A stretch of DNA of 64,000 bases. Origin: an uncultured Planctomycetia bacterium. Its GTDB lineage: Bacteria > Planctomycetota > MHYJ01 > WSZJ01. Shown here one piece after another: positions 1 through 64,000 of the stretch. Where the stretch lies: positions 67,470-131,469 of the forward strand of contig CAZPWT010000005.1 of NCBI GenBank assembly GCA_964590435.1, given 5' to 3'. The translations under genes and the position numbers were made by a program. The stretch's first letter is position 1. Each line of letters opens with the position of its first letter. The notes under the pieces are model-generated. The model did not search any database. It was not told the origin of the DNA and worked only from the letters and a program-made list of their open reading frames with translations.

Positions 1-2044
1 CCTCGTCGGCGTGTCCGGCGAGGTCCGCGCGAAGCTGGTCGAGGGCGTGTGCAAGGAGCTCGACATCGCGCCGAAGAACTTCCTCTTCTGCGCCACGCAC
101 AACCACTCGGGGCCCGGCGCGCTGTCGAAGAACCCGCTCATCCAGGCAGCGGCGGGAAAGTACGACGAGGAGCTCTTCAATGAGGTCGTCGCCCGACTGG
201 AGAAGTGCCTCCGCGCCGCGGACGCCGCCCTCGCGCCGGCAACGCTCGAGACCGGCCGGGCGCGCTTCGACAATCTCTCCCGCAACCGCGCGTTCAGCGG
301 CGGGCCGGTCGACGCGGACGGCGCGGTCGCCGTAGTGCGCGGCGCCGACGGAAAAGTGCTCGGGACGTTCGTGGACTTCGCGGCGCATGCGACGGTGCTG
401 GGAAGCGAGAACATGCTCGTGAGCGCGGACTGGCCCGGGGCGATGTGCGCGGCGATGGAGAAGAAATGGGAAGGGTCGGTCGCGGTGTTCCTGAACGGCG
501 CGGAGGGGGACCAGTCGCCGGCGACGCCGGGGGGGAAGGACGACTGGGAGTGCGCGGAGAAGATGGGCGCGGCGGTGGCGGAGGTCGCGATCGCGGCGAT
601 CGAGAAGCTCGGGAAGGGGGACGACGCGGCGGTGGTGCGCGGCCGCGCCGACGAATTCGACATGCCGCCGACGGCGTTCGGCGGCGACTGGCCGACGCAG
701 ACCGTCGTGCAGGTGTTCGACCTCGGCGCGCTGCGGCTGCTCTGCTTCCCCGGCGAGCCCTGCGTCGCGATCGGCCGCGCGGCGATCGACCTGTGCGCGG
801 ACAAGGACCGCATCGTCGCCGTCGTCGCCTGCGCGAACGACCATCTCGGCTACTTCGTCCCCGAGGACTACTACTTCAAGGGCGGCTACGAGTCGACGCT
901 CTGCTTCATCGGCCCGCGCTGCGGAAACTGGTTCCTCGACAGGTTCCGCGAGCTTCTCGAGTTGAAGGCCGAGGCCCCTTCCGTGCCGAACGTCCGCGTC
1001 GAGGTCCTGGAGCGCTTCAAGAAGGTCGTCGCCCGCGGCACGCCGTACGAAATCGGCCTCGGGCACGGCCGGGCGCTGACGCAGGAGATACGGAAGCACA
1101 GCGCGTTCTGGCGCACGCAGCTCACAGGGATGGCCGGCGCGCTGCCGATCCGCACGATGCTGCCGTTCCCCGACTCGGTCGACCCGGCGCCGCTGCTGTA
1201 TCCGCTGCTGGCGGTGCGCTGCCGGCTGCTGCTGCGCGAATGCGAGCCGGCGCTCGTCGAGGAGATGCGGGGGATCGCGGACGGCGCGGGCGTGGCGTTC
1301 GACGAGATCGTGTTCCTGAACACGTGGGTCGCGGTCGCGGACCAGACCGACCCGACGGCGCTGTTCCGGCTCAAGCCGGGCTGCGCCACGGCGTCCTCGG
1401 GGAAGTGGCTCGCGCACAACGCCGATTGGCCGCCCCAGAAGGACTTCCCGGACGTCGCCGCGCTCGTCATCGCGATCCCGAAGGAAGGACGCGCGGTGGC
1501 GATGATGACGCTCGCCGGCTGCGTCGGCGCGCCGTGCGCGATGAACGCCGACGGCGTCGCCTGCGCGGTCGATTCGCTTCCAGCGCCGGACGACACGACC
1601 CTCGAGGGCGTCCCGATCTGGCTCTCGGTGCGCGCGGCGCTCGAATACAACCGCATCGCGCCGGAAGTCGCCGAGGCGATCGAGCTGTCGCCGGGCACGG
1701 CGGGCTACCTCGTCACGATCCAGGACCCCGAAGAGACGATCCGCCTCATGGTGTCCGCCGAGCACAGCGAGCGCGATCCCGCCGACCCGCGCCCGCCGCC
1801 GAAGAAGGACCGCAAGCGCCGCGAGGCCGTCGCCGACTTCCTCAAGGCGAACCCGGAGCCCAAGGGAAGCGACCTGCGGGAGCTGTTCGGGGACAAGGAG
1901 AAGGGCGTGCTGGCGCCGGCGACGAGGGCGAGCGTGGTGATGGAGCTGGGAAAGAAGAAGTGGTGGGTCGCGGTCGGGCCGGGGAGCGAGATTGAGCCGG
2001 GGAAGTATTTCGAGGTGGAAATGAAAGGGCTGCTGGCGAGGTAG
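1..2044 (+). CDS. Neutral/alkaline ceramidase-like domain fused to a C45-type (acyl-CoA:6-APA acyltransferase-like) Ntn-hydrolase domain; 5' end truncated by the window edge
   Basis: ORF 11..2044 (GTG at 11) stays open in-frame back to position 2, so the true start is upstream. The N-part carries CATHNHSGPG, the HxHSGP signature of neutral ceramidase. The C-part (from ~aa 330) has LKPGCATASSG ... HNADW ... GCVGAPCAMNADG, reminiscent of the C45 / choloylglycine-hydrolase-like Ntn fold. Confidence 0.55.
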   Translation, partial: LVGVSGEVRAKLVEGVCKELDIAPKNFLFCATHNHSGPGALSKNPLIQAAAGKYDEELFNEVVARLEKCLRAADAALAPATLETGRARFDNLSRNRAFSGGPVDADGAVAVVRGADGKVLGTFVDFAAHATVLGSENMLVSADWPGAMCAAMEKKWEGSVAVFLNGAEGDQSPATPGGKDDWECAEKMGAAVAEVAIAAIEKLGKGDDAAVVRGRADEFDMPPTAFGGDWPTQTVVQVFDLGALRLLCFPGEPCVAIGRAAIDLCADKDRIVAVVACANDHLGYFVPEDYYFKGGYESTLCFIGPRCGNWFLDRFRELLELKAEAPSVPNVRVEVLERFKKVVARGTPYEIGLGHGRALTQEIRKHSAFWRTQLTGMAGALPIRTMLPFPDSVDPAPLLYPLLAVRCRLLLRECEPALVEEMRGIADGAGVAFDEIVFLNTWVAVADQTDPTALFRLKPGCATASSGKWLAHNADWPPQKDFPDVAALVIAIPKEGRAVAMMTLAGCVGAPCAMNADGVACAVDSLPAPDDTTLEGVPIWLSVRAALEYNRIAPEVAEAIELSPGTAGYLVTIQDPEETIRLMVSAEHSERDPADPRPPPKKDRKRREAVADFLKANPEPKGSDLRELFGDKEKGVLAPATRASVVMELGKKKWWVAVGPGSEIEPGKYFEVEMKGLLAR

Positions 2045-2052
2045 GTTGGGAG

Positions 2053-2270
2053 TTTGGGGTTCCGGAAGTTGAGTTCCGAGTTCCGGGTTCAGAATTCCGG
2101 GTTCGGTTCGGAGTGCGTGGTTTCGGGTTATTCAGCGTGTTCGGAGTTGGACACGCGACACAACCCGCAACCAACTCCCAACTCACTCAACAACTCCCGA
2201 CCCAAAACTCCGGACCGAACCCGGAACTCTGAACCCGGAACTCGGAACTCAACTTCCGGAACCCAAAACC
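2053..2270. repeat. ~218-bp imperfect palindrome built from GTTCCG/GAGTTC hexamer-like units, filling the convergent intergenic space; probable bidirectional terminator or REP/MITE-like element
   Basis: Left arm ttggggttccggaagttgagttccgagttccgggttcagaattccgggttcggttcggag. Right arm, reverse-complemented, is ggttttgggttccggaagttgagttccgagttccgggttcagagttccgggttcgg. The arms are near-identical, with nested inner inverted repeats (gtgttcggagttgg / ccaactcccaac). Confidence 0.8.
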
Positions 2271-2275
2271 AGCAA

Positions 2276-2818
2276 CTACCCGCGAAGCTCACTCTTCTTG
2301 AAAACGCTGGCGAGCTTCACTCCCATCTTTTCCAGCGCTTCCTTCCCTCCTTCTTCCCGGTCCACCAGCGCCACCGCCAGCAGGATCTCCGCGCCGACTT
2401 CCTCGCGCAGCCGCTCGATCGCCGTCACCGTCGAGCCGCCCGTCGTCACCACGTCGTCCACCACCACGACCTTCGCGCCGCGCGGCAGCTCCGGCCCCTC
2501 GATCGACTTCTTCGCCCCGTGCGCTTTAGCCTCCTTGCGCACGATGAACGCGTTGATCGGCGCCCCTTCGCGCGCGCTCTCGATCGCCACGCCCGCCGCG
2601 ATCGGGTCCGCGCCCAGCGTCAGCCCGCCCACCGCCTGCGGCTTCAGCGGCCGGATGATGTTCAGCATCTCCCTCGACGTCAGCAGCAGCCCGCGCGCAT
2701 TCAGCGTCACGAGACGGCAGTCGATGTAGAAGTCCGACTTCTTCCCCGAGGACAGCGTGAAGTCGCCGAATTTCACCACCGACTTCACGATCGCCAGCAG
2801 ATCCGCGCGATCCGGCAT
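2276..2818 (-). CDS. pyrE: Orotate phosphoribosyltransferase
   Basis: 180 aa; PRPP-binding motif VVVVDDVVTTGGS; typical OPRTase length and N-terminal FGDFTLSSGKKSDFY. Confidence 0.88.
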   Translation of the reverse strand: MPDRADLLAIVKSVVKFGDFTLSSGKKSDFYIDCRLVTLNARGLLLTSREMLNIIRPLKPQAVGGLTLGADPIAAGVAIESAREGAPINAFIVRKEAKAHGAKKSIEGPELPRGAKVVVVDDVVTTGGSTVTAIERLREEVGAEILLAVALVDREEGGKEALEKMGVKLASVFKKSELRG

Positions 2819-3139
2819 TTAGAAGAACCTCCCTTTGCCGAGCTTGTAGGCCAGGAACCCGACGATCGCGAGGATCGCGAGCTTGATGATCAGGCCGACC
2901 ACCCCTCCGCCGCCCGGCTTCCGCGGGCCCGAGGGCCTCCCCTGCGGCGGCGCCGGCTCAGGCGGCGCAGACGCCTCGCCGCCTCCCTTCCCCCCTCCCC
3001 CGCCACCGGCCGCGCCGGCGGACGGATCGGGGATTTCCTGCGTGAAGTGACACCCCACGCACTGCGCGGTTTTTCCCGGACGGGTGAAGTTCGCATCGAT
3101 ATCCCGCCCGCACCGCTTGCACCGGAACTGGACGCGCAT
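2819..3139 (-). CDS. Small zinc-ribbon protein with a Gly/Pro-rich linker and a C-terminal transmembrane helix
   Basis: CKRCG...CVGCH four-Cys ribbon at the N-terminus; C-terminal hydrophobic helix VVGLIIKLAILAIVGFLAY; abuts the pyrE start. Confidence 0.5.
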   Translation of the reverse strand: MRVQFRCKRCGRDIDANFTRPGKTAQCVGCHFTQEIPDPSAGAAGGGGGGKGGGEASAPPEPAPPQGRPSGPRKPGGGGVVGLIIKLAILAIVGFLAYKLGKGRFF

Positions 3140-3252
3140 CGGTCATCTCCGTTCATACGAATCCCGGAGCATTGGACCAGCGCGGCGCGGCCGAGTCCAG
3201 AACCTCGAGCCCCATGCGCCCGACGCTGACCCCTTAACTCGCAACTCGGCCG

Positions 3253-3420
3253 CTTTTCCGGGGGTGGAAGGGGCTGGACGGTGGGTGGCGAGGCGGGCGC
3301 GCCGCAGGAACTCGGCGAGAAGCGCCGTCCCATCCAACGTCCTCGCCGCCATCCCCGCCGCTCTTCGCCCGGCGCGCCCGCCGAGCCCCCACCGTCCATC
3401 CCCTTCCACCCCCGGAAAAG
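3253..3420. repeat. Long inverted repeat (~50-bp arms, ~65-nt spacer) inside a 670-bp non-coding region
   Basis: Arm 3253-3304 is cttttccgggggtggaaggggctggacggtgggtggcgaggcgggcgcgccg. Arm 3370-3420, reverse-complemented, is cttttccgggggtggaaggggatggacggtgggggctcggcgggcgcgccg. The mirror-image spurious ORFs 3234..3500(-) and 3281..3517(+) both contain PPSSPFHPRKSG. Confidence 0.8.
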
Positions 3421-3807
3421 CGAGCAGCCCACCAAGCGCAGGGGGTTGACACTTGGTGAGCTGCCGCTCCAGGTTGGGCACACGCCCTGGGCCGGGCCAC
3501 ACGCCCGACCCCTGTAAGTTGTGATTTCGATCGGCCTCCGCGATTCGTTTTTCCGTCCGTGCGTGTCTTGCTGTCCGTTGTTTTTGTCGTGCGAGAAGGG
3601 ATATCGCAAGCGGAGTGCCGAACTAATGAAATCGCAACACGTTGTCGGCAAACGCTTTACGATAAGCTCCTCCTTTCCGTCTTTGTCCACATTCCCGGAC
3701 ATCCGAGGACACTCCTTGGCTCCTTCACCACATATCCCTTCAGCCCACCCCTCCCCCACGCCGATGAACCCTCGGAGTTTCGCAACCCCACGGCGAGGAG
3801 AGGCGCT

Positions 3808-4512
3808 ATGAGCAAAAAAGACGGTCTCGAGATCTTCGAACTCTTCAGGTCCGGCTCCGGAAAATCGGGCACGGCCGAAGCGACGCCTCCGCCGGCGGTG
3901 AAGGAACGCGTGACAACGATCCGCCCGGCCCCTGCTCCGGCCCCCGCGCCTGTCGCGGCGGCGCCTGCGCCGGCGCCGAAGAAAGCAAGCCCCGGCGAAG
4001 CCACGATCTCGGTGAGGCTGAACACCGCGCTGGTCGGGCTCATGGTCGGGACCGCCTGCCTGTTCGGCTGCTTTGCGCTGGGCGTGCAGTACGAGCGCCG
4101 GCATCACGCCGCCGCGGCGGAAACTGCGAAGGCGCCCGAGGAGCCGCAGCCCACGCCGATTCCCGTGACGCCGCGCGAAGTCCGCCGCGAGACGCCTCCG
4201 CCGGCGGCGCCCGCGGAGAACCATGCCGCCGCCCCCGCCCCCGCCGACCCGAAGAAGGGCTACACGCTGCAGCTCATGAGCTACGGCGCCGACCAGGAGT
4301 CGATCGCCCAGCGCATGCTCAAGAAGGTCCGCGACCAGAAGGGCGACGAGGCGAGCCTCATCAAGGACAAGAACGGCAACTTCATCGTGATCGCGGGCTT
4401 CGTCGAGAAGCAGACGGGCGCGGACGCGGAGAGTCTTCTGTCGAAGTACCGGGGGATGGCGAGCCGCACGAACTTCTCGTTCAACCTCAACTGGATCCCG
4501 GCCTCGAAGTAG
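3808..4512 (+). CDS. SPOR-domain (peptidoglycan-binding) membrane protein with an Ala/Pro-rich linker
   Basis: Start MSKKDGLEIF is preceded by GGAGAGG. There is a TM segment LVGLMVGTACLFGCFALGV. The C-terminal GYTLQLMSYGADQESIAQRMLKK...NGNFIVIAGFVEKQTGADAESLLSKY matches the SPOR fold pattern. Confidence 0.65.
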   Translation: MSKKDGLEIFELFRSGSGKSGTAEATPPPAVKERVTTIRPAPAPAPAPVAAAPAPAPKKASPGEATISVRLNTALVGLMVGTACLFGCFALGVQYERRHHAAAAETAKAPEEPQPTPIPVTPREVRRETPPPAAPAENHAAAPAPADPKKGYTLQLMSYGADQESIAQRMLKKVRDQKGDEASLIKDKNGNFIVIAGFVEKQTGADAESLLSKYRGMASRTNFSFNLNWIPASK

Positions 4513-4540
4513 CGCCCGCCTTCCCGGGAGCGAAACGCAC

Positions 4541-5425
4541 GTGAAAACGTCCGCCGAGTGCCTTCCCTGCATCCTCAACCGCGTGATCGAGACCGCGGCG
4601 CAGGTCACTCCGGACGCGTGGCTGCACAAGAAGGTCATGCTCGACGTCACCTCCGCGATCGTCTCCGGGCAGGTCGAGTTCGACCGCTCCCCCGCCGAGG
4701 TCACGAGCGAAGCGATCCTCCGCGCCTGCGCCATCCTGAACGCCGACCCGTTCGCCGAGGAACGCCGCCGCATGAACGACGCCCTCCTCGGCCTCCTGCC
4801 CGGCATCACCGCCGCGCTCCAGAAGCAGCCCTCCCCGCTCGTCGCCGCGGGCCGCCTCGCCGCGATCTGCAACGACACGGCGCTCTTCTCGCAGCCGATC
4901 GATCCCGCCGCCCTCGTCGCCGACGCCGCTTCACGCCGGTTCGCCGTGGACGACTTCGCCCGCCTCGAGACCGCGCTCGGCCCCGCCAAGCGCGTCCTCT
5001 ACATCCTCGACAACGCCGGCGAAATCGTCGCCGACAGGCTCTTCATCGAGGCGATCGGCCCCCGCCGCGTCACCGCCGTGGTGCGCAAGACGCCGCTCAT
5101 GCGCGACGCCCTCGACGCCGACGCCGGCCAGGTCGCCCTCCCGTGCCGCGTCATCCACACCGGCTGTGACCTCGCTGGCGCGCCGCCCGCGTCCGTCTCC
5201 CTCGAGTTCCGCCGCGAGGTCGACCGCTCGGACGTGGTGATCGCGAAGGGCGAGAGCGCGTACCAGACGATGGAAGAAGGGCCGTGGAAGGCGTACCACC
5301 TGCTGGTCGCGCGCTGCGGCTGCACGGCGCGGCACCTGGGCGTTCCCGTCCGGTCCACGCTCTGCGTCGCCCGCGAGGCCGCCTCGGCGCGGCGCCCGGG
5401 GACGAAAATCGCCCGCAGGGCGTGA
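4541..5425 (+). CDS. DUF89 (ARMT1-like) damage-control phosphatase family protein
   Basis: N-terminal CxxC (ECLPCILNR) and central YILDNAGEIVADRLFIE (the DN-x-GE motif characteristic of DUF89); GTG start. Confidence 0.6.
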   Translation: MKTSAECLPCILNRVIETAAQVTPDAWLHKKVMLDVTSAIVSGQVEFDRSPAEVTSEAILRACAILNADPFAEERRRMNDALLGLLPGITAALQKQPSPLVAAGRLAAICNDTALFSQPIDPAALVADAASRRFAVDDFARLETALGPAKRVLYILDNAGEIVADRLFIEAIGPRRVTAVVRKTPLMRDALDADAGQVALPCRVIHTGCDLAGAPPASVSLEFRREVDRSDVVIAKGESAYQTMEEGPWKAYHLLVARCGCTARHLGVPVRSTLCVAREAASARRPGTKIARRA

Positions 5426-5444
5426 ACAGGCCCCCTCTTGGGGC

Positions 5445-5472
5445 TTGCATTCGTTGCCTCCGCTGGTAGACT
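5445..5472 (+). promoter_or_regulatory. Candidate sigma70-type promoter (TTGCAT - 16 nt - TAGACT) for the small basic protein gene
   Basis: TTGCAT at 5445-5450, spacer 16 nt, TAGACT at 5467-5472, ~35 nt upstream of the ATG at 5508. Confidence 0.35.
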
Positions 5473-5507
5473 CCTCCCCCTTCCAATTCCCAGCCGGAGA
5501 CGAATTC

Positions 5508-5828
5508 ATGTCGATCCACAAGAGCCTCAGGAAAGTCGGCGCCCTCAAGCGCCATCGCAACGTCCTCACCCGCGCCGAACGCTTCAAGGCGTTCGTCGAA
5601 GAAGGCAAGGCGACGGACGCGACGTCGGTCTACGGGCTGCCGAAGCTGCGCAGCATCATGGCGAAGGCGAAGCCCAAGGAGAAGGCTGCGGCGGCCCCTG
5701 CGGCGGGCGCGGCCCCGGCGGCGGGCGCTGCGGCGCCGGCGGCGGCTCCGGCGGCGAAGGGCGCCCCGGCAGCGAAGGGAGCTGCGGCTCCTGCGGCGGC
5801 GGCGAAGGCGCCTCCCGCGAAGAAGTAG
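5508..5828 (+). CDS. Small basic histone-H1-like / Ala-Pro-Lys-rich nucleoid-associated protein
   Basis: MSIHKSLRKVGALKRHRNVLTRAERFKAFVEEGK followed by an AAAPAAGAAPAAGAAAPAAAPAAKGAPAAKGAAAPAAAAKAPPAKK tail (Hc1/AlgP-like low complexity). RBS GGAGA precedes the ATG; a strong terminator follows. Confidence 0.6.
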   Translation: MSIHKSLRKVGALKRHRNVLTRAERFKAFVEEGKATDATSVYGLPKLRSIMAKAKPKEKAAAAPAAGAAPAAGAAAPAAAPAAKGAPAAKGAAAPAAAAKAPPAKK

Positions 5829-5845
5829 GACGGACAGGCTGGAAA

Positions 5846-5881
5846 CGAAAAAACCCCGGGCGACCGGGGTTCTTCTTTTTC
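5846..5881. terminator. Bidirectional intrinsic terminator between convergent genes
   Basis: gaaaaaaCCCCGGGcgaCCGGGGttcttcttttt: a GC hairpin flanked by an A-run and a T-run. Confidence 0.8.
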
Positions 5882-5886
5882 AAGGG

Positions 5887-7356
5887 CTACGGTTTCCAGG
5901 AGAGCTTGAGGATCTGGCCGGCCTGGACCACGGCGGGGTCCTTTGATAGCAGGCTGTGGGCCTGGACGTTCACGAGCCAGGCGCCGCGGCCGAAAAGGGC
6001 CTCGGCGTCGACGATGCCGCTGAATTCCCAGCCGCCGGCCTTGTCCTCGCCCTTGGACAGGACGTTCATCGCGGGGTCGGCGGCGAGCCAGTGGGCGGTC
6101 GCCGCGGCGCGCGAGACCTCGGCCACGCGGGTCAGCTTCGCGGTCGCGATCTCGTAGATCCACACCGACGTGTCGCGCTTGAGCCCGACGGACTCGAGCG
6201 ACGGCACCGGGTCCTCGCAGATCGCCAGCTCGCCGTGCGCGTTCACGTCCACGTTGTCGGGGCTCACGATCCCCTCGCTCCCGTCGAGCACGATCGTGAT
6301 CGTCCCCCCCGCCGCCGGGTCCTTCGGGTCCACCTCGAGCTTCCAGACGCGCCCGAGCGGATTCGCCGACTGCGGCCGCCCGGTCGTCGTGAAATACAGC
6401 GTCCCCGGGTGCGACGGGTCGGGCGCGCCGTCCTCGATGCGCACGAAACGGAACGCGCCCGCGGCCACGGCCGCCGCGTCGAGCCCCTCGTCGGTGAGCG
6501 ACGCATCCATCTCGACCCAGCGGCCCACGACGGCTTTCCCCTTCTCCGTCACTGCCGCTTCCGAAGACTGCGCAGCCTCCCGCGGCACGAACGTGAAGAG
6601 CTTCCCGCCACGGAGACCGTTGCGCGCGGCGGGGTCGGCGGCGGCCTTGTCCTTGGCGCCCACGTACAGGTAGAGCTCGGCGTGCAGCCCGTCGCCGGTC
6701 GCCGGCGCGTCCTCCAGCCCGACGACCGCGGTGACCGCGCCGGTCCCGGGGAGCACCGCGAGGTTCTCCCACGGCGCGCGGCCGAGTTTCGGAAGGGCGT
6801 ACAGCGCACCACCGGCCAGCGCGAACGCCTGTCCGCCGCGGCCGTCGCTCGTGTCCTTGCCGGACGTTTCCTCGCCCGCGAGGAACATCGGCGGGTCGAA
6901 TTCCTCGCGTTCGCCGGCGAGGTAGGCCGAGCAGAGTTTCGCGACTGCGACCTTCCCGGCCTCCGCCTTCGCGGCGGGCTCGCCGAACCAGACCTCGCGG
7001 ATCGCCGGGCGCCCCGAGACGACCTTGCCGCCCGCGAGGGCCAGCTCGCTGATCCGCGCCCCCGAAGCCAGCGGCCCTTCCGCCGCCCCCACCGCCTTCG
7101 GCCATTCATGGTTCACGAAGAGCGTCGCCCCGGCGCACCCCATCCCGTCAGGGACGCCGGGAAGCCGCCACGTCTCGCCGGCTGCGCCTCCGGTCAGCGG
7201 CACGCGCTCCCCGCTCGTGACCAGGATCTCCAACGACGCCCGCCCGTCCGCCGCCACCGCATACGGCGGCGCCGCAGCGCCCGACGGCGCCGGCGGCGGG
7301 CTGCACGAAGCGCCGGCCGCCGCCAGAAACAGAAATGCCGGGAGTGCGTTTCGCAT
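5887..7356 (-). CDS. Secreted PhoX-like (DUF839) beta-propeller phosphatase family protein
   Basis: Signal peptide MRNALPAFLFLAAAGASC; LFVNHEWP and SPDNVDVNAHGEL motifs resemble PhoX/DUF839. The assignment is tentative. Confidence 0.5.
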   Translation of the reverse strand: MRNALPAFLFLAAAGASCSPPPAPSGAAAPPYAVAADGRASLEILVTSGERVPLTGGAAGETWRLPGVPDGMGCAGATLFVNHEWPKAVGAAEGPLASGARISELALAGGKVVSGRPAIREVWFGEPAAKAEAGKVAVAKLCSAYLAGEREEFDPPMFLAGEETSGKDTSDGRGGQAFALAGGALYALPKLGRAPWENLAVLPGTGAVTAVVGLEDAPATGDGLHAELYLYVGAKDKAAADPAARNGLRGGKLFTFVPREAAQSSEAAVTEKGKAVVGRWVEMDASLTDEGLDAAAVAAGAFRFVRIEDGAPDPSHPGTLYFTTTGRPQSANPLGRVWKLEVDPKDPAAGGTITIVLDGSEGIVSPDNVDVNAHGELAICEDPVPSLESVGLKRDTSVWIYEIATAKLTRVAEVSRAAATAHWLAADPAMNVLSKGEDKAGGWEFSGIVDAEALFGRGAWLVNVQAHSLLSKDPAVVQAGQILKLSWKP

Positions 7357-7398
7357 CCCGGCATTGTGGCCGAACCCTCGGTCGCTGTCAGCGGGCGA

Positions 7399-7995
7399 CT
7401 ACTTGCGCACGACCGCAAACTCCTTCGTCGCCAGCACGCTCCCCTTCTCGTCCTGGATCTCCAGCTTCGCCTGCCCGACGCTCGAGGCGTCGATCCGCTT
7501 CGTCGTCCACGTCCGGAACGCGTTCGAGCCGATCGTGATCCACGCGCCCGTCGTGCTCTTGCCGTTCAGCGTCCAGACGGGGCGGACCTTCCGGCCCGAC
7601 CCGGACGAAAGGCGCATCCAGCAGTAGATGCGGCTCGTCTTCGTTGAGACCGACGTCGTCTCGTTCACCGGGTTGCGGTCCTTCACGCCGAGGCAGACCG
7701 CCAGCTTCTCGACCACCGGCGATCCTTTCGGGATCGGCGCTTCGATCACTGGCGGCGGCGGCGGCACGTTCGGCACCACAGCCGGCGGCGGCTTCACCGC
7801 CCCCGGCATCGGCGCCACCGGCGGCTTCGGCGCCGGCGCCGACACCAGCGTCACCGGCTGCTCCGGCTCCACCGGCGGCTCTTCGAATTTCACCACCCGC
7901 CGCCCCGCCTGGCGCATCACGCGCTCGACCGCGGCGAACAACCCGATTCCCAGCCCCCCGGCGATGAGGAGGCCCAGCACAATTCTCTGATTCAT
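7399..7995 (-). CDS. Membrane-anchored Pro-rich protein with a C-terminal beta-rich domain (DUF2914-like)
   Basis: Real start MNQRIVLGLLIAGGLGIGLFAAV (TM helix); Pro-rich spacer; C-terminal TSRIYCWMRLSSGSGRKVRPVWTLNGKS...WTTKRIDASSVGQAKLEIQDEKGSVLATKEF. Confidence 0.5.
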   Translation of the reverse strand: MNQRIVLGLLIAGGLGIGLFAAVERVMRQAGRRVVKFEEPPVEPEQPVTLVSAPAPKPPVAPMPGAVKPPPAVVPNVPPPPPVIEAPIPKGSPVVEKLAVCLGVKDRNPVNETTSVSTKTSRIYCWMRLSSGSGRKVRPVWTLNGKSTTGAWITIGSNAFRTWTTKRIDASSVGQAKLEIQDEKGSVLATKEFAVVRK

Positions 7996-8231
7996 GGCGC
8001 GCTCCGGAGAGGGGGACGGCACGCACGCGCCCGCCGGCCCCGCCGCACGGCGGAACCGGGACGAGAAGCGCCCGTCCGGGAGCAATGGAATACGTCGGCG
8101 CGGCGGGCGGGGAACTTGAGCCGATTCGAGATGGCAGATGGTCGTTGAGCGCATCGACTTCAAGACCTTAAACTCCCGAGGAGGGGAGATGTCAGCAGTT
8201 CAGTTGTCAATCCGCCACATGAGGGAATCCC

Positions 8232-10346
8232 ATGCGAATTCTCAGAGATGCTTTGGCATGCTGCCTGGTGATCGTGGCCGGCTCTGCACAGGGGCAGGAA
8301 TTGCAGGCGCCTACGCTGACGAAGCTGAAGGAAGCGACGGCCTACGTGAAGTGGTCGAACGGAAGTGTGCTGAAGATGGGGTCAGCGTTCCTGGTGCGGA
8401 AGTCGGCCGACACCGGGTGGTTCCTGACCTGCGCTCACGTCGTTGCTGGCGCTCCGAAAGTCGAGGTAGTCCTGCTGAGTGGATCGGGGAAAGAGCGCGT
8501 CCTGCAGGCTGAGGTGCTGGCGGCGGACGAGACGCGCGATGTCGCCTTCCTGCGAGTCAAGGACTCGGCTCTGCCGGCCGTACTCGAATTCGCGTCCAAG
8601 ACGGAACTTCGCGAAACTGAGAACGTGTTCGTGGCCGGCTTCCCGTTCGGGGAGGCGCTCTCGACGTCGAGCCGCAATCCGGACATCTCGATTTCGAAGG
8701 TGTCCGTATCGAGCATTCGGCGGGATGAACGGGGCGAGGTTGCGACAGTCCAGCTTGACGGGAATGTGAATCCAGGAAACAGCGGCGGTCCTGTGGTTGA
8801 CTCGAAAGGAAAGATTGTCGGAATGGCCGCGGCGAAGATTGCCGGGACCGGGTTGAATTTCGCCATCCCTCCCGAATCGCTGAAAGCCTACATGCGCGGC
8901 CGCGTCGTCGCAGCAGCCGTGACCGCCGCGATCGTAGAAGCTCGGAAGGCCCGCCTGGAAATCCGGGCTTCCCTTCTCGATCCGCTGGGCTCGCTGAAAT
9001 CCGTTGGCTTCGCCTGGATCAGGCGAAGCCAGCTGAAAGGCGCAAAGCCCACCGCGGGGGCCGACGGGCGATGGAAGCAGGCCAGTCCGCTGATGAAGGA
9101 GCAGGGGCTCAAGAAGGCCGCGGGCGCTGACAGCGCCGAGGCCACGGTGGACATCGGTCGAACTGCCGACGACACCGATACGATCGAGATCCTCTTCCAG
9201 ATTCATTGGATGTTGGAGGACGGATCCGTCGAATGGACGGAGCCGGAAGTGAGGACGATCGATTTCACGGCCCCTCCTGCTCCCGCTGGGCCAAAGGCTC
9301 CCCCTCCGGACAAGCCTGTCCCACCAGCGGCCGTGGGGGCCGAACTTGTGACCGGAAACGAGGTCGTGGAAAAGGGCCGATTGCACCTGATGACGGCGGT
9401 TGGAGAGTTGATGATCAGCGCCGACGGCGCGTTTCTCTATGCCCTGGACCTGTCGGACTCCCGGTTGCTGAAGATCAGCACGGCCGACATGACTATCGCG
9501 GCCGAGTTGAAGTTTGAGGAGCCCGCCATCTGCGCCTCCCTCAGCGCAAAGGGCGACACGATATATGTGGCGTCCCAGGTGGAGCCAGCGGCGGATGAGG
9601 GTGGAGTCCGTGGACGCGGCCGTATTACCGCTGTTTCGACGGCGACCTGGAAGCCGGGCCCGCCCTTCGATTTTGAAGGCGACCCGAGAGACATCGAAGT
9701 CTCCTCGGCCGGCCTGGCCGTTGTCCAGGTCGAGGCCCAGTTGGGCAACATGCTCGTCATCGACCTCCAGAAAAGAGCTGTGGAGAAACTGGAGTACTAC
9801 AGCGGCAGGCACCATCTTCGGCTCCACCCGGACCAGTCCCGTATCTACATTGCCCAGCTCGGAAGTTCGGGAGGGAGCATGCAGTGCCTCATCTTTCAAC
9901 GCGACCCCAAACTCGGGTGGCAGCAATACGCCTCGCGCTGCAACGAGGTGAATCTGGAGGGCGCATTCGAGATATCCCCCGATGGTCGATACCTGATGAC
10001 TTCAACCGGGGGCATATTGCGCCTGGCAAAAACCGCGGAGGCCGACATGGCGTTCGTGTCAAAAACCGATCCCTGGATCAGCGCCGCCATGGCGCCGGGG
10101 TGCGGGACCTTCTACCTCGCAACTGAAGCCGGGTTCCTGAAGGAGTATGCCCTGTCCACGCTCGAGCTTCGCAAGTCCATCCGCATCGAAGGCCGCGCTA
10201 CTCACCTGGTCCTCGATCCCGCTCGCAAGATGCTCTTCGCGCACCTGTCGGTATCGCCCCCGGAAAGTCCTGCAGGCCGCAACTACCCCGGATATCGGCT
10301 GCTACTCGCGGGAGATCTTGTGGCCCTGTCATTGGAGAAAAAATGA
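8232..10346 (+). CDS. Secreted trypsin-like (S1) serine protease domain fused to a ~470-aa beta-propeller-like C-terminal region
   Basis: Signal peptide MRILRDALACCLVIVAGSAQG. The S1 signatures TCAHVV (His), DVAFLRV (Asp) and GNSGGPVV (Ser) are present. Downstream repeats DGAFLYALDLSDSRLLKIS / DGRYLMTSTGGILRL. GC3 is lower than in neighbouring genes. Confidence 0.7.
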   Translation: MRILRDALACCLVIVAGSAQGQELQAPTLTKLKEATAYVKWSNGSVLKMGSAFLVRKSADTGWFLTCAHVVAGAPKVEVVLLSGSGKERVLQAEVLAADETRDVAFLRVKDSALPAVLEFASKTELRETENVFVAGFPFGEALSTSSRNPDISISKVSVSSIRRDERGEVATVQLDGNVNPGNSGGPVVDSKGKIVGMAAAKIAGTGLNFAIPPESLKAYMRGRVVAAAVTAAIVEARKARLEIRASLLDPLGSLKSVGFAWIRRSQLKGAKPTAGADGRWKQASPLMKEQGLKKAAGADSAEATVDIGRTADDTDTIEILFQIHWMLEDGSVEWTEPEVRTIDFTAPPAPAGPKAPPPDKPVPPAAVGAELVTGNEVVEKGRLHLMTAVGELMISADGAFLYALDLSDSRLLKISTADMTIAAELKFEEPAICASLSAKGDTIYVASQVEPAADEGGVRGRGRITAVSTATWKPGPPFDFEGDPRDIEVSSAGLAVVQVEAQLGNMLVIDLQKRAVEKLEYYSGRHHLRLHPDQSRIYIAQLGSSGGSMQCLIFQRDPKLGWQQYASRCNEVNLEGAFEISPDGRYLMTSTGGILRLAKTAEADMAFVSKTDPWISAAMAPGCGTFYLATEAGFLKEYALSTLELRKSIRIEGRATHLVLDPARKMLFAHLSVSPPESPAGRNYPGYRLLLAGDLVALSLEKK

Positions 10347-12067
10347 TGATTTCTCAGAGGTTGGGAAAGCGATCCTTGCGGGTACTGCAACTCGCCGCGA
10401 TAACGGCAGCCCTTCTCCTTGGCCCGAAGCCAGGCTTGGCTCAGAACTTCGCGGACGTCTCCACCGATCAAGGTAGCTATATCGCCGGCAGGTTGCCCGA
10501 TGATGCTGCGTTTCAGTTTGACGGTAGCCTGGGACGCGTTCGCCTTGAGCCCTCGAAAATTCAAAGCATCATGTTTTCGGGCGGCAAAGCAGCGGTCACC
10601 CTTCGTGACAATTCGGTCCTGAACGGAGAATTCGGCACGGCGCCCATCAAACTCACCTGGGCCGGCGGTGAGGTTGAGATTCCCATCGAGAGGGTCAATC
10701 GAATCGATTTTCTGGCTTGTACCGACGGGAAACTCCCCAGAGGCGCTACCAATCGGGACTTCCTCGCCCTTTCAGACCTGACTATTTCCGTCAGCGTCCA
10801 GCATGGCGGAGTTGCCATCTTTGGTGGGACCATTACCGACCTGGACGCATTCGATATCGAGTGCGACCTTGGCAAAGTGCACATTCCCGTTCATCGCATC
10901 CTGACAATCGACTTCTCCTTGGATCCCCCTGAGCTGCGAACCGACGGGGGCTCGATCTTGCACGGAAAGATTTCACCTGCTTCGTTTCACCTCAAGTATG
11001 AGGGCGGAGAGTCGGTTCTCGAGGTGGAGAAGCTGGACCGGCTCTCGGTCAGCGGTGCGCCGATTGCGGGGGTCCCCGAACCCGCCCCGCCCGTGAAGCC
11101 ACCGCCGGCCGAAAAACCGCCCACTCCCCCGTCGTCCGACATCTGGCCCGAAGACTGGAAACCGGGCACACCTGTTCCCTTCAAGGGTGCGCTCGTCGGT
11201 CGTCCCGTCCTCAGCGACGACCGCAGTCGCCTCGTCTCCTTCGATTCCGCAACGCGGTCCGTGGTCGTCATAGCCACGGCAAGCATGACCGTAGCCCAGA
11301 ACATCGAAGTCCCGATAGACCTGGCGGATCTCTCCATCGCGCCGGGCATCGCCACTGCATTCGGCTGCGCCGGCGAGACCGTCATTGTCGTCGACATTGC
11401 GGGCGGCCGCGTCACCAGTCGCTTCAAGATAGAGCATCAGCTGCGGTCGATCATCGCCCTCTCCGACGATGTCGCCATCGGAGTCACGGACTCTGCCGGC
11501 CTGCTCGTGTTGTCTGCCAGCAGACAGGGGATCATCCGAAAGAGCAAACGCCTTGGGCAGGGTGCGGTTTACGTCCCTGAGCGTCGTTCTCTCTACGTGG
11601 ACGGCTGGCGCTTCACCTTTCCCGCAAATGTTGGGAAAGCCGAGAAAATCACCTTGGGCGGAGAGGTGACTGCGGCGGGTATGCCACCGGGTTGGGCCAC
11701 CAGCGATGGCAGGTTTCTCGCCAATCAGTGGGGAGGGTGCTATCGCCTCGGCGTCGTGGCCGCAGTCGCGATTCGCCCAGTCCCTCCGGTCCCTGCCGAG
11801 GTAACGGCCGCTGCCGACTTTCCGACCGCGCGCCGATGGTTTCTATTCCGCCGCAAGGATGTTGCCGAAATCGCACTGCCGAGTTTGACCATCACCAAGT
11901 TCCGCCCGATGCCCGAGGTCGCGATGGCCGCATTGGCGGACGAGAATGCGCGAGCCTTGTACGTGTTCACAGGCCGCGCCGAGGGGCTCGCCACAAACTC
12001 TGGAGGAATCGGACCTCTGAAGGGACCTGGAAACTGGATTCGCGTCGAGATCGACGTCCCCAAGTAG
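10343..12067 (+). CDS. Secreted hypothetical protein (574 aa), translationally coupled to the upstream protease gene (ATGA overlap)
   Basis: Signal peptide MMISQRLGKRSLRVLQLAAITAALLLGPKPGLAQ; RBS GGAGA; no recognisable catalytic motif; same depressed GC3 as 8232-10346. Confidence 0.55.
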   Translation: MMISQRLGKRSLRVLQLAAITAALLLGPKPGLAQNFADVSTDQGSYIAGRLPDDAAFQFDGSLGRVRLEPSKIQSIMFSGGKAAVTLRDNSVLNGEFGTAPIKLTWAGGEVEIPIERVNRIDFLACTDGKLPRGATNRDFLALSDLTISVSVQHGGVAIFGGTITDLDAFDIECDLGKVHIPVHRILTIDFSLDPPELRTDGGSILHGKISPASFHLKYEGGESVLEVEKLDRLSVSGAPIAGVPEPAPPVKPPPAEKPPTPPSSDIWPEDWKPGTPVPFKGALVGRPVLSDDRSRLVSFDSATRSVVVIATASMTVAQNIEVPIDLADLSIAPGIATAFGCAGETVIVVDIAGGRVTSRFKIEHQLRSIIALSDDVAIGVTDSAGLLVLSASRQGIIRKSKRLGQGAVYVPERRSLYVDGWRFTFPANVGKAEKITLGGEVTAAGMPPGWATSDGRFLANQWGGCYRLGVVAAVAIRPVPPVPAEVTAAADFPTARRWFLFRRKDVAEIALPSLTITKFRPMPEVAMAALADENARALYVFTGRAEGLATNSGGIGPLKGPGNWIRVEIDVPK

Positions 12068-12074
12068 CCGGCGA

Positions 12075-12590
12075 CTACTGAACGCCGGGCAATTTCACCG
12101 TGAAATCCCCCGCGAGCCGGAACACGTACGGCCCGGAGATTCCGCCGCGCGGCGACTCGCCGCGCCCCTGGAACGTCAGGTCCATCGATCCCTCGAGGCT
12201 TTCGTCGTCGCGGTCGTCGACGCGGCACGTCCCCGTGCCGGCGCTTCCCACGAACCACTTCGTCTCGCCGCCCCACTCGCGGGCCCAGAGCCAGGCGGAG
12301 ACGAGGCGGCCGCCGTCGATCTCGACCCAGGCCTTGAGCTGGACCTGGTCGTCCTTGCGTTCGAAGCGAAGGATGTCGTGGCCGCCGGAGATGACCTCGA
12401 CGATGCGCCCTTCCTCGAGTTCGGAGACGCGGCCCGCGGCGGACTCGGCGGGCTTGAGCGACGCGTTTTTCAGCCACTCGCCGGATTGGAGTGTGAAGCG
12501 GCGTTCGGGGGAATACTCGGCGACGAGCGGGGTGGGAGACTTGCAGCCGGCGAGGGCGCAGGCGAGGAAGGCGAGGCGGAGGGAGCGCAT
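12075..12590 (-). CDS. Small lipoprotein, hypothetical
   Basis: MRSLRLAFLACALAGCKSP lipobox; the longer listed ORF (to 12626) has no RBS context. Confidence 0.5.
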   Translation of the reverse strand: MRSLRLAFLACALAGCKSPTPLVAEYSPERRFTLQSGEWLKNASLKPAESAAGRVSELEEGRIVEVISGGHDILRFERKDDQVQLKAWVEIDGGRLVSAWLWAREWGGETKWFVGSAGTGTCRVDDRDDESLEGSMDLTFQGRGESPRGGISGPYVFRLAGDFTVKLPGVQ

Positions 12591-12640
12591 GGGCGGAGTG
12601 TCGGGGTTTCGGGCGGGAAGCGTCAATGGGGGAGAAAGGC

Positions 12641-12680
12641 GGAATTAATAATTCATAATTATGAATTATAAATTGTAAAT
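12641..12680. promoter_or_regulatory. AT-only 40-mer containing a perfect 22-bp palindrome in the divergent promoter region between the lipoprotein gene and top6B
   Basis: ggaattaATAATTCATAATTATGAATTATaaattgtaaattta; ATAATTCATAATTATGAATTAT (12648-12669) is its own reverse complement; the surrounding DNA is ~70 % GC. Confidence 0.6.
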
Positions 12681-12821
12681 TTAGTCCTCCCGCAGCCGCC
12701 CGCCTCTCCCCCGCCTTTCCTGTATTCCTTGCCACCTGCCCTCTCTCCGACTATCAATCCCCCTCAAGTTCCCCCCAACATTTGCCGAAAACCACCCCGG
12801 AGGACGGTGTACCCCGATCCC

Positions 12822-14681
12822 ATGAAAAAACGGCCCGGAACGAAGAAGGGGAAGCCGATGCAGCAGGACAAGATCGAGCCGGCGGCGGTGGCCGACAGCG
12901 CCCCCGCGGCCAAGGTCGTGCGGACACGCGGCGCCAAGGCGGCGGGTGAAGGCGCTTCCGAGGTGGTGGCGCCGAAGCGGCGCGGCCCGGCGCACGTGCC
13001 GCAGACCGCCGAGTCGCTCGCGAAGAAGCAGCGCGAGATCTCGGTCAGCGAGTTCTTCGCCAAGAACCGGCACCTGCTCGGGTTCGACAATCCCAAGCGC
13101 GCGCTGATGACGGCGGTCAAGGAGGCGGTCGACAACTCGCTCGACGCCTGCGAGGAGGCCGGGATCCTGCCGGACCTGCTCGTCGAGCTCAAGATGATCA
13201 ACGAAGAGCGCTTCCGCATGATCGTCGAGGACAACGGCCCGGGGATTATCAAGGCGCAGGTGCCGAAGATTTTCGGGAAGCTGCTCTACGGTTCGAAGTT
13301 CCACACGATGAAGCAGTCGCGCGGGCAGCAGGGGATCGGGATTTCGGCCGCGGGGCTGTACGCGCAGATCACGACGGGGCAGCCGGTGCGGATCGCGACG
13401 CGGACGGGGGCGAAGAAGCCCGTCTACGAGTGCGAGCTGACGCTGGACACGACGAAAAACCAGGCGGAGCTGTCGAGCGAGAAGGAATCGGCGGAGTGGC
13501 ACCGCGAGCACGGGACGCGCGTCGAGATCGAGTTCGAGGGGAAGTACGAGAAGGGCCGCCGGAGCGTGGACGAGTACATCCGCGAGACGGCGATCGCGAA
13601 CCCGCACCTGACGCTGACGTACATCACGCCGCTGGGCGAGAAGATCGTGTACAGCCGGCAGGTGGACACGAACCCGGAGCCGCCGAAGGAAATCAAGCCG
13701 CACCCGTACGGCGTCGAGCTCGGGACGCTGATGAAGATGATGCGGTCGACCGAGGAGAAGAAGATGCAGGGGTTCCTCTGCAACGACTTCTCGCGCGTCT
13801 CGAGCCAGGTCGCGCACGAGATCCTCGGCAAGGCGGGGCTCACGAGCAACACGTGGGTGCAGTCGATGGGGCCGAAGGAAGCCGAGGCGCTCTACAAGGC
13901 GATCAACGCCACGAAGATCATGGCGCCGCCCACGAACTGCATCTCGCCGATCGGCGAGGACCGGATCCTGGCGGGGCTGAAGGCGACGGTGAAGGCGAAG
14001 TGCTACGTGGCGACGACGCGCCGCCCGAGCGTCTACCGCGGCAACCCGTTCCTGCTCGAGGCCGCGATCGCGTGGGACTGCGAGGGCATGGACGCCGAGG
14101 ATCCCGTCACGCTGTTCCGCTACGCCAACCGCGTCCCGCTGCTCTACCAGCAGTCGGCGTGCGCGATCACGCAGGCCGCCATCGAGACGTCGTGGAAGAA
14201 CTACGGCCTCTCGCAGCCGCGCGGCTCGCTCCCCATCGGCCCCGCCGTCGTCTTCATCCACTTCGCGTCCGTCTGGGTCCCGTTCACGAGCGAATCCAAG
14301 GACGCGATTGCGAACTACGCCGAGGTCGAGAAGGAGATCAAGCTCGCCCTCCAGGACGTGGGCCGCAAGATCGGGACGTTCATCCGCCAGCAGGAACACG
14401 CGGAGCGCGAGGCGAAGCGCCGGCAGATCTTCGAGAAGTACGCCGCGATCCTCGCCAAGAGCCTGGCCCGCATCACGCACAAGGGGCTGATCAAGAAGGC
14501 GACCGAGAAGACGATCGAGTCCAAGGCGTCGAAGATCAACTACTGGCTGCAGAAGATCGCCAAGCGCGAGAGCGCCGCGGCGGACAAGCTGGTGAAGGGC
14601 GCGATCCAGGAAGTGCATGAAGCGGTGCACATCGTCGAGACGCCGGCGCCGCCGAAGGACAAGCCGGAGGGGCAGGACTAG
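12822..14681 (+). CDS. top6B: DNA topoisomerase VI subunit B (GHKL ATPase plus transducer) with a basic N-terminal extension
   Basis: [22 protein letters not shown] (N-terminal strap); Bergerat-fold motifs [17 protein letters not shown] and GxxGxG-like [15 protein letters not shown]; the downstream H2TH/transducer region. The start is ambiguous (12729, 12822 or 12858). Confidence 0.85.
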
Positions 14682-14695
14682 CCGGGGGCAGGTCG

Positions 14696-14851
14696 CCGCA
14701 TCCTTTTTGATCCTTTCTTATCCGTGACCCCGCCTTTCGTATCGCCGTTCATCCCGTCACTCATCCAGCTTTCGGAAACCGGATGAAAGACGGATTCAAC
14801 GGCGATAAGAACGACTTGGTCACAGATTGAAAAGGATGAAAAAGGATGCGG
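14696..14851. repeat. ~155-bp imperfect palindrome (~75-nt arms, ~80 % identity) occupying the top6B-top6A intercistronic gap
   Basis: Left arm is ccgcatcctttttgatcctttcttatccgtgacc...tatcgccgttcatcccgtcactcatccagctttcgg. Right arm, reverse-complemented, is ccgcatcctttttcatccttttcaatctgtgacc...tatcgccgttgaatccgtctttcatccggttt. There are internal direct repeats (tcctttttgatcctttc; gaaaaggatgaaaaaggatg). Confidence 0.8.
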
Positions 14852-14889
14852 CAGGCGGGGACGAAACATCCATTCCTTGAGGGGCTGCC

Positions 14890-15993
14890 ATGATCGCGAC
14901 CATCAGGAAGAACGACAAAATCCTCAAATCGCTCTTCAACCTCGGCACCGACGCGGTCGAGGAGATCAAGAAGCAGAAGAACCCTTCGGTCGACATCCCG
15001 CTCCGAAACCTCTCGAACGTCAACTTCAACCCGAAGAAGGCGATCATCGAGATGGGCCGCGCGAAGCAGTCGCGCGAGTTCTTCAACATCGGGATGGCGA
15101 AGAAGTACATGCAGACGTTCCTGGTCGCGGAGAAAGCGAAGGACCTGCTGGACGAGGGGAAGACGACCAGCATTCGTGACCTGTACTACATGGCCAAGCG
15201 CACGATCCCCGGCACGTCGGAGAACACGTTCGACGAGCAGGAAGAGTCGGACCCGATCATCGAGGACCTCGAGGTTACGGCGGATGCCCTTCGCGAGGAG
15301 CTCGGGCTGTTTGCGTCGAACAAGGGCGCGCTCGTCGGCGAGCTGACCCTGCGCGACATGGGAGACACGATCGACGCGCGCAAGATGGGGTCAGGCGGCT
15401 GGTCGATCCCGTCGATCTGCGAACCGAACATCGTCCAGTTCAAGCGTTGCGACGCGAAGTTCATCCTGCTCGTGGAAAAGGACGCGGTCTGGCGGCGCCT
15501 GAACGAGGACAAGTTCTGGAAGAAGCACAAGTGCATCCTGCTGCACGGGCAGGGCCAGCCGCCGCGCGGCGTCCGTCGCCTGCTGCACCGGATGGTGAAC
15601 GAGCTCAAGCTTCCGCTCTACACGTTCGTGGATAACGACCCGTGGGGCTACTACATCTACAGCGTCGTCAAGCAGGGCTCGATCAACCTCGCGTACGAGT
15701 CCGTCCGCATGGCCGTTCCGCAGGCGAAGTTCGTCGGCCTCTCGAGCTTCGACAAGGAGCGCTGGAAGATCGACGACACCGTCACGATCAAGCTCAACGA
15801 CGAGGACACGCGCCGCGCGAAGCAGATCATGGAGTACCCGTGGTTCCAGAAGAAGCACTGGCAGGTCGAGATCAAGAACATGCTGCGGCTGGGCTACAAG
15901 CTGGAGCTGGAAGCGCTGTCGAACCGCGGGATCTCGTTTGTGACAGATGAGTACCTGCCGAAGAAGATCAGGGACAAGGAGTTTCTCGACTGA
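14890..15993 (+). CDS. top6A: DNA topoisomerase VI subunit A (Spo11/Top6A; winged-helix catalytic Tyr plus Toprim)
   Basis: RDLYYMAKRTIP (catalytic-Tyr region); Toprim acidic motifs LLVEKDAV and FVDNDPWGYYIY; 367 aa. Confidence 0.88.
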   Translation: MIATIRKNDKILKSLFNLGTDAVEEIKKQKNPSVDIPLRNLSNVNFNPKKAIIEMGRAKQSREFFNIGMAKKYMQTFLVAEKAKDLLDEGKTTSIRDLYYMAKRTIPGTSENTFDEQEESDPIIEDLEVTADALREELGLFASNKGALVGELTLRDMGDTIDARKMGSGGWSIPSICEPNIVQFKRCDAKFILLVEKDAVWRRLNEDKFWKKHKCILLHGQGQPPRGVRRLLHRMVNELKLPLYTFVDNDPWGYYIYSVVKQGSINLAYESVRMAVPQAKFVGLSSFDKERWKIDDTVTIKLNDEDTRRAKQIMEYPWFQKKHWQVEIKNMLRLGYKLELEALSNRGISFVTDEYLPKKIRDKEFLD

Positions 15994-16026
15994 AAGACGT
16001 CGAAGGTCGAAAGTTGAAGGTCGAAG
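15991..16026. repeat. GTCGAAGG-family repeat copy (tgaaagacgtcgaaggtcgaaagttgaaggtcgaag) just after the top6A stop
   Basis: Shares a >=20-nt identity (tgaaagacgtcgaaggtc) with the copy at 29954; the same GTCGAAGG units recur at 28664-28700. Confidence 0.7.
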
Positions 16027-16047
16027 CTGGGACAGGGCTCTGACCAT

Positions 16048-16087
16048 GAAAAAAGGGCGCGGCCAATGGCCGCGCCCTTTTTTGTTT
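16048..16087. terminator. Bidirectional intrinsic terminator shared by top6A (+) and the skp-like gene (-)
   Basis: aaaaaaGGGCGCGGCCaatGGCCGCGCCCtttttt: a perfect 10-bp stem between an A-run and a T-run. Confidence 0.9.
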
Positions 16088-16107
16088 CACTCCGGACTCA
16101 CGTCTCC

Positions 16108-16754
16108 CTACTTGCCGTTCCCGTCCTTCGGCGCCGCTTCCTTCTCTTTCTTGTACTTCGCCTCAAGCCTCGTCAGCACTTCCTCGGTGATGTCGTACTC
16201 GGGCGCCGAGTAGAGGATCATGCGCCGGGCGATCTTCTCGTCCGAACGGGAAGGATCCGCCGTCGCCAGCGGGCCCGTCTCCGTCTTCAGCACCAGCGTG
16301 AAGCCGTTGTCCTTCGCGTACGCCGCCACCTCCGCCTGGATCTCGTCGAAATACTTCGCGATCCCTTCGTCCAGCAGCTTCTTCACCTGGTCGTTCCACC
16401 ACTTCATCATGTAGTCGGCCTTCGCCTGCAACTGCACGATATCGAGCTGCGCGCTGATCTTGAGCTTCGGGTTGATCCCCGGCGTGTCCCGGATCGTGAT
16501 CTTCTCCTTGATGTCCTTCTCCATCTTGTCCAGCTCGGCCTCCTGCGCCTTCTTCTGGACCTCCAGTTCGTCCGTGAAGTCCTTCACCTTGGTCCACTTG
16601 TCGTAGACCTTGCTCAGGTCCACCGTGCCGAGCTTGATCGGAGGAGGAGGCGCCTTCGGGTCGCCGCCCGGCTTGGGAGCGACGTCCGTCTGCGCCAGGG
16701 CCGGGACGCACGCCATCAGCGCCGCCGCGGCGATCATCGTGAAACGCTTCATGA
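16108..16754 (-). CDS. skp: Periplasmic chaperone Skp/OmpH family
   Basis: Signal peptide MKRFTMIAAAALMACVPALA; Lys/Glu-rich coiled-coil body (EVQKKAQEAELDKMEKDIKEK...) typical of OmpH; RBS AGGAGAC before the ATG at 16754. Confidence 0.7.
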
Positions 16755-16854
16755 GGTCTCCTGTCAGGAAAGGTGCGGTGTGTGGTTTCGGCGAATGGCG
16801 CGGAAGGATAAGGCCCCGGACGGGAAAGGCCAAGAACCCAAATTTCGCGGGGGA

Positions 16855-17000
16855 GTTGCGGATTTGCGGGTTCCGTTCCGGGTTCGGGGTTCGGAGTTCC
16901 GGGAGGTTTGGCGTTTCGAGTCGAGAGTGCGGTTGCCGGCGAGGCCGCCTCCCGGTGGTCTCGGAATCCGGAACCCCGAACGCCGAACTGAACCCGAATA
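16855..17000. repeat. GTTCCG/GTTCGG hexamer-repeat hairpin element in the divergent skp / SNF2 intergenic region
   Basis: Left arm is gcgggttccgttccgggttcggggttcggagttccgggagg. Right arm is cctcccggtggtctcggaatccggaaccccgaacgccgaactgaacccg. Same unit architecture as 2053-2270 and 55404-55524. Confidence 0.65.
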
Positions 17001-17057
17001 CTCGAGACTCCCCGTCTCAAGCCGCTCCCCCTTCCCTGCCGATATTGTGTAAACCCC

Positions 17058-20000
17058 ATGGTGCTCAGCCTGCGCTCCATCCAGTCGTGGACTTCCCCCG
17101 CTACCGTCGCCCTCGGCGCGCGGGATCTCAAGGACGGCCGCGTCACCGGCGTGCGGAAAGCCGCAGAGACCCTCTGGAGCGGGCAGGTCAAGGGCGCCAA
17201 GGACCGCCCCTTCTCCGTCGAAATCGACCTCGGCCCCCGCGGCGAACATTTCTGCGAAGGCGCCTGCGAAGGCATCTGCCGCCACATCGTCGCCCTCGCG
17301 CTCGCCGTGGCGGAGAAGTCGGGGGACGCGGGAAGCGCCACGACGCACTGGGAGGACCGGCTCGGGGCGCTGGCGACGGCGTGCGACCTGGAAGCGCCGG
17401 CGGGGGTTTCGCTGCGCGTGGCGCTGCGGGTCGAGGAAGGGCGCCTGGCGGTGCAGGCGGCGCGCGGCGGCGAGCGGTTCGACGCGCGGACGGCGGACGA
17501 CGCCGGCCTGAACACCGACGAACGCCGCTTCACGGAGATCCTGGGGCTGGCGCTCGAGGACGCGACGCGCGTCAAGCCCGACGCGGTGGACGCCGTGCTG
17601 CGCGCGGCCCGCGACCTGGCCGAGGCGTGCCCGGGGGCGTTCGCCGAGGCGTCGATCCAGGAGCGGTTCCTGGGGTGGAAATTCCGCCTGTCCAAGCGCG
17701 AAGGCGGCGGGCTCCGCCTCGCGGGGTCGCTTCATGAGGGCGACGTGCCGGTGAGCGGCTGGTCGATCATCGGCGAGCGGCGGGCGTGGGCGACGGACGG
17801 ACGGCAGTGGCGGCCCGTGCAGGGGCTGCGCGACGCGGCGGCGGCGGTGTCGCTGCTGAAGGCGCCGGTGGACATCCCGCTGGCCGACTCGGACCGGTTC
17901 GTGAAGCAGCACTTCGCGAAGCTGGCGGACCCGGGGGCGCTGATCGTGGAGGACGGGGCGCTTTCGAAGCGTCTGGTGACGGTGAAGCCGCGGGCGGTGA
18001 TCGCGCTGTCGGAGGAGGTGGGCGCGCTGGTTGCGCGGCTGTCGCTGGCGTACGGGGACGGACCTGCGCAGGTGACGGAAGTGGAGAAGGCGGGGATGGT
18101 TGAGGGGATCGACCCGACGGGCGCGTTCTGGTCGCGGCGCGCGCCGGCGGCGGAGCGCGAATTCCGCGAGAAGCTTGCGGCGGCGGCGGGGTGCACGGGC
18201 GAGCCGTGGTCGGTGCGGTTGTGGGGCGAAAACGCGCTGAAATTCCTGTCGGAAGGGCTTCCGGGGCTTGGGTGGCCGATCGTCGGGCGCGACTCACTGC
18301 GCGGGTACAAGCTGCGCGGCGGGCGTCCGAAGACGTCGGTGCGCGTCTCGGTGTCGGGCTCATGGCTCGACATGGAGGCGACGGCGGCGCTGGATGGGCT
18401 CGGCATCCCTCTCGACGAGCTGTTCGCGGCGCACGACAACGGGCTGCGCTTCCTGAAGCTGCCCGACGGGTCGTGGTCGCCGATGCCGGAGGGGGATCTC
18501 CGGAAGCTGCGCGCGCTGTGGGAAGACGCGAAGCGCGCGGGGACGGCGGGGGGCAAGGGGAAGATCCGCCTTCCCGCGAACCAGATCGGCCTCGCGGGGG
18601 ACATTTTCGCGAGCGTGGACGCGCCGGAGCGGATGCCGGAGCCGCCGCAGCCGAAGGCCTTCCAAGCGCCGGCCGGGCTGCAGGCGACGCTGCGGCCGTA
18701 CCAGCAGGATGGGGTCGCATGGCTCGAGTCGATCCGCGACGGCGGGTTCCACGGCATCCTGGCGGACGACATGGGACTCGGGAAGACGCTCCAGACGCTG
18801 ACGCTGCTGCTGGGCGACCGGCAGAAGGGCGGCAAGGGACCGAACCTGATCGTGGCGCCGACGTCGGTAGTGGGGAACTGGGCGAAGGAGGCGGCAAAGT
18901 TCACGCCGCAGTTCAAGGTGCTGCGGTTCGAGGCGGGGTCGCGCGAGAAGCTGATCGCGAAAATCCCGGAGCACGACCTGGTGCTGACGACGTACGGCGT
19001 GCTGCGCCGCGACGCGGAGATGCTGTCGGGGATCCCGTTCCGCTGGGCGATCCTGGACGAGGCGCAGCAAATAAAAACATCGGACAGCCAGACGTCCCGC
19101 GCCGCCCGCCTCCTCCGCGCCGACCACCGCCTCTGCCTGTCCGGCACCCCCATCGAGAACAACCTCTACGAGCTCTGGAGCCAGTTCCGCTTCCTCATGC
19201 CGGAACTCCTCGGGTCGGAAGAGGCCTTCCGCGAGCGGTACGCCCTCCCGATCCACAAGTCCGGCGACCACGAAGCGATGGCGTCGCTCCGCCGCCGCGT
19301 GCGGCCGTTTATCATCCGGCGGCTGAAGGAAGACGTCGCGAAGGACCTCCCGCTCAAGACCGAGTCGCTCCTGCACTGCGAGCTCGCCCCGGCGCACCGC
19401 GAGTTCTACGAGCGCCTGCTGCTCCTCACCCGCGAGAAGGTCATGAAGGCGATCGATCGCGACGGGCTCGACGGCGCGCGCTTCGCCGTCCTCGAGGCCC
19501 TTCTCCGCCTCCGCCAGGCCGCGCTCCACACGGCGATGGTGAAGCTCCCCGGCCAGAAGCTCTCTCTCTCGGCCAAGCTCGACGAGATGGACGAACTTGC
19601 GCGCGACCTCGTCGCCAACGGCCACCGCGCGCTGGTCTTCTCGCAGTTCACCGAGTTCCTCTCGCTCGTCCGCGAGCGCCTCGACACGGCCGGGCTCAAG
19701 TACTGCTACCTCGACGGCGCGACCCGCAAGCGCGACGAGGAAGTCGCGAAGTTCCAGGAGGGCGACGCGCCGTTCTTCCTCATCTCGCTCAAGGCCGGTG
19801 GCGCCGGGCTCAACCTCACCGGCGCCGACTACGTCTTCCACCTCGACCCGTGGTGGAATCCCGCCGCCGAGGAGCAGGCGACCGACCGCGCGCACCGCAT
19901 CGGGCAGAAGCGCCCCGTGATGGTCTACAAGTTCGTGTCGAAGGACACGATCGAGGAGAAGGTGATCGCGCTGCAGGACAAGAAGCGCGCGCTGGCGGAG

Positions 20001-20072
20001 GGGGTGCTCGGGAGCGACGAGGCGTTCGCGAAGAGCCTGACGGTGGGCGACATCAAGGAGCTGTTCGATTAG
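17058..20072 (+). CDS. SWIM zinc-finger plus SNF2-family helicase (Snf2 N-terminal ATPase and helicase C domains)
   Basis: SWIM CxC...CxH at FCEGACEGICRHIVALAL; SNF2 motifs LRPYQQDGVAWL, ADDMGLGKTLQT, DEAQQIKT; helicase-C block LVFSQFTEFL...LISLKAGGAGLNLTGADYVFHLDPWWNPAAEEQATDRAHRIGQKRPV. Confidence 0.85.
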   Translation: MVLSLRSIQSWTSPATVALGARDLKDGRVTGVRKAAETLWSGQVKGAKDRPFSVEIDLGPRGEHFCEGACEGICRHIVALALAVAEKSGDAGSATTHWEDRLGALATACDLEAPAGVSLRVALRVEEGRLAVQAARGGERFDARTADDAGLNTDERRFTEILGLALEDATRVKPDAVDAVLRAARDLAEACPGAFAEASIQERFLGWKFRLSKREGGGLRLAGSLHEGDVPVSGWSIIGERRAWATDGRQWRPVQGLRDAAAAVSLLKAPVDIPLADSDRFVKQHFAKLADPGALIVEDGALSKRLVTVKPRAVIALSEEVGALVARLSLAYGDGPAQVTEVEKAGMVEGIDPTGAFWSRRAPAAEREFREKLAAAAGCTGEPWSVRLWGENALKFLSEGLPGLGWPIVGRDSLRGYKLRGGRPKTSVRVSVSGSWLDMEATAALDGLGIPLDELFAAHDNGLRFLKLPDGSWSPMPEGDLRKLRALWEDAKRAGTAGGKGKIRLPANQIGLAGDIFASVDAPERMPEPPQPKAFQAPAGLQATLRPYQQDGVAWLESIRDGGFHGILADDMGLGKTLQTLTLLLGDRQKGGKGPNLIVAPTSVVGNWAKEAAKFTPQFKVLRFEAGSREKLIAKIPEHDLVLTTYGVLRRDAEMLSGIPFRWAILDEAQQIKTSDSQTSRAARLLRADHRLCLSGTPIENNLYELWSQFRFLMPELLGSEEAFRERYALPIHKSGDHEAMASLRRRVRPFIIRRLKEDVAKDLPLKTESLLHCELAPAHREFYERLLLLTREKVMKAIDRDGLDGARFAVLEALLRLRQAALHTAMVKLPGQKLSLSAKLDEMDELARDLVANGHRALVFSQFTEFLSLVRERLDTAGLKYCYLDGATRKRDEEVAKFQEGDAPFFLISLKAGGAGLNLTGADYVFHLDPWWNPAAEEQATDRAHRIGQKRPVMVYKFVSKDTIEEKVIALQDKKRALAEGVLGSDEAFAKSLTVGDIKELFD

Positions 20073-23000
20073 AACGGCGCGGGAGAGCAGGCGCCGATGC
20101 GGCGCCCGATGACGTCCGACTGCCCCCTCGCCGCTTCAGCCTCCGCCGTGGCGCCGAGAGCGTCCAGCGCTTCGGCGCGGACGCCGAGGATCCGGACCTG
20201 CTCGAGTTCCTCCACGACGGCTTCCGATACCTTCGCCGATTCCGCGAGCCGCGCCAGCGCTTCGTCCCGCTTCCCCGCCTTCGCCTCAAACCGGGCGAGC
20301 ACGGCCAGGGCCTCCGCCTGCAGCGCGCGATGCGGAATCGTGCCGGCGTCTTCCAGCGCGCGCAACGCGTCGGCGGGTCCCTCCGGCGAGCCCAACCGGG
20401 CCGCGAGGAGGCGCGCGGCCGCGGCGTCGTCCTTTTCGTCCACGCCGTCGTACCTCGGGATCGCTTCCGCGAGGAGCCGGAGCGCCTCACCGTTCTTCCC
20501 TTCGCCCGCCGCGATCCGGGCATCCAGGAATAGAAGTGTGGCCGCGATCGACTGGCCCGTGGGCTCCGCTGCAAACTCGGGCCGTTCGTGCAGGCGCCGC
20601 CGCACTCCTTCGAGCAGTTCCGGCGCCCCGCCACTGCCGACGTCCAGCACCAGCCACGCCCGGCGCACCATGAGGCGGAGCCACGGAAGCGGGTCCGCGA
20701 GCGACTCGGTACGCTCACACCCCTGGGACAGCACGTCGAGACACTCGGCGATCCGGCCCTGCATGGCGAGCGAGCGGCCCAGATTGAGGTAAATGCTCCC
20801 GTACCCGACAACCGCCCCGGTCTCGGTGCGAATCGCCAGGGCCTCGCGAAGCGCCGTTTCGGCTTCCTTCCAGCGGTTGAGCCGGTTGAGGCACGCGCCG
20901 ACGTTGGTCAGGGTGATGGCGATGCCGTGGCGCGTCCCGAGGGCGCGCGCGGACGAGAGGGACTGCTCCAGGTGCGAGAGGGCTTCCTCGGTCCGCTTCA
21001 GGCGGAACAGCAGGGTGGCGATGTTGTTGATCGAGCCGGAGATGCCGAGCGGGTTATCCAGGTGGCGATGGGCTTCGAGGGCGGCCCGGTGGGCGGCCAG
21101 GGCTTCCTCGAACCGTGACAGCCGAAGGAGAACGGCGCCTCGCTCCCCGAGGACGAAGGCGCGGGCGATCTGGACATCGCGCGGTTCGCCGGGGTTCCCG
21201 GGACCGACCTCGGTCTCCTGCAGCGCTTCTTCTGTGCGGCCGAGCCCGCCGAGGGCTCGGCATCGGAGCCCACGGCGTTTGAGATCGAGTTCCGGTCCCA
21301 GGGCCGGGTCGATGCGGGAGCTGGCGACCTGGAGGGCGCGCGCGAAGTCCGCCGTGTGGAGGTCGAGGTTCGCCGAGAGCATGGCGGCCCGCGCCCGCAG
21401 CATGGGATCGGCGCCGCAGAGCGCCAGCGCGGCGTCGGCATGGGGGCGGGCCTCCGCGATCCGGCCCAGGACGAAGCAGGCGTGGCCGAGCAGCTCCCTC
21501 GAGTGGGCGCCGTCCTCGAGTCGGACTGCCTCGAGCCCCGCGGCCCGCGCCTCCGTGGGGTTCGAAACTGCCGCGTCCTTCGCGACCTGCCGGTGCAGCC
21601 GGGCGGCCCCCGAGGCGTCCCCCGCCGCCTCGCGGTGCCCGGCGGCCAGGGTCAGAGCTCCCCGCCCGGCGGTCACCGCACGCGGTTCCAGCGCTTCCGC
21701 CGCCGCCTTGTGAAGGGCCGCCCGGTCGCGCTTGGTGAGGAGGCCGTAAGCGGCGTCCCGGAGGAGCGCGTGGCGGAACTGGAGCGCGGGTTCGCCGGGG
21801 AGGACGGAGGCGGGGGACGGGACGACCAGCGACGCGTCGCGCGCTTCCTCGAGCGCCGCTTCCGAACCGGCGGGCAACAGCGCGGGCCAGAAGACGCGGC
21901 CGAGGACGGAGGCGGCCTTGAGGGTCTCTCGGCAGGCGGGGGACTGGGCATCGATGCGGGCGACCAGGACGCCGAGGAGAGAGGCGGGGACGCGATCGGG
22001 GGAGGCGGCGAGGTCGAGCGGCCGGCCGGAGACGAGCCGCTGGCGGCGGAGGTGGCGCGCGAGTTCCTCGGCGTAGTACGGGTTGCCCCCGGACTGGCGG
22101 ACGAGGAAGTCCGCGAGGGCGTCGGAGAGCGGCTCGCCGAAGACGCCCTGGGCGACGGCGCGCACGGCGGCGGCGGGGAGCTCGCCGAGCGGGATGAGGT
22201 CGCCGGGAAGCGGCCGGTTGCACGGGCGGCTCGAGGCGACGACGAGCGCGCGTCCTTCGGGGGCCGCCGAGGCCAGCGCTTCGGCAAGTTCGCAGGTCGC
22301 GGCATCCGCCCAGTGGAGATCCTCGAGGCAGAGCAGGACGCGCCGCGAGGTCGCCAGGGCCCGGAACCACGCGCGCCAGGCGGGAAGCGTTTCGTCGCGC
22401 GCCGCGGCGCCGTCGATCATCGCGCGCCGTTCGTCCGGGATGGGGAAGCCGAGCGACAGCGCGATCAGGTCCGCTTGCCGCGCGGCCACGGCCCCCTCCC
22501 CCAGCACGCCCGCAAACCAGCCCGGCACGTTCGCCGGCGTCCCCGCCGACTGCCGCGCCAGCTCCGCGAACGGGGAGAGCGGGAGCGGCGTTTCCTGGAG
22601 CGCGCGCCCCGAGAACACCGCCGCGCCGGCGCCGGAAGCGCGCACCCGGCGGCGGAGGTCCGCCAGCAGGCGGCTCTTGCCGATCCCCGCTTCCCCCTGC
22701 ACCACGAGGACGCGCGGGCTGCCGGCGTTCCAGGCGGCCTCGAGGCGGGCCAGCTCGTCCTGCCGGCCGTGGAGTGCGCCGCCGACGCCCTCGATGATCG
22801 CCGACTCCGCCCCGGGATCGCCGGGCGCCGCCTCATACGCCCGCACCGTTTCCTTGCGGCCTTTCAGCGCGAACTCCCCGGCGTCGCGAAAACGGATACG
22901 GCCGGCCGCGGCGGCGCGGACGGAGTCGGAAACGAGGACGGTCCCCGGACGCGCGGCGGATTCGAGGCGCTGCGCGACGTTGACCGCGTCGCCCATCGCC

Positions 23001-23365
23001 GTCGCGCGGTCGCCGCCGACGCCGCCCCACAGGACCTCGCCGAGGTTCACGCCGACGCGCAGCCCGAGCGAATGCTTCCGCTCGCGGTTGAACGCCTCGA
23101 TCTCGTCCTGCATCGCCAGCGCCGCGCGCACCGCCCGGACCGGGTCGTCCTCATGCGCCACCGGCGCCCCGAAGACCGCCATCACCGCGTCCCCGATGAA
23201 CTTGTCGATCGTCCCGCCCCGCGCCTCGATGACGCGCCGGAATCGCGCGAAGAGCGCGTCGACGAGGTCGCGCACGTCCTCGGGGTCCATCGACTCCGAC
23301 AGCGCCGTGAACCCGCTCAGGTCCGAGAAGAGGACGGCGACCGTGCGGCGCTCGGCGGTGGACAT
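20069..23365 (-). CDS. Class III adenylate/guanylate cyclase fused to an AAA/STAND-type ATPase and TPR repeats
   Basis: Cyclase domain [18 protein letters not shown]...[17 protein letters not shown]...[13 protein letters not shown]; P-loop [17 protein letters not shown]; long C-terminal TPR-like helical repeats. Its stop overlaps the SNF2 stop (TTAG). Confidence 0.8.
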
Positions 23366-23389
23366 GGGCGTGATGATACCGGCGTTCCG

Positions 23390-23938
23390 TCAGATCGACT
23401 TGCGCACCACCGAAGTCCCCGCGACTGGCTTGAACCCCGCGTCCAGGAACAGCTTCTCCGGCCCCGTCCACACCTCCCCGGCCTCGTGCTCCCCCGCCAC
23501 AGGGTACGCCTCGACCTCCTTCACCCCCATCCGCTGCAGGTGCTCCATCGAAATCGCCAGCAGCACCCGCGCATACCCCTGCCGCCGCTTCTCCGGCGCC
23601 ACCAGCAGGCAGTTGATGCACCACAGGTCCTCCGGCCCCGGCGGCGGCTTCAGCTTCTCCACCAGCTTCGGGAAATTCTTCCGCGGCCCGAACTGGCACC
23701 AGCCGACCGGCGCTTCGTCCTCGTAGAGCAGCATGCCCGTGTCGCCCTGAAGCGCGATCCGGTCGCACTTCTGCTCGCGCAGCTTCGCCTTGTCCGCCTT
23801 CGCCCAGTCGTCGTTGGTGCCCGGAAAGTGCCAGTACATGCACCAGCACCCGCCGCAATCGGCGCGGTCGTGGAACTTGAAGAAGTCCTCCGCGAACTCG
23901 GGCTGCAGCGCACGGGCCCAGAGGTGGGGTTCGGGCAT
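23390..23938 (-). CDS. GNAT-family N-acetyltransferase
   Basis: [17 protein letters not shown] (motif A acetyl-CoA loop); 182 aa. Confidence 0.65.
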
Positions 23939-24390
23939 GGGGGAAGTCTACAGCCGGCGGTGCGATTGGGCGTGACACGGAGGGTCCCTGCCGCTACAAA
24001 TCGCTCCTTCGGCACTGCGCCATTGCCCGACCTGCTTCTCAATCCGGGAAGCGGGAACCACCCCTCTCCAGGCAGCACGGTCGGCCCGACAGGCGACCTC
24101 GGATGGCTTCCAGGCCATCGCGCCGGATGGGAGGTGTCACGGCAACGAACTGAAGTGCAGGCCGAACCGTTCTCGCCCGTTCCCCGCGCCCCTCAGATCG
24201 CGCATCGATTCATCCCCTCTGCCGCGCCGGGACGTCCGCGAAACGAATTCCGCCTGGGTGGAGACGGACCCGTCGCCGCCGGGCTCATCCGATCCCATGC
24301 CCCGCCGCGAACCGGCCTCCGGATCCGCCGGCTGCCCCGCAGGGACGGTCCTGCCGGGCAGAAGTGCCATCCATCACCGGAGAAACCCAT

Positions 24391-24967
24391 GAGAAGGAAA
24401 GGTTTCACCCTGATCGAGCTGCTCGTCGTGATCGCCATCATCGGAATCCTGGCCGCTCTTCTCCTGCCGGCCCTCGCGGCCGCCCGGAAGTCGAGCCGCA
24501 AGACCGACTGCAAGAACTCGCTGAAGCAGATCGGTGTCTATTTCGCGCTGTACGAGTCGAAGTTCAAGGAGTACCCGACGCCGGGAGCCGCCACGTGGTT
24601 CGGGCTGCTCTGGCGCCCCGGCCTCGCCCAGGACGGCAATCTGTTCCGGTGCGCGGTCGTGGGCAAGTCGGGAAGCGGGACGCACTACCAGGGGATCATC
24701 GGGCCGGGCTCCTACACGCCGCCCAGCGCTTCTCCGTATTCCTGGGGAGGCGCGGGGATCGGCGACGGGGCCCCGCCGGACTTGCCGATTGCCTGTGACG
24801 ACGACCAGGGAACGACCCCCAACCACGGCTCGGGGGATGACCGGAACGTCCTGTTCTTCCAGGGACGCGTGGACGGATTTCCCATCGACTCTCCCACGGA
24901 GCACGCCGTGAATTCGCTCCTCGCCCCCACGAACGGGGCCTGGACGGCGCCCGGGGGATCCAAATAG
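24391..24967 (+). CDS. Prepilin-type N-terminal cleavage/methylation protein of the DUF1559 (H-X9-DG) family
   Basis: [28 protein letters not shown] class III signal; C-terminal [14 protein letters not shown] resembles the NVLFADGSV box of DUF1559 proteins, which are expanded in Planctomycetes/Verrucomicrobia. The start lies inside a spurious 1203-aa antisense ORF. Confidence 0.8.
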
Positions 24968-24975
24968 CAGGGATC

Positions 24976-25021
24976 CAAAAAGCGACGGCCTCCGGGGTCG
25001 ATCCCGGAGGCCGTTTTTTCC
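24976..25021. terminator. Bidirectional intrinsic terminator
   Basis: aaaaagcgacGGCCTCCGGGgtcgatCCCGGAGGCCgtttttt. Confidence 0.8.
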
Positions 25022-25031
25022 ATCGCCTGCC

Positions 25032-26189
25032 TTAGATCATCCGCGGCTTGCGCTCCGGCTTCTTCTCGCCGCCGCCCTCGCCGCGCGCCTTCTTCATCAT
25101 CGCCCTCAGCTCTTCCAGCTCCGCGCGCAGTTTCTCGGCCACTTCCTTGCGCCCGTTCTCCTTCGCCTGCCGGATCTGGTTCTCGACCTCGTCGATGCGG
25201 CGCTCGATCTTCGCCACCGCCTCCGCCCTCCGGCGCTCGACGTTCTCCTTTTCGCCGCCGGTCAGCTCGTGCATCAGCCCCTCAATCGCCTGCCGAAGTT
25301 CCCGGGCGCGCTCGCGCTCCCCGCCCGCCTCCGCCTTCTTGAGCTCCGCACGAAGCAGCTCGACTTTCTCCTTCATCGCCGCGCGCCGCTCGTCCTGGCC
25401 ACCGTCCTTGCCGGCCGGCGGACGATTGCCGCCGTCGCGGCCCTTCTCCATCTCCTGCATCGCGTTCTTCAGGCGCTGGAGGCCGTTGCGCAGCTCCTCG
25501 GCGCGCTTCTTGTCTCCCTTTTCCTCCGCATCGCGAAGGGCCCTGTGGAGTTCCTCGGCCTTGGCGCGGAGCTCGTCGGCGTGGCGCTGCATCTCGGCGC
25601 GATCCGGGCCCATCCCCGGGCCGGGCCCCTGCATGTCGTCGTGCCTACGAGGTTCGCCGCCAGGGCCCGGGCCGCCGGGCCGCGGGCCGCCGTCCTTGGC
25701 CTGCCGCTGCTTCTGCTCGAGGTGCTCCATCTGGAGGCGCACCGTCTCGAGCTCGAACTTCAGGTTCTGCATCTGGTGCTCGATCTCGCGCGCCTTCATG
25801 CGAAGCTGGAATTTCTGCTCTTCGATCTGCTCCGGCCCGCCGCCGGGCATTCCGCCCGGGCCACCCGGGCCGCCGGGACGAGGACCTCCGGGTCCCTGCG
25901 GGCCGCCCGGGCCCATGCCGGGGCCGCCGTCGCGCCCGGGACCGCCAGGGCCGCCCTCGCGCCCCGGGCCACCCGCCCTGGGGCCGCCGTCACGACCGTC
26001 CGGGCCCATCCCCGGACGCGGACCGCGGTCGCCGGGACGTCCGCCCTCCCGGTCCATCTCCCTCTCCATCTGCTCCATCCGCCCCCTCTGCTCATCCATG
26101 CCGGGGTCGCGCGGACGCGGTTCCTCCGCAGTCGCGGAGAACGGAAGAATCGAAGCGGTCGTCAGGATGACGGAGTGAATCCAGCGCAT
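25032..26189 (-). CDS. Secreted Gly/Pro-rich plus charged coiled-coil protein, last gene downstream of gspJ
   Basis: Signal peptide MRWIHSVILTTASILPFSATA; RPGGPGGPGG-type repeats; a long E/R/K-rich heptad region (ELRAKAEELHRALRDAEEKGDKKRAEELRNGL...). Confidence 0.6.
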   Translation of the reverse strand: MRWIHSVILTTASILPFSATAEEPRPRDPGMDEQRGRMEQMEREMDREGGRPGDRGPRPGMGPDGRDGGPRAGGPGREGGPGGPGRDGGPGMGPGGPQGPGGPRPGGPGGPGGMPGGGPEQIEEQKFQLRMKAREIEHQMQNLKFELETVRLQMEHLEQKQRQAKDGGPRPGGPGPGGEPRRHDDMQGPGPGMGPDRAEMQRHADELRAKAEELHRALRDAEEKGDKKRAEELRNGLQRLKNAMQEMEKGRDGGNRPPAGKDGGQDERRAAMKEKVELLRAELKKAEAGGERERARELRQAIEGLMHELTGGEKENVERRRAEAVAKIERRIDEVENQIRQAKENGRKEVAEKLRAELEELRAMMKKARGEGGGEKKPERKPRMI

Positions 26190-26278
26190 GGCGATCTCCT
26201 GTTTCGGGGCTGTGTTGTTGGAAGAGTAACGGCCCGGCGGGCGGTTTATTGTGGGAAGCCGGAATTCCGCCGCCCCGT

Positions 26279-26968
26279 TCAATGGACGGGAGCCATCTCC
26301 ATCACGTACTTCTTCTCCGCCGCCTGCGCGTCCTTCTTCGCCAGCTCGGCGTCCGGGACCAGCACGAGCGTGATTCTCACGATCTGGGGAAGCGCCTTCT
26401 TCTGGGCGTCCTGGTCGCCCCAGGTCGCGAGCCAATCCTTGCCGTCCCAGTACTCCAGCTTCAGCGTCTTCACGCGCTTGTACATTTCCTGCAGCGTCCC
26501 GCCGGTCGCGGGCTTGTCGTCAACGTACGGGTCCTCGCGGCGCACGAGGATCTGCACCGAGGTGTCGTCGGGATTCGTCCGGAGGAAATACCCGACCTCG
26601 CAGAAGTCCGCGACGCGCTTCGTCGTCGGGTCCCACACGTCGCGCGACGAGATGAAATCGAGCGTGTCGGCATCGCCGGCGCCCTGCGAGTTGTCCTTTC
26701 CCGTGAAATACGCCGGGTTTTCCGGCGCAGGCTCCCCCTCCGCCGGCGGCGGCTGGTCGGGGACCGGCGGCACGAACGCGGCCGCAATGTCGTCCGACAT
26801 CAGCTTCAGGATCACCGGACCCGCTTCGTCGATCTCCGCCGTGCGCTCGAGCCGCGTGCGGGTCTGAAGCGTCGCGACGAGGACGCCGTAGATGATTCCG
26901 ATCATGATCGCGGTGATCGTGACGGTGAGGAGGACCTCCAGCAGCGTGAACCCGGCGGCGCGCTTCAT
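26279..26968 (-). CDS. gspJ: Type II secretion minor pseudopilin GspJ-like
   Basis: MKRAAGFTLLEVLLTVTITAIMIGIIYG prepilin N-terminus; ~229 aa; last in the G-H-I-J order. Confidence 0.7.
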   Translation of the reverse strand: MKRAAGFTLLEVLLTVTITAIMIGIIYGVLVATLQTRTRLERTAEIDEAGPVILKLMSDDIAAAFVPPVPDQPPPAEGEPAPENPAYFTGKDNSQGAGDADTLDFISSRDVWDPTTKRVADFCEVGYFLRTNPDDTSVQILVRREDPYVDDKPATGGTLQEMYKRVKTLKLEYWDGKDWLATWGDQDAQKKALPQIVRITLVLVPDAELAKKDAQAAEKKYVMEMAPVH

Positions 26969-27420
26969 CGCCCGCCTCCCCCGCCGCCGCCCTCGGGCGC
27001 CGCGTCGTCTTCCTTCAGGAGCCGGTACCACTGCGCCTGCGAGACGCGCTGCGTCCCGTCGGGGAGCTGCTGCGTCACCTTGACCGTGATCTTCCACATC
27101 TCGCGCGGATGGTCGTCGTCCACCTTCTCGATCGCGTCCATCGTGACCTTCTCGGTCAGCCGCTCCCATGAGGCGGTCGGCTCTTCCTCGAACGTCCCCG
27201 ACTCGGTCCCCTCCTTCACGTCGTCGATCTTCACCTCTTCGTAGTCGCCGACCTTCTGCTGCAGCAGCCCCCACGACGTCCGGAGCTGCTTCGCCTGCGT
27301 CACGTGCTCGATCGCGCGCGTCCGCATGTACAGCAGCGCGAAGACCGTCGTCGACACGATCGCCAGCGCGAGCATGACCTCGAGCAGGGTGAACCCGGCG
27401 TCGCGGCGGATGCGGATCAT
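26965..27420 (-). CDS. gspI: Type II secretion minor pseudopilin GspI-like
   Basis: MIRIRRDAGFTLLEVMLALAIVSTTVFAL; ~151 aa; ATGA overlap with gspJ. Confidence 0.7.
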   Translation of the reverse strand: MIRIRRDAGFTLLEVMLALAIVSTTVFALLYMRTRAIEHVTQAKQLRTSWGLLQQKVGDYEEVKIDDVKEGTESGTFEEEPTASWERLTEKVTMDAIEKVDDDHPREMWKITVKVTQQLPDGTQRVSQAQWYRLLKEDDAAPEGGGGGGGR

Positions 27421-28013
27421 TCGGCCGCCGCCTCGAGCGAGACCGGGTCGACGTGCCCTTCCTTCAGGTCCACGAACCCCGTCACCGGGCTCGCCACGAT
27501 CGTGAACTTCGAGTTGTCCTCCTCGCCCGTGATCCAGATCGTGTGGCTCCGGATCGAGCCGTACGGCGTGCACTCCACCGTCACCGGCATCACCTCCGCC
27601 GCCTGCTCCGCGCTCCACACGATCTTCTCGAACTTCACCCCGTCCGGGAGCTTCCGCTCCATCGTCCGCACCCACTTGTACTCCGCGTCCTTGAACGCGT
27701 TCTCCGCCGTGTCCGCAGGCTCTTCCTCGTCCCCCGACTGGTTCACCTTCTCCGGCGACAGGATCCAGTACGTCTTGTTCGGCACGTCGTACTGGATGTA
27801 GTGCGGCATGCCGGTGCTCATGGCGGAAGCGCGGGCCAGGCGCAGCTCGGAGGCGATTTCGCGCACGCAGGAGCGGACCCTGTAGCGCGGCAGGAGATTG
27901 TCGATGCGCCCCACAGTCACGAGCAGCAGGACGCCCATGATCACGAGCACGACCGACAGCTCGATCAGCGTGTACCCGCCCTGCCGGCCGGCGGAACGGC
28001 GGAATGCGCGCAT
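27417..28013 (-). CDS. gspH: Type II secretion minor pseudopilin GspH-like
   Basis: GGYTLIELSVVLVIMGVLLLVTVG prepilin N-terminus; 198 aa; ATGA overlap with gspI. Confidence 0.7.
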   Translation of the reverse strand: MRAFRRSAGRQGGYTLIELSVVLVIMGVLLLVTVGRIDNLLPRYRVRSCVREIASELRLARASAMSTGMPHYIQYDVPNKTYWILSPEKVNQSGDEEEPADTAENAFKDAEYKWVRTMERKLPDGVKFEKIVWSAEQAAEVMPVTVECTPYGSIRSHTIWITGEEDNSKFTIVASPVTGFVDLKEGHVDPVSLEAAAE

Positions 28014-28032
28014 GGCGGTGCCCTCGGGGGCT

Positions 28033-28485
28033 CTACTTCTTCTGCTCGTCGTCCATCGTCCAGTAGCTCAGGTCGGCGTCGAACCCCTCGCCCCCCTGCT
28101 GGTTGTCCGCGCCGTACGCGATGATGTCGAACTCTTTGCCGTTGTCCGCGGGCTTCTTGAAGATGTAATCCGAACCCCACGGATCCTTCGGCACCTTCTC
28201 CAGGTACCCGCCCTCCGGCCAGTCCTTCGCGAACGACGGCCGGTTCACCAGGTCCTCCATCGCGTCCGGGTACCGGTTCTGCTCCATCTTGAACAGCTTC
28301 ACCTGGTCCGCGATGTGCTTGATGTCGCCCTTCGCCCGCGTCACCTTCGCCTTGTCGGCGCGCGACACCAGCACGGGCGTCACGGCGGCGGCCAGCACCC
28401 CGATGATCACCAGCACGATCATCAGTTCCATCAGCGTGAAGCCGCTGTTGGCGCGGCGGATATTGCGGCGGTCGCGGCGAAGCAT
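28033..28485 (-). CDS. gspG: Type II secretion major pseudopilin GspG
   Basis: NSGFTLMELMIVLVIIGVLAAAVTP; conserved DPWGSDY box; 150 aa; perfect RBS AGGAGG 6 nt upstream. Confidence 0.88.
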   Translation of the reverse strand: MLRRDRRNIRRANSGFTLMELMIVLVIIGVLAAAVTPVLVSRADKAKVTRAKGDIKHIADQVKLFKMEQNRYPDAMEDLVNRPSFAKDWPEGGYLEKVPKDPWGSDYIFKKPADNGKEFDIIAYGADNQQGGEGFDADLSYWTMDDEQKK

Positions 28486-28663
28486 GAATCCTCCTGGTTA
28501 CTGCGGTTGACCCGTCATTGTACGCCCGCTCCGTCCCGCGGGCCTCTGGAGATTCAACGAGCGGCGCGCGGGGACGTTGGGTGGGAAGCGGATTTTCCTG
28601 GAGGAACCGTTGGCGGGCGAAATGCGCGCACTCGGTCGAGAGCCCCTTCCAATCCCACTCAAC

Positions 28664-28700
28664 CTTCGACTTTCGACCTTCGACGCATTCTTCGACGCCT
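28664..28700. repeat. GTCGAAGG-family repeat copy between gspF and gspG
   Basis: ccttcgactttcgaccttcgacgcattcttcgacgcc: the reverse-complement form of the GTCGAAGG units, with a short internal inverted repeat (gtcgaagaatgcgtcgaag). Confidence 0.65.
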
Positions 28701-28703
28701 TCC

Positions 28704-29930
28704 CTACATGTTCGACAGATCCAGGATCGGCAGGAGCACCGCCATCACGATGAACCCGACCACGACCGCCATCACCACGATCATGATCGGCTCGATCAGG
28801 CTCGTGACCTTCTGCGTCGTCAGCTCCATCTCCTCGTCGTACGACTGCGACACCTTCCGAAGCATCTGCTCCAGCTGCCCCGATTCCTCGCCGATCGCGA
28901 CCATGTAGCAGACCGTCGGCGGGAAGAGCTTCGATTGCTTGAGCGGCGCGCTGATGTCCGAGCCTTCCATGACGCGGCCGCGGACCTTGGCGATGACCTC
29001 GGCCAGGACGACGTTGCCCATGATGCGCTCGGTGATGGAGAGCGCTTCCATGACGGGCAACCCGGATTCCAGCAGCGTGGCGAGAGTGGAGGCGAAGCGG
29101 GAGATGGCGGCCTTGCGGAAGAGTTCGCCGAGGGCGGGGACGCGGAGGATGAAGCCGTCCCAGGCGCGGCGGCCGTTGGTGGTGTTGGTGAAGAGCTTGA
29201 AGGCGATCCAGGCGGCGACGAGGCCGCCGAGGAGGAACGGCCAGTAGCCGCGGAGGATGTTGGTGATGGTGACGAGGATGACGGTGGGGAGGGGCATCGC
29301 GATCTTCTGCTTCTCGAGCACGTCGAGGATGCGGGGGACGACGACGCCGAGGAGGAAGGTGACGACGCCGACGCCGACGACGCACATGACGAGGGGGTAG
29401 GTGAGGGCGGCCATGACCTTGCCGGCGAGGCGGTTCTGCTGGTGCATGTAGTCGGCGAGGCGGGTGAGGATCTGGTCGAGGCTGCCGGAGGCTTCGCCGG
29501 AGCGGACCATGTTGACGTAGAGGTCGCCGAAGTAGGCGGGGTGGTTGGCGAGGGCGTCGGCGAAGGTGGAGCCCTGGCCGATGCGTTCGCGGACGTCGCG
29601 CATGACGGCGTTGATCTTCGCGTTGCCGGTCTGCTCGATGATGGCCTTCATGGCCTCGTTGAGCGGGGTGCCGGCCCCGAGGAGGGTGGCGAGCTGGCGC
29701 GTGACGAGGGCGATCTCGATGGGGCTCTTGCGCTGCGCGAACTTCGGCAGGAACGCCATCCGCTTCTTCTGGGCCTCGGCCTTGACGCCCTGGACGACGG
29801 CGTCGAGCTGCGTGACGTGGAGGTTCTGCATCCGCAGCTTCGAGCGGGCCTCGCGCGGGGAATCGGCATCGATGACGCCGATCGCGGCGTCGCCGGATTC
29901 CTTGATGGCTTTGTAGCTGAAGACGGGCAT
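28704..29930 (-). CDS. gspF: Type II secretion inner-membrane platform protein GspF
   Basis: 408 aa; duplicated GspF/PilC cytoplasmic domains (QLATLLGAGTPL ... TLATLLESGLPV) and three TM segments. Confidence 0.88.
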   Translation of the reverse strand: MPVFSYKAIKESGDAAIGVIDADSPREARSKLRMQNLHVTQLDAVVQGVKAEAQKKRMAFLPKFAQRKSPIEIALVTRQLATLLGAGTPLNEAMKAIIEQTGNAKINAVMRDVRERIGQGSTFADALANHPAYFGDLYVNMVRSGEASGSLDQILTRLADYMHQQNRLAGKVMAALTYPLVMCVVGVGVVTFLLGVVVPRILDVLEKQKIAMPLPTVILVTITNILRGYWPFLLGGLVAAWIAFKLFTNTTNGRRAWDGFILRVPALGELFRKAAISRFASTLATLLESGLPVMEALSITERIMGNVVLAEVIAKVRGRVMEGSDISAPLKQSKLFPPTVCYMVAIGEESGQLEQMLRKVSQSYDEEMELTTQKVTSLIEPIMIVVMAVVVGFIVMAVLLPILDLSNM

Positions 29931-29953
29931 GCGGTTGGGGCGGGCTTTGCCTT

Positions 29954-30053
29954 TTGAAAGACGTCGAAGGTCTAAGGTCGAAGGTTAACCGCGTCCGAAC
30001 GGGAGCCGGCATTGCTCGGGCCGGCCTTCGACTTTCGACCTTCGACCTTCGAC
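29954..30053. repeat. GTCGAAGG-family inverted repeat between gspE and gspF
   Basis: tgaaagacgtcgaaggtctaaggtcgaagg ... ccttcgactttcgaccttcgaccttcgacg (30-nt arms, 40-nt spacer). Confidence 0.8.
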
Positions 30054-30057
30054 GCCG

Positions 30058-31764
30058 TCATACAACGTCCATCTGCGTCACCCGGATGACTTCCTCGATC
30101 GTCGTCCTTCCTTCCAGCACCTTCAGCGCCCCGTCCATCCGGAGCGTCCTCAGGCCCACCTTCACGGCGTCCTGCTTGATGAGCGTCGAGCTGACCTTCG
30201 AGACCACCTGGTCGCGGACGTGGTCGGTGATCGGCAGGATCTCGTAGATGCCGGTGCGGTCGTGATACCCCGTGCCGAGGCACCGGTCGCAGCCGCGGCC
30301 CTTCCAGAGCGTCATCTTCGGACAGCGCTCGGGGGAGAGGCCGATCGAGAAGAGGTCCTCGGGGGTCACGGGCTGCGGCTCCTTGCAGCCGGGGCAGATG
30401 AGGCGGACGAGGCGCTGGGCGATGACGCCGATCAGGGACGACGCGACGAGGTACGGCTCGACGCCGAGGTCGAGCAGTCGCGTGATGGCGCCGGCGGCGT
30501 CGTTCGTGTGGAGGGTGCTGAACACGAGGTGGCCCGTGAGCGACGACTGGATCGCGATGTCGGCGGTTTCGCCGTCGCGGATTTCGCCGACCATGATGAT
30601 GTTCGGGTCCTGGCGCACGATCGACCTCAGCCCCGTCGCGAACGTCAGCCCCTTCTTCGGCGAAACCTCGATCTGGCTGATCCCCTGGATGTGGTATTCG
30701 ACCGGGTCCTCGATCGTGATCACGTTTTTCGCGGTCGAATTGATCGTCTTCAGCGCCGAGTACAGCGTCGTGGACTTCCCCGACCCCGTCGGCCCCGTCA
30801 CGAGAAGGACCCCGTGCGAGCACTTCACCAGCTTGCTCATCGTCCCGTACTGCATCTCGTCGAGGCCCAGCTCGCGCAGGTCGAGCAGGCGGCCGCTCTT
30901 GTCGAGCAACCGCATGACGATGCGCTCGCCGTTCGACGTCGGCACGCTCGAGATACGCACGTCCACGTCGTTGTCGCCCACCTTGATCGTCGCGCGGCCG
31001 TCCTGCGGCAGCCGCCGCTCCGCGATGTCCATCTTCCCCATGATCTTGATGCGGCTGATGATCGCGTCCTGGATCTTCTTCGGCGGCGTCATCATGTCGT
31101 ACAGGATGCCGTCGATGCGGTACCGCACCTGCAGCTTCTCCTCGTACGGCTGGATGTGGATGTCGCTGGCGCGCATCTTCAGCGCCTGGAACATGATCAT
31201 GTTCACCAGCTTGATGATCGGCGCCTTGTTCGCCATGTCGAGGAGGTCGTGCCCCTCCTCGAGCTCGCGCGCCAGCCCGGCCATCTCGTCGTCCTCGAGG
31301 TCCTCCAGCATCTCGTCGACGACGTCCATCTTCTTCTGGTACGCCTTGTTGATCAGCGCCGTGATCTCGCTCTTCGGCGCCAGCACGATCGTCACCGTCT
31401 TCCCCACCATCAGCGCCAGCTCGTCGAGCGGGTGGAAGTCGAACGGGTTGCACGTCACCACGCGGATCGCCCCGTTCTCCTCGCCGATCCCCACCAGGTT
31501 GTGGCTCCGCGCGAACTGCACCGGCACCGCTTCCACGAACGCCGCCGGCACTTCCGCGTCCCCCAGCCGGTCCATCAGCGGCGCCGCAAGGGCCTTCGAG
31601 AACGCCTTCAGCATCTGCTTCTCGTTCAGGAACCCCCGGGTCAGCAGCACCCGGTCGATCGGTTCACGCGACTCCGTGGAAACGGCGAAGGCCTCGTCCA
31701 CCTTCGTGTCGGCGAGGCCGCCGTCCTCCACCAGCGCTTTGCGGAACCGCTCGAGCAGCAGCAT
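30058..31764 (-). CDS. gspE: Type II secretion ATPase GspE
   Basis: Walker A LLVTGPTGSGKSTTLYSAL; Asp/His boxes; tetracysteine CPGCK...CDRCLGTG zinc motif. Confidence 0.92.
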   Translation of the reverse strand: MLLLERFRKALVEDGGLADTKVDEAFAVSTESREPIDRVLLTRGFLNEKQMLKAFSKALAAPLMDRLGDAEVPAAFVEAVPVQFARSHNLVGIGEENGAIRVVTCNPFDFHPLDELALMVGKTVTIVLAPKSEITALINKAYQKKMDVVDEMLEDLEDDEMAGLARELEEGHDLLDMANKAPIIKLVNMIMFQALKMRASDIHIQPYEEKLQVRYRIDGILYDMMTPPKKIQDAIISRIKIMGKMDIAERRLPQDGRATIKVGDNDVDVRISSVPTSNGERIVMRLLDKSGRLLDLRELGLDEMQYGTMSKLVKCSHGVLLVTGPTGSGKSTTLYSALKTINSTAKNVITIEDPVEYHIQGISQIEVSPKKGLTFATGLRSIVRQDPNIIMVGEIRDGETADIAIQSSLTGHLVFSTLHTNDAAGAITRLLDLGVEPYLVASSLIGVIAQRLVRLICPGCKEPQPVTPEDLFSIGLSPERCPKMTLWKGRGCDRCLGTGYHDRTGIYEILPITDHVRDQVVSKVSSTLIKQDAVKVGLRTLRMDGALKVLEGRTTIEEVIRVTQMDVV

Positions 31765-33854
31765 TACTTCTTCTCCCCGCCGGAACCCTTCTTGAACGGG
31801 CTGTGGAACTCAAACAGGTCCGCCGAGTTCGGCTCGAACTGCCCCAGCATGTGCTTGCCGACCCACTTCTTCGACAGCCGGAAGATCGAGTTCTGCTTCG
31901 ACAGCGTCAGGCGCTTGAAGTCGGTGAAGTCGGGGTCGCTGAGGATGATCGGGGTGATGAAAAGGTACAGGGTGACCTTGGTGCCGTCGCGGACGGTGCG
32001 CTGGAAGAGCTGCCCGAGGAGGGGGATGTCCTCGAGGATCGGGATACCGGTGGTGGTCTCGCTGATCTGGTCGCTCACGAGGCCGCCGATGACGACGGTG
32101 TAGGTGTTGGGGAGCGTGACCTTGGTGATGACGGAGCGGTTCGTGATGGGTGGCGGCACCGTGGAATCCGCCGAGGGGCGGGCCTGGAACTGGGAGACCG
32201 TGAGATCGACCTCGAGCTGCAGGTAGTTGTCGGCAGAGATGTGCGGCGTGATCTTGAGCGTGATGCCCGCGGACGTCGTGCTGCCGCTTCCCGCGGTCAC
32301 GACGCCTGTCGTGGTCGTCGTGGTGACGGTGGTCACGACCTCGGTCAGCGTGAGGGTCGCGGCCTCGTTGTCGTTCGTGGTCACCTGCGGGAGGGAAAGG
32401 ACGTTGATCTTGCGCTTGGCGCTCATGGCGTGGAGCAGGACGGGGAGCTTCCCGGCCGCGCCACGGATGAGGCCCGTCGTGAGGCCCGGGAGGCCGTCGT
32501 TGGGGACCTTGATGTCCGGGATGCTGTCACCGTCGGTGTCGGTCAGGACGCCGAGGCCGAAGTTCGCGTTGGCGAAGCCGCGCGTCCGGCCGTCCGCCGG
32601 GTTGGCGGCCGCCGCCAGCTCGAACCCGAGGTCGAACTGGTCGTTGTCGTTGACCTCGAAGATCGCCGCCTCGATGACCACCTGCGGGCGGCGCTTGTCC
32701 AGCTCGGCGATGAAGACCTCCATCGCGTCCCAGACCTCGGGGGTGGCGACGACGAGAAGAGCGTTGTTCTGCAGGTCCGCCGTGATGGACACCTGGACCT
32801 GCTGGTTCGGCGGCGTCGCGGTCCCGACGGCGGCGTCCGCGCCCCGCGCCGGCTGGTTCGCCCCGCCGCGCGGCTGCGATGTGTTGCTCGTCCCGCCACC
32901 GAAGATCGACTGCAGGACCGTCGCCAGCGTTTCCGCCCTCGCATGCTTGAGCCGGTACACGTGCAGGTTCGTCGGCGAGCGCTCCGGCCGGATGTCGAGC
33001 TTCATGATCATGTCCTTGATCTGCACCATGCGGTCGGGCAGCGCCAGGACGATGAGCGAGTTCGTGCGGAAGTCCGACCCGATCGACACCTGCTCCTGCT
33101 GCGGCACCGGAACGCCGGGACGCGGCGGCTGGGCGCGCTGAAGCGTCTGGACGAGCTGGTTGAGCTTCGGCTCGAGCTCCGTGGCGCTCGCGAACCGCAG
33201 CGAGATCACCTCGAGCAGCACGTCCGGCTGCTTGCGGTCGATCATCGCGATGATCAACTGGATGCGCTTCACGTTGATCGCGTAGTCCGTGATGATGATG
33301 GCGTTGAGCGTTTCGCTGGCGAGGACGTTGCGCGGGTCGGACAGCAGGGCCTGCGCCGGGGCGAGGATGTCGCGCGCGCTGGCGTACTTGAGCGCGATCA
33401 CCGCCGTGACCATCTGGTCGCGCGACAGCAGCTTGTCGGCCGCCTCGCCGGGCACGAACGGCACGCCGTTCTTGGAGCTTTCCTCGCGCTTCACGATCGT
33501 GATGACCTCGATCGTCGGCTTGCCGCGCTCGATCTCGAGCTGCTTCGGCACGAGCGCGAGCTGCATGTTGGACAGGACCGACTCGAACAGCAGGAACACG
33601 CCGCTCTCCGGCACCTGCATCGCCCGCGACAGGTTCACCGGCGGCTTCGCCTTCAGCGCTTCCTTGTCGTAGATGAACGCCTTCCCGGTCAGGTTCGAGA
33701 CCATCACGATCAGGTTCTCGATCGTGACGCCGTTCCAGTCGACCTCGATCATCTGCTCGGGCTTCTCCGGCTCCTTCGGCGGCTCGGGGGCCTGCGCGGA
33801 AGCCACGTTCGCCAGCAAGCCGACCAGCGAGGCCACGGCCAGGTAACGCTTCAT
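31764..33854 (-). CDS. gspD: Type II secretion outer-membrane secretin GspD
   Basis: Signal peptide MKRYLAVASLVGLLANVASA; N0 domain (VDWNGVTIENLIVMVSNLTGKAFIYD...VNLSRAMQVPESGVFLLFESVLSNMQLALV); C-terminal secretin domain (VVIGGLVSDQISETTTGIPILEDIPLLGQLFQRT). TAATG overlap with gspE. Confidence 0.9.
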   Translation of the reverse strand: MKRYLAVASLVGLLANVASAQAPEPPKEPEKPEQMIEVDWNGVTIENLIVMVSNLTGKAFIYDKEALKAKPPVNLSRAMQVPESGVFLLFESVLSNMQLALVPKQLEIERGKPTIEVITIVKREESSKNGVPFVPGEAADKLLSRDQMVTAVIALKYASARDILAPAQALLSDPRNVLASETLNAIIITDYAINVKRIQLIIAMIDRKQPDVLLEVISLRFASATELEPKLNQLVQTLQRAQPPRPGVPVPQQEQVSIGSDFRTNSLIVLALPDRMVQIKDMIMKLDIRPERSPTNLHVYRLKHARAETLATVLQSIFGGGTSNTSQPRGGANQPARGADAAVGTATPPNQQVQVSITADLQNNALLVVATPEVWDAMEVFIAELDKRRPQVVIEAAIFEVNDNDQFDLGFELAAAANPADGRTRGFANANFGLGVLTDTDGDSIPDIKVPNDGLPGLTTGLIRGAAGKLPVLLHAMSAKRKINVLSLPQVTTNDNEAATLTLTEVVTTVTTTTTTGVVTAGSGSTTSAGITLKITPHISADNYLQLEVDLTVSQFQARPSADSTVPPPITNRSVITKVTLPNTYTVVIGGLVSDQISETTTGIPILEDIPLLGQLFQRTVRDGTKVTLYLFITPIILSDPDFTDFKRLTLSKQNSIFRLSKKWVGKHMLGQFEPNSADLFEFHSPFKKGSGGEKK

Positions 33855-34609
33855 TTGTTGGTCCCTTTGTCGATCTTGAACCGGAGGTTGAGGGGAAGGA
33901 CGAGCTCGCCGTTCTCGATCACCAGCTTCTGCCGCTGCAGCTCCGGCGCTTCCAGGACGCCGAAGTCCAGCACGCGCTTCTCACCGTTGCATTCGTACTC
34001 GAGGATCGGTTCGCCCTTGTCGGTGTAGCCGAGGAGGCGGATGCGGACTTCGGGAAGGGGGATGCGGGCGTCGAGGCCGGCGGCGGCGGGGGCCTCGGGG
34101 AGGCGCCACGGGGCGATGGTCGCGGTATCGACGGGGACCGGGGGGACGGGAAGGCCGCCCGAGGTCACGGAAGAGCGTTCTCCGGCGCGGACGGTCACGT
34201 TTCCCTGGCCGCCGGTGAGGAGGACCGTGCCCTCGACGACTTCGACCGAGAGCCGGCGGCCGCGCGACGGCAGGCGCGGCGCGGTCGACTCCTTGCGCGT
34301 GAACGGCACCAGCTTCCACGCGCCGTCCTTCGACGGCACCAGCGTGATCGACTGCGTCAGCTCGAGCGTCACGCCGAACGCGAGGAACACTTCCTCCGGC
34401 GTCCCGTTCTTCACGAACGTCAGCGTCTTCCCTTCCAGCATCGCCGGCGTGGACTCAAACTTCCGCCCCGTCGCCTGCTCCACGTCCTTCAGCGCTTCGG
34501 CCAGCGGCCGGTCGCGCCTGTCGACGCTGACCCGCCCGCCCGGCTCGCCGGCGACCATGATCCCGCCCGCGAGCGCCGCCGCCGCCACCAGTCGCAGCAT
34601 CGTTTTCAT
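33851..34609 (-). CDS. Secreted STN-like (secretin/TonB N-terminal) domain protein; possible GspC-analogue or FecR partner
   Basis: Start MKTMLRLVAAAALAGG at 34609 (ATGA overlap with the anti-sigma stop); LAEALKDVEQATGRKFESTPAMLEGKTLTF resembles an STN/N0 fold; ATGA overlap with the gspD start. Confidence 0.55.
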   Translation of the reverse strand: MKTMLRLVAAAALAGGIMVAGEPGGRVSVDRRDRPLAEALKDVEQATGRKFESTPAMLEGKTLTFVKNGTPEEVFLAFGVTLELTQSITLVPSKDGAWKLVPFTRKESTAPRLPSRGRRLSVEVVEGTVLLTGGQGNVTVRAGERSSVTSGGLPVPPVPVDTATIAPWRLPEAPAAAGLDARIPLPEVRIRLLGYTDKGEPILEYECNGEKRVLDFGVLEAPELQRQKLVIENGELVLPLNLRFKIDKGTNK

Positions 34610-35301
34610 CAGCGGTACTCCAGGTGGAATTTGGTCCCGATGACTTCGATCGACCCCTCGCGTTCCGCCGACTCGAACCGCAGCCGGCCCTTGTCGCGCG
34701 GCGTCACCTCGGCCCAGAGCTCGCCGTACACCAGCATCACGCTCGGCGCCGCCAGGTCCGACCGGTTGATCATGATCTGCGACCCGTCCGCCAGCACGAT
34801 CAGGTCCCGCGCCCCGGACCGGAACCACACGCGCCCGCCGTTCGTCAGCACGCGGTCCCCCATCCGGATCGTCGTCCCCGTCGCCAGCGGCTCCCAGGTG
34901 GAACCGTCGGCCTTCATGAGAAGCGCCTCTCCGCGGACGTCCTCGGCCTTGAGCTCGTACGCCGGCGCGGCGCGGCCGATGCGGCCGGTCGCGACGCCCC
35001 ACGTCCCGAAGACCAGGAACAGCACGGCGGCGGCGAGCCCGAAGCGGAACCCGGAGTGGCCGCGCGGCTTGACGGCGCGCGATTCGTCGCCGGACGCCGC
35101 GGCCATCGCCGCCACGACGCGCGTCCGCCGCGTCGCGCTCGGCTCCGCCGCCACGGGCAGCTTCTCCGCGATGCGCAGCGTCCTCTCGAGATGCGCCCGC
35201 TCCGCGCGGCACCCCTCGCAGCCCTTCAAATGCTCCACCAGCGCGTCCCGTTCGGCGCCTTCAAGGTCGCCGAGGACCATCGCCGGCAGCAGCTTTTTCA
35301 T
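34609..35301 (-). CDS. Anti-sigma factor: N-terminal zinc-finger anti-sigma domain, TM helix, periplasmic FecR-like domain
   Basis: MKKLLPAMVLGDLEGAERDALVEHLKGCEGCRAERAHL (HxxxCxxC zf-HC2 type); TM FGLAAAVLFLVFGTWGV; C-terminal GDRVLTNGGRVWFRSGARDLIVLADGSQIMINRSDL (FecR-like). Confidence 0.75.
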   Translation of the reverse strand: MKKLLPAMVLGDLEGAERDALVEHLKGCEGCRAERAHLERTLRIAEKLPVAAEPSATRRTRVVAAMAAASGDESRAVKPRGHSGFRFGLAAAVLFLVFGTWGVATGRIGRAAPAYELKAEDVRGEALLMKADGSTWEPLATGTTIRMGDRVLTNGGRVWFRSGARDLIVLADGSQIMINRSDLAAPSVMLVYGELWAEVTPRDKGRLRFESAEREGSIEVIGTKFHLEYR

Positions 35302-35312
35302 CTCTACGCAGC

Positions 35313-35915
35313 TCACAGCGCCGCCTCCGCTTCTCCGCCCTGCCCGGCACGGACCAGTTCGCCCAGCGCCTGCATCGCCTCGTGCACCCGGAATTTCGCC
35401 GTCCCGACCGGGCAGTCCGTGATTTCCGCGATCTCCTTGTAGGACAGGCTGTGGTAGACGCGGAGGATCAGGGCTTCCTTCTTCACGGGCGGCAGTTGCG
35501 ACACGCATTCCCGCACCCGCAGCTCTTCCTCCGTCAGCTCGGCGCGGTCCTCGGGGGCCAGCCCGCCGTCGCGCAGCACGTCCTGCAGGTACAGCACCTT
35601 CCCGCCTTCCTCGCCCACGGGCGAGTCCATCGACGTCATCCGGACCTTCTTCACGCGCTTGATGTGGTCGAGGCACAGGTTGCGCGCGATCGTGTACAGC
35701 CACGTCGAGAACGCCCCCTCCGGCCGGTACGTCCTCAGGTTCTTCAGCACCCGCAGGAATGTCTCCTGGAACAGATCCTCCGCCAGCGCCCGGTCGTCAA
35801 CGTACCGCACGATGAACTGGATCAGCGGCCGTTCGAAGCGCTCCACCAGCTCGCGGAACGCGGCGTTGTCACCGCGCTCGCAGCGCTTGAGGAGGTCGCG
35901 TTCTTCCGGGCTCAT
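35313..35915 (-). CDS. ECF-subfamily sigma-70 factor
   Basis: Region 2 DLFQETFLRVLKNLRTY / STWLYTIARNLCLD; region 4 SYKEIAEITDCPVGTAKFRVHEA; 200 aa. Confidence 0.88.
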   Translation of the reverse strand: MSPEERDLLKRCERGDNAAFRELVERFERPLIQFIVRYVDDRALAEDLFQETFLRVLKNLRTYRPEGAFSTWLYTIARNLCLDHIKRVKKVRMTSMDSPVGEEGGKVLYLQDVLRDGGLAPEDRAELTEEELRVRECVSQLPPVKKEALILRVYHSLSYKEIAEITDCPVGTAKFRVHEAMQALGELVRAGQGGEAEAAL

Positions 35916-35989
35916 CGGGGGGCTCCGCTGGGGACCGAGGTTTAACGAGCGGGACTGGAAGGAGTTGGGGAATTCGGCGAAACGGGAGC

Positions 35990-36651
35990 CTATCGCGCGC
36001 AGCGGGGATACGGGCTGGAAAAGGGGGGAAGCGCCGCATGCGCGTCCCGAGCGGGATCGGGCGTGGCCACGGGGTGGTCCTCCACCTGCAGGAGTTCGAC
36101 GAGCGCCCGCCGCACCGCGTGCGCCTGCGACTCGGGGCCTGCGACCACCATGAAGGGAAGATCGAGGCGGGACCAGTCGTTCGCAGTGTCCTCAAGGAGG
36201 AACGGGGTGGAACCCTTGCTGGCCTCGGGCCGTCGGACCAATCGGGTAAGTGTCACAGAGGGCGCTGCGGGCCTGCGAATGAAAACCTGCGCGCAGGCAA
36301 GCTCATTGAATGCCAGGACCGATTCCAGCAGTGTATAGACCCCGGATGAGGGCACGTTCACGACGCGGGAGAAATTCACAGGAGGTTTTTGCTCGACTTG
36401 CCGTCGGTCGTACACGAGGACCCGGCCCGTATGAAGGGCCACTCCGTTCACAACTTCGGTCAGTCCGTGCCCGTTCCAATCGATGCGTACCAGGTCGCCT
36501 TCAACCGGTCTAGCCAGCCAATCGGGCACGGCCGGCGACTCGGAAGGCGGCGGGACAGCCGGTTCCGGGCGGCTGACGCAACCGGAACCGAAGCTCAAAA
36601 CCACAGCGAGGAACATCGCCGTCCGGGTCCAGCATGATGCGAGGATCGTCA
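35990..36651 (-). CDS. Lipoprotein carrying a secretin-N0-like domain paralogous to the GspD N-terminus
   Basis: Lipobox MTILASCWTRTAMFLAVVLSFGSGC. The segment LVRIDWNGHGLTEVVNGVALHTGRVLVYDRRQVEQKPPVNFSRVVNVPSSGVYTLLESVLAFNELA aligns by eye at ~50 % identity with GspD MIEVDWNGVTIENLIVMVSNLTGKAFIYDKEALKAKPPVNLSRAMQVPESGVFLLFESVLSNMQLA. Confidence 0.6.
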
Positions 36652-36778
36652 TGCCCTTCCAACGACGCAGCCCGATTTCGGTTGAGAGGCGCCCCTGCAG
36701 AAACACAAAAGGCGCCGCAGGCCGTTGCCCGCAGCGCCTTTCCACCGTTTCCACAATCCACGAACCACGAACCACCAA

Positions 36779-37627
36779 CTACTTCTTCGGCGGCTCCTCC
36801 GCCTTCTTCGGCTCCTCGACCTTCACGCCGAAGAACTTCAGCTTCCCGCGCGCCGTCTTCGCTTCTTCCGAGTCCGGCCAGCGATCGTTCACTTTCTTCC
36901 ACAGCTCGATCGCTTCCTTGCGCTGGTTCTTCTTGGAAAGGTCCGCGGCCTGGGCCATCAGGTCCTTGCGCTCCTTCTCTTCGGCGGCGATCCGCACCTT
37001 CTCGACTGCTTCCTGCGCCTTCACCGCGTCTTCTTTCGCCTTGGCGAGCCCCTCTTCCAGTTTCTTCTGCGCCTCGTCGTACGCCGCCTTGAAGTCGGCG
37101 TTCCCCTCGAGCTGCTTGTACCAGTCGTCCGCGGCCTTGCGCTCGGGGCGGCCTTCGAACCAGTGGCGCAGGTAAACCATCTTGGAAACGGCCGTCTTGA
37201 AGTCCCCGGCCTGCGCCGCGACGGCCATGCCGTTGTGGAGGCCGTAGCAGACTTCCTCGGCGAAAGCGTCGTCATGCGGCTTGCCCTTGCACTCGACCAG
37301 CTTGTTCCCCATCGGGTCCACCAGCATGAGGCGGGGGAAGCTGTCGACGCCGTACTGTTTCGCCGCGGCGGAACCTTCTTTCTCGGCGTTGAGGTGAACG
37401 CACACGAACGCCTTCAGGAACTCCTGGACCTCGGTGCGCGGATACGTATCCGTATCCATCTTCTTGCAGTACTTTCACCAGTCCGTGTAGAAGTCGAGAT
37501 ACATCAGTTTGCCTTCAAGTCCGGCCTTGACCTTCGCCTCCTCGAACGACTTCTCCCAGGCGACGCCGCCGGCGTGGGCGCTGGTGGCGGCAAGAAGGGC
37601 AAAGACGGCTGACGCCAATCGTTTCAT
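36779..37627 (-). CDS. Secreted thioredoxin-fold (DsbD-gamma/TlpA-like) protein with an in-frame TGA replacing the first Cys of CxxC; candidate selenoprotein (UxxC)
   Basis: Read across the TGA at 37475-37477, the frame gives MKRLASAVFALLAATSAHAGG...KLMYLDFYTDW-U-KYCKKMDTDTYPRTEVQEFLKAFVCVHLNAEKEG...YGVDSFPRLMLVDPMGNK. This is the DLYADWCVACK.../...LLGLPT... thioredoxin pattern. The ORF track split it into 36779..37459 plus a cryptic upstream part. Confidence 0.65.
37438..37459 (-). other. Stem-loop 17 nt downstream of the in-frame UGA; candidate bacterial SECIS element
   Basis: mRNA ...UGA AAG UAC UGC AAG AAG AU-GGAUACG-GAUA-CGUAUCC-G: a 7-8 bp stem with a 4-nt loop. The spacing is compatible with bacterial SECIS positioning. 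Confidence 0.4.
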
Positions 37628-37685
37628 GGTCCGGCCTCCCTCGTTCGTGACTGGGATCGGACTCTATCCGAACGCGGGGACCGCT

Positions 37686-38423
37686 TCAACGCGGACCCGG
37701 CGGCGCGGGGTGCAGCCGCTCCTTCAGGTGCTTGAGGTCCGCCACGATCATGAAGCTGATGATCACGAGCAGGAACCACGAGCTGACGCGGCGGAAGGCG
37801 ACGTGCTGCCAGCCGCCGTGCTGGTTCGGGTAGAGGTAGGCCCCGAGGTACGTCGTGATGTTCTCGGCCAGCCAGACGAAGAAACCGATGAGGAAAAACG
37901 ACAGCGCGATCGGCATGAAGCGCCGCTTCTCCGTCACCGTGAACCAGACGCGCGCCTTCCAGAAGACCGCGACGACGAGCGCGCCGAGGATCCAGCGGAC
38001 GTCGGGGAGGAAGTGGCGCGTGAAGAAATTCGCGTAGATCGCCGCCGACAGCGGGACGCTGAGGAGGTAGCGCGGATAGCCGGTCAGCTCGAGCTTGAGG
38101 AGGCGCCACGCCTGGCACATGTAGCTGGCGACGGAGGCGTACATGAAGCCGCTGTAGAGCGGGACGGTGCGGATGCGGAAGTACGACGCCTCGGGATAGC
38201 TCCACTCCCCGATCCGCGGGTCGGTCTTGAAGACCTCGAGCGCCAGCCCGATGACGTGGAAGACGCAGATGACCTTGAGCTCGTCGAGCGTCTCGATGCG
38301 CGCCGCAACGAGCGCGACCTGGAGCGCCACCGCCGCCAGCAGGATGAAGTCGTACCGGGGCAGCGGCCCCAGCGGGATGTGCTTCGACGCGAACAGGATC
38401 ACGAAAAACGAGCCCGCAAACAC
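37686..38423 (-). CDS. Polytopic inner-membrane protein (possibly DUF817 family)
   Basis: Six-plus hydrophobic helices (FFVILFASKHIPLG, LLAAVALQVALVAA, VICVFHVIGLALEVF, LVVAVFWKARVWF, IALSFFLIGFFVWLAE, LLVIISFMIVADL). Confidence 0.5.
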   Translation of the reverse strand: MFAGSFFVILFASKHIPLGPLPRYDFILLAAVALQVALVAARIETLDELKVICVFHVIGLALEVFKTDPRIGEWSYPEASYFRIRTVPLYSGFMYASVASYMCQAWRLLKLELTGYPRYLLSVPLSAAIYANFFTRHFLPDVRWILGALVVAVFWKARVWFTVTEKRRFMPIALSFFLIGFFVWLAENITTYLGAYLYPNQHGGWQHVAFRRVSSWFLLVIISFMIVADLKHLKERLHPAPPGPR

Positions 38424-38577
38424 GCACGCCCGGGCCTGCTTCAGGCCGAACCACCAGAATTCATGAAGGGCTGCGCGCAGTCGGTGCTCCCGGGCTTCGG
38501 CAGCTCTTTCGGCACGCCCGGGCCTGCGGCTTGAGCTTCCACGTCCGTGTCGGCCCGCGACCGGCTATTCCGGCGCC

Positions 38578-40005
38578 GTGATAGGTCAGGTTAGAATGTC
38601 CGGCTTCATGGCCCGTGAACCAGCTCGAAGGCCCGCTCGCACGCTCAAGCGTCCCCCTGCAGGCCCCTTCAGGGGAAAGCCGCGCCTCCTGCCCGCCGTG
38701 ATCGCCGTCCTCGCCCTCGTCGCGGGCTGTGACCGCGCACCCTCGGGCGCCCGGGAATCATTGCCGGGTTCCGAGGCAGGCAGTTCGTTTCAATTGTGGC
38801 CCGGGTCGAATCTCCCGCTCGTCTTCCTGGATACTTCGGGCGCGGCGATTCCCGACGAGCCGAAGATACCCGTCCGTGTCCGGATTATCCCTTGCCCCGC
38901 GGGGGGACTTGCGCACATCGACTCTCCTGATGTGGAATTCGACGGCGCCGCCCGCATCGAGTTGCGCGGGAAGACGTCCCTGCAGTTCCCGAAGAAACAG
39001 TTCGGCTTCCGGCTGGCCTCTCCCGCCACGTTGCTTGGTCTCCCGCGCGCCGCGAACTGGGTCCTATACGGTCCGTATTCGGACAAGTCCCTGATCCGGG
39101 ACGACCTCGCATATGAGCTCTCCCGGCGCATCGGGCGCTACGCGCCGCGGACTCGCTTCGTGGAACTCTTCCTCGACGACTCGGCCACCCCGGGCGAGGT
39201 CACCTCCCATTACGTGGGCGTCTACATGCTCGTCGAACGCGTCGAGGTCGGCCCGGGTCGCGTGAACGTCGCCGGCGAGTCCGCCTTCCTGATGAAGATC
39301 GACAAGCCGGACGCGGACGAGATCCCCTACGTCACCGAACGGGGAACCCGGCTGATCCATGTCTTCCCGCGTACGGACCCCGCCGGACCGCCCCCCTACT
39401 CCGAGAGATTCATGGAGGAATTCGAGTCCGCCCTCGCCAGCCCTGCGTTCGACGACCCCCGGTCAGGCTTTCGCCGCTGGATTGACGAAGACTCGTTCGC
39501 GGACTACTTCCTCCTCAACGAACTCTTCCGGAACGTCGACGCCTATCGCATCAGCACCTGGTTCCACAGGAACGATGGCGGAAAGCTGACGATGGGCCCT
39601 GTCTGGGACTTCAACCTCGCGTTCGGGAATTGCAGCTTCGGCTCGGCTTCCGGCACCCGCGGCTGGGTATCGGAAGGCGTGCCGGACTCGGTGGAATACC
39701 CGGCTCCGTTCTGGTGGAAGCGCCTGCTAGAGTCGACCGGATTCCGCCGGCTCCTCGGCGAAAGATGGCGGAAATTCCGGGGAGGGCCGCTGGCGACTTC
39801 TGAAATCCTGGCCGAGGTGGATCGAAAAGCCGCCTTGCTTTCGACGGCGCAGCAACGCAATTTCGAGCGCTGGGCGATCCTCGGGCGACGGGTCTGGCCG
39901 AATCCCACACCGGTCCCGCCGACCTGGGAAGCCGAGATATCGCAACTGCAGGAGTGGCTCAAGGCGCGCGCGGAGTGGATGGACGGCGAGCTTTCGAGTT
40001 TCTGA
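38578..40005 (+). CDS. CotH-family (atypical protein kinase fold) lipoprotein
   Basis: Lipobox LALVAGCDRAP; central HYVGVYMLVERVEVG and WDFNLAFGN motifs characteristic of CotH. Confidence 0.65.
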   Translation: MIGQVRMSGFMAREPARRPARTLKRPPAGPFRGKPRLLPAVIAVLALVAGCDRAPSGARESLPGSEAGSSFQLWPGSNLPLVFLDTSGAAIPDEPKIPVRVRIIPCPAGGLAHIDSPDVEFDGAARIELRGKTSLQFPKKQFGFRLASPATLLGLPRAANWVLYGPYSDKSLIRDDLAYELSRRIGRYAPRTRFVELFLDDSATPGEVTSHYVGVYMLVERVEVGPGRVNVAGESAFLMKIDKPDADEIPYVTERGTRLIHVFPRTDPAGPPPYSERFMEEFESALASPAFDDPRSGFRRWIDEDSFADYFLLNELFRNVDAYRISTWFHRNDGGKLTMGPVWDFNLAFGNCSFGSASGTRGWVSEGVPDSVEYPAPFWWKRLLESTGFRRLLGERWRKFRGGPLATSEILAEVDRKAALLSTAQQRNFERWAILGRRVWPNPTPVPPTWEAEISQLQEWLKARAEWMDGELSSF

Positions 40006-40028
40006 TCGAAGCGCGTATCATCCCGGCG

Positions 40029-41129
40029 ATGCTCCATGGACTTCGCATCCTCGACCTGACCCGCGTCCTCGCCGGCCCGTACGGCACGATGCTCCTCGCC
40101 GACCTGGGCGCCGACGTGGTGAAAGTCGAAGATCCCAGCGGCGGCGACCCGACGCGCACCATCGGCGGCGGTCCCGAGTCGCCGTACTTCGTGTCGGTGA
40201 ACCGCAACAAGCGCTCAATCGCGATCGACCTCAAGTCGTCGGAGGGGCGCGCGCTGCTGGCAAAACTCGCCGCGAAGGCCGACGTCCTCTGGCACAACTT
40301 CCGCCCCGACGCCGCCACGCGCCTCGGCTGCGACCTCCCCGTCTTCCGCGTCGCCAACCCGCGCCTCATCACCGTCGCCATCACGTCTTTCGGCGCCACC
40401 GGCCCCTACCGCGACCTCCCCGCCTTCGACCTCGTCATCCAGGCGATGTCCGGCTCCATGTCCGCCACCGGCGAACCCGGCCGCGCCCCCTGCAAGAACG
40501 GCGTCCCCACCGGCGACCTCGCGGGCGGCCTCTTCGGCGCCATCGCCACCCTCGCCGCCCTTCACGAACGCAACTCCACCGGCAAGGGCAAGGACATCGA
40601 CCTCTCCCTCCTCGATTGCTCCCTCTCCCTCCTCACCTACATGGCGCAGTTCACCCTCGCCGGCAACCCGCCCCCCGGCCCGATCGGCTCCGCCCACGCC
40701 TACAACGTCCCTTATGGCGCCTGGAAGTGCGCCGACGGGAAGTTCGTCGCCATCGCGATCTTCACGGACAAGTTCTGGCGGCCGTTCTGCGAAGCGCTCT
40801 CGCTGAAAATCGCCGAAGACCATCGCTTCGCCGACATGGCGTCGCGGCGGCTGAACCGCGCGGCGCTCGACCGGATCCTCGGGAAGGAGTTCGCGAAGAA
40901 TCCGCGCGACTGGTGGATCCAGCATCTCTGGGAGAAGGGGCTGCCCGCCGGGCCGGTGTACGACGTGTCGGAGGCGCTTCATGACGAGCAGGTCCGCGCC
41001 CGGCACATGGTGGTGCCGCTCGGCGACGGGCGGGAGACGCTCGGGTCGCCGTTCGGGGAGCTCAAGGCGAAACCGCCGCCGAAGCTGGACGGGGACCGGG
41101 CCGGGATCCTCCGGGAGTGGTTAGCCTGA
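40029..41129 (+). CDS. Family III CoA-transferase (CaiB/BaiF family)
   Basis: MLHGLRILDLTRVLAGPYGTMLLADLGADVVKVE (the canonical N-terminus of the family); Asp-containing GEPG.. region; ~367 aa. Confidence 0.8.
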   Translation: MLHGLRILDLTRVLAGPYGTMLLADLGADVVKVEDPSGGDPTRTIGGGPESPYFVSVNRNKRSIAIDLKSSEGRALLAKLAAKADVLWHNFRPDAATRLGCDLPVFRVANPRLITVAITSFGATGPYRDLPAFDLVIQAMSGSMSATGEPGRAPCKNGVPTGDLAGGLFGAIATLAALHERNSTGKGKDIDLSLLDCSLSLLTYMAQFTLAGNPPPGPIGSAHAYNVPYGAWKCADGKFVAIAIFTDKFWRPFCEALSLKIAEDHRFADMASRRLNRAALDRILGKEFAKNPRDWWIQHLWEKGLPAGPVYDVSEALHDEQVRARHMVVPLGDGRETLGSPFGELKAKPPPKLDGDRAGILREWLA

Positions 41130-41137
41130 AGGCGTGA

Positions 41138-41782
41138 TCAGAAGTCCCTGGAGTGGAAGTTCTCCCATTCCAGGTCGCTCCACCACTCGCGTTCCACGCC
41201 CTGGCAATCGGCCCCGTAGTGCCGGCAGGGCGCGCATCCCTCGCCGCGGAAGACGCCCGGCAGATCGGTGCGAGGCGGAAATCTCCGGACGAGGGATTCG
41301 CCGAGGGCGACCAGGTCGTCGGACGGCTTCACGAAGGCGTCGAGGTCGCTGTCGAGCCTCGTGCGCTCGAGCACGAGGCGCGAGTCCAGTTCCGGGAAGA
41401 GGACCGAGTCCTCCTTGTCGATGTGCTCCCAGAGGCGCGCGCAGTAGAGGCGGGCTGTCTCGGCGAGTTCGGGATCGTCGAACCGGCCGGCGGCCGCGAG
41501 CGCGCGCAGCTTCCGGATCGCGTCCCGGTTCTCGGTGTGCTCGCCCCGGATCATCGCGATCGGGCCTTTCTCGGGCAGGCCGGCATCGAGGGCCGCCCTG
41601 AGGAGGATGTCCTCCTCCATGGCGTGGTGGTGCGCGTCGGCGTACTCCTCGAAGAACCGGCAAAAGGACTCGAGCGCCAGCGCGGGTTGCGGTTCCCGGC
41701 GAGGCGACTCGACGAACGCCGCGAGCGACCCCGCGACCTGCTCGATGAGCCGGTGCTGCGCGGTCAGGAGTTCGGTGATGCG
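41138..41782 (-). CDS. Hemerythrin HHE cation-binding domain protein with a C-terminal Cys cluster
   Basis: FCRFFEEYADAHHHAMEEDILL (H-HxxxE motifs); second pair IRGEHTENRDAIRK...WEHIDKEDSVLFPEL; C-terminus CAPCRHYGADCQG. Confidence 0.65.
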   Translation of the reverse strand, partial: RITELLTAQHRLIEQVAGSLAAFVESPRREPQPALALESFCRFFEEYADAHHHAMEEDILLRAALDAGLPEKGPIAMIRGEHTENRDAIRKLRALAAAGRFDDPELAETARLYCARLWEHIDKEDSVLFPELDSRLVLERTRLDSDLDAFVKPSDDLVALGESLVRRFPPRTDLPGVFRGEGCAPCRHYGADCQGVEREWWSDLEWENFHSRDF

Positions 41783-41817
41783 CATGGGCGGGCCGGGCCC
41801 GGAAGCGAGAAGCGGAG

Positions 41818-42651
41818 TTACCCGCCCATCTTCCCCGGCGTCACCTCGATTTTCATCTCCTCGCCCTTGCGCAGGACGGTGAACGTGACCGCCTTGCCGG
41901 GTTTCACCGGCAGCAGCGCCTTTGCGTAGTCGGACAGGTTCTTCACCTCGACGTCCCCCACCTTCTTGATGAGGTCGCCGACCAGCAGCCCGGAAGACTT
42001 TCCCCCGCCCTGCGGGTTGAGCTGGCCGATCATGACGCCGTCGATCGACTGCTTCATGTTTGGCATCACGCCGATGAACGGCACCTCCTCCGGCTTGATC
42101 TTCACCAGCTCCGGCAGCTTCTCCGGCTTCGACAGCACCTTCGCCGAGACGATCTTCACCTCGACGAGCGGCGGCTGGCCGTCGCGGTCCGTCGCCGCGG
42201 CGTTCTCGATCTTCGTGAGGACGTCCAGCCCCTCGGTGACCTGGCCGAACACCGTGTACTGGTTGTCGAGGAAGGGCACGTCGCCGAAACAGAGGAAGAA
42301 CTGGCTCCCCGCCGAGTTCGGCTCGAACGTCCGCGCCATCGACAGCGTCCCCTTGACGTGCTTGTGCGCGTTGAATTCCGCCGGCAGCTTGTAGTCGAGC
42401 TCCTTCCCGCCGGTCTGCTGCGGGTCGCCGCCCTGGGCCATGAACTTCTTGATGATCCGGTGGAAGATCAGCCCGTCGTAGAACTTCTTGTCGCAGAGCG
42501 TGAGGAAGCTCGTGACGGTGTTCGGCGCGTCGTTGAAGTACAGCTCGATCTTGAGCGTGCCGAAGTTCGTCTCCATCTGGACGACCGGCGACTTTTCTTC
42601 GGCCCAAAGCGGCGTCGCGAGCACCAGCAGGACGGCGAGGCGGCGGATCAT
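41818..42651 (-). CDS. Secreted cyclophilin-type peptidyl-prolyl cis-trans isomerase fused to a C-terminal PDZ domain
   Basis: Signal peptide MIRRLAVLLVLATPLWA; cyclophilin core FHRIIKKFMAQGGDP...GTLSMARTFEPNSAGSQFFLCF; PDZ GVMIGQLNPQGGGKSSGLLVGDLIKKVGDVEV. Confidence 0.8.
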   Translation of the reverse strand: MIRRLAVLLVLATPLWAEEKSPVVQMETNFGTLKIELYFNDAPNTVTSFLTLCDKKFYDGLIFHRIIKKFMAQGGDPQQTGGKELDYKLPAEFNAHKHVKGTLSMARTFEPNSAGSQFFLCFGDVPFLDNQYTVFGQVTEGLDVLTKIENAAATDRDGQPPLVEVKIVSAKVLSKPEKLPELVKIKPEEVPFIGVMPNMKQSIDGVMIGQLNPQGGGKSSGLLVGDLIKKVGDVEVKNLSDYAKALLPVKPGKAVTFTVLRKGEEMKIEVTPGKMGG

Positions 42652-42845
42652 GGGAGCTCCTGGCACGGGGGCGGGGGATACTTTCGAGGCCGCAACTCTA
42701 GCGGGCGGATATCCCGGCGGTGAAGCGCTTTCCGCCCGCAGGCAGGAGCGCCGAGGTGACGCCGCTTTTCATGCAATATTCCGCGCCACGCGCCGTTGCT
42801 CTTCTGAACGTGGGGGGAGTCCGTTACTCGCAATCGGGAGACATC

Positions 42846-43532
42846 ATGCTTCACCGGATCCTGGCCGGGTTCCTGGCCGCGGCGTTCCTGACCAGCCTGG
42901 TCAGCGCCGAGGGGGAAGGGAAAGACGAGGGCCCGGGCGGCAAGCCGCCGAAGGGCAAGGACGGCGGCCCGGGGCCGAAAGGTCCGCCGCCCCCGGGGTG
43001 CCACTGCGCCTGCGGCTGCCCGGAGGACAAGGGCCCCAAAGGGCCGCCCCCTCCGCCGAAGGACAAGGACGGGAAGCCTCTTCCCCCTCCGGACGGCACG
43101 GAGGACCTGAAGGGCGACGGCGGGGCGCCGCCGCCTCCTCCCCCGCCGAAGGACGATCCGGGCGCACCGCCGCCGAAGGACGGCAAGCGGCCGCCGATGC
43201 CGCCCCCGCCGCCGTGCGGGTGCAAGTGCTGCAAACCGCCGCTTCCGCCGAAGGACGGTGAGAAGCCGCCGCCTCCGCCGAAGGATGGCGACAAGCCCCC
43301 GATGCCTCCCAAGGACGGCGAAAAGCCGCCCCCGCCGCCCAAGGACGGGGACAAGCCGCCGGTGCCGCCCAAGGACGGAGAGAAGCCGCCTCCGCCGCCG
43401 AAGGGCCACGGATGCCCCTGTCATCATCGCCCGCCGCCCCCGCCGCCCAAGGATGGCGAAAAGCCGCCGATGCCCCCGAAGGACGGCGAGAAACCGCCGA
43501 TGCCGCCGCCCGACGAGGGCGAGGACAAGTAA
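42846..43532 (+). CDS. Secreted proline-rich tandem-repeat protein with Cys/His clusters
   Basis: Signal peptide MLHRILAGFLAAAFLTSLVSAEG; about eight 10-aa repeats PPKDGEKPPP / PPKDGDKPPM encoded by a ~30-bp tandem DNA repeat with synonymous drift; GCHCACGCP, CGCKCCKPP and GHGCPCHH clusters. Confidence 0.65.
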   Translation: MLHRILAGFLAAAFLTSLVSAEGEGKDEGPGGKPPKGKDGGPGPKGPPPPGCHCACGCPEDKGPKGPPPPPKDKDGKPLPPPDGTEDLKGDGGAPPPPPPPKDDPGAPPPKDGKRPPMPPPPPCGCKCCKPPLPPKDGEKPPPPPKDGDKPPMPPKDGEKPPPPPKDGDKPPVPPKDGEKPPPPPKGHGCPCHHRPPPPPPKDGEKPPMPPKDGEKPPMPPPDEGEDK

Positions 43533-43549
43533 GCCGTCGTCGATCCGAA

Positions 43550-43579
43550 CAGGCCCGCCCCGGCGGGCCTGTTTTTTTG
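43550..43579 (+). terminator. Intrinsic terminator after the proline-rich repeat gene
   Basis: CAGGCCCGCCccggcGGGCCTGttttttt. Confidence 0.85.
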
Positions 43580-43630
43580 CGTTCCAGTCCTTCGAACCGG
43601 GGCGGCCCGGGGATCGATAGAATCCGACCC

Positions 43631-45400
43631 GTGACCGATCCCCACCAGCCGCCCTTCGTCATCCCCGCAGGCACGCAGGTCGTTTCCCGGATCGAGATCC
43701 AGGACGCTTCCGGGGCCAGGCTCCATCCCCACGGCGCGGTCGGGATCGTCGTGAAGGCCCCCGCCGACGCGACGCACTCGTACCGCGTGCGGTTCCCGGA
43801 CGGGTTCGAGGCTTCGCTGAAGCGCGTCGAGCTCGACGTGCGGAAGACGGCGCCGCGGGAAGCGCTCGCGGAGGCGGGGCAGGAACTCGCCTCGGACGAT
43901 CTCTTCGATCGCGTCATCTACCGCGTCGTGATCGGTTCGCGGGCGTACGGGCTCGATAACGAGCAATCGGACACGGACCGCCGCGGCGTCTACCTGCCGC
44001 CGGCGGACCGCCACTGGTCACTCTTCGGCATCCCCGAGCAGCTCGAGAACGACGCGACGCAGGAGTGCTACTGGGAGCTGCAGAAGTTCCTGACGATGGC
44101 GCTCAAGGCGAACCCGAACGTCCTCGAGTGCCTCTGGTCGCCGATCGTCGAGACCGCGACGCCGCTCGCTCAGGAGATGCTCGCGATGCGCGGGGCGTTC
44201 CTGTCGAAGATGATCTACCAGACGTACAACGGGTACGTGATGTCGCAGTTCCGGAAGCTGGAGCAGGACCTGCGGAACCAGGGCGCGTTCCGCTGGAAGC
44301 ACGCGATGCACCTCGTGCGGCTCTTGCTGTCCGGCGTGACGGCGCTTCGCGAAGGCCGCGTCCCGGTGCGCGTCGAGGAGCACCGCGACCGCCTGCTGGC
44401 GATCCGTCGCGGCGAGACGCCGTGGGCCGAGGTCGACGCCTGGCGCATCCAGCTCCACAAGGAATTCGACGCCGCGCTCGCGTCCACGGCGCTTCCCGAA
44501 CGCCCCGACTACGAGAAGGCGAACGCCTTCCTGCTGCGGGCGCGTCGAAGCGCCGCCGGCGAGGCGTCGCGGGTCCAGGTCGCGATGACGCCGCCGGCGC
44601 CGCCGCACGGGCTCGTCATCGACCCGCGCGCCGCCGCCGCGGTCCGCGAACACCCGCACCGGCTGATCTTCGCCTCCGTGAGCGGCTCGCACCTCTACGG
44701 CTTCCCTTCGCCGGACTCCGACTGGGACATGCGGGGCGCGCACGTCCTCCCCGTCGAGGAGACCTCCCGGCTCGACGTGCACGGCGAGACGATCGAATCG
44801 ACCCGGGTGCGCGACGGCCTCGAAGTCGACCTCGTGACGCACGACGTCCGCAAGTTCTTCGGCCTCATCCTCAAGCGCAACGGCTACGTCCTGGAGCAGA
44901 TCTTCTCGCCAATCGTCGTCGCGACCTCCCCGGCGCACGAGGAACTCAAGGCGATCGCCGCGCGCTGCGTCACGAAACACCACTCCCATCACTACCTCGG
45001 GTTCGCGGCGACCGAACGCGGCCTGTTCCGCAAGGAAGACCCGCCGCGCGTGAAGCCGCTGCTCTACATCTATCGCGTCCTGCTGACCGGAATCCACCTG
45101 ATGCACACCGGGGAGGTCCTCTCCCACCTCCCGACGCTGGCCGTGGAAGCGAAGCTCGGCTACCTCGAGGAGCTGATGCGCTTCAAGATCGAAGCCAAAG
45201 AACGCGCCGTCCTCGCGAAAGCCGACCTGGCATTCCACGAGCGCGAGCACGACCGGCTCACCCGGGAACTTGAGGAAGCCTCGGCGGCGAGTTCGCTTCC
45301 GGAAGGGCCCCAGGCACGCGCCGAGCTGGACGACCTGCTGGTCCGGATCCGGTTGGGGAAGGTCCATTCTGGATCTATTCCAGGTCCAGATTGCCGCTGA
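43631..45400 (+). CDS. Pol-beta-superfamily nucleotidyltransferase with two tandem NTase modules (RlaP/PF10127-like)
   Basis: Module 1 is VIGSRAYGLDNEQSDTDRRGVYLPP...NVLECLWSP. Module 2 is ASVSGSHLYGFPSPDSDWDMRGAHVLP...YVLEQIFSP (GS...D-x-D signatures). The start is probably GTG 43631, after the upstream terminator; the listed ATG 43412 would overlap the upstream gene. Confidence 0.55.
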   Translation: MTDPHQPPFVIPAGTQVVSRIEIQDASGARLHPHGAVGIVVKAPADATHSYRVRFPDGFEASLKRVELDVRKTAPREALAEAGQELASDDLFDRVIYRVVIGSRAYGLDNEQSDTDRRGVYLPPADRHWSLFGIPEQLENDATQECYWELQKFLTMALKANPNVLECLWSPIVETATPLAQEMLAMRGAFLSKMIYQTYNGYVMSQFRKLEQDLRNQGAFRWKHAMHLVRLLLSGVTALREGRVPVRVEEHRDRLLAIRRGETPWAEVDAWRIQLHKEFDAALASTALPERPDYEKANAFLLRARRSAAGEASRVQVAMTPPAPPHGLVIDPRAAAAVREHPHRLIFASVSGSHLYGFPSPDSDWDMRGAHVLPVEETSRLDVHGETIESTRVRDGLEVDLVTHDVRKFFGLILKRNGYVLEQIFSPIVVATSPAHEELKAIAARCVTKHHSHHYLGFAATERGLFRKEDPPRVKPLLYIYRVLLTGIHLMHTGEVLSHLPTLAVEAKLGYLEELMRFKIEAKERAVLAKADLAFHEREHDRLTRELEEASAASSLPEGPQARAELDDLLVRIRLGKVHSGSIPGPDCR

Positions 45401-45487
45401 ACTGGATTCAAAACGAGTCCAGTTGCTTCCCCGTACCCGTCCTCTCCCCCATAACCCACTCCGGAGCCTCGTGCTAGGATTGCCCCC

Positions 45488-48400
45488 GTGAGCGACGAGC
45501 GGCGCGAGAGCGACCCACCGCCTGGTCCCCCGAGCCCGGGGCCGTCGGGCTACGACGCGACGATCCGCGCCGGCGCGGGATCGCCGCCGCCGTCCAGCGC
45601 CGTGGCCCCTTCGCAGGAGAAGGCCGAGGCCGCGCCGCAGCGGCTGGGGGGTTACCGGCTGCTGAAAAAGCTGGGAAGCGGCGGGATGGGGGCGATCTAT
45701 CTCGGCGTGCAGGAGTCCGTCGGGCGGCAGGTCGCGCTCAAGGTGCTGCCCGAGAGCGCCTTCCACGACGCGGACGCCGTGGCGCGCTTCCAGAGGGAAA
45801 TCCAGGTGCTGGGGCAGATGAGGCATCCTGGGATTTGCCCGGTGATGGACTCGGGGCTGGACGGGAAGACGCACTACTACGTGATGGAGTACATCCGCGG
45901 GATGGACGTGGCGCGGGTGCTGCGGCTGCAGCGTGTGGAGCCGCGGCGGGCGGCGGACATCGCGGCGCAGGTCGCACGGGCGCTGCAGTCGGCGCACGAC
46001 GCCGGAGTCATCCACCGCGACCTGAAGCCGCTGAACATCATGCTGACGCGCGGGGAGAAGCCGCGCGAGGCCGCCGGGGGGCGAAGCGAATCGACGCCGT
46101 TCGGGGGGGCGCTGAAGCGCTTCTTCTCGTGGGCGTCGATGTCGGGGTCGCGGGCGGCGGCGGCGCCGTCGGCGTCGCTGCCGGGGCTGGCGGCGGAATC
46201 GGCGGCGGAGGCGGGGATGCCGGCGCCGGAGTGGCGGGACCGGGCGGTGCTGATCGACTTCGGGCTGGCGCGCGACGGCGCGGCGGCGACGCACCTGACG
46301 GTGTCGGGGGCGATGATGGGAACGCCGGCGTACATGGCGCCGGAGCAGGCGCGCGGCGACCGGCGGGCGATCGGACCGGCGACGGACGTATACGGCCTCG
46401 GGGCGACGCTGTACGAGATGCTGACGCTGCGTCCGCCGTTCGGGGGGGAGACGATGGGAGAGGTGATCTCCCGCGTGGTGAACGAGGAGCCGGCGCCGGT
46501 CCGGTCGCTCAACCCGCTGGTGGACCGCGACCTGGAGACGATCGTCCAGAAAGCGATGGAGAAGGAGCCGGCGCGGCGGTACGCGAGCGCCGCGGCGATG
46601 GCGCAGGACCTCGAGCACTGGCTCGCGGGCGAGCCGATCCTGGCGCGAAGGGCGAGCGTCGCGTACCGGGTCCGGAAGCGGCTGCTGCGGAACAAGGCGG
46701 CCTCGGCGGCGATCGCGGCGGCGGTCCTGCTGGCGGCGGCGGGGATCTGGCAGACCTTCTCGCCGGGGGAGATCGTCGTCAGCGGGCGCGACCTCGAGGG
46801 CGCGACCCTGTTCGTCGATGGCGTCGCTTCCCCCGGCCGGAGCGCCCGCGTGTGGCCGGGCCGGCATGTCGTCAAGGTCACGCGGCCGGAGTTCGTGGAC
46901 TTCAGCGAGGACGTGGAGGTCTCGGCGCGGAAACAGACGGCGCTCGAGGTCGCGCTGATCTCGAGGTTCGGGTACGTCACGGTGAAATCCGAACCGCCGG
47001 GCGCGGAAGTCCGGGATCGCGACGTGCTGCTCGGCGTCACGCCGCTGGTCCGGTGCCGCGTCCCGACCGGCGAGCGCTTCATCGAGGTCCGGCTGCGCGA
47101 CTACGAGGCCTCGAGCTTCCCCGTGACGGTCCGGCCCGGCGACCTGAGCCCGGAGATCACGCGCCAGCTCCGCCACGAAACCGGCCTGCTGACGCTCACC
47201 TCCGACCCGCCGGAGCTCGGGATCGACCTGTACCCCGAGGGCGTCTCCAGGCCGATCATCGCCGCCGCACCCGCCGAGAAGTTTGCGCTTCCCACCGGCC
47301 GCTATCGCGTCCTCGCGCACGCGAGGAATCACTTCCCGCACGAATTTGCGCTGGAAGTGCGTGCCGGTGAAGAGGTGAAGCGGAACGTGACTTTGACGGC
47401 GCTGATGAGGTGGCGGACGACGGCGGACATGGTGTCGGAGGGAGTGGCGGCGGGGGACCTGAACGGGGACGGGCGGCCGGACCTGGTGGTGGCGAGCAAG
47501 ACGCCGGCGCGGATCCGTGCGCTGGACGGGCGGAACGGGGAGCTGATCTGGATCGCGAGGAAGCCTCCGCTGACGGCGAGCTATGGGTTGCCGTTGAATC
47601 TGAGCGACCTGGACGGGGACCTGGAGCCGGAGGTGGTGTATTCGGCCGGGGACCGGCTGGTGGCGCTGGACGGGCGGACAGGCGTGGAGAAACGGGCGTG
47701 GGAGGTGCCGGGGCTGAGGGATGCGGTGGACTGGGGGGACCTGGACGGGGACGGGGTGCCGGATTTCGTGGCGCACACCGGGGGGCTCGTGCTGGCGCTG
47801 AGCGGCGCGGACGCGCACGTGCTGTGGTCGGTGCCGTCCAGCCCCAACCCGGCGTACTACCGGGGCGACATGGACGGCGATGGCAGGCCTGACGTCGGTA
47901 TGGCGACCGGCGACGCAGGGCTCCAGGCGATCGACGGGAAGACGGGCCAGGCGATCTGGCGCGTGCCCGGCTGGAATCGCGGCGGAGCGACGTGCTGCAT
48001 CGACGTCGACGGGGACGGCCGGGACGACCTCCTGACCGTGGACCGGGACAACGCCCCGACGGCGATCCGCGGAAGCGACGGGACGATCCTGTGGTCGGCG
48101 CCGAAGGATGACTACATCATGGTCTTCCCCCCGGTCGCGGCAGATCTCGAAGGCGACGGGACGCTGGAAGCGATCTTCTGCCGGGGGCCGCTCCTGGAGG
48201 TGCGCAACGCGCTGACCGGGAAACTCATCGTGTCGCACGACCTGGGCCCCGGGTGCAGCCCCGCGATCTACGACGTCGACGCGGACGGGCACAAAGACCT
48301 GATCATGGCCGGGGCCGGCACTCTCCTCGCGATGGACGCGCTCACCGGCCGGCGGCTCTGGCAGTTCGATTCGAACACCAGCGCCTCGATGGGCACTCCC

Positions 48401-50611
48401 CTGCTCGACGACTTCGACGGCGACGGCCTGCAGGACTTCATCCTGCTGTCGCACGACGGCACGGTCGCCTGCGTCAATGCCGTCGAGCCGCCGGTCCTCT
48501 GGCGCCAGGGGAACGTCCACATGCACTCGGCGGAACCTGACGTCCTCGGGACCCCGCCGCGGTTCGTCTTCCTCGCCGGCTATCCCCAGCGCCTCCTCGA
48601 CCCCGCCGACGGCCGCATCCTCGCCGAGCTCCCTTACGCCAACTGCAAGGTGTCCGCCGTCTACTCCGCCGAGCCGCCCTTCCGCCTCGCCCTCGACGGG
48701 CTCGACCGGATCCTGGTGGACGTGACGGAGAATCCGCCGGGCCTGAAGCTGGCCTGGCGCCAGAAAGACGCGGCGGTCCTGTCCGCGCCGACGCTGGCCG
48801 ACCTCAACGGCGACGGCCGCCTCGACTTCCTCACCGGCGACGGCGAAGGCGGCCCCGGCGTCCGCGCTTCCGACGGCCGCACCGGTGAACTGCTCTGGAA
48901 CGCCCCGCTGGGCCGCCCGTGGCGCGCGGACATCGCGGTCTGGGAGAAGCTCGTCTGGGTGCCGGCCGCCAACGGGCTGCATGGCCTCGACCCGGCGACC
49001 GGGAAGGAAATGCGCGTGCTGGACCTCGGGGGAATCGCACAGGGCGGGCTGGCGTTCGACGGGGACCTGATCGGATGGAATGCGGGGGGCCGGGTCATCC
49101 GGTTCACTTCGACGGCACGCGGCCCCGAGGAACGGTGGCGTCGCGACCTCGGCGTCGGCCTCGCCACGCGCGGCGTCGCCGCCCTCGGCCCCCACGTCGT
49201 CGCCCAGTGCGGCCGAGGGACCGTTGTCGCGCTCGAAGCGAAGTCGGGCGAAGAGCGCTGGCGCCAGGTCGTGGAGCAGAGCAACGCGGGCGGGCCGGGC
49301 TTGCGGGACGTCGACGGGGACGGCGTTCCCGAGGTCGCCGTCTCCAGCTACGACGCCGGCTGGGTCTGGGTTCTCGAAGGCAAGACAGGAAGGGTCGCCT
49401 GGGCCTGGCGGACGGGGACCCAGAACGGCTGGTCGCGCCCGGCGTGGGCGGACCTCGACAACGATGGCGCTCCCGAGCTGCTCTGCAGCTTCCGCGACGG
49501 CCGGGCCTACGCCTTCACGGTCCGCCTCGGCCGCCCGGAACCCGTCTCCGTCCTGGCCCCCGACGGCAATCCCTTCCACGCCACCGCCCAGTCGGCGCTC
49601 GCCCTCCGCCGCCGCGCCGCCGTCATGGCACGCCGGAACTCGCGGTGGAGCGAGGTCATCAACCTGGCCGAGGGAACGGCCGACCCCTACCTCGCCACCG
49701 AGGCCGCCCGCGCCGCCGCCCGCCAGGGCGACGCCCCCGCCGCACGCCGCTTCGCCCTCGTCGCCCGGAAAGTCCACGTCCGCCGCCTCGACGTCGATAT
49801 CGCCGCGTGCCTCGATCTCCCCGCCAGCGAACGCGCCTCCGCGCTCAAACATGCCCTCCTCTCCGCCTCTCCCGCTCAGGTCGCCGCGGCCCTTCCCCCG
49901 CCCGGCATCGAGGCGGAATGGGCAGAAGCGCTCGCCGCCGCGGCGCCGGCCGCCGAGGCCGCCGGAGACTGGGAGCTTGCGGTGGCCCTTCACGGCATCC
50001 GCCCGGACTACGCCGCCGCGCTCGCCGCCTTCCAGCAGGCCTCCCGCGACCGCGCGCCGGGGTCGCGGCTCCGGCTCGCGCTCGGCCGGGCCGCCGCGGC
50101 GGCCGACCAGTTCACCGAGGCACGCGAACAGTTCCGCGCGGTGCTCGCCGACCCCGTCCTCGCCGCGACCGCCCAGTTCGAGATCGATGCGCTTCAGCGC
50201 CTCGGGGAGCAACTGAAGAGCGACATGAGGACGGCGTTTGCGACGGGGCGGTACGAGGCGGGGATGGCGGCCGGGGAGCGGCTGGTGCGGCTGCGGCCCA
50301 CGGACCCCGAGGCGTGGAACGAGCTCGCGTGGGACGTGGCGACGTCGGCGGCCCCGCCGCCGGCGGTGGCGCAGCGCGCGACGGAGGCCGCGCGCCGGGC
50401 GGTGCAGTTGCTCGACGAGCAGGGAGTCGGCCCCGGCGACCAGCGCGCGGGGATCCTCGACACGCTCGCCGCGGCGCTGTTCGCCGCGGGGGACGTCGCG
50501 GGGGCCGTCCGCGTCCAGAAGGAAGCGCTGGGCATGGCGTCGGGGGAAGGCGTCCGCGCCGACCTGCAGACTCGGCTGGACACGTACGAGCGCGCCCTCC
50601 ACGGCCAGTAG
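45488..50611 (+). CDS. Giant Ser/Thr protein kinase: N-terminal kinase domain, TM helix, two PEGA domains, a PQQ/FG-GAP beta-propeller array, C-terminal TPR-like region
   Basis: Kinase motifs LGSGGMGAIYLG, VALKVL, HRDLKPLNIML, DFGLAR, GTPAYMAPE; TM AASAAIAAAVLLAAAGIW; PEGA GATLFVDGV / GYVTVKSEPPGAEV; propeller repeats DLNGDGRPDLVVAS, DGRNGELIWIA, DGKTGQAIWRVP, DVDGDGRDDLL...; GTG start. Confidence 0.85.
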   Translation: MSDERRESDPPPGPPSPGPSGYDATIRAGAGSPPPSSAVAPSQEKAEAAPQRLGGYRLLKKLGSGGMGAIYLGVQESVGRQVALKVLPESAFHDADAVARFQREIQVLGQMRHPGICPVMDSGLDGKTHYYVMEYIRGMDVARVLRLQRVEPRRAADIAAQVARALQSAHDAGVIHRDLKPLNIMLTRGEKPREAAGGRSESTPFGGALKRFFSWASMSGSRAAAAPSASLPGLAAESAAEAGMPAPEWRDRAVLIDFGLARDGAAATHLTVSGAMMGTPAYMAPEQARGDRRAIGPATDVYGLGATLYEMLTLRPPFGGETMGEVISRVVNEEPAPVRSLNPLVDRDLETIVQKAMEKEPARRYASAAAMAQDLEHWLAGEPILARRASVAYRVRKRLLRNKAASAAIAAAVLLAAAGIWQTFSPGEIVVSGRDLEGATLFVDGVASPGRSARVWPGRHVVKVTRPEFVDFSEDVEVSARKQTALEVALISRFGYVTVKSEPPGAEVRDRDVLLGVTPLVRCRVPTGERFIEVRLRDYEASSFPVTVRPGDLSPEITRQLRHETGLLTLTSDPPELGIDLYPEGVSRPIIAAAPAEKFALPTGRYRVLAHARNHFPHEFALEVRAGEEVKRNVTLTALMRWRTTADMVSEGVAAGDLNGDGRPDLVVASKTPARIRALDGRNGELIWIARKPPLTASYGLPLNLSDLDGDLEPEVVYSAGDRLVALDGRTGVEKRAWEVPGLRDAVDWGDLDGDGVPDFVAHTGGLVLALSGADAHVLWSVPSSPNPAYYRGDMDGDGRPDVGMATGDAGLQAIDGKTGQAIWRVPGWNRGGATCCIDVDGDGRDDLLTVDRDNAPTAIRGSDGTILWSAPKDDYIMVFPPVAADLEGDGTLEAIFCRGPLLEVRNALTGKLIVSHDLGPGCSPAIYDVDADGHKDLIMAGAGTLLAMDALTGRRLWQFDSNTSASMGTPLLDDFDGDGLQDFILLSHDGTVACVNAVEPPVLWRQGNVHMHSAEPDVLGTPPRFVFLAGYPQRLLDPADGRILAELPYANCKVSAVYSAEPPFRLALDGLDRILVDVTENPPGLKLAWRQKDAAVLSAPTLADLNGDGRLDFLTGDGEGGPGVRASDGRTGELLWNAPLGRPWRADIAVWEKLVWVPAANGLHGLDPATGKEMRVLDLGGIAQGGLAFDGDLIGWNAGGRVIRFTSTARGPEERWRRDLGVGLATRGVAALGPHVVAQCGRGTVVALEAKSGEERWRQVVEQSNAGGPGLRDVDGDGVPEVAVSSYDAGWVWVLEGKTGRVAWAWRTGTQNGWSRPAWADLDNDGAPELLCSFRDGRAYAFTVRLGRPEPVSVLAPDGNPFHATAQSALALRRRAAVMARRNSRWSEVINLAEGTADPYLATEAARAAARQGDAPAARRFALVARKVHVRRLDVDIAACLDLPASERASALKHALLSASPAQVAAALPPPGIEAEWAEALAAAAPAAEAAGDWELAVALHGIRPDYAAALAAFQQASRDRAPGSRLRLALGRAAAAADQFTEAREQFRAVLADPVLAATAQFEIDALQRLGEQLKSDMRTAFATGRYEAGMAAGERLVRLRPTDPEAWNELAWDVATSAAPPPAVAQRATEAARRAVQLLDEQGVGPGDQRAGILDTLAAALFAAGDVAGAVRVQKEALGMASGEGVRADLQTRLDTYERALHGQ

Positions 50612-50617
50612 GGGCCC

Positions 50618-51871
50618 CTACTTGCCTTCCACAACCCTCAGCGAAAACGGCATCGCCGCCGTCCTGTAGCCGTCGACGACCTTGCGTTCCTTCTCGCTGA
50701 ACGAATGCCGCCACCAGACGCGGCCGTCCTTCGGGTGCTCTTTCGCCTGCGGCGTCACGTCCGTCACGAGGACCACGTCGTCCACCGCAACCTCGCACTT
50801 GAACGTCCCTCCCGCCTTCAGCGCGGCCTTCAGGCGGCTCTCCGCGGCTTCGGTGATCACATAGAAGTCCGCCGCGTAGTCGGGCTTGTCCTTGTACGGC
50901 GGCAGCAGCTCCGTGCGCCCGATCACCGGCGACACCCGCATCAGCGCGGCCTCCTTGGGCCCGTCGGGGCCGTCGGCATTGAAGCGCACCCGGCGGAGCC
51001 ACTTCGCGCCGGCAGGGGCCTTGGCGCCGGCGACGTCCGCGTCCTGCGGGATGACGAACTGCTCCTTCTCGCCCGCCGACGGGAAGTAGTAGAGGCGCAT
51101 CTCGAAGGTCTTCGCCGCGTACCGGCCCAGGACGCTGATCGTCTGCACCATCGCGGCCGTGAAGCCGCCCTCGAGGTCCAGCCGGACGCGCGTCACGCCG
51201 TCCGCCCCGGCCTCGGTCTTCGCCTTCACATTTGCGTACCCGAACGCCTCGCACCGCGACGCCATCGCTTTGGCCGCCTTCTCGAAGTCCGCCGCCGCCG
51301 CGCCGTCGGGGGCCGCCAGCCAGACGGTCGGCCGGTCCGTGAACGACTGCGGCCCCGGCGCGGGAACCGGGTCCGGCTTCGGCGCCGGCTTCGGCCCGGG
51401 CTTCGGGTTCGGCGCCGGGTCGACCGGCGGACCCTTCAGCGACTGCCCGTCGCGCGCCATCTTGCGCAGCTCGTGGATCGTGGTCAGGCGGTCGCTGAAG
51501 TCCTTCCGCCGGTCCGGGTACACCTCCGCGCCCTCGCCGGCTTCCAGCTCCGGGTCGAACAGCAGGTCCACCGCGGCCTTCATGTCCGAGTTCGGATCCG
51601 CAGCCTTCTTCCCGGCCTCGTACCGTTCACGGGCGCGGCCGATCGCCGCGTCCAGCTTCGCCAGCATCGCGTCCGGCTTCGGGTAAACCGCCTTCACGTC
51701 GGCCTTCTTGACCACCACGCCGTCGGGGAAGCGGTCGCTCCGGATGCGCCAGGAATCGCCTTCCTCGGACACTTCGCCGACGAAACGCTCCCCGGTCTTG
51801 AGGACGACGGCGTCCGCCAGGGCCGTGGTGGCGGAGGCAAGGGCGAGGAGCGCGAAGATCGGGCGGAGCAT
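50618..51871 (-). CDS. Secreted hypothetical protein (417 aa) with a Pro-rich linker
   Basis: Signal peptide MLRPIFALLALASATTALA; PAPNPKPGPKPAPKPDPVPAPGP linker; no recognisable enzymatic motif. Confidence 0.55.
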   Translation of the reverse strand: MLRPIFALLALASATTALADAVVLKTGERFVGEVSEEGDSWRIRSDRFPDGVVVKKADVKAVYPKPDAMLAKLDAAIGRARERYEAGKKAADPNSDMKAAVDLLFDPELEAGEGAEVYPDRRKDFSDRLTTIHELRKMARDGQSLKGPPVDPAPNPKPGPKPAPKPDPVPAPGPQSFTDRPTVWLAAPDGAAAADFEKAAKAMASRCEAFGYANVKAKTEAGADGVTRVRLDLEGGFTAAMVQTISVLGRYAAKTFEMRLYYFPSAGEKEQFVIPQDADVAGAKAPAGAKWLRRVRFNADGPDGPKEAALMRVSPVIGRTELLPPYKDKPDYAADFYVITEAAESRLKAALKAGGTFKCEVAVDDVVLVTDVTPQAKEHPKDGRVWWRHSFSEKERKVVDGYRTAAMPFSLRVVEGK

Positions 51872-51984
51872 GGAGGCGCGAGTGTAGCAATCGGCCGTGC
51901 GCGGCCATAACGTGTCTCAGAAGCAGTAAATCGGTCAGATCCTGAAAGTCCGAAAACTTTATGCAGTTGACCGCTTTTTCATTT

Positions 51985-52010
51985 TTGAAATCAGACCACC
52001 CCCCTATAAT
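51985..52010 (+). promoter_or_regulatory. Candidate promoter with a perfect -10 TATAAT in an AT-rich (~35 % GC) divergent intergenic island
   Basis: TTGAAA (51985-51990), 14-nt spacer, TATAAT (52005-52010), ~100 nt upstream of the GGDEF gene ATG. The spacer is short, so the -35 assignment is uncertain. Confidence 0.35.
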
Positions 52011-52110
52011 CGCGTCAGGGAACGGGTTTCCGGCTGGTCGCCGAGCTTGAGGGGCGCCGGCGCCCAGTCGCCGGCGCGACGAACTTTACTGTCAGGGATC
52101 GCAGCCCAAC

Positions 52111-54489
52111 ATGCACCGCCATGCCGCCGAAGTCCTCCTCCGGGATTGCTTCGGCCACCGGGACCGGGAGTCCCTCCTTGTCGTCGCCGAACCCGAATGC
52201 GCCCCGCTCGCGGAACGCATCGCCGGGGCGGCCCGCGACCGCGGCTACCCGGCGGCCCTCCTGGTCATTCCCAACCGCCCCGAAGGTTCGGAGCCCCCCG
52301 ATTTCGTGGTCGAGGCTCTCCGAGCCGCCAGCATCGCCCTCCTCCTCACCGCACGGCCGATGTCCGGCACAAAGGCGTTCCAGTCCCTCCGCGACTCCGG
52401 GCTGCGCGGGGCGGAAATCGCCGGGTTCTCCCCCGATGAGTTCATGCGCCTGCTGCAGGCGCCGACGTCGGACATCAGCTCGTGCGCGACGGCCCTCTCG
52501 GGCGCCGTCGAGCCGGGAAGCACCGTCAAGGTGACGGGCCCCGGAGGCACGCACCTCGAATTCGTGGCCGGCGCGGAACGCGAGATTCGCGACGGCGTCA
52601 TCCGCGAAAACGGGGAGTTCGGCGTCCTGCCCGGCGGCTGCGTCCGCTTCAATGTCGAACCCGGAACGCTCAAGGGAGACCTCCACGTCGACGTCTGGCC
52701 CCCGCCCTCGGGCGCCGGCCGCCTGACGCTGGCGTTCAACCGCGGCGCCCTCGGAGCCGTTTCCCACCCGGAGTTCCGCGAGGCCCTTCATGAGGGTGCC
52801 GTGGCCGATTCGATCGGCTTCGGCCTCAACGCGGCGGCGCGCCCGGGGCAATCCTCCGCGGAGTCGCTTCTGGCGGCCGGCACGGCCTTCGTCCGCCTCG
52901 TGCGCCCCGGCAACCGGAACGCGGGGCCGATGGAGTTCGTGTTCTCGTCCCCCGCGGTCGAGGTCGCCGGGGTGCCCGTGCCGAAGGCGGTGCTGGCGCC
53001 GCCCGCCCCGCGCGAGTTCATGCCCGGGCCGATCCCGGTCCAGCCGGCCGCGGCGCGCTCCGACGTCGACGTCCAGATCTTCCGCACGATCTTCGAGAAC
53101 TCCAACGAGCCCCAGTACGCCGTCGACCTCGAGCTCCAGCAGATCGTCCTCGTCAACGACGCCTGGCTCCGCCTCCTCGGCTACTCCCGCAGCCAGGTCA
53201 CCCAGGGCAAGATGCGCGTCGAGGACATCGTCGCCGACGAGTCCCGCGACCGGGTCGCCGAGAAACGCGCCCACCGCAAGAGCGTCCCCAGCGAGCGTTA
53301 TGAGCTCCGGGTCAAGTGCGCCGGCGGGGACAAGAAGCCCGTCGAGGTCTCCGTGCAGCGCGTGAAGGTCCAGGGGCGCGACATGGTCATCGGGACGATG
53401 CGCGACCTCACGACCCAGGAAAAGATGAAGAAGGACCTGACCGAGCGCGCCACGGACGCGATGCGCAAGACGCTCGAGATCTACGCCCTGACGGAGAAGA
53501 TCAAAAACGTTCCCAAGCTGACTCCCGCGCTCCTCTCCGGCGCGGACGAAGACGAGGTCCTTTCGCGCGCCGCGAAGATCCTGACGCAGAAGCCCGGCCT
53601 CTCCTACGCCGCGGCCGCCGTCTACCTCATCGATGGCCACTCCCTCGTGCAGCGCTTCCCCGTCCCCACCGCCCGCTCCGGGCCATCGCGGTTCGACATG
53701 GGCAAGGGACACCGGCTCGCGCGGATCGCCCGCGGCGAGGAAGTCGAGGTCGACTGGTCCGCCAGCTCGATCGCGATCCCGCTCCCCGGCCGCGATGGCG
53801 TCATCGGCGTCCTCGACGTCACGCTCGACGCGAAGGAAACCGAGGTGCTGGTCGGGCAGGGCGGCCACACCGTCCGCTCGGAATACCAGAACCTCCTGCT
53901 CTCCGTCGCCCAGATCATCGGGCTGGCCATCGAAAACCTCCGGCTCTACAACGTCGTCAAGGAACAGAGCGAGATCGACCAGCTCACCGGCGTCTTCAAC
54001 CGCCGCATGTTCGACCGCCGCCTCGCCGAGGAAGTCAAGCGCGCCCGCCGCTACGACCGCGAGCTCGCCCTCCTCATGATCGACCTCGACCATTTCAAGC
54101 AGGTCAACGACGGCTTCGGCCACCAGGAGGGCGACGAAACCCTCCGCCAGGTCTCCCAGTTCCTCCGCATCCAGTCCCGCAACGTCGACATCCTCAGCCG
54201 CTACGGCGGCGACGAGTTCTGCCTCCTCCTCCCCGAGTGCAACCTCTCCAACGCCCTCCAGAAGGCCGAGATCCTGCGCAAGCGCTTCGTCACCCGCAAG
54301 TTCTCCACCGTCGGCAAGGGGAACAAGACCGTCCGGCTCACCCTCTCCGTCGGCGTCGGCGCCCTCGGCGAGGACATGTCCACCGAGTACGAACTCGTCA
54401 AACTCGCCGACAGCGCCCTCTACAGGGCCAAGGGCCTCGGCCGCAACCGCGTCTGCGGGCCGGAAGCGCCGGCCGCGAAGGAAGCCTGA
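52111..54489 (+). CDS. Diguanylate cyclase: M29-aminopeptidase-like N-terminal domain, PAS, GAF-like, GGDEF
   Basis: The N-terminal 280 aa resemble aminopeptidase T/AmpS (M29). PAS block IFRTIFENSNEPQYAVDLELQQIVLVNDAWLRLLGY. GGDEF domain FNRRMFDRRL...DLDHFKQVNDGFGHQEGDE...RYGGDEFCLLL. Confidence 0.8.
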   Translation: MHRHAAEVLLRDCFGHRDRESLLVVAEPECAPLAERIAGAARDRGYPAALLVIPNRPEGSEPPDFVVEALRAASIALLLTARPMSGTKAFQSLRDSGLRGAEIAGFSPDEFMRLLQAPTSDISSCATALSGAVEPGSTVKVTGPGGTHLEFVAGAEREIRDGVIRENGEFGVLPGGCVRFNVEPGTLKGDLHVDVWPPPSGAGRLTLAFNRGALGAVSHPEFREALHEGAVADSIGFGLNAAARPGQSSAESLLAAGTAFVRLVRPGNRNAGPMEFVFSSPAVEVAGVPVPKAVLAPPAPREFMPGPIPVQPAAARSDVDVQIFRTIFENSNEPQYAVDLELQQIVLVNDAWLRLLGYSRSQVTQGKMRVEDIVADESRDRVAEKRAHRKSVPSERYELRVKCAGGDKKPVEVSVQRVKVQGRDMVIGTMRDLTTQEKMKKDLTERATDAMRKTLEIYALTEKIKNVPKLTPALLSGADEDEVLSRAAKILTQKPGLSYAAAAVYLIDGHSLVQRFPVPTARSGPSRFDMGKGHRLARIARGEEVEVDWSASSIAIPLPGRDGVIGVLDVTLDAKETEVLVGQGGHTVRSEYQNLLLSVAQIIGLAIENLRLYNVVKEQSEIDQLTGVFNRRMFDRRLAEEVKRARRYDRELALLMIDLDHFKQVNDGFGHQEGDETLRQVSQFLRIQSRNVDILSRYGGDEFCLLLPECNLSNALQKAEILRKRFVTRKFSTVGKGNKTVRLTLSVGVGALGEDMSTEYELVKLADSALYRAKGLGRNRVCGPEAPAAKEA

Positions 54490-54550
54490 AGGCGCACGCC
54501 GGGGACTTTCGGAGCCGGCGCAGCACGAACGGGCCGTTACAATGCCGCCG

Positions 54551-55402
54551 ATGCGCGCTTCCGCCTTCGCCCTCCTCCTCCTCGCCGCCGCCCCGTGCTT
54601 CGCCGGAGACACGCGCATCGAGCGGACCGTCGACTGGGAAGCGGAGCGTCCCGGGCAGCGCCCCGAGCGCACCAATCGCCGCGAGACGCTCTGGGTCGGC
54701 GAAGGGCGCGTCCGTTGCGACGACCGGGTCGGCAGGGAAACCTGGATCGTCCGCGGGGACCTCAAGGTGATCTGGCGCATCGACCACGCGCTTCGGACGT
54801 ACACGGAAACGACGTACGAGGAAGCGGCGAAGGGGCGCGCGGCGGCCGCCGCGGACGTGAAGGCGGCGCTGGCGCGCGTCGCGGGAAGCGGCGACGAGGC
54901 CGGACTGCAGCGCTTCGTGGAGGCGCTGGAACCCGCGGAAGCCGAGGGCGCGCTGACGGAATCGGGGGACGGCGGGATGGTGGCGGGGAAGGCGACAAAG
55001 GCGGTGGCGTTCGAGGCGAAAGGCGCGCCGCCCGTGAAAGGGAAACTGGCGGCAGGATCCGACCGGCTGGCGAAAGTCCTCGGGGAAGCGGGCGTGCTGG
55101 CGCCGGCGGTCGCGGCGGCGCTGGCGAAATCGAAAGGGATACTGCTGGCCGGATCATGGACGCTGGTGTTTGCGGACGCGGTGGTGCGCGAGACGTTCGA
55201 AACGACGAAGGTGGAGGAGGCGGCCGCGCCCGAGGGGACGTACGACCTCCCCGCGGGGTATCGCAAGGTGGCGGGGCCCGCGATGGGCCGCGCGCCGCGC
55301 GGCGAACTGGCGCCCCCCGGCGGCTTCGAGGGCGACGCGCCCGGCACCGAACCCGAGCCCGGCGAAGGGCCTGCGGGCGAAGAGGCGGGGAAGGACGAGT
55401 AA
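54551..55402 (+). CDS. Secreted hypothetical protein with an acidic C-terminal tail
   Basis: Signal peptide MRASAFALLLLAAAPCFA; the C-terminus GDAPGTEPEPGEGPAGEEAGKDE is acidic. Confidence 0.5.
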   Translation: MRASAFALLLLAAAPCFAGDTRIERTVDWEAERPGQRPERTNRRETLWVGEGRVRCDDRVGRETWIVRGDLKVIWRIDHALRTYTETTYEEAAKGRAAAAADVKAALARVAGSGDEAGLQRFVEALEPAEAEGALTESGDGGMVAGKATKAVAFEAKGAPPVKGKLAAGSDRLAKVLGEAGVLAPAVAAALAKSKGILLAGSWTLVFADAVVRETFETTKVEEAAAPEGTYDLPAGYRKVAGPAMGRAPRGELAPPGGFEGDAPGTEPEPGEGPAGEEAGKDE

Positions 55403-55403
55403 C

Positions 55404-55533
55404 GACGAGTTGCGAGTTACGGGTTGCGGGTTGCGAGGGACAGCCCTGACGCCGGCGGTGGGCGTGAGACCACCCGCGCGATCCGGCACTTCTCGCAACC
55501 CGGAACTCGCAACTCGCAACTCGTCTTTTTGCT
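55404..55533 (+). terminator. GTTGCG hexamer-repeat hairpin followed by a T-run; intrinsic terminator for the upstream gene and a member of the hexamer-hairpin repeat family
   Basis: acgagttgcgagttacgggttgcgggttgcgag ... ctcgcaacccggaactcgcaactcgcaactcgt cttttt. Confidence 0.7.
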
Positions 55534-55548
55534 AACGTACCGCCCCTC

Positions 55549-56124
55549 ATGTCCGACCCCAAACACGACATCGCATTGATGCACCGCGTCAAAACCGGCG
55601 ACCGCGCCGCGTTCGGGGAACTCTACGAACTCCACAAGGGCCCGATCTTCTCGTTCCTGTTCCGCCTGTCGTGGGACAAGGTCGTCGCCGAGGACTGCCT
55701 CCAGGAAGTCTTCATCGCCGTCTGGAAGGCCGCCCCGAACTGGGAGCCGACCGCGCAGGTGAACACCTGGATGTTCCGCATCGCGCGCAATATCTGGATC
55801 AACGAGGGGCGCAAGTCGAAGCGCCGCCCGACGCTCTTTTCGTTCCTGGGGCCGGCCGACGAGGAGCAGCCGCAGCCGGATTTCGCCGACGACGAGGCCG
55901 GCCCGGAGGAGTCCGCCCTGTCGCAGGAAGCGCGCGGCGCGGTGCGCAAGGCGATCGACCAGCTCCCGGAGCACGAGCGGATGGTCGTGCTGCTGAGCGA
56001 ATTCGAAGGGATGAAGTACGCCGAGATCGCCGAGGTGCTGGACATCCCGGTAGGCACGGTCAAGAGCCGCATGTCGAGCGCGAGCGAGCGGCTGCGCGGA
56101 CTGCTGCGCAAATACCAGTCGTGA
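55549..56124 (+). CDS. ECF-subfamily sigma-70 factor (orphan: no adjacent anti-sigma gene on the same strand)
   Basis: Region 2 EDCLQEVFIAVWKA / NTWMFRIARNIWIN; region 4 KYAEIAEVLDIPVGTVKSRM. Confidence 0.85.
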   Translation: MSDPKHDIALMHRVKTGDRAAFGELYELHKGPIFSFLFRLSWDKVVAEDCLQEVFIAVWKAAPNWEPTAQVNTWMFRIARNIWINEGRKSKRRPTLFSFLGPADEEQPQPDFADDEAGPEESALSQEARGAVRKAIDQLPEHERMVVLLSEFEGMKYAEIAEVLDIPVGTVKSRMSSASERLRGLLRKYQS

Positions 56125-56215
56125 GTGGTCACGAGTGAGGCGCCGATTGCGGCGTTCGGCGCCGTCACTCAACACTCAAATCTCACCACTCAACACTCCC
56201 CAGGCGCGGCGAAAG

Positions 56216-57127
56216 CTACTTCTTCTTCGCAACCTTGGGCGCAACCGGAGCCGCGGGCGAAGTCGAAAGGCCGTACGCCTTCATCGTCGCCTTCAGCTTC
56301 TCCTCGTTCGCCGGGTCGATCTCGCAGAGCGGCAGGCGCAGCTCGCGCGTGATCTTCCCCTGGAGCGCCAGCGCGGTCTTGACCGGGCCGGGGCTGGACT
56401 CGATGAAAACGGCCTTGATGAGCGGGAAGAGCTTCTGGTGGATCTTCAGCGCCTTCGCGTAGTCGCCCTTCAGCGCAGTCGCGACGAGCGCCTTGACGTC
56501 GGCGGGGACGAGGTTTGACACGACGGAAACGACGCCCTGCGCGCCGCACGCCATGAATGGGAGCGTGAGCGAATCGTCGCCGGACAGGACGGTGAGGCCG
56601 CACGAGGCGGCGATCTGCGTCACGGCGTCGCACGATCCCGACGCCTCCTTGACCGCGACGATGTTCCTGTGCGACGCGAGGCGGATGATCGTCTCCGGCG
56701 CCATGTTCACGCCGCTGCGCCCCGGGATGTTGTAGAGCATGATCGGGAGGTTCACGGCGTCGGCGACCGCGCGGAAATGCGCCGTCAGCCCCGCCTGCGT
56801 CGGCTTGCTGTAGTACGGCACGACGAGCAGCAGCCCGTCGCACTTCGCTTCCTTCGCCGCCTTCGAGAGCTCGATCGTGTGGTGCGTGTCGTACGTCCCG
56901 GTGCCGGCCAGCACCTGCACGCGCTTCTTCGCCCGCTCCACCACGAACTTGAAGATCGCGGCCTTCTCGTCGTCGTGCAGCGTCGGCGCTTCGCCGGTCG
57001 TGCCGCACGCCACGATCGCGTCGGTCCCGCCGGCGACCTGGTCCTCGATGAGCCCCTCGAACGCCTTCCAGTCGATCGTGCCGCCGCGGAACGGCGTGAC
57101 GATGGCCGTCGTGCTGCCCTCGAACAC
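56216..57127 (-). CDS. dapA: 4-hydroxy-tetrahydrodipicolinate synthase
   Basis: IVTPFRGG...GTTGE...; catalytic-Lys region NIVAVKEASG; a 20-aa Ala/Pro/Lys-rich C-terminal tail. Confidence 0.88.
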   Translation of the reverse strand: MFEGSTTAIVTPFRGGTIDWKAFEGLIEDQVAGGTDAIVACGTTGEAPTLHDDEKAAIFKFVVERAKKRVQVLAGTGTYDTHHTIELSKAAKEAKCDGLLLVVPYYSKPTQAGLTAHFRAVADAVNLPIMLYNIPGRSGVNMAPETIIRLASHRNIVAVKEASGSCDAVTQIAASCGLTVLSGDDSLTLPFMACGAQGVVSVVSNLVPADVKALVATALKGDYAKALKIHQKLFPLIKAVFIESSPGPVKTALALQGKITRELRLPLCEIDPANEEKLKATMKAYGLSTSPAAPVAPKVAKKK

Positions 57128-57130
57128 GGT

Positions 57131-57841
57131 CTACCTCCTCATCCGGTTTTTCATTTCGCGCACGGCCGCCGGCATGCCGGTCGCCACCGCGCGCGCCACG
57201 ATCGAGTGGCCGATGTTCAGCTCCTCGATTTCGGGGATGCGGACGATAGCCGCAACGTTCGCGACGTTCAAGCCGTGACCCGCGGCGACCTCGATGCCGT
57301 GGCCTGAGGCGAACCGGGCGCAGCGGGCGATCCGGAGAAGTTCCCGGAGGCGGGCGCGCAGGCTGGGAGCGTCGGCGTATCCGCCGGTGTGGAATTCGAC
57401 CGCGATCGCGCCGAGGCGGATGGACGCCTCGACCTGCCGCTCGTCCGCGCCTATGAACATCGAGACGCCGATGCCGGCTTCGTGGAATCGGCCGACGGCG
57501 CGCTTCAGCCGTGCGCCGCCGCGGGCGACATCGAGGCCGCCCTCGGTGGTGAGCTCCTGCCGGCGCTCGGGGACGAGCGTGACGCGCTCCGGCTTCACCG
57601 CCAGCGCGACCTTCATCACCGTCGGCGAAATCGCCATCTCCATGTTCAGCCGCTTCACCGCCGCCTTCAGCCGCCGGATGTCGTCGTCCTGGATGTGACG
57701 CCGGTCCTCGCGGAGGTGGGCGACGATCGAGTCCGCGCCGGATTTCATCGCCTGCCGCGCCGCCTCGACGGGGTCCGGGTACCCGGCGTGACGCTGCTGC
57801 CGGAGGGTTGCAACGTGGTCGATGTTGACGCCGAGGCGCAT
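57131..57841 (-). CDS. pdxJ: Pyridoxine 5'-phosphate synthase
   Basis: MRLGVNIDHVATLRQQR...DSIVAHLREDRRHIQD...VEFHTGGY: canonical PdxJ blocks. Confidence 0.9.
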   Translation of the reverse strand: MRLGVNIDHVATLRQQRHAGYPDPVEAARQAMKSGADSIVAHLREDRRHIQDDDIRRLKAAVKRLNMEMAISPTVMKVALAVKPERVTLVPERRQELTTEGGLDVARGGARLKRAVGRFHEAGIGVSMFIGADERQVEASIRLGAIAVEFHTGGYADAPSLRARLRELLRIARCARFASGHGIEVAAGHGLNVANVAAIVRIPEIEELNIGHSIVARAVATGMPAAVREMKNRMRR

Positions 57842-59292
57842 TAGCCGAGCGCCTCACGGATCGCCGCTTCCAGCTCCCCTGCCATCTTCTCGATCTTCAC
57901 CTGGTCGTCTCCCTCGATCATGACGCGCGCGACGGGCTCGGTGCCGCTATAGCGCAGCACGAGCCGCCCTTTCGCGCCGAGCTTTTTCTCGATCTTCTTG
58001 CGGGCCTCGACGATGGCCGGGACCGACTCGAATGCGGGCTTCGACACCACGCGGACGCTGCGCAGCACCTGCGGCAGCCGCGTCAGGCAGCGGCAGAGGT
58101 CGCTCCAGGATTTCCCGAAGTGGTGCATGGCGCGGAGGACCTGCAGGGCGGAGAGCAGGCCGTCGCCGGTCGTGGAGTCCTCGAAGAACAGGATGTGCCC
58201 CGACTGCTCGCCGCCGATGAGGAGCCCCTCGGCCTGCATCGCCTGCGAGACGTAGCGGTCGCCGACTTTCGCGCGCACGAGCCGGATCCCCTCGGCCTTG
58301 AGCGACAGCTCGAGCCCGAGGTTCGACATCTCGGTGCCCACGACGACCGCCGGGTCCAGTTTCCCCTGCGCCTTCAGCATCCGCGCGCACACCGCCAGCA
58401 CGTAGTCGCCGTCCCGCACCGCGCCCTTGTCGTCCACGACGATGAGCCGGTCGCCGTCGCCGTCGAAGCACAGCCCCAGGTCGGCCTTCTCCTCCTTCAC
58501 CTTCTTCCCCAGCGCGTCCGGGTGAAGCGCCCCGCACCCGTCGTTGATCTTCGCACCGTCCGGGTCCACCCCCGTCGCCACGACCTTCGCGCCCAGCGCC
58601 TCCAGCACCCACGGCGCCGCCGCGCGCGTCGCCCCGTTCGCGCAGTCCAGCACCAGCTTCATCCCCTTCAGCGACAGCCCCCACTCCCGCGCCCGGTCCA
58701 CCAGGTCCCGGCTGTACTTCCCCGCCGCCGTCGACAGCTTCGTCTCCCCGTCCACCCCCGTCTCCAGCGCCAGATCCCCCACCTCCGGCCCCGTCAGCGC
58801 TTCCGGCACCCCCGCCCTCATCAACGCCTCGATCCTCTCCTCCGCCGCGTCCGGGATCTTGAACCCCTCCGGCGAGATCAGCTTGATGCCGTTGTCGGGG
58901 GCGGGATTGTGGGAAGCGCTGACGACGACGCCGAGGGCGGCGCCGGTTTCGCGGACGACGTGGGCGATCGCCGGTGTCGGGAGGACGCCGCTTTCGAAGA
59001 CGTTGACGCCCTGTGAGAGGAGGCCGGCGCTGAGGGAAGCGCTGATCATGGGGCCGCTGAGGCGGGTGTCGCGGCCGATGAGGACGCGGTCGCGGAGGTT
59101 GGGGCGCTTGAACGCGTGGGCCGCGCCGTACGCCGCCCGCGGGACGCTGTGCGGCGGGCGGGACGAGAAGATGGCGCGCTCGTTCCGCAGCAGCCAGCCG
59201 ATCGCCTGCCCCAGCCGCGCCAGCGGGACCGGCGTCAGCACCTTCGTGTTCGCCGTGTCGCGGATCCCGTCCGTGCCGAAGAGTTTTTCCAC
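57841..59292 (-). CDS. glmM: Phosphoglucosamine mutase (with a ~30-aa insertion near the N-terminus)
   Basis: FGTDGIRD; phosphoserine loop SASHNPAPDNGIKL; Mg site FDGDGDRL. An insertion RNERAIFSSRPPHSVPRAAYGAAHAFKRPNL sits before the GRDTRLSG block. Confidence 0.88.
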   Translation of the reverse strand: MEKLFGTDGIRDTANTKVLTPVPLARLGQAIGWLLRNERAIFSSRPPHSVPRAAYGAAHAFKRPNLRDRVLIGRDTRLSGPMISASLSAGLLSQGVNVFESGVLPTPAIAHVVRETGAALGVVVSASHNPAPDNGIKLISPEGFKIPDAAEERIEALMRAGVPEALTGPEVGDLALETGVDGETKLSTAAGKYSRDLVDRAREWGLSLKGMKLVLDCANGATRAAAPWVLEALGAKVVATGVDPDGAKINDGCGALHPDALGKKVKEEKADLGLCFDGDGDRLIVVDDKGAVRDGDYVLAVCARMLKAQGKLDPAVVVGTEMSNLGLELSLKAEGIRLVRAKVGDRYVSQAMQAEGLLIGGEQSGHILFFEDSTTGDGLLSALQVLRAMHHFGKSWSDLCRCLTRLPQVLRSVRVVSKPAFESVPAIVEARKKIEKKLGAKGRLVLRYSGTEPVARVMIEGDDQVKIEKMAGELEAAIREALG

Positions 59293-59293
59293 G

Positions 59294-60370
59294 TTATTTC
59301 GGAGGCTCCGTTTTTGCGCGCCGGCGGAAAGTGACGACGGTTTCCGGCTTCTCGGGCTTGCGGATGGTCACGTCGAGGTCGGCGCTGCCGGGAAAGGCGG
59401 AGCGGAAGCGCCATTCGAGGGGACGCGTGGCGATGAGTTCCTTGTCGTCGACGGGCTGGCATTCTTCCGGGCGCATCCCGGCGATGTCGACGAAGACGAC
59501 GAGGAGCTCGGGGCGGGACTTGAGCTCTGTGATCGCCGACGCCGGCCCCCGGACGCGGACTTCCGCTTCCCGCGTGGCGGGCGCGGCGAGGTAATCGTTC
59601 GGGTAGTCGGCGCCCTGGACGAGGTCGACGCGCGCGGTGAACACGGCTTCCTGGGGTTCCTCGGCGATGTCGACGATGACGGACACCTGGGTGGTCGTGG
59701 ACACGGCGTGGCCGTCGAGCGACCCGGAGACTTCCGCTGCGAGCTGGTGGCGCCCCGCGGGAAGTCCGTCGATCTTGACGGGGACGATGGGGATGGCGGA
59801 GAAGCGCGAGAGCACGGACCGGGGCCCGAAGACCTCGACGGTCGCGGGGATGACCTGGACGGCGGCCACGCGGAGGCCTGCGGCGGGCTTCCCGTCGCAC
59901 AGCCCCGCGCCGGGAGGATCGCCGGGGCGCAGCTCCTTGGCCGCCGCCACGCTCAGGTAACGCCGGGACCGGTGGTCCAGCCGGACGCGCACCCGCGCCG
60001 GCTTTGCGGCGACCAGCCGGAATTTGGGAGGCAGGAGGAGGGTGTCTTCCGTGACCTCGAACGTCACCGTGACCGGCGTCTCGCTTCCGGGCGCCAGCTC
60101 GACGGTGGGAGCAAGCCGGAGTTCGCGGAGGCGGGCGCGTTCGCCGCGGGGGCCGTTCAGGGTGACCTCGATCGAGGCGCACGGGGCGCCCGACTCGTCC
60201 TCGATGGAGAGGACCTCGACGTCGGCGCCGCGCTGGAGGTCGATGCGCGCGGCGGCCTTCGCCTGCTCGGTGGATTCGCGATAGACGGAGACCCAGGTCA
60301 CGACCGCGAGCGCCAGCGCCAGGAGGCGGTTCTTGAAGTCGGAGAAGAAGAGCGCGTGGAGGATGTTCAC
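59294..60370 (-). CDS. cdaR: YbbR-domain protein CdaR (regulator of diadenylate cyclase CdaA)
   Basis: GTG start VNILHALFFSDFKNRLLALALAVVTWV (TM anchor) overlaps the cdaA stop (GTGA); repeated YbbR-like beta domains. The listed upstream 5' part of the ORF is Arg/Pro low complexity without signal. Confidence 0.65.
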   Translation of the reverse strand: MNILHALFFSDFKNRLLALALAVVTWVSVYRESTEQAKAAARIDLQRGADVEVLSIEDESGAPCASIEVTLNGPRGERARLRELRLAPTVELAPGSETPVTVTFEVTEDTLLLPPKFRLVAAKPARVRVRLDHRSRRYLSVAAAKELRPGDPPGAGLCDGKPAAGLRVAAVQVIPATVEVFGPRSVLSRFSAIPIVPVKIDGLPAGRHQLAAEVSGSLDGHAVSTTTQVSVIVDIAEEPQEAVFTARVDLVQGADYPNDYLAAPATREAEVRVRGPASAITELKSRPELLVVFVDIAGMRPEECQPVDDKELIATRPLEWRFRSAFPGSADLDVTIRKPEKPETVVTFRRRAKTEPPK

Positions 60371-61173
60371 AGGGCCGCCGCCGCAGTGGAGGCCGGGCCG
60401 CCGGACTTTTCCTGGCCGCGGAACAGGTCGCGCAGTCGGCTCTCGAGCTCGTCCTTGTCGAGGTCCTGCGACAGGACGCCACGGGCGCCGAGGGAAACCT
60501 TGCCGGTCTCTTCCGAGACGATGAGCGTGACGGCGTCCGTCTCCTCCGTCAGGCCGATCCCGGCGCGGTGGCGCGTCCCGAGGCTCCGCGCGACGTCGGG
60601 GTTGTCCGTGAGCGGGAAGAGGCATCCCGCGGCGGCGACGCGGTCGCCGATGACGATGATGGCGCCATCATGAAGCGCGGCGCCGGGGTAGAAAATCGTC
60701 TCGAGGAGCTCCGCGGTCACCTCGGCGTCCATCTTCACGCCGCCTTCGACGTACTGCGCAAGGCTGGAGTCGCGCTGGATGGCGATGAGCGCGCCGATGC
60801 GGTTCTTGGAGAGGCGCGAGCAGGCCTTCACGATCTCCTCGACGGGGACGGACTCGGTCTTGAGGAGGGGGAAGAGGAACCGGCCTTGGCCGAGGCGGAC
60901 GAGGGCGCGGCGGAGCTCGGGCTGGAAGATCACGGCCAGGATGATGACGAGCGCCGGGACGATCCCCTGGAGCATCGCGCGGATGCGGTCGAGCTCGAAG
61001 CGGATGGTGACTTCCATGAGGACGATGAAAGCGACGACGAAGACGACGAGGATGCCGCGGACGAGCCCTGCGCCGCGGGAGCCCTCGAAGGAGCGGAGGA
61101 TCCAGTAGAAGAAGACGAAGAGGAGGATGATCTCGACGATGGCGCGGATCGCGTCGACGCCTGAGAGGAGGTT
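60367..61173 (-). CDS. cdaA: Diadenylate cyclase CdaA (DisA_N/DAC domain), membrane-anchored
   Basis: Start MIQNLLSGVDAIRAIVEIILLFVFFYWILR (three TM helices); DAC-domain motifs GALIAIQRD, ALHDGAIIV, RHRAGIGLTEETDAVTLIVSEETG. Confidence 0.85.
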   Translation of the reverse strand, partial: NLLSGVDAIRAIVEIILLFVFFYWILRSFEGSRGAGLVRGILVVFVVAFIVLMEVTIRFELDRIRAMLQGIVPALVIILAVIFQPELRRALVRLGQGRFLFPLLKTESVPVEEIVKACSRLSKNRIGALIAIQRDSSLAQYVEGGVKMDAEVTAELLETIFYPGAALHDGAIIVIGDRVAAAGCLFPLTDNPDVARSLGTRHRAGIGLTEETDAVTLIVSEETGKVSLGARGVLSQDLDKDELESRLRDLFRGQEKSGGPASTAAAAL

Positions 61174-61282
61174 CTGGATCATCCGGGGTCCCGAAGGAGG
61201 AGGCGAAAAGGGACGTGGGCTGGACGGATCATACCGGGGGGAGCGGGAGGAGGGAATGCGGGAGTTTGGACGGAAAAGACGA

Positions 61283-61322
61283 ATATTCAATAGTCAATAT
61301 TGAATATGAAATATTGAATGAT
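61283..61322. promoter_or_regulatory. AT-only repeat/palindrome cluster ~110 bp upstream of cdaA
   Basis: gaATATTCAATAgtcaaTATTGAATATgaaATATTGAATgatcg: an inverted pair ATATTCAATA / TATTGAATAT plus a third direct copy, within 70 % GC DNA. Confidence 0.55.
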
Positions 61323-61330
61323 CGTTGGCG

Positions 61331-62539
61331 TCAGGCTCCTCGCGCGATGGCGTCCACGACCTTTCGCACGGTCTCGGTTTCCTCAACGTCGTGGACGCGC
61401 AGGAGATCGGCTCCCTGGGCGATGCACCACGCGGCGGCGCCGGCGCTCGGCAGGGCGCGGGCCGGCGCTTCGAGGCCGGTGAGCTTGCCGAGGAAGGACT
61501 TCCGTGAGACGCCGACGAGGAGCGGCCTTCCCAGCGTCCGGAGCTCCCGGAGCCGGGCGAGGATGTCCAGGTTGTGCTCCATCGTCTTCCCGAACCCGAT
61601 CCCGGGATCGACGATCAGCCGCTCCTCCGGGATCCCCGAGGCCTGCGCGATCGCCAGCGATTCCCGCAGCCACTGGCAGATCTCCGCGACCGGGTCGCGG
61701 TACCGCGGGCTCTGCTGCATCGTCCGCGGCGTCCCCCGGATGTGCATCACCACCGCCGCCACCCCGCGCTCTGCGATCAACGGCGCCATCGCCGCGTCGA
61801 AGCGAAGCCCGCTGATGTCGTTCACGATTGACGCCCCCGCGTCGATCGCCGCCCGCGCGACCTCCGCCTTCGTCGTGTCGATCGACACCGGCGCCTTCCC
61901 CTTCTTCGCCAGCCCCGCCACGACGGGAAGCACCCGCCGCTTTTCTTCTTCCGCGCTCACCGGCTCCGCCCCGGGCCGCGTCGACTCCCCGCCCACGTCC
62001 AGGACCGTCGCCCCCGCCGCCAGGAGCCGCTCGCCGTGCGCGATCGCCGCTTCCGCCTCCGCATACCGCCCGCCGTCGCTGAACGAGTCCGGCGTCACGT
62101 TCACGATCCCCATCAGTTGCGTCCGCCGCCCGAACTCCAGCCCGCCCGCCGCCGGCGGCACCTCGTGGTACCGCCTCGCCGCCCGGGCCAGCACCTCCGC
62201 CGCCGCGAACCCCGCGCACGCCTTCTCCGCCCGCTCGAACTGCTCCCGCGTCCCCGTCACCACCGCCGGCACCCGCGCCGTCGATCCCGGCTCCCCCGCG
62301 ACCAGCACTTCCCCGCCCCCGGCCGCCCATCGCGCCCGCAACTCGTACGCCTCCGCCGCCAGCAGATTCTCGATCGCCACCGACAGCCCCGCCAGCCGCG
62401 GCGGCGCCAGGTCCCGCACGTCCCCCGCAAACCCGAGGCGCGAAAGCTCGGCGCGGATCTGCGACACGGGGGCCGAAGCGACGACGCGCGGGTTCAGCCG
62501 GATTTCGTCGGGAGTCATGGCGCCGATCCTAGCCCGCAA
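61331..62539 (-). CDS. folP: Dihydropteroate synthase with a ~125-aa N-terminal extension
   Basis: Pterin-binding core GIVNVTPDSFSDGG...LDVGGESTRPGA...; C-terminal DPGIGFGKT. The N-terminal 125 aa has no recognised motif. Confidence 0.85.
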   Translation of the reverse strand: MRARIGAMTPDEIRLNPRVVASAPVSQIRAELSRLGFAGDVRDLAPPRLAGLSVAIENLLAAEAYELRARWAAGGGEVLVAGEPGSTARVPAVVTGTREQFERAEKACAGFAAAEVLARAARRYHEVPPAAGGLEFGRRTQLMGIVNVTPDSFSDGGRYAEAEAAIAHGERLLAAGATVLDVGGESTRPGAEPVSAEEEKRRVLPVVAGLAKKGKAPVSIDTTKAEVARAAIDAGASIVNDISGLRFDAAMAPLIAERGVAAVVMHIRGTPRTMQQSPRYRDPVAEICQWLRESLAIAQASGIPEERLIVDPGIGFGKTMEHNLDILARLRELRTLGRPLLVGVSRKSFLGKLTGLEAPARALPSAGAAAWCIAQGADLLRVHDVEETETVRKVVDAIARGA

Positions 62540-62561
62540 CGGGGCCGAGCGCGACTTCCGG

Positions 62562-64000
<1,439 letters not shown>

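What the first reader, a model, noticed from the sequence alone, without database searches (positions are those of the whole stretch)
35990..36651. Lipoprotein carrying a paralogue of the GspD N0 domain, immediately upstream of the sigma/anti-sigma-T2SS unit
The lipoprotein segment LVRIDWNGHGLTEVVNGVALHTGRVLVYDRRQVEQKPPVNFSRVVNVPSSGVYTLLESVLAFNELA is ~50 % identical by eye to the secretin N0 domain encoded 2 kb downstream (MIEVDWNGVTIENLIVMVSNLTGKAFIYDKEALKAKPPVNLSRAMQVPESGVFLLFESVLSNMQLA).

A lipidated, free-standing copy of the secretin's periplasmic gate-docking domain is unusual. It could act as a pilotin-like assembly factor, a decoy for the FecR-like anti-sigma or the GspC-analogue, or a scaffold.
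Basis: seen in the sequence. Interest (0 to 1): 0.55.

Follow-up and report, generated by a model that had tools for sequence, protein, structure and literature searches.

The report
Secretin-derived N0 lipoprotein beside T2SS regulator
A small, fast-evolving membrane-anchored protein that copies the docking (N0) domain of the neighbouring type II secretion pore sits, with its own matching promoter, in front of the sigma/anti-sigma pair that appears to switch the secretion system on, so it is most likely a signalling or accessory partner of that machine rather than a pore.

Summary
Residues 54-152 match the N0 region of the GspD secretin encoded about 2.1 kb downstream (39% identity over 101 aa, E 5e-22; profile comparison 99.6%). 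An AlphaFold model (pLDDT 81-94 over residues 41-190) finds T2SS secretin N0 domains as its top PDB matches.

- **Distribution:** only about 9 sequences exist in public data, all from Planctomycetota. Wherever context is available they lie directly upstream of ECF sigma, zf-HC2/FecR anti-sigma, a 252-aa protein, secretin and GspE/F/G.
- **Transcription:** a terminator lies upstream of the gene. Its promoter-like motif, CAAC-N15-TCGTT, recurs before the sigma gene and gspG (3 sites against 0.28 expected).
- **Evolution:** the protein is 34-59% identical between loci whose neighbours are 83-98% identical. Two near-identical strains carry divergent alleles. dN/dS is about 0.4.

My best reading is a membrane-tethered STN/N0 signalling partner of the FecR-like module, analogous to Pseudomonas VreA-VreI-VreR/Hxc. 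This function is inferred. A structural, pilotin-like role is a serious rival. I rate it a new variant of a known kind.

The parts
36707..36742 (-). Intrinsic terminator (16-bp stem, T-rich tail) that ends the upstream thioredoxin-like gene. It makes the lipoprotein gene a separate transcription unit.
   Evidence: the hairpin is also visible in the intergenic alignment
36661..36684 (-). ECF-type promoter-like motif CAAC-N15-TCGTT. It ends 9 nt before the lipoprotein ATG, which implies a leaderless or near-leaderless mRNA (inferred).
   Evidence: 3 sites in the window against 0.28 expected; present before the lipoprotein gene in all 17 related loci
35990..36652 (-). Lipoprotein CDS, 220 aa plus stop (alternative start M13 at 36616)
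   Evidence: ORF conserved in about 9 homologues, dN/dS 0.34-0.43
36578..36652 (-). Signal peptide and lipobox (F-G-S-G-C25; Cys25 codon at 36578-36580)
   Evidence: Cys and the -1 Gly are invariant; distant members have LAAGC/LFAGC
36227..36496 (-). N0/STN-type domain (residues 53-142), paralogue of secretin N0
   Evidence: E 5e-22; 99.6%; pLDDT 91-94; strands 54-57, 79-82, 98-101, 118-125, 133-140 and helices 64-75, 102-115; top Foldseek hits LspD N0 7pmp and ETEC GspD N0-N1 3oss_D
36083..36175 (-). Conserved extra strand plus helix (residues 160-190, D-[LI]-P-F-x-V-x-G-P...VRRAL) packed on the N0 domain
   Evidence: pLDDT 84-92
35993..36031 (-). Conserved C-terminal tail (...F-x-S-P-[YF]-P-x-C-x-R). 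It resembles the secretin's own C-terminal tail ADLFEFHSPF, but not significantly.
   Evidence: tail tests (E about 2; P = 0.12) are inconclusive
35944..35967 (-). Second copy of CAAC-N15-TCGTT, upstream of the ECF sigma gene (presumed autoregulated promoter)
35313..35915 (-). ECF sigma factor (Sigma70_r2 + r4_2)
34609..35316 (-). Anti-sigma factor: zf-HC2, one TM segment, partial FecR domain. Its GTG start overlaps the sigma stop codon.
33851..34609 (-). 252-aa secreted or anchored protein ('p250'). Its N-terminal region is weakly STN/N0-like. A FecR-like strand motif and a C-terminal beta domain follow (read from the sequence by eye, not tested).
   Evidence: Pfam STN E 0.14 in 2 of 5 members; hhalign against the lipoprotein N0, P 4.6e-4, probability 33%
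31764..33854 (-). GspD secretin. The N0 region homologous to the lipoprotein is residues 35-134, i.e. 33453-33752.
30058..31764 (-). GspE ATPase
28704..29930 (-). GspF platform protein
28556..28579 (-). Third copy of CAAC-N15-TCGTT, upstream of gspG
   Evidence: also before every gspG paralogue in L013, L016 and L017
28033..28485 (-). GspG major pseudopilin. Pseudopilins H/I/J follow at 26279-28013.

Best explanation
SHOWN. The gene encodes a signal-peptide and lipobox protein. Its folded part is an N0/STN-type domain that arose by duplication of the N-terminal roughly 146 residues of the cognate T2SS secretin. It carries no pore domain. It is its own transcription unit, with a terminator upstream. 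It carries the same CAAC-N15-TCGTT motif as the ECF sigma gene and the gspG operon. It is strictly syntenic with sigma, anti-sigma, p250 and the secretin. It is under purifying but relaxed selection and is exchanged between strains as divergent alleles.

INFERRED MECHANISM. The lipoprotein is the membrane-tethered 'signalling-domain' partner of a cell-surface-signalling-like circuit that controls this T2SS.
1. After lipidation at Cys25 it hangs in the periplasm on a Pro-rich tether of about 27 residues.
2. Its N0 domain docks by STN-STN beta-strand augmentation on the periplasmic part of the FecR-like module. Here that module is genetically split into the anti-sigma (zf-HC2/TM/FecR) and p250 (STN-like N-domain). 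The model is FoxA/PupB signalling domains binding FoxR/PupR, and VreA proposed to bind VreR.
3. Occupancy sets the stability of the anti-sigma, and hence the activity of the ECF sigma, which transcribes the lipoprotein gene, its own operon (including the secretin, GspE and GspF) and the pseudopilin operon.
4. Because the lipoprotein keeps the conserved core residues of the secretin's N0, the two probably compete for the same partner.
5. Because the lipoprotein is itself sigma-dependent, it would close a feedback loop that couples T2SS expression to the state of the secretin.
For: - Homology to secretin N0.
- Fold.
- Lipobox conserved across the family.
- Gene order lipoprotein, sigma, anti-sigma, p250, secretin, GspE/F/G in 5 lineages and 17 loci, with no counter-example.
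- Shared promoter motif before the lipoprotein gene, the sigma gene and every gspG copy. There are 3 sites in the window against 0.28 expected, 0 of 100 shuffles reach 3, and the motif is conserved in all loci. AAC...CGT is the usual ECF promoter signature (established knowledge).
- Terminator upstream.
- p250's N-domain is weakly STN/N0-like. The anti-sigma has a FecR domain.
- Literature: STN signalling domains bind the STN subdomain of FecR-type anti-sigmas, and the free signalling domain protects the anti-sigma from proteolysis (PMC11637429). PUMA3 has a barrel-less STN protein VreA encoded as vreA-vreI-vreR directly upstream of the Hxc T2SS genes that VreI induces (PMC2729926).
Against: - No interaction, localisation or expression data exist, so the mechanism rests on analogy.
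- The lipoprotein hits neither the Pfam STN model nor the GspD_N0 model, and homology to VreA could not be tested.
- Being a member of the same regulon as the structural T2SS genes fits a structural subunit equally well.
- The anti-sigma's FecR hit is below Pfam's threshold (21.1 bits against 24), and p250's STN-likeness is weak (probability 33%).
- Lipoprotein variation does not co-vary with p250 or the anti-sigma. Window against L017: p250 94% and anti-sigma 97% identical, lipoprotein 46%. This is not what tight co-evolving partners usually show.
- vreA itself was reported not to be VreI-dependent (PMC2729926).
Confidence: 0.4

Rival explanations
1. Structural or assembly accessory of the T2SS outer-membrane complex. 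An OM-anchored N0 lipoprotein would co-assemble with the secretin, either as an extra peripheral ring like DotD or Xanthomonas VirB7, or as a pilotin-like chaperone that escorts or stabilises secretin protomers via N0-N0 or tail contacts.
For: - Lipobox without Asp at +2, which is OM-type by E. coli rules (established knowledge; not validated in Planctomycetota).
- Co-regulated with structural T2SS genes through the shared motif.
- N0 domains oligomerise, and lipidated N0 proteins form rings in T4SSs (PMC3093366).
- No pilotin, GspC, GspL or GspM was recognised among the cluster ORFs scanned.
- The conserved C-terminal tail looks like the secretin's own tail (not significant).
Against: - The secretin, including its N0 and tail, is 83-91% conserved and nearly invariant in N0, while the lipoprotein is 34-59% identical.
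- The gene always sits at the sigma/anti-sigma end of the cluster, not next to the secretin.
- There is no similarity to any known pilotin family.
- A 27-residue tether from the OM would not reach the level of an assembled secretin's N0 ring (inference from known GspD dimensions).
Confidence: 0.3
2. Decoy or conflict interface. The lipoprotein would be a sacrificial mimic of the secretin's N0 that soaks up an antagonist targeting secretin N0 (a phage or competitor protein), or it would itself be surface-exposed and under diversifying selection.
For: - The allele is replaced between otherwise 99-100% identical strains: lipoprotein dS 0.35 against 0.01-0.03 for neighbours.
- It is the fastest-evolving gene of the locus in all pairs.
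- GC3 is atypically low in every lineage.
Against: - dN/dS is 0.34-0.43 overall and below 1 in every region, including linkers, so there is no signal of positive selection.
- The N0 core is the best-conserved part.
- No antagonist is known.
Confidence: 0.1
3. Non-functional relic. The gene would be a decaying 5' fragment left by a partial tandem duplication of the secretin gene.
For: - It derives from the secretin's N-terminus.
- One family member (L015/P0009) carries an extra fragment homologous to secretin residues 412-489 (E 4e-11; strongest over about 428-470).
- Low GC3 and fast divergence.
Against: - The ORF is intact in all roughly 9 lineages.
- dN/dS is about 0.4, not 1.
- The lipobox, 22 core positions and the C-terminal tail are invariant.
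- It has its own conserved promoter motif and an upstream terminator.
- A lipobox has been gained in place of the secretin's ordinary signal peptide.
Confidence: 0.04

Closest known systems
Pseudomonas aeruginosa PUMA3 cell-surface signalling system VreA-VreI-VreR, upstream of the Hxc T2SS (PMC2729926)
   Same: - The gene order matches: a small exported protein with an STN-fold domain and no beta-barrel, then an ECF sigma, then a FecR-type anti-sigma, directly next to T2SS genes.
- In Pseudomonas those T2SS genes are shown to belong to the sigma regulon. Here that is inferred from the promoter motif.
   Different: - VreA resembles TonB-dependent-transducer signalling domains and has a TolA/TonB-like C-terminal domain. 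It is mostly soluble in the periplasm, and vreA was not VreI-dependent.
- Here the domain is a paralogue of the cognate secretin's N0, is lipidated, has a different C-terminal part, and carries the regulon motif.
- The FecR-like module appears split into two genes.
- The phylum is Planctomycetota.
- Sequence homology to VreA was not tested.
N-terminal signalling domain (STN) of TonB-dependent transducers binding FecR/PupR/FoxR anti-sigma factors (PMC11637429)
   Same: - The fold class is the same (STN/N0).
- The proposed STN-STN beta-augmentation contact with a FecR-type anti-sigma is the same.
- The free signalling domain is functional and protects the anti-sigma.
   Different: - There is no TonB-dependent barrel, TonB box or siderophore logic here.
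- The domain derives from a secretin, not from a transducer.
- There is no Pfam STN hit.
Lipoproteins with an N0 domain in type IV secretion: Xanthomonas VirB7 (XAC2622) and Legionella DotD (PMC3093366)
   Same: They share the layout: signal peptide, lipobox, flexible tether, then a stand-alone N0 domain, as an accessory of an envelope-spanning secretion machine.
   Different: - Those proteins belong to T4SS core complexes (VirB9/VirB10; DotC/DotH) and show no sequence similarity to secretins.
- Here the context is a T2SS plus an ECF module, and the domain is a recognisable paralogue (39% identity) of the secretin's own N0.
T2SS pilotins (PulS/GspS, AspS), the PilP lipoprotein and liposecretins such as HxcQ (own knowledge)
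   Same: They are small lipoproteins, or lipidated secretins, that act on secretin targeting or docking.
   Different: - Pilotins have unrelated folds and bind the S-domain.
- PilP carries an HR domain that binds N0 rather than being an N0.
- Liposecretins keep the pore.
- The lipoprotein here has no Pfam match to any of these.
Eukaryotic mitochondrial T2SS GspDN1-3 proteins (PMC8134430)
   Same: They are periplasmic ring domains of the secretin encoded as separate polypeptides.
   Different: - Those are Secretin_N (N1-N3 type) domains from a split gene, and that system lacks N0.
- Here an N0 copy exists in addition to a full-length secretin.

Membership tests
Secretin N0 / STN domain superfamily | Significant sequence similarity to the N0 domain of a bona fide secretin | tested here: met
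   BLASTP E 5e-22, 39% identity over 101 aa. hhalign 99.6%, E 3e-24. The secretin passes TIGR02517 GspD over residues 39-642.
Secretin N0 / STN domain superfamily | Match to the curated Pfam models (PF21305 type_II_gspD_N0 or PF07660 STN) above threshold | tested here: not met
   The lipoprotein has no Pfam hit at E <= 0.1. Even the cognate secretin's N0 scores only 22.5 bits against GA 27.
Secretin N0 / STN domain superfamily | N0 fold: two helices packed against a two-stranded and a three-stranded beta-sheet | tested here: met
Secretin (GspD) proper | C-terminal Secretin pore domain (PF00263) and Secretin_N ring domains | tested here: not met
   Neither domain is found in the lipoprotein. 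Homology ends at secretin residue 146. It is not a secretin.
Bacterial lipoprotein (Lgt/LspA substrate) | Signal peptide ending in a lipobox with an invariant Cys | tested here: met
   Cys25 and Gly at -1 are invariant in all 8 members that have an N-terminus. Distant members have canonical LAAGC or LFAGC; the window has FGSGC, which fits the PROSITE PS51257 core pattern, but the first basic residue is at position 10.
Bacterial lipoprotein (Lgt/LspA substrate) | Actual acylation and membrane localisation | not testable with these tools
   This needs globomycin or palmitate labelling and fractionation.
VreA-type (PUMA3) barrel-less CSS receptor | Exported stand-alone STN-fold protein encoded directly upstream of an ECF sigma and a FecR-type anti-sigma, next to a T2SS | tested here: met
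   The gene order is conserved in 5 lineages. For the domains. The FecR hit of the anti-sigma is sub-threshold (21.1 bits against 24).
VreA-type (PUMA3) barrel-less CSS receptor | Sequence homology to VreA, including the TolA/TonB-like C-terminal domain | not tested
   No VreA sequence is available in the tools. No TonB_C or TolA Pfam hit was found in the lipoprotein. In the AF2 model the C-terminal part is a single strand plus helix and then a disordered tail.
T2SS pilotin (PulS/OutS, AspS) | Homology to a pilotin family, or demonstrated S-domain binding | tested here: not met
   There is no Pfam or NCBIfam pilotin hit. Binding is not testable here.
DotD / VirB7-N0 lipoproteins | Association with T4SS core genes (VirB9/VirB10 or DotC/DotH) | tested here: not met
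   No T4SS genes appear in the window cluster or in the 12-21 kb related loci.

The most novel reading that the evidence does not exclude
The T2SS secretin itself acts as the transducer of a cell-surface-signalling pathway. Its N0 (STN) ring would contact a genetically split FecR-type anti-sigma (the anti-sigma plus p250). The secretin-derived lipoprotein would be a sigma-induced, membrane-tethered competitive mimic of that N0, closing the feedback loop. Its rapid allelic turnover would reflect conflict at this interface. That would be a direct functional bridge between the two halves of the 'Secretin/TonB N-terminal' domain family.
Probability: 0.2. Interest if true: 0.8.

Novelty: new variant of a known kind. 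Interest (0 to 1): 0.55.

Why it matters
STN/N0 domains occur both in secretins and in TonB-dependent transducers that signal to FecR-type anti-sigma factors. Whether a secretin N0 can play the signalling role has not been shown. This locus places three elements side by side in one predicted regulon: a secretin-derived N0 domain, an ECF sigma with a FecR-like anti-sigma, and the cognate secretin. It offers a compact, testable system for how a bacterium might couple T2SS expression to the state of its outer-membrane pore. It also extends the PUMA3-type architecture beyond Proteobacteria, defines an unannotated protein family, and gives a candidate ECF promoter for a Planctomycetota T2SS regulon.

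Tried and rejected
1. The first AlphaFold run, on the 4-sequence alignment, gave pLDDT 34 and was unusable. It was replaced by a 10-row alignment.
2. The single-protein scan of GTDB genomes and the metagenome scan with A1 found nothing. A2 was too divergent for pattern design.
3. The third homologue search, with the secretin N-terminus, returned no hits, so the N0 alignment could not be deepened.
5. Profile searches of the lipoprotein and of p250 against PDB sequences gave nothing meaningful.
6. I tested whether the lipoprotein's C-terminal tail is homologous to the secretin's C-terminal tail. A tail HMM ranks all five secretin C-termini near the top of the noise, but at E about 2. The hhalign second-best local alignment is exactly tail to tail, but P = 0.12. 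I report this as suggestive only.
7. Concerted evolution or gene conversion with the cognate secretin is rejected. Each lipoprotein is no closer to its own secretin than to the others'.
8. Positive selection is not supported. pN/pS is below 1 in all regions and pairs.
9. A diversity-generating retroelement as the cause of variability was considered and dropped. No reverse transcriptase appears in the gene lists of the 12-21 kb loci, and differences are spread over the whole gene, synonymous sites included.
10. BLASTP of p250 against the secretin or the lipoprotein shows nothing. Only profile comparison gives a weak signal.

Full report
OBSERVATION. It encodes 220 aa: MTILASCWTRTAMFLAVVLSFGSGC25, a Pro-rich stretch (26-52), and then a region that BLASTP aligns to the secretin encoded at 31764..33854 (minus). 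Lipoprotein 54-152 aligns with secretin 35-134 at 39% identity over 101 aa, E 5e-22. The secretin is a bona fide GspD (TIGR02517 363.5 bits against a cut-off of 351; Secretin_N and Secretin domains). The lipoprotein itself has no Pfam or meaningful NCBIfam hit.

FAMILY AND GENE REALITY. A word-indexed search of 5.8 billion proteins found only the protein itself (annotated from M13, 208 aa) and three homologues of about 60% identity. An exhaustive HMM search of 1.84 billion cluster representatives added five more distant members (P0005-P0009) and a fragment. The only secretin it found was the cognate secretin cluster. A profile search added nothing further.

The family is therefore about nine sequences, all from Planctomycetota/Planctomycetia MAGs or metagenomes, and all annotated as hypothetical. 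Across them the following are invariant:
- the Cys with Gly at -1, with canonical LAAGC or LFAGC lipoboxes in distant members;
- 15 core positions of the N0 region;
- G172, V180 and R181;
- a C-terminal S-P-x-P...R tail.

Pairwise dN/dS is 0.34-0.43 and stays below 1 in every sub-region. This is a real, constrained gene, not a decaying fragment.

CONTEXT. The minus-strand order in the window is as follows:
- a thioredoxin-like gene (36779..37627) followed by a terminator (36707-36742);
- the lipoprotein;
- an ECF sigma (35313..35915);
- a zf-HC2/TM/FecR anti-sigma (34609..35316);
- a 252-aa protein, 'p250' (33851..34609);
- GspD, GspE and GspF;
- GspG and the pseudopilins.

The block lipoprotein, sigma, anti-sigma, p250, secretin, GspE/F/G is kept in four further lineages: L001/L007, L013, L016 and L017. 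It is also kept on every short contig that carries a family member. A p250-based scan of 185,579 species genomes found only three loci, all of this type. No instance of the module without the lipoprotein was found, but the clade is very small.

PROMOTER MOTIF. Alignment of the intergenic regions from six loci shows a conserved CAAC-N15-TCGTT both upstream of the lipoprotein gene and upstream of the sigma gene. The window has exactly three matches, all on the minus strand and all intergenic within this cluster: 36661-36684 (lipoprotein), 35944-35967 (sigma) and 28556-28579 (gspG). The expectation is 0.28, and 0 of 100 shuffles reach 3. All 17 related loci carry the motif before the lipoprotein and sigma genes. 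L013, L016 and L017 carry it before each gspG paralogue.

An 'AAC...CGT' pair with this spacing is the common ECF promoter signature, and ECF sigma genes are commonly autoregulated (established knowledge). I therefore infer that the lipoprotein gene, the sigma operon and the pseudopilin operon form one ECF regulon. In the window group and in L017 the TCGTT ends 9 nt before the ATG, which implies a leaderless or near-leaderless mRNA (inference). This also argues that translation starts at M1, or at M13, and not further upstream.

EVOLUTION. The lipoprotein is by far the most variable gene of the locus. It is 34-59% identical between lineages in which sigma is 92-98%, the secretin 83-91% and GspE 91-97% identical. 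For window against L017 the figures are lipoprotein 46%, against sigma 98%, anti-sigma 97% and p250 94%.

L001 and L007 are 99-100% identical in DNA from the sigma gene through the secretin (dS 0.01-0.03). Inside the lipoprotein gene, from codon 33 onward, dS is 0.35 and the proteins are 76% identical. That pattern indicates allele replacement by recombination rather than merely faster protein evolution. GC3 is depressed in every lineage (0.61-0.84 against 0.85-0.97 for the neighbours). Each lipoprotein is no closer to its own secretin than to the other lineages' secretins. This points to one old duplication without gene conversion. One member (L015/P0009) continues for 70 codons that are homologous to secretin residues 412-489 (E 4e-11, strongest over about 428-470), a second trace of secretin ancestry. 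A chimeric 1-kb contig cannot be excluded.

THE TAIL. The conserved C-terminus reads, for example, DLFRFRSPYPQCLR in P0005 and LPPFSSPYPRCAR in the window. It resembles the invariant secretin C-terminus ADLFEFHSPFKKG. hhalign's second-best local alignment is exactly this pair, but P = 0.12. A tail HMM scores the secretin C-termini at E about 2 among 1,142 ORFs. This is suggestive and not established.

MECHANISM. In cell-surface signalling, the STN signalling domain of a TonB-dependent transducer binds the STN subdomain of a FecR-type anti-sigma. The free signalling domain can bind the anti-sigma and protect it from proteolysis (PMC11637429). P. aeruginosa PUMA3 has a barrel-less STN protein, VreA, encoded as vreA-vreI-vreR immediately upstream of the Hxc T2SS genes that VreI induces (PMC2729926). 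The present locus has the same layout.

Here p250 may supply the STN-like partner. Its residues 19-63 align in register with the first strand-helix-strand of the lipoprotein N0 (P 4.6e-4, probability 33%), and two of five p250 orthologues touch Pfam STN (E 0.14). I therefore favour a membrane-tethered signalling or feedback partner of the FecR-like module that mimics the secretin's N0 (confidence about 0.4).

The main rival (about 0.3) is a structural or pilotin-like accessory, by analogy with the N0 lipoproteins DotD and Xanthomonas VirB7 (PMC3093366). Membership of the same regulon as the structural genes fits that rival equally well. The extreme divergence beside a near-invariant secretin, and the constant position at the sigma end of the cluster, weigh somewhat against it. 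A decoy or conflict role (about 0.1) is suggested by the allele turnover, but no positive selection is seen. A dead relic is very unlikely.

NOVELTY. Stand-alone lipidated N0 domains (in T4SSs), barrel-less STN receptors beside a T2SS (PUMA3), and separately encoded secretin N-domains (mitochondrial T2SS, PMC8134430) are all known. A lipidated paralogue of the cognate T2SS secretin's own N0, carrying the regulon's promoter motif and placed in front of an ECF/FecR pair, was not found in the literature searches. I rate it a new variant of a known kind, of moderate interest.

Noticed in passing
window 36779-37627 (-), TGA at 37475-37477: The gene upstream of the lipoprotein is a candidate periplasmic thioredoxin-like selenoprotein.
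- It has a signal peptide and the motif DW-U-KYC, with an in-frame TGA conserved in 5 lineages.
- Annotators split it into 50-aa and 226-aa ORFs.
- With U replaced by C, the read-through product matches Pfam Thioredoxin_7 over 1-83/83 across the TGA (E 3.8e-12).
- A conserved 7-bp hairpin starts 17 nt after the TGA and is a possible SECIS element.
   Followed up: partly
window 33851-34609 (-) and 34609-35316 (-): The FecR-like module looks genetically split. The anti-sigma ends inside the FecR profile (positions 10-81 of 97). The next gene, p250, has its own signal or anchor sequence and a weakly STN-like domain. By eye, a FecR-like strand motif (VEVVEGTVLL..VTVRAGE) and a C-terminal beta domain follow; these two were not tested. 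The split is conserved in 5 lineages.
   Followed up: partly
L015 740-976 (P0009): One family member's ORF runs on past the conserved tail into about 70 codons that are homologous to secretin residues 412-489 (E 4e-11), right up to the sigma promoter motif. This is either a relic of the secretin duplication or a chimeric 1-kb contig.
   Followed up: partly
L001 872-1071 against L007: A second divergent patch (82-89% DNA identity) lies in the coiled-coil part of the upstream thioredoxin-like gene. It is separated from the divergent lipoprotein gene by about 280 nt of 97-100% identity. This suggests mosaic recombination tracts.
   Followed up: no
window 26279-31764 (-): The T2SS cluster contains D, E, F, G and three minor pseudopilins (H/I/J-like). 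Among the ORFs I scanned there is no recognisable GspC, L, M, K or pilotin. p250 might stand in for GspC.
   Followed up: no
window 25032-26180 (-): Downstream of the pseudopilins lies an exported, Gly/Pro-rich, highly charged coiled-coil protein (MRWIHSVILTTASILPFSATAEE...). Its function is unknown.
   Followed up: no
window 42720-43532 (+): This ORF encodes a secreted protein made of KDG[ED]KPP(M/P)PP proline-rich repeats with Cys-rich segments.
   Followed up: no
L013 3586-9695: In one lineage two Ser/Thr kinase-FGE-sulfatase genes and an MqsA-like antitoxin gene are inserted between the thioredoxin-like gene and the lipoprotein gene. The lipoprotein-to-sigma linkage is therefore tighter than the thioredoxin-to-lipoprotein linkage.
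   Followed up: no

What the first reader, a model, noticed from the sequence alone, without database searches (positions are those of the whole stretch)
36779..37627. Thioredoxin-fold secreted protein with UGA at the first CxxC position; candidate UxxC selenoprotein split by the ORF track
Translating the minus strand upstream of ORF 36779..37459, across the single TGA at 37475-37477, gives a continuous protein. It begins with an SPI signal peptide (MKRLASAVFALLAATSAHAGG) and reads ...KLMYLDFYTDW-[TGA]-KYCKKMDTDTYPRTEVQEFLKAFVCVHLNAEKEG...YGVDSFPRLMLVDPMGNK. That is the DsbD-gamma/TlpA-like thioredoxin pattern (DxYADWCxxCK...LLxxxGLPT).

The stop falls exactly where the redox-active first Cys belongs, and the resolving Cys (KYC) is retained. 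This is the signature Cys-to-Sec arrangement, not a random nonsense mutation.

A 7-8 bp hairpin (GGAUACG-GAUA-CGUAUCC) begins 17 nt downstream of the UGA, compatible with a bacterial SECIS. If real, the organism has a selenocysteine insertion system and a periplasmic selenium-based thiol-disulfide oxidoreductase.
Basis: partly seen in the sequence, partly recalled or inferred. Interest (0 to 1): 0.78.

Follow-up and report, generated by a model that had tools for sequence, protein, structure and literature searches.

The report
Split gene is a secreted selenoprotein
Two adjacent ORFs are really one gene for an exported thioredoxin-type redox protein whose catalytic cysteine is replaced by selenocysteine (encoded by UGA); it is a sound, so far mis-annotated example of a well-known kind of bacterial selenoprotein.

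Summary
On the minus strand, 37627..36779 is one reading frame with a single TGA at codon 51 (37477..37475).

- **Homology.** The TGA sits in a Pfam Thioredoxin_7 domain that spans it. It aligns with the first Cys of DFYTDW-C-xx-C in every Cys homologue examined.
- **Conservation.** The TGA is kept in all 9 distinct orthologues (53-80% identity, dS about 1.1-1.2). It is also kept in three distant family members (29-44% identity) and in 9 independent read-set assemblies. Codons upstream of it are under purifying selection.
- **SECIS.** A 7-8 bp hairpin lies 17 nt downstream, loop GAUA/GGUA, 24 nt from UGA to loop, about -11 kcal/mol. It meets every criterion of the published bacterial SECIS model in 9/9 Sec genes and in 0/72 Cys homologues. 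It shows no third-position variation, uses rare GAT/TAT codons, and shows compensatory pair changes in distant members.
- **Genetic code.** TGA is an ordinary stop for about 18 of 50 window genes.

Not shown: selA/selB/selD/selC were not found in the window or fetched loci, and the rest of the genome could not be searched.

Public records call the gene a truncated hypothetical protein. No curated selenoprotein family model fits it. It is a new member of a known kind, of moderate interest.

The parts
36779..37627 (-). Complete selenoprotein gene: 282 codons (ATG 37627..37625, Sec-TGA at codon 51, stop TAG 36781..36779)
   Evidence: Single frame with one internal TGA. Orthologues are colinear over the whole length.
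37684..37689 (-). Putative -35 hexamer TTGAAG (inferred)
   Evidence: A TTGnnn block is conserved in most orthologue upstream regions, 17 nt from the -10 element. It falls below the consensus scanner's threshold.
37661..37666 (-). Putative -10 hexamer TAGAGT (inferred)
   Evidence: TAnnnT is invariant in 9 aligned upstream regions.
37635..37640 (-). Shine-Dalgarno GGGAGG, 7 nt before the ATG
   Evidence: purine-rich GGAG-type blocks at the same place in most orthologues. No comparable site precedes the internal ATG at 37459.
37568..37627 (-). Signal peptide, codons 1-20 (MKRLASAVFALLAATSAHA|GG)
   Evidence: Read from the sequence. The AxA motif is kept in orthologues. Selection is relaxed here (pN/pS 0.67), as is typical of signal peptides. 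No predictor was run.
37313..37561 (-). Thioredoxin_7 (DsbD-gamma/DsbH-like) domain, residues 23-105
   Evidence: Pfam PF13899, 46.6 bits against a cutoff of 27. PDB 2KUC E = 3.8e-12, DsbD-gamma E = 7e-6. Fold of the Cys homologue P0019.
37475..37477 (-). UGA = selenocysteine codon 51
   Evidence: Conserved in 9/9 orthologues and 3 distant members. Aligns with the first Cys of CxxC.
37466..37477 (-). Redox motif U51-K-Y-C54
   Evidence: C54 is invariant. In the P0019 model the equivalent Cys55 lies immediately before helix 56-65.
37439..37458 (-). SECIS hairpin: U-GGAUACG / GAUA / CGUAUCC-G. The 7 bp core is 37457..37440 and the loop is 37450..37447.
   Evidence: all bSECIS model criteria met. 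(no third-position variation, rare codons). (compensatory pairs).
37334..37336 (-). Codon for Pro98, the invariant proline at the position of the thioredoxin-fold cis-Pro loop
   Evidence: P98 is invariant in all 16 aligned Sec and Cys family members. The cis configuration is inferred from knowledge of the fold.
36782..37264 (-). C-terminal all-helical domain (residues about 122-282): TPR-like hairpins around a 56-residue helix, with a Lys/Glu-rich tail
   Evidence: AlphaFold model of residues 57-282, pLDDT 80. Weak TPR/YbgF and YbbN matches.
36707..36742 (-). Intrinsic-terminator-like hairpin (16 pairs, 10 G-C) followed by a T run, 37 nt after the stop codon

Best explanation
This is one monocistronic gene for an exported thioredoxin-fold selenoprotein.

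**Translation (inferred).** The ribosome starts at ATG 37627. At UGA codon 51, SelB with Sec-tRNA(Sec) is presumed to bind the hairpin 17 nt downstream (the SECIS). It then inserts selenocysteine instead of terminating.

**Export (inferred).** The signal peptide sends the protein across the inner membrane and is cut after Ala20.

**Product.** The mature protein is about 262 aa. It has a DsbD-gamma/DsbH-like Thioredoxin_7 domain with the redox centre U51-x-x-C54 and the conserved Pro98. An all-helical, TPR-like domain follows and probably binds partners or substrates.

**Chemistry (inferred from thioredoxin-fold and selenoprotein biochemistry).** The selenolate attacks a substrate disulfide or an oxidised thiol. 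Cys54 resolves the mixed Se-S intermediate into an intramolecular selenenylsulfide. A membrane electron donor of the DsbD/CcdA type, not identified here, would re-reduce it.

**What is shown and what is not.** Shown: gene structure, homology, conservation of the UGA, and the SECIS signature. Inferred: actual Sec insertion, export, the direction of electron flow and the substrates.
For: - **Continuous frame and domain.** The frame is continuous and a Thioredoxin_7 domain spans the TGA.
- **Cys/Sec pairing.** The TGA aligns with the first Cys of CxxC in 14 aligned homologues and 72 genomic homologues.
- **TGA conservation.** It is conserved in 9 distinct orthologues (53-80% identity; dS 1.1-1.2 for the two most distant pairs). 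pN/pS is 0.24 for codons 21-50 upstream and 0.36 downstream.
- **Gene-call pattern.** All 18 close database homologues are annotated as N-terminally truncated proteins of 214-226 aa. In each of the eight orthologous contigs looked up, a 50-aa ORF lies just upstream.
- **Distant members.** L099 carries two tandem paralogues (UHFC and UHYC) and L101 carries UGPC. All have TGA at the same site.
- **bSECIS criteria.** The published model asks for a 3-9 nt loop, a 4-16 bp stem, a G in the first two loop positions, 16-37 nt from UGA to loop, and MFE <= -7.5 kcal/mol (PMC13188914). These are met in 9/9 Sec genes at an identical 24 nt spacing. They are met in 0/72 Cys homologues, including seven with at least 55% GC.
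- **Synonymous constraint.** Third positions vary in 0 of 5 hairpin codons, against 221 of 268 columns elsewhere. GAT and TAT are used in 100% of hairpin Asp/Tyr codons, against 12% and 14% elsewhere.
- **Stem changes.** A-U to G.U at one pair within the clade. In distant members, U-A to A-U and A-U to G-C, which are compensatory.
- **Not a sequencing error.** Nine separate SRR assemblies carry the identical 50-aa ORF ending in TGA.
- **No code reassignment.** TGA ends 18 of 50 heuristic gene calls in the window.
- **Expression signals.** A Shine-Dalgarno site and a conserved -10 element precede the upstream ATG, and a strong terminator follows the gene.
- **Phylum.** Selenocysteine decoding is already documented in Planctomycetes (PMC4807772).
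Against: - No selA, selB, selD or tRNA-Sec was found in the 64 kb window. None was found in about 130 kb of orthologous flanks either. The rest of the genome could not be searched, so the decoding machinery is unverified.
- No second selenoprotein gene was seen in the window.
- In most members the second loop base is A, not the more usual G or U. This is still within the model.
- There is no experimental evidence of selenium incorporation.
- The folding energy of the wider 81-nt context is not exceptional (z = -1.3). Only the local hairpin stands out.
Confidence: 0.88

Rival explanations
1. The UGA is recoded or read through, but to an amino acid other than selenocysteine. Examples are Cys via a UCA-anticodon tRNA, or Trp by near-cognate reading. 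The hairpin would then act as a generic read-through stimulator.
For: The Sec machinery was not found in the accessible sequence. Everything else shown here (conserved UGA, hairpin, Cys homologues) would also fit Cys insertion at the UGA.
Against: The hairpin has the specific geometry of bacterial SECIS elements: small G-initiated loop, 24 nt spacing. One distant member has the classic GGU-type loop GGUCA. TGA is a normal stop elsewhere in the window. Sec decoding is known in the phylum. UxxC in thioredoxin folds is the commonest bacterial selenoprotein pattern.
Confidence: 0.05
2. There are two separate genes as annotated. One is a 50-aa secreted peptide ending at TGA. The other is an independent 226-aa protein starting at ATG 37459.
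For: Gene callers and GenBank records annotate it this way. Met57 is conserved in all orthologues.
Against: The thioredoxin domain (residues 23-105) would be cut in two. The 226-aa product would lack strand 1, the active-site U, the resolving Cys54 and the signal peptide. No Shine-Dalgarno site precedes ATG 37459. The frame relation and the 15-nt gap are kept exactly in the eight orthologues with DNA and in 3 distant members. Full-length Cys homologues are single proteins.
Confidence: 0.03
3. It is a pseudogene (a nonsense mutation of a Cys codon) or an assembly or sequencing error.
For: A single-base change from TGC or TGT gives TGA.
Against: The same TGA is found in 9 independent read-set assemblies. 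It is also found in all orthologues despite synonymous divergence near saturation, with pN/pS 0.24-0.36 on both sides.
Confidence: 0.01

Closest known systems
Thioredoxin_7 family: C-terminal (gamma) domain of DsbD, Chlamydia DsbH, and B. thetaiotaomicron putative disulfide isomerase 2KUC
   Same: Same fold and the same D-x-[YF]-x-x-W-C-x-x-C-K active-site context. All are extracytoplasmic. Pfam PF13899 scores above its cutoff. PDB 2KUC E = 3.8e-12 and DsbD-gamma E = 7e-6. DsbD-gamma and DsbH are the top structural matches of the Cys homologue.
   Different: Selenocysteine replaces the attacking Cys. It is a stand-alone secreted protein, not fused to the DsbD membrane domain. It carries an extra helical, TPR-like C-terminal domain of about 160 residues. 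It scores far below the full-length DsbD and DsbH family cutoffs.
Known thioredoxin-fold UxxC bacterial selenoproteins: thioredoxin, 'thiol:disulfide interchange protein' PF13098, DsbG-like, DsbA-like (inventory in PMC13188914)
   Same: Sec at the first position of the CxxC motif of a thioredoxin fold. Cys homologues are widespread and Sec forms sporadic. The SECIS lies just downstream of the UGA. The protein also matches PF13098 weakly (32 bits).
   Different: The best-fitting domain model is PF13899, and that inventory lists no UxxC family for it. The domain architecture (Trx7 plus helical domain) and the lineage are different. A direct comparison with the listed representatives was not possible.
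Trx7/PDZ domain-containing (seleno)protein, NCBIfam NF041199
   Same: A Thioredoxin_7-domain selenoprotein.
   Different: The motif there is CxxU, so Sec is in the second position, and the partner domain is PDZ. The window protein scores 16.9 bits against a cutoff of 300.
CnoX/YbbN-type thioredoxin-TPR proteins (PDB 3QOU, 3QDN)
   Same: Two-domain layout: an N-terminal thioredoxin fold followed by TPR-like helices. This is the best whole-chain match for the fragment model (E = 0.028). It also matches the Cys homologue (E = 1e-5).
   Different: The similarity is weak (TM about 0.2-0.3). There is no Sec. From general knowledge, YbbN is cytoplasmic and E. coli YbbN has SxxC. This is an analogy of architecture, not membership.

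Membership tests
Bacterial selenoprotein gene (UGA = Sec) | In-frame UGA conserved among orthologues, with protein-coding conservation on both sides | tested here: met
   9/9 orthologues and 3 distant members have TGA at the same codon. pN/pS is 0.24 upstream and 0.36 downstream.
Bacterial selenoprotein gene (UGA = Sec) | Cys-containing homologues whose Cys aligns with the UGA | tested here: met
   14/14 aligned homologues have Cys there. 72/72 genomic homologues have TGC or TGT. Same-architecture Cys forms exist with CEPC, CPHC and CHYC.
Bacterial selenoprotein gene (UGA = Sec) | [quoted passage not shown] | tested here: met
   Criteria come from PMC13188914. Here the loop is GAUA/GGUA, the stem is 7-8 bp, the spacing is 24 nt and the energy is -9.6 to -11.2 kcal/mol. 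9/9 Sec genes pass and 0/72 Cys genes pass. Compensatory pairs are seen in distant members.
Bacterial selenoprotein gene (UGA = Sec) | selA, selB, selD and tRNA-Sec present in the same genome | not testable with these tools
   None is present in the window or the fetched loci.
Bacterial selenoprotein gene (UGA = Sec) | Selenium found in the protein (75Se labelling or mass spectrometry) | not testable with these tools
   This requires an experiment.
Thioredoxin_7 (Pfam PF13899) | Score above the Pfam gathering threshold over the full model | tested here: met
   46.6 bits against 27, model positions 1-83 of 83, with Cys substituted for U.
Thioredoxin_7 (Pfam PF13899) | Redox motif at the N-terminus of the first long helix, and a conserved cis-Pro loop | tested here: met
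   In the P0019 model Cys55 precedes helix 56-65. Pro98 is invariant in the family alignment. The window protein itself could not be modelled across the U.
Trx7/PDZ (seleno)protein NF041199 | Score above the NCBIfam cutoff; CxxU motif; PDZ domain | tested here: not met
   16.9 bits against 300. The motif here is UxxC and there is no PDZ domain.
DsbD (NF001419), DsbH (NF043050) and selenoprotein TsoB (NF045694) | Score above the curated full-length cutoff | tested here: not met
   37.5 against 330, 30.6 against 190 and 37.1 against 805. Only the thioredoxin domain matches.

The most novel reading that the evidence does not exclude
This may be a selenoprotein family that has not yet been catalogued. 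Its members are exported Thioredoxin_7 proteins with a helical, TPR-like tail. The attacking residue switches between Sec, Cys and Ser across the family (UKYC/UGYC/UHFC/UHYC/UGPC, CEPC/CPHC/CHYC and SNAC). Some genomes carry tandem Sec paralogues. Close orthologues were seen only in uncultured Planctomycetota-type lineages. If so, it points to a selenium-dependent thiol-disulfide pathway in the periplasm of these bacteria.
Probability: 0.5. Interest if true: 0.45.

Novelty: new member of a known kind. Interest (0 to 1): 0.38.

Why it matters
It corrects a systematic mis-annotation. GenBank records of at least three metagenome-assembled genomes list only a truncated 'hypothetical protein'. Every gene call examined splits the gene in two.

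It adds an exported DsbD-gamma-like oxidoreductase to the bacterial selenoproteins. It also implies that this uncultured Planctomycetota clade decodes UGA as selenocysteine and needs selenium.

The family has natural Sec, Cys and Ser variants of one scaffold. That makes it a convenient system for asking what Sec buys in extracytoplasmic thiol-disulfide exchange. It does not change current understanding of Sec decoding.

Tried and rejected
- **Sec machinery search.** ARAGORN found no tRNA in the window or in 11 related loci. tblastn with E. coli SelA/SelB/SelD, taken from NC_000913, found nothing relevant in the window or any locus. Pfam scans of 40 window ORFs found no sel genes and no DsbD/CcdA. 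I ran no further search on SelD. Its hits could not have been tied to this genome.
- **Rfam.** No family reached its gathering score in the window.
- **Other selenoprotein genes.** The scan gave only two same-frame gene junctions that look like chance: window 23390 and L010 8138.
- **Structure of the read-through protein.** I modelled the 226-aa fragment and the Cys homologue P0019 instead.
- **Long-range RNA helix.** RNAalifold proposed outer helices around the hairpin with apparent covariation, between codon 52 (AAG/GGC) and codon 70 (TTC/GCG). I rejected this as evidence, because it reflects one split between two sub-clades and encloses a large internal loop.
- **Literature.** The supplement of the BSepDB paper is not held, so I could not check whether the family is listed there.
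- **My own gene heuristic.** It produced three spurious small ORFs at 59331-60284. The real gene there is on the opposite strand.

Full report
**1. Observation**

Read on the minus strand, 37627..36779 is a single frame of 282 codons with exactly one internal stop. That stop is TGA at codon 51 (37477..37475), in the context ...GKLMYLDFYTDW-TGA-KYCKKMDTDTYPR. The mechanical ORF list splits it into a 50-aa ORF (37475..37627) and a 226-aa ORF (36779..37459). The hairpin GGAUACG-GAUA-CGUAUCC lies at 37457..37440 and begins 17 nt after the UGA. Alone it folds at -11.1 kcal/mol, with z = -4.3.

**2. What the protein is**

With Cys substituted for the stop, the protein matches Pfam Thioredoxin_7 end to end. 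The match covers residues 23-105 at 46.6 bits against a cutoff of 27, so the domain spans the TGA.

The nearest solved relatives by sequence are a Bacteroides putative disulfide isomerase (2KUC, E = 3.8e-12) and the C-terminal gamma domain of DsbD (E = 7e-6). NCBIfam gives only sub-threshold matches restricted to the thioredoxin domain. These are to DsbD, DsbH and two selenoprotein families, TsoB and Trx7/PDZ.

The read-through sequence itself could not be modelled. A model of the closest full-length Cys homologue, P0019 (pLDDT 93), shows a canonical thioredoxin fold. Its first Cys sits immediately before helix 56-65, and TPR-like helices follow. Its best structural matches are DsbD-gamma and DsbH. 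YbbN/CnoX matches over the whole chain. A model of residues 57-282 of the window protein (pLDDT 80) shows the rest of the thioredoxin fold. An all-helical domain with a 56-residue helix follows.

Pro98, at the position of the thioredoxin cis-Pro, is invariant in the family. The N-terminus has the layout of a type-I signal peptide with AHA|GG. This was read from the sequence and not run through a predictor.

**3. The TGA is conserved and sits on the catalytic Cys**

A search of 5.8 billion proteins returned 18 close homologues (51-100% identity over the aligned part). Every one is annotated as a 214-226 aa protein starting just after the TGA. More distant homologues are full length and read DFYTDW-C-xx-C-K.

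I looked up the contigs for eight orthologues and obtained DNA for seven of them. A genome-collection scan added one further distinct orthologue, L013. In every look-up a 50-aa ORF lies just upstream of the called gene, and in every locus with DNA the codon between the two is TGA. Counting the window, that makes 9 distinct sequences, at 53-80% amino-acid identity to the window.

Synonymous divergence is near saturation (dS about 1.1-1.2 for the two most distant pairs), yet the TGA is invariant. pN/pS is 0.24 for codons 21-50 upstream and 0.36 downstream. Both halves are therefore translated in this frame.

The TGA aligns with the first Cys of CxxC in 14 of 14 aligned homologues. In 72 further genomic homologues from many phyla the codon is TGC (45) or TGT (27).

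Nine independent sequencing-run assemblies contain the identical 50-aa ORF ending in TGA, which excludes an assembly error. TGA terminates about 18 of 50 genes in the window, including the gene immediately upstream, so the code is not reassigned.

**4. The hairpin behaves as a SECIS**

A 2026 review gives the bacterial SECIS model (PMC13188914):
- a 3-9 nt apical loop;
- a 4-16 bp stem;
- a G in the first two loop positions;
- 16-37 nt between the UGA and the loop;
- MFE <= -7.5 kcal/mol.

A script applying these criteria passed 9 of 9 Sec genes. All have a 7-8 bp stem, a GAUA or GGUA loop, 24 nt spacing and an energy of -9.6 to -11.2 kcal/mol. It passed 0 of 72 Cys homologues, including the seven whose local GC is at least 55%.

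The five codons that form the hairpin (58-62) show no third-position variation. Elsewhere 221 of 268 columns vary. These codons use GAT and TAT throughout, although the genes otherwise use GAC (145:19) and TAC (67:11). Within the clade the only stem change is A-U to G.U.

**5. The family is wider than the clade**

A profile search of 1.84 billion cluster representatives found more members with the same C-terminal domain. Some are truncated at the same Met. Others are full length with CEPC, CPHC, CHYC or SNAC at the active site.

DNA for two of the truncated ones again shows TGA at the same position:
- L099 carries two tandem paralogues, with UHFC (44% identity to the window protein) and UHYC (32%).
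- L101 carries UGPC (29%).

In L099a and L101 the hairpin keeps its place (23-24 nt from UGA to loop) and its G-initiated loop (GAUA, GGUCA). Its stem carries compensatory changes, U-A to A-U and A-U to G-C. The second L099 paralogue has a different downstream structure that I did not analyse further.

**6. Gene anatomy and context**

A Shine-Dalgarno site (GGGAGG, 37640..37635) precedes the ATG at 37627. A TAnnnT -10 element is invariant among orthologues, with a TTGnnn block 17 nt upstream of it. Nothing comparable precedes the internal ATG. A 16-pair terminator hairpin with a T run follows the stop codon. The gene therefore looks monocistronic.

The neighbours are a DUF817 membrane protein upstream and a 208-aa protein of unknown family downstream. 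An ECF sigma/anti-sigma pair and a type II secretion cluster follow. This order recurs in several orthologous loci. These genomes are closely related and the terminator separates the genes, so I draw no functional conclusion from the synteny.

Only two of the 185,579 GTDB species representatives carry an orthologue. Both are uncultured Planctomycetota, and one is labelled Candidatus Brocadiia.

**7. What could not be shown**

No selA, selB, selD or tRNA-Sec lies in the window or in the fetched flanks. The rest of the genome was out of reach. Complete Sec-insertion gene sets have been reported in several Planctomycetes (PMC4807772), so the trait is plausible in the phylum. For this organism it remains an inference. 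The direction of electron flow, the partners and the substrates are also inferred.

**8. Comparison with what is known, and verdict**

Thioredoxin-fold proteins with UxxC are the commonest kind of predicted bacterial selenoprotein (PMC1088965, PMC13188914). The evidence here is the standard set of criteria used in those studies, and all sequence-level criteria are met.

The protein is a member of Pfam Thioredoxin_7. It is not a member of the curated Trx7/PDZ, TsoB, DsbD or DsbH families. The 2026 inventory lists no UxxC family under PF13899. Public records annotate the gene as a truncated hypothetical protein.

I therefore rate it a new member of a known kind. It is a real and cleanly supported selenoprotein gene of moderate interest, not a surprise to specialists.

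Noticed in passing
L099:2833-3681 and L099:3941-4723: A more distant organism (ENA ERZ27228609) carries two tandem paralogues of this family, each with an in-frame TGA at the active site (UHFC and UHYC). The second has a different downstream RNA structure whose loop does not begin with G.
   Followed up: partly
proteins P0037, P0041, P0043, P0045, P0047: Full-length relatives with the same helical C-terminal domain carry CEPC, CPHC, CHYC or SNAC at the active site. The family therefore has natural Sec, Cys and Ser variants of the attacking residue.
   Followed up: partly
window 27417-36616 (minus strand): Downstream of the selenoprotein gene lie a 208-aa protein with no family match, an ECF sigma factor and a zf-HC2 anti-sigma factor. 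A 252-aa unknown protein and a type II secretion cluster (secretin, GspE, GspF, pseudopilins) follow. The same order recurs in L001, L005, L006, L009 and L011.
   Followed up: partly
window 12729-15993 (plus strand): Adjacent genes for topoisomerase VI subunit B (Topo-VIb transducer plus HATPase) and subunit A (Spo11/Toprim). This type IIB topoisomerase is better known from archaea and plants.
   Followed up: no
window 37418-37477 (minus strand); alignment A3 columns 5-13 and 50-59: RNAalifold proposes outer helices around the SECIS hairpin with apparent covariation between codon 52 (AAG or GGC) and codon 70 (TTC or GCG). It may simply reflect one split between two sub-clades.
   Followed up: partly
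window 45488-50611 (plus strand): A 1707-aa protein with an N-terminal Ser/Thr kinase domain, a PEGA domain and FG-GAP/PQQ-type beta-propellers. Kinase genes fused to FGE-sulfatase domains flank the orthologue in L005.
   Followed up: no
window 59294-61290 (minus strand): A diadenylate cyclase (DAC domain) gene lies at 60367-61290. Next to it and overlapping its 3' end is a 443-aa ORF (59294-60625) with no Pfam scan run. My composition heuristic wrongly called three small plus-strand ORFs here (59331-60284).
   Followed up: partly
window 23390-23392; L010:8138-8140: Two further TGA codons are flanked by coding-like sequence in the same frame on both sides. They are ordinary stops of one gene followed by the next gene in the same frame, and there is no Cys or redox motif nearby.
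   Followed up: partly
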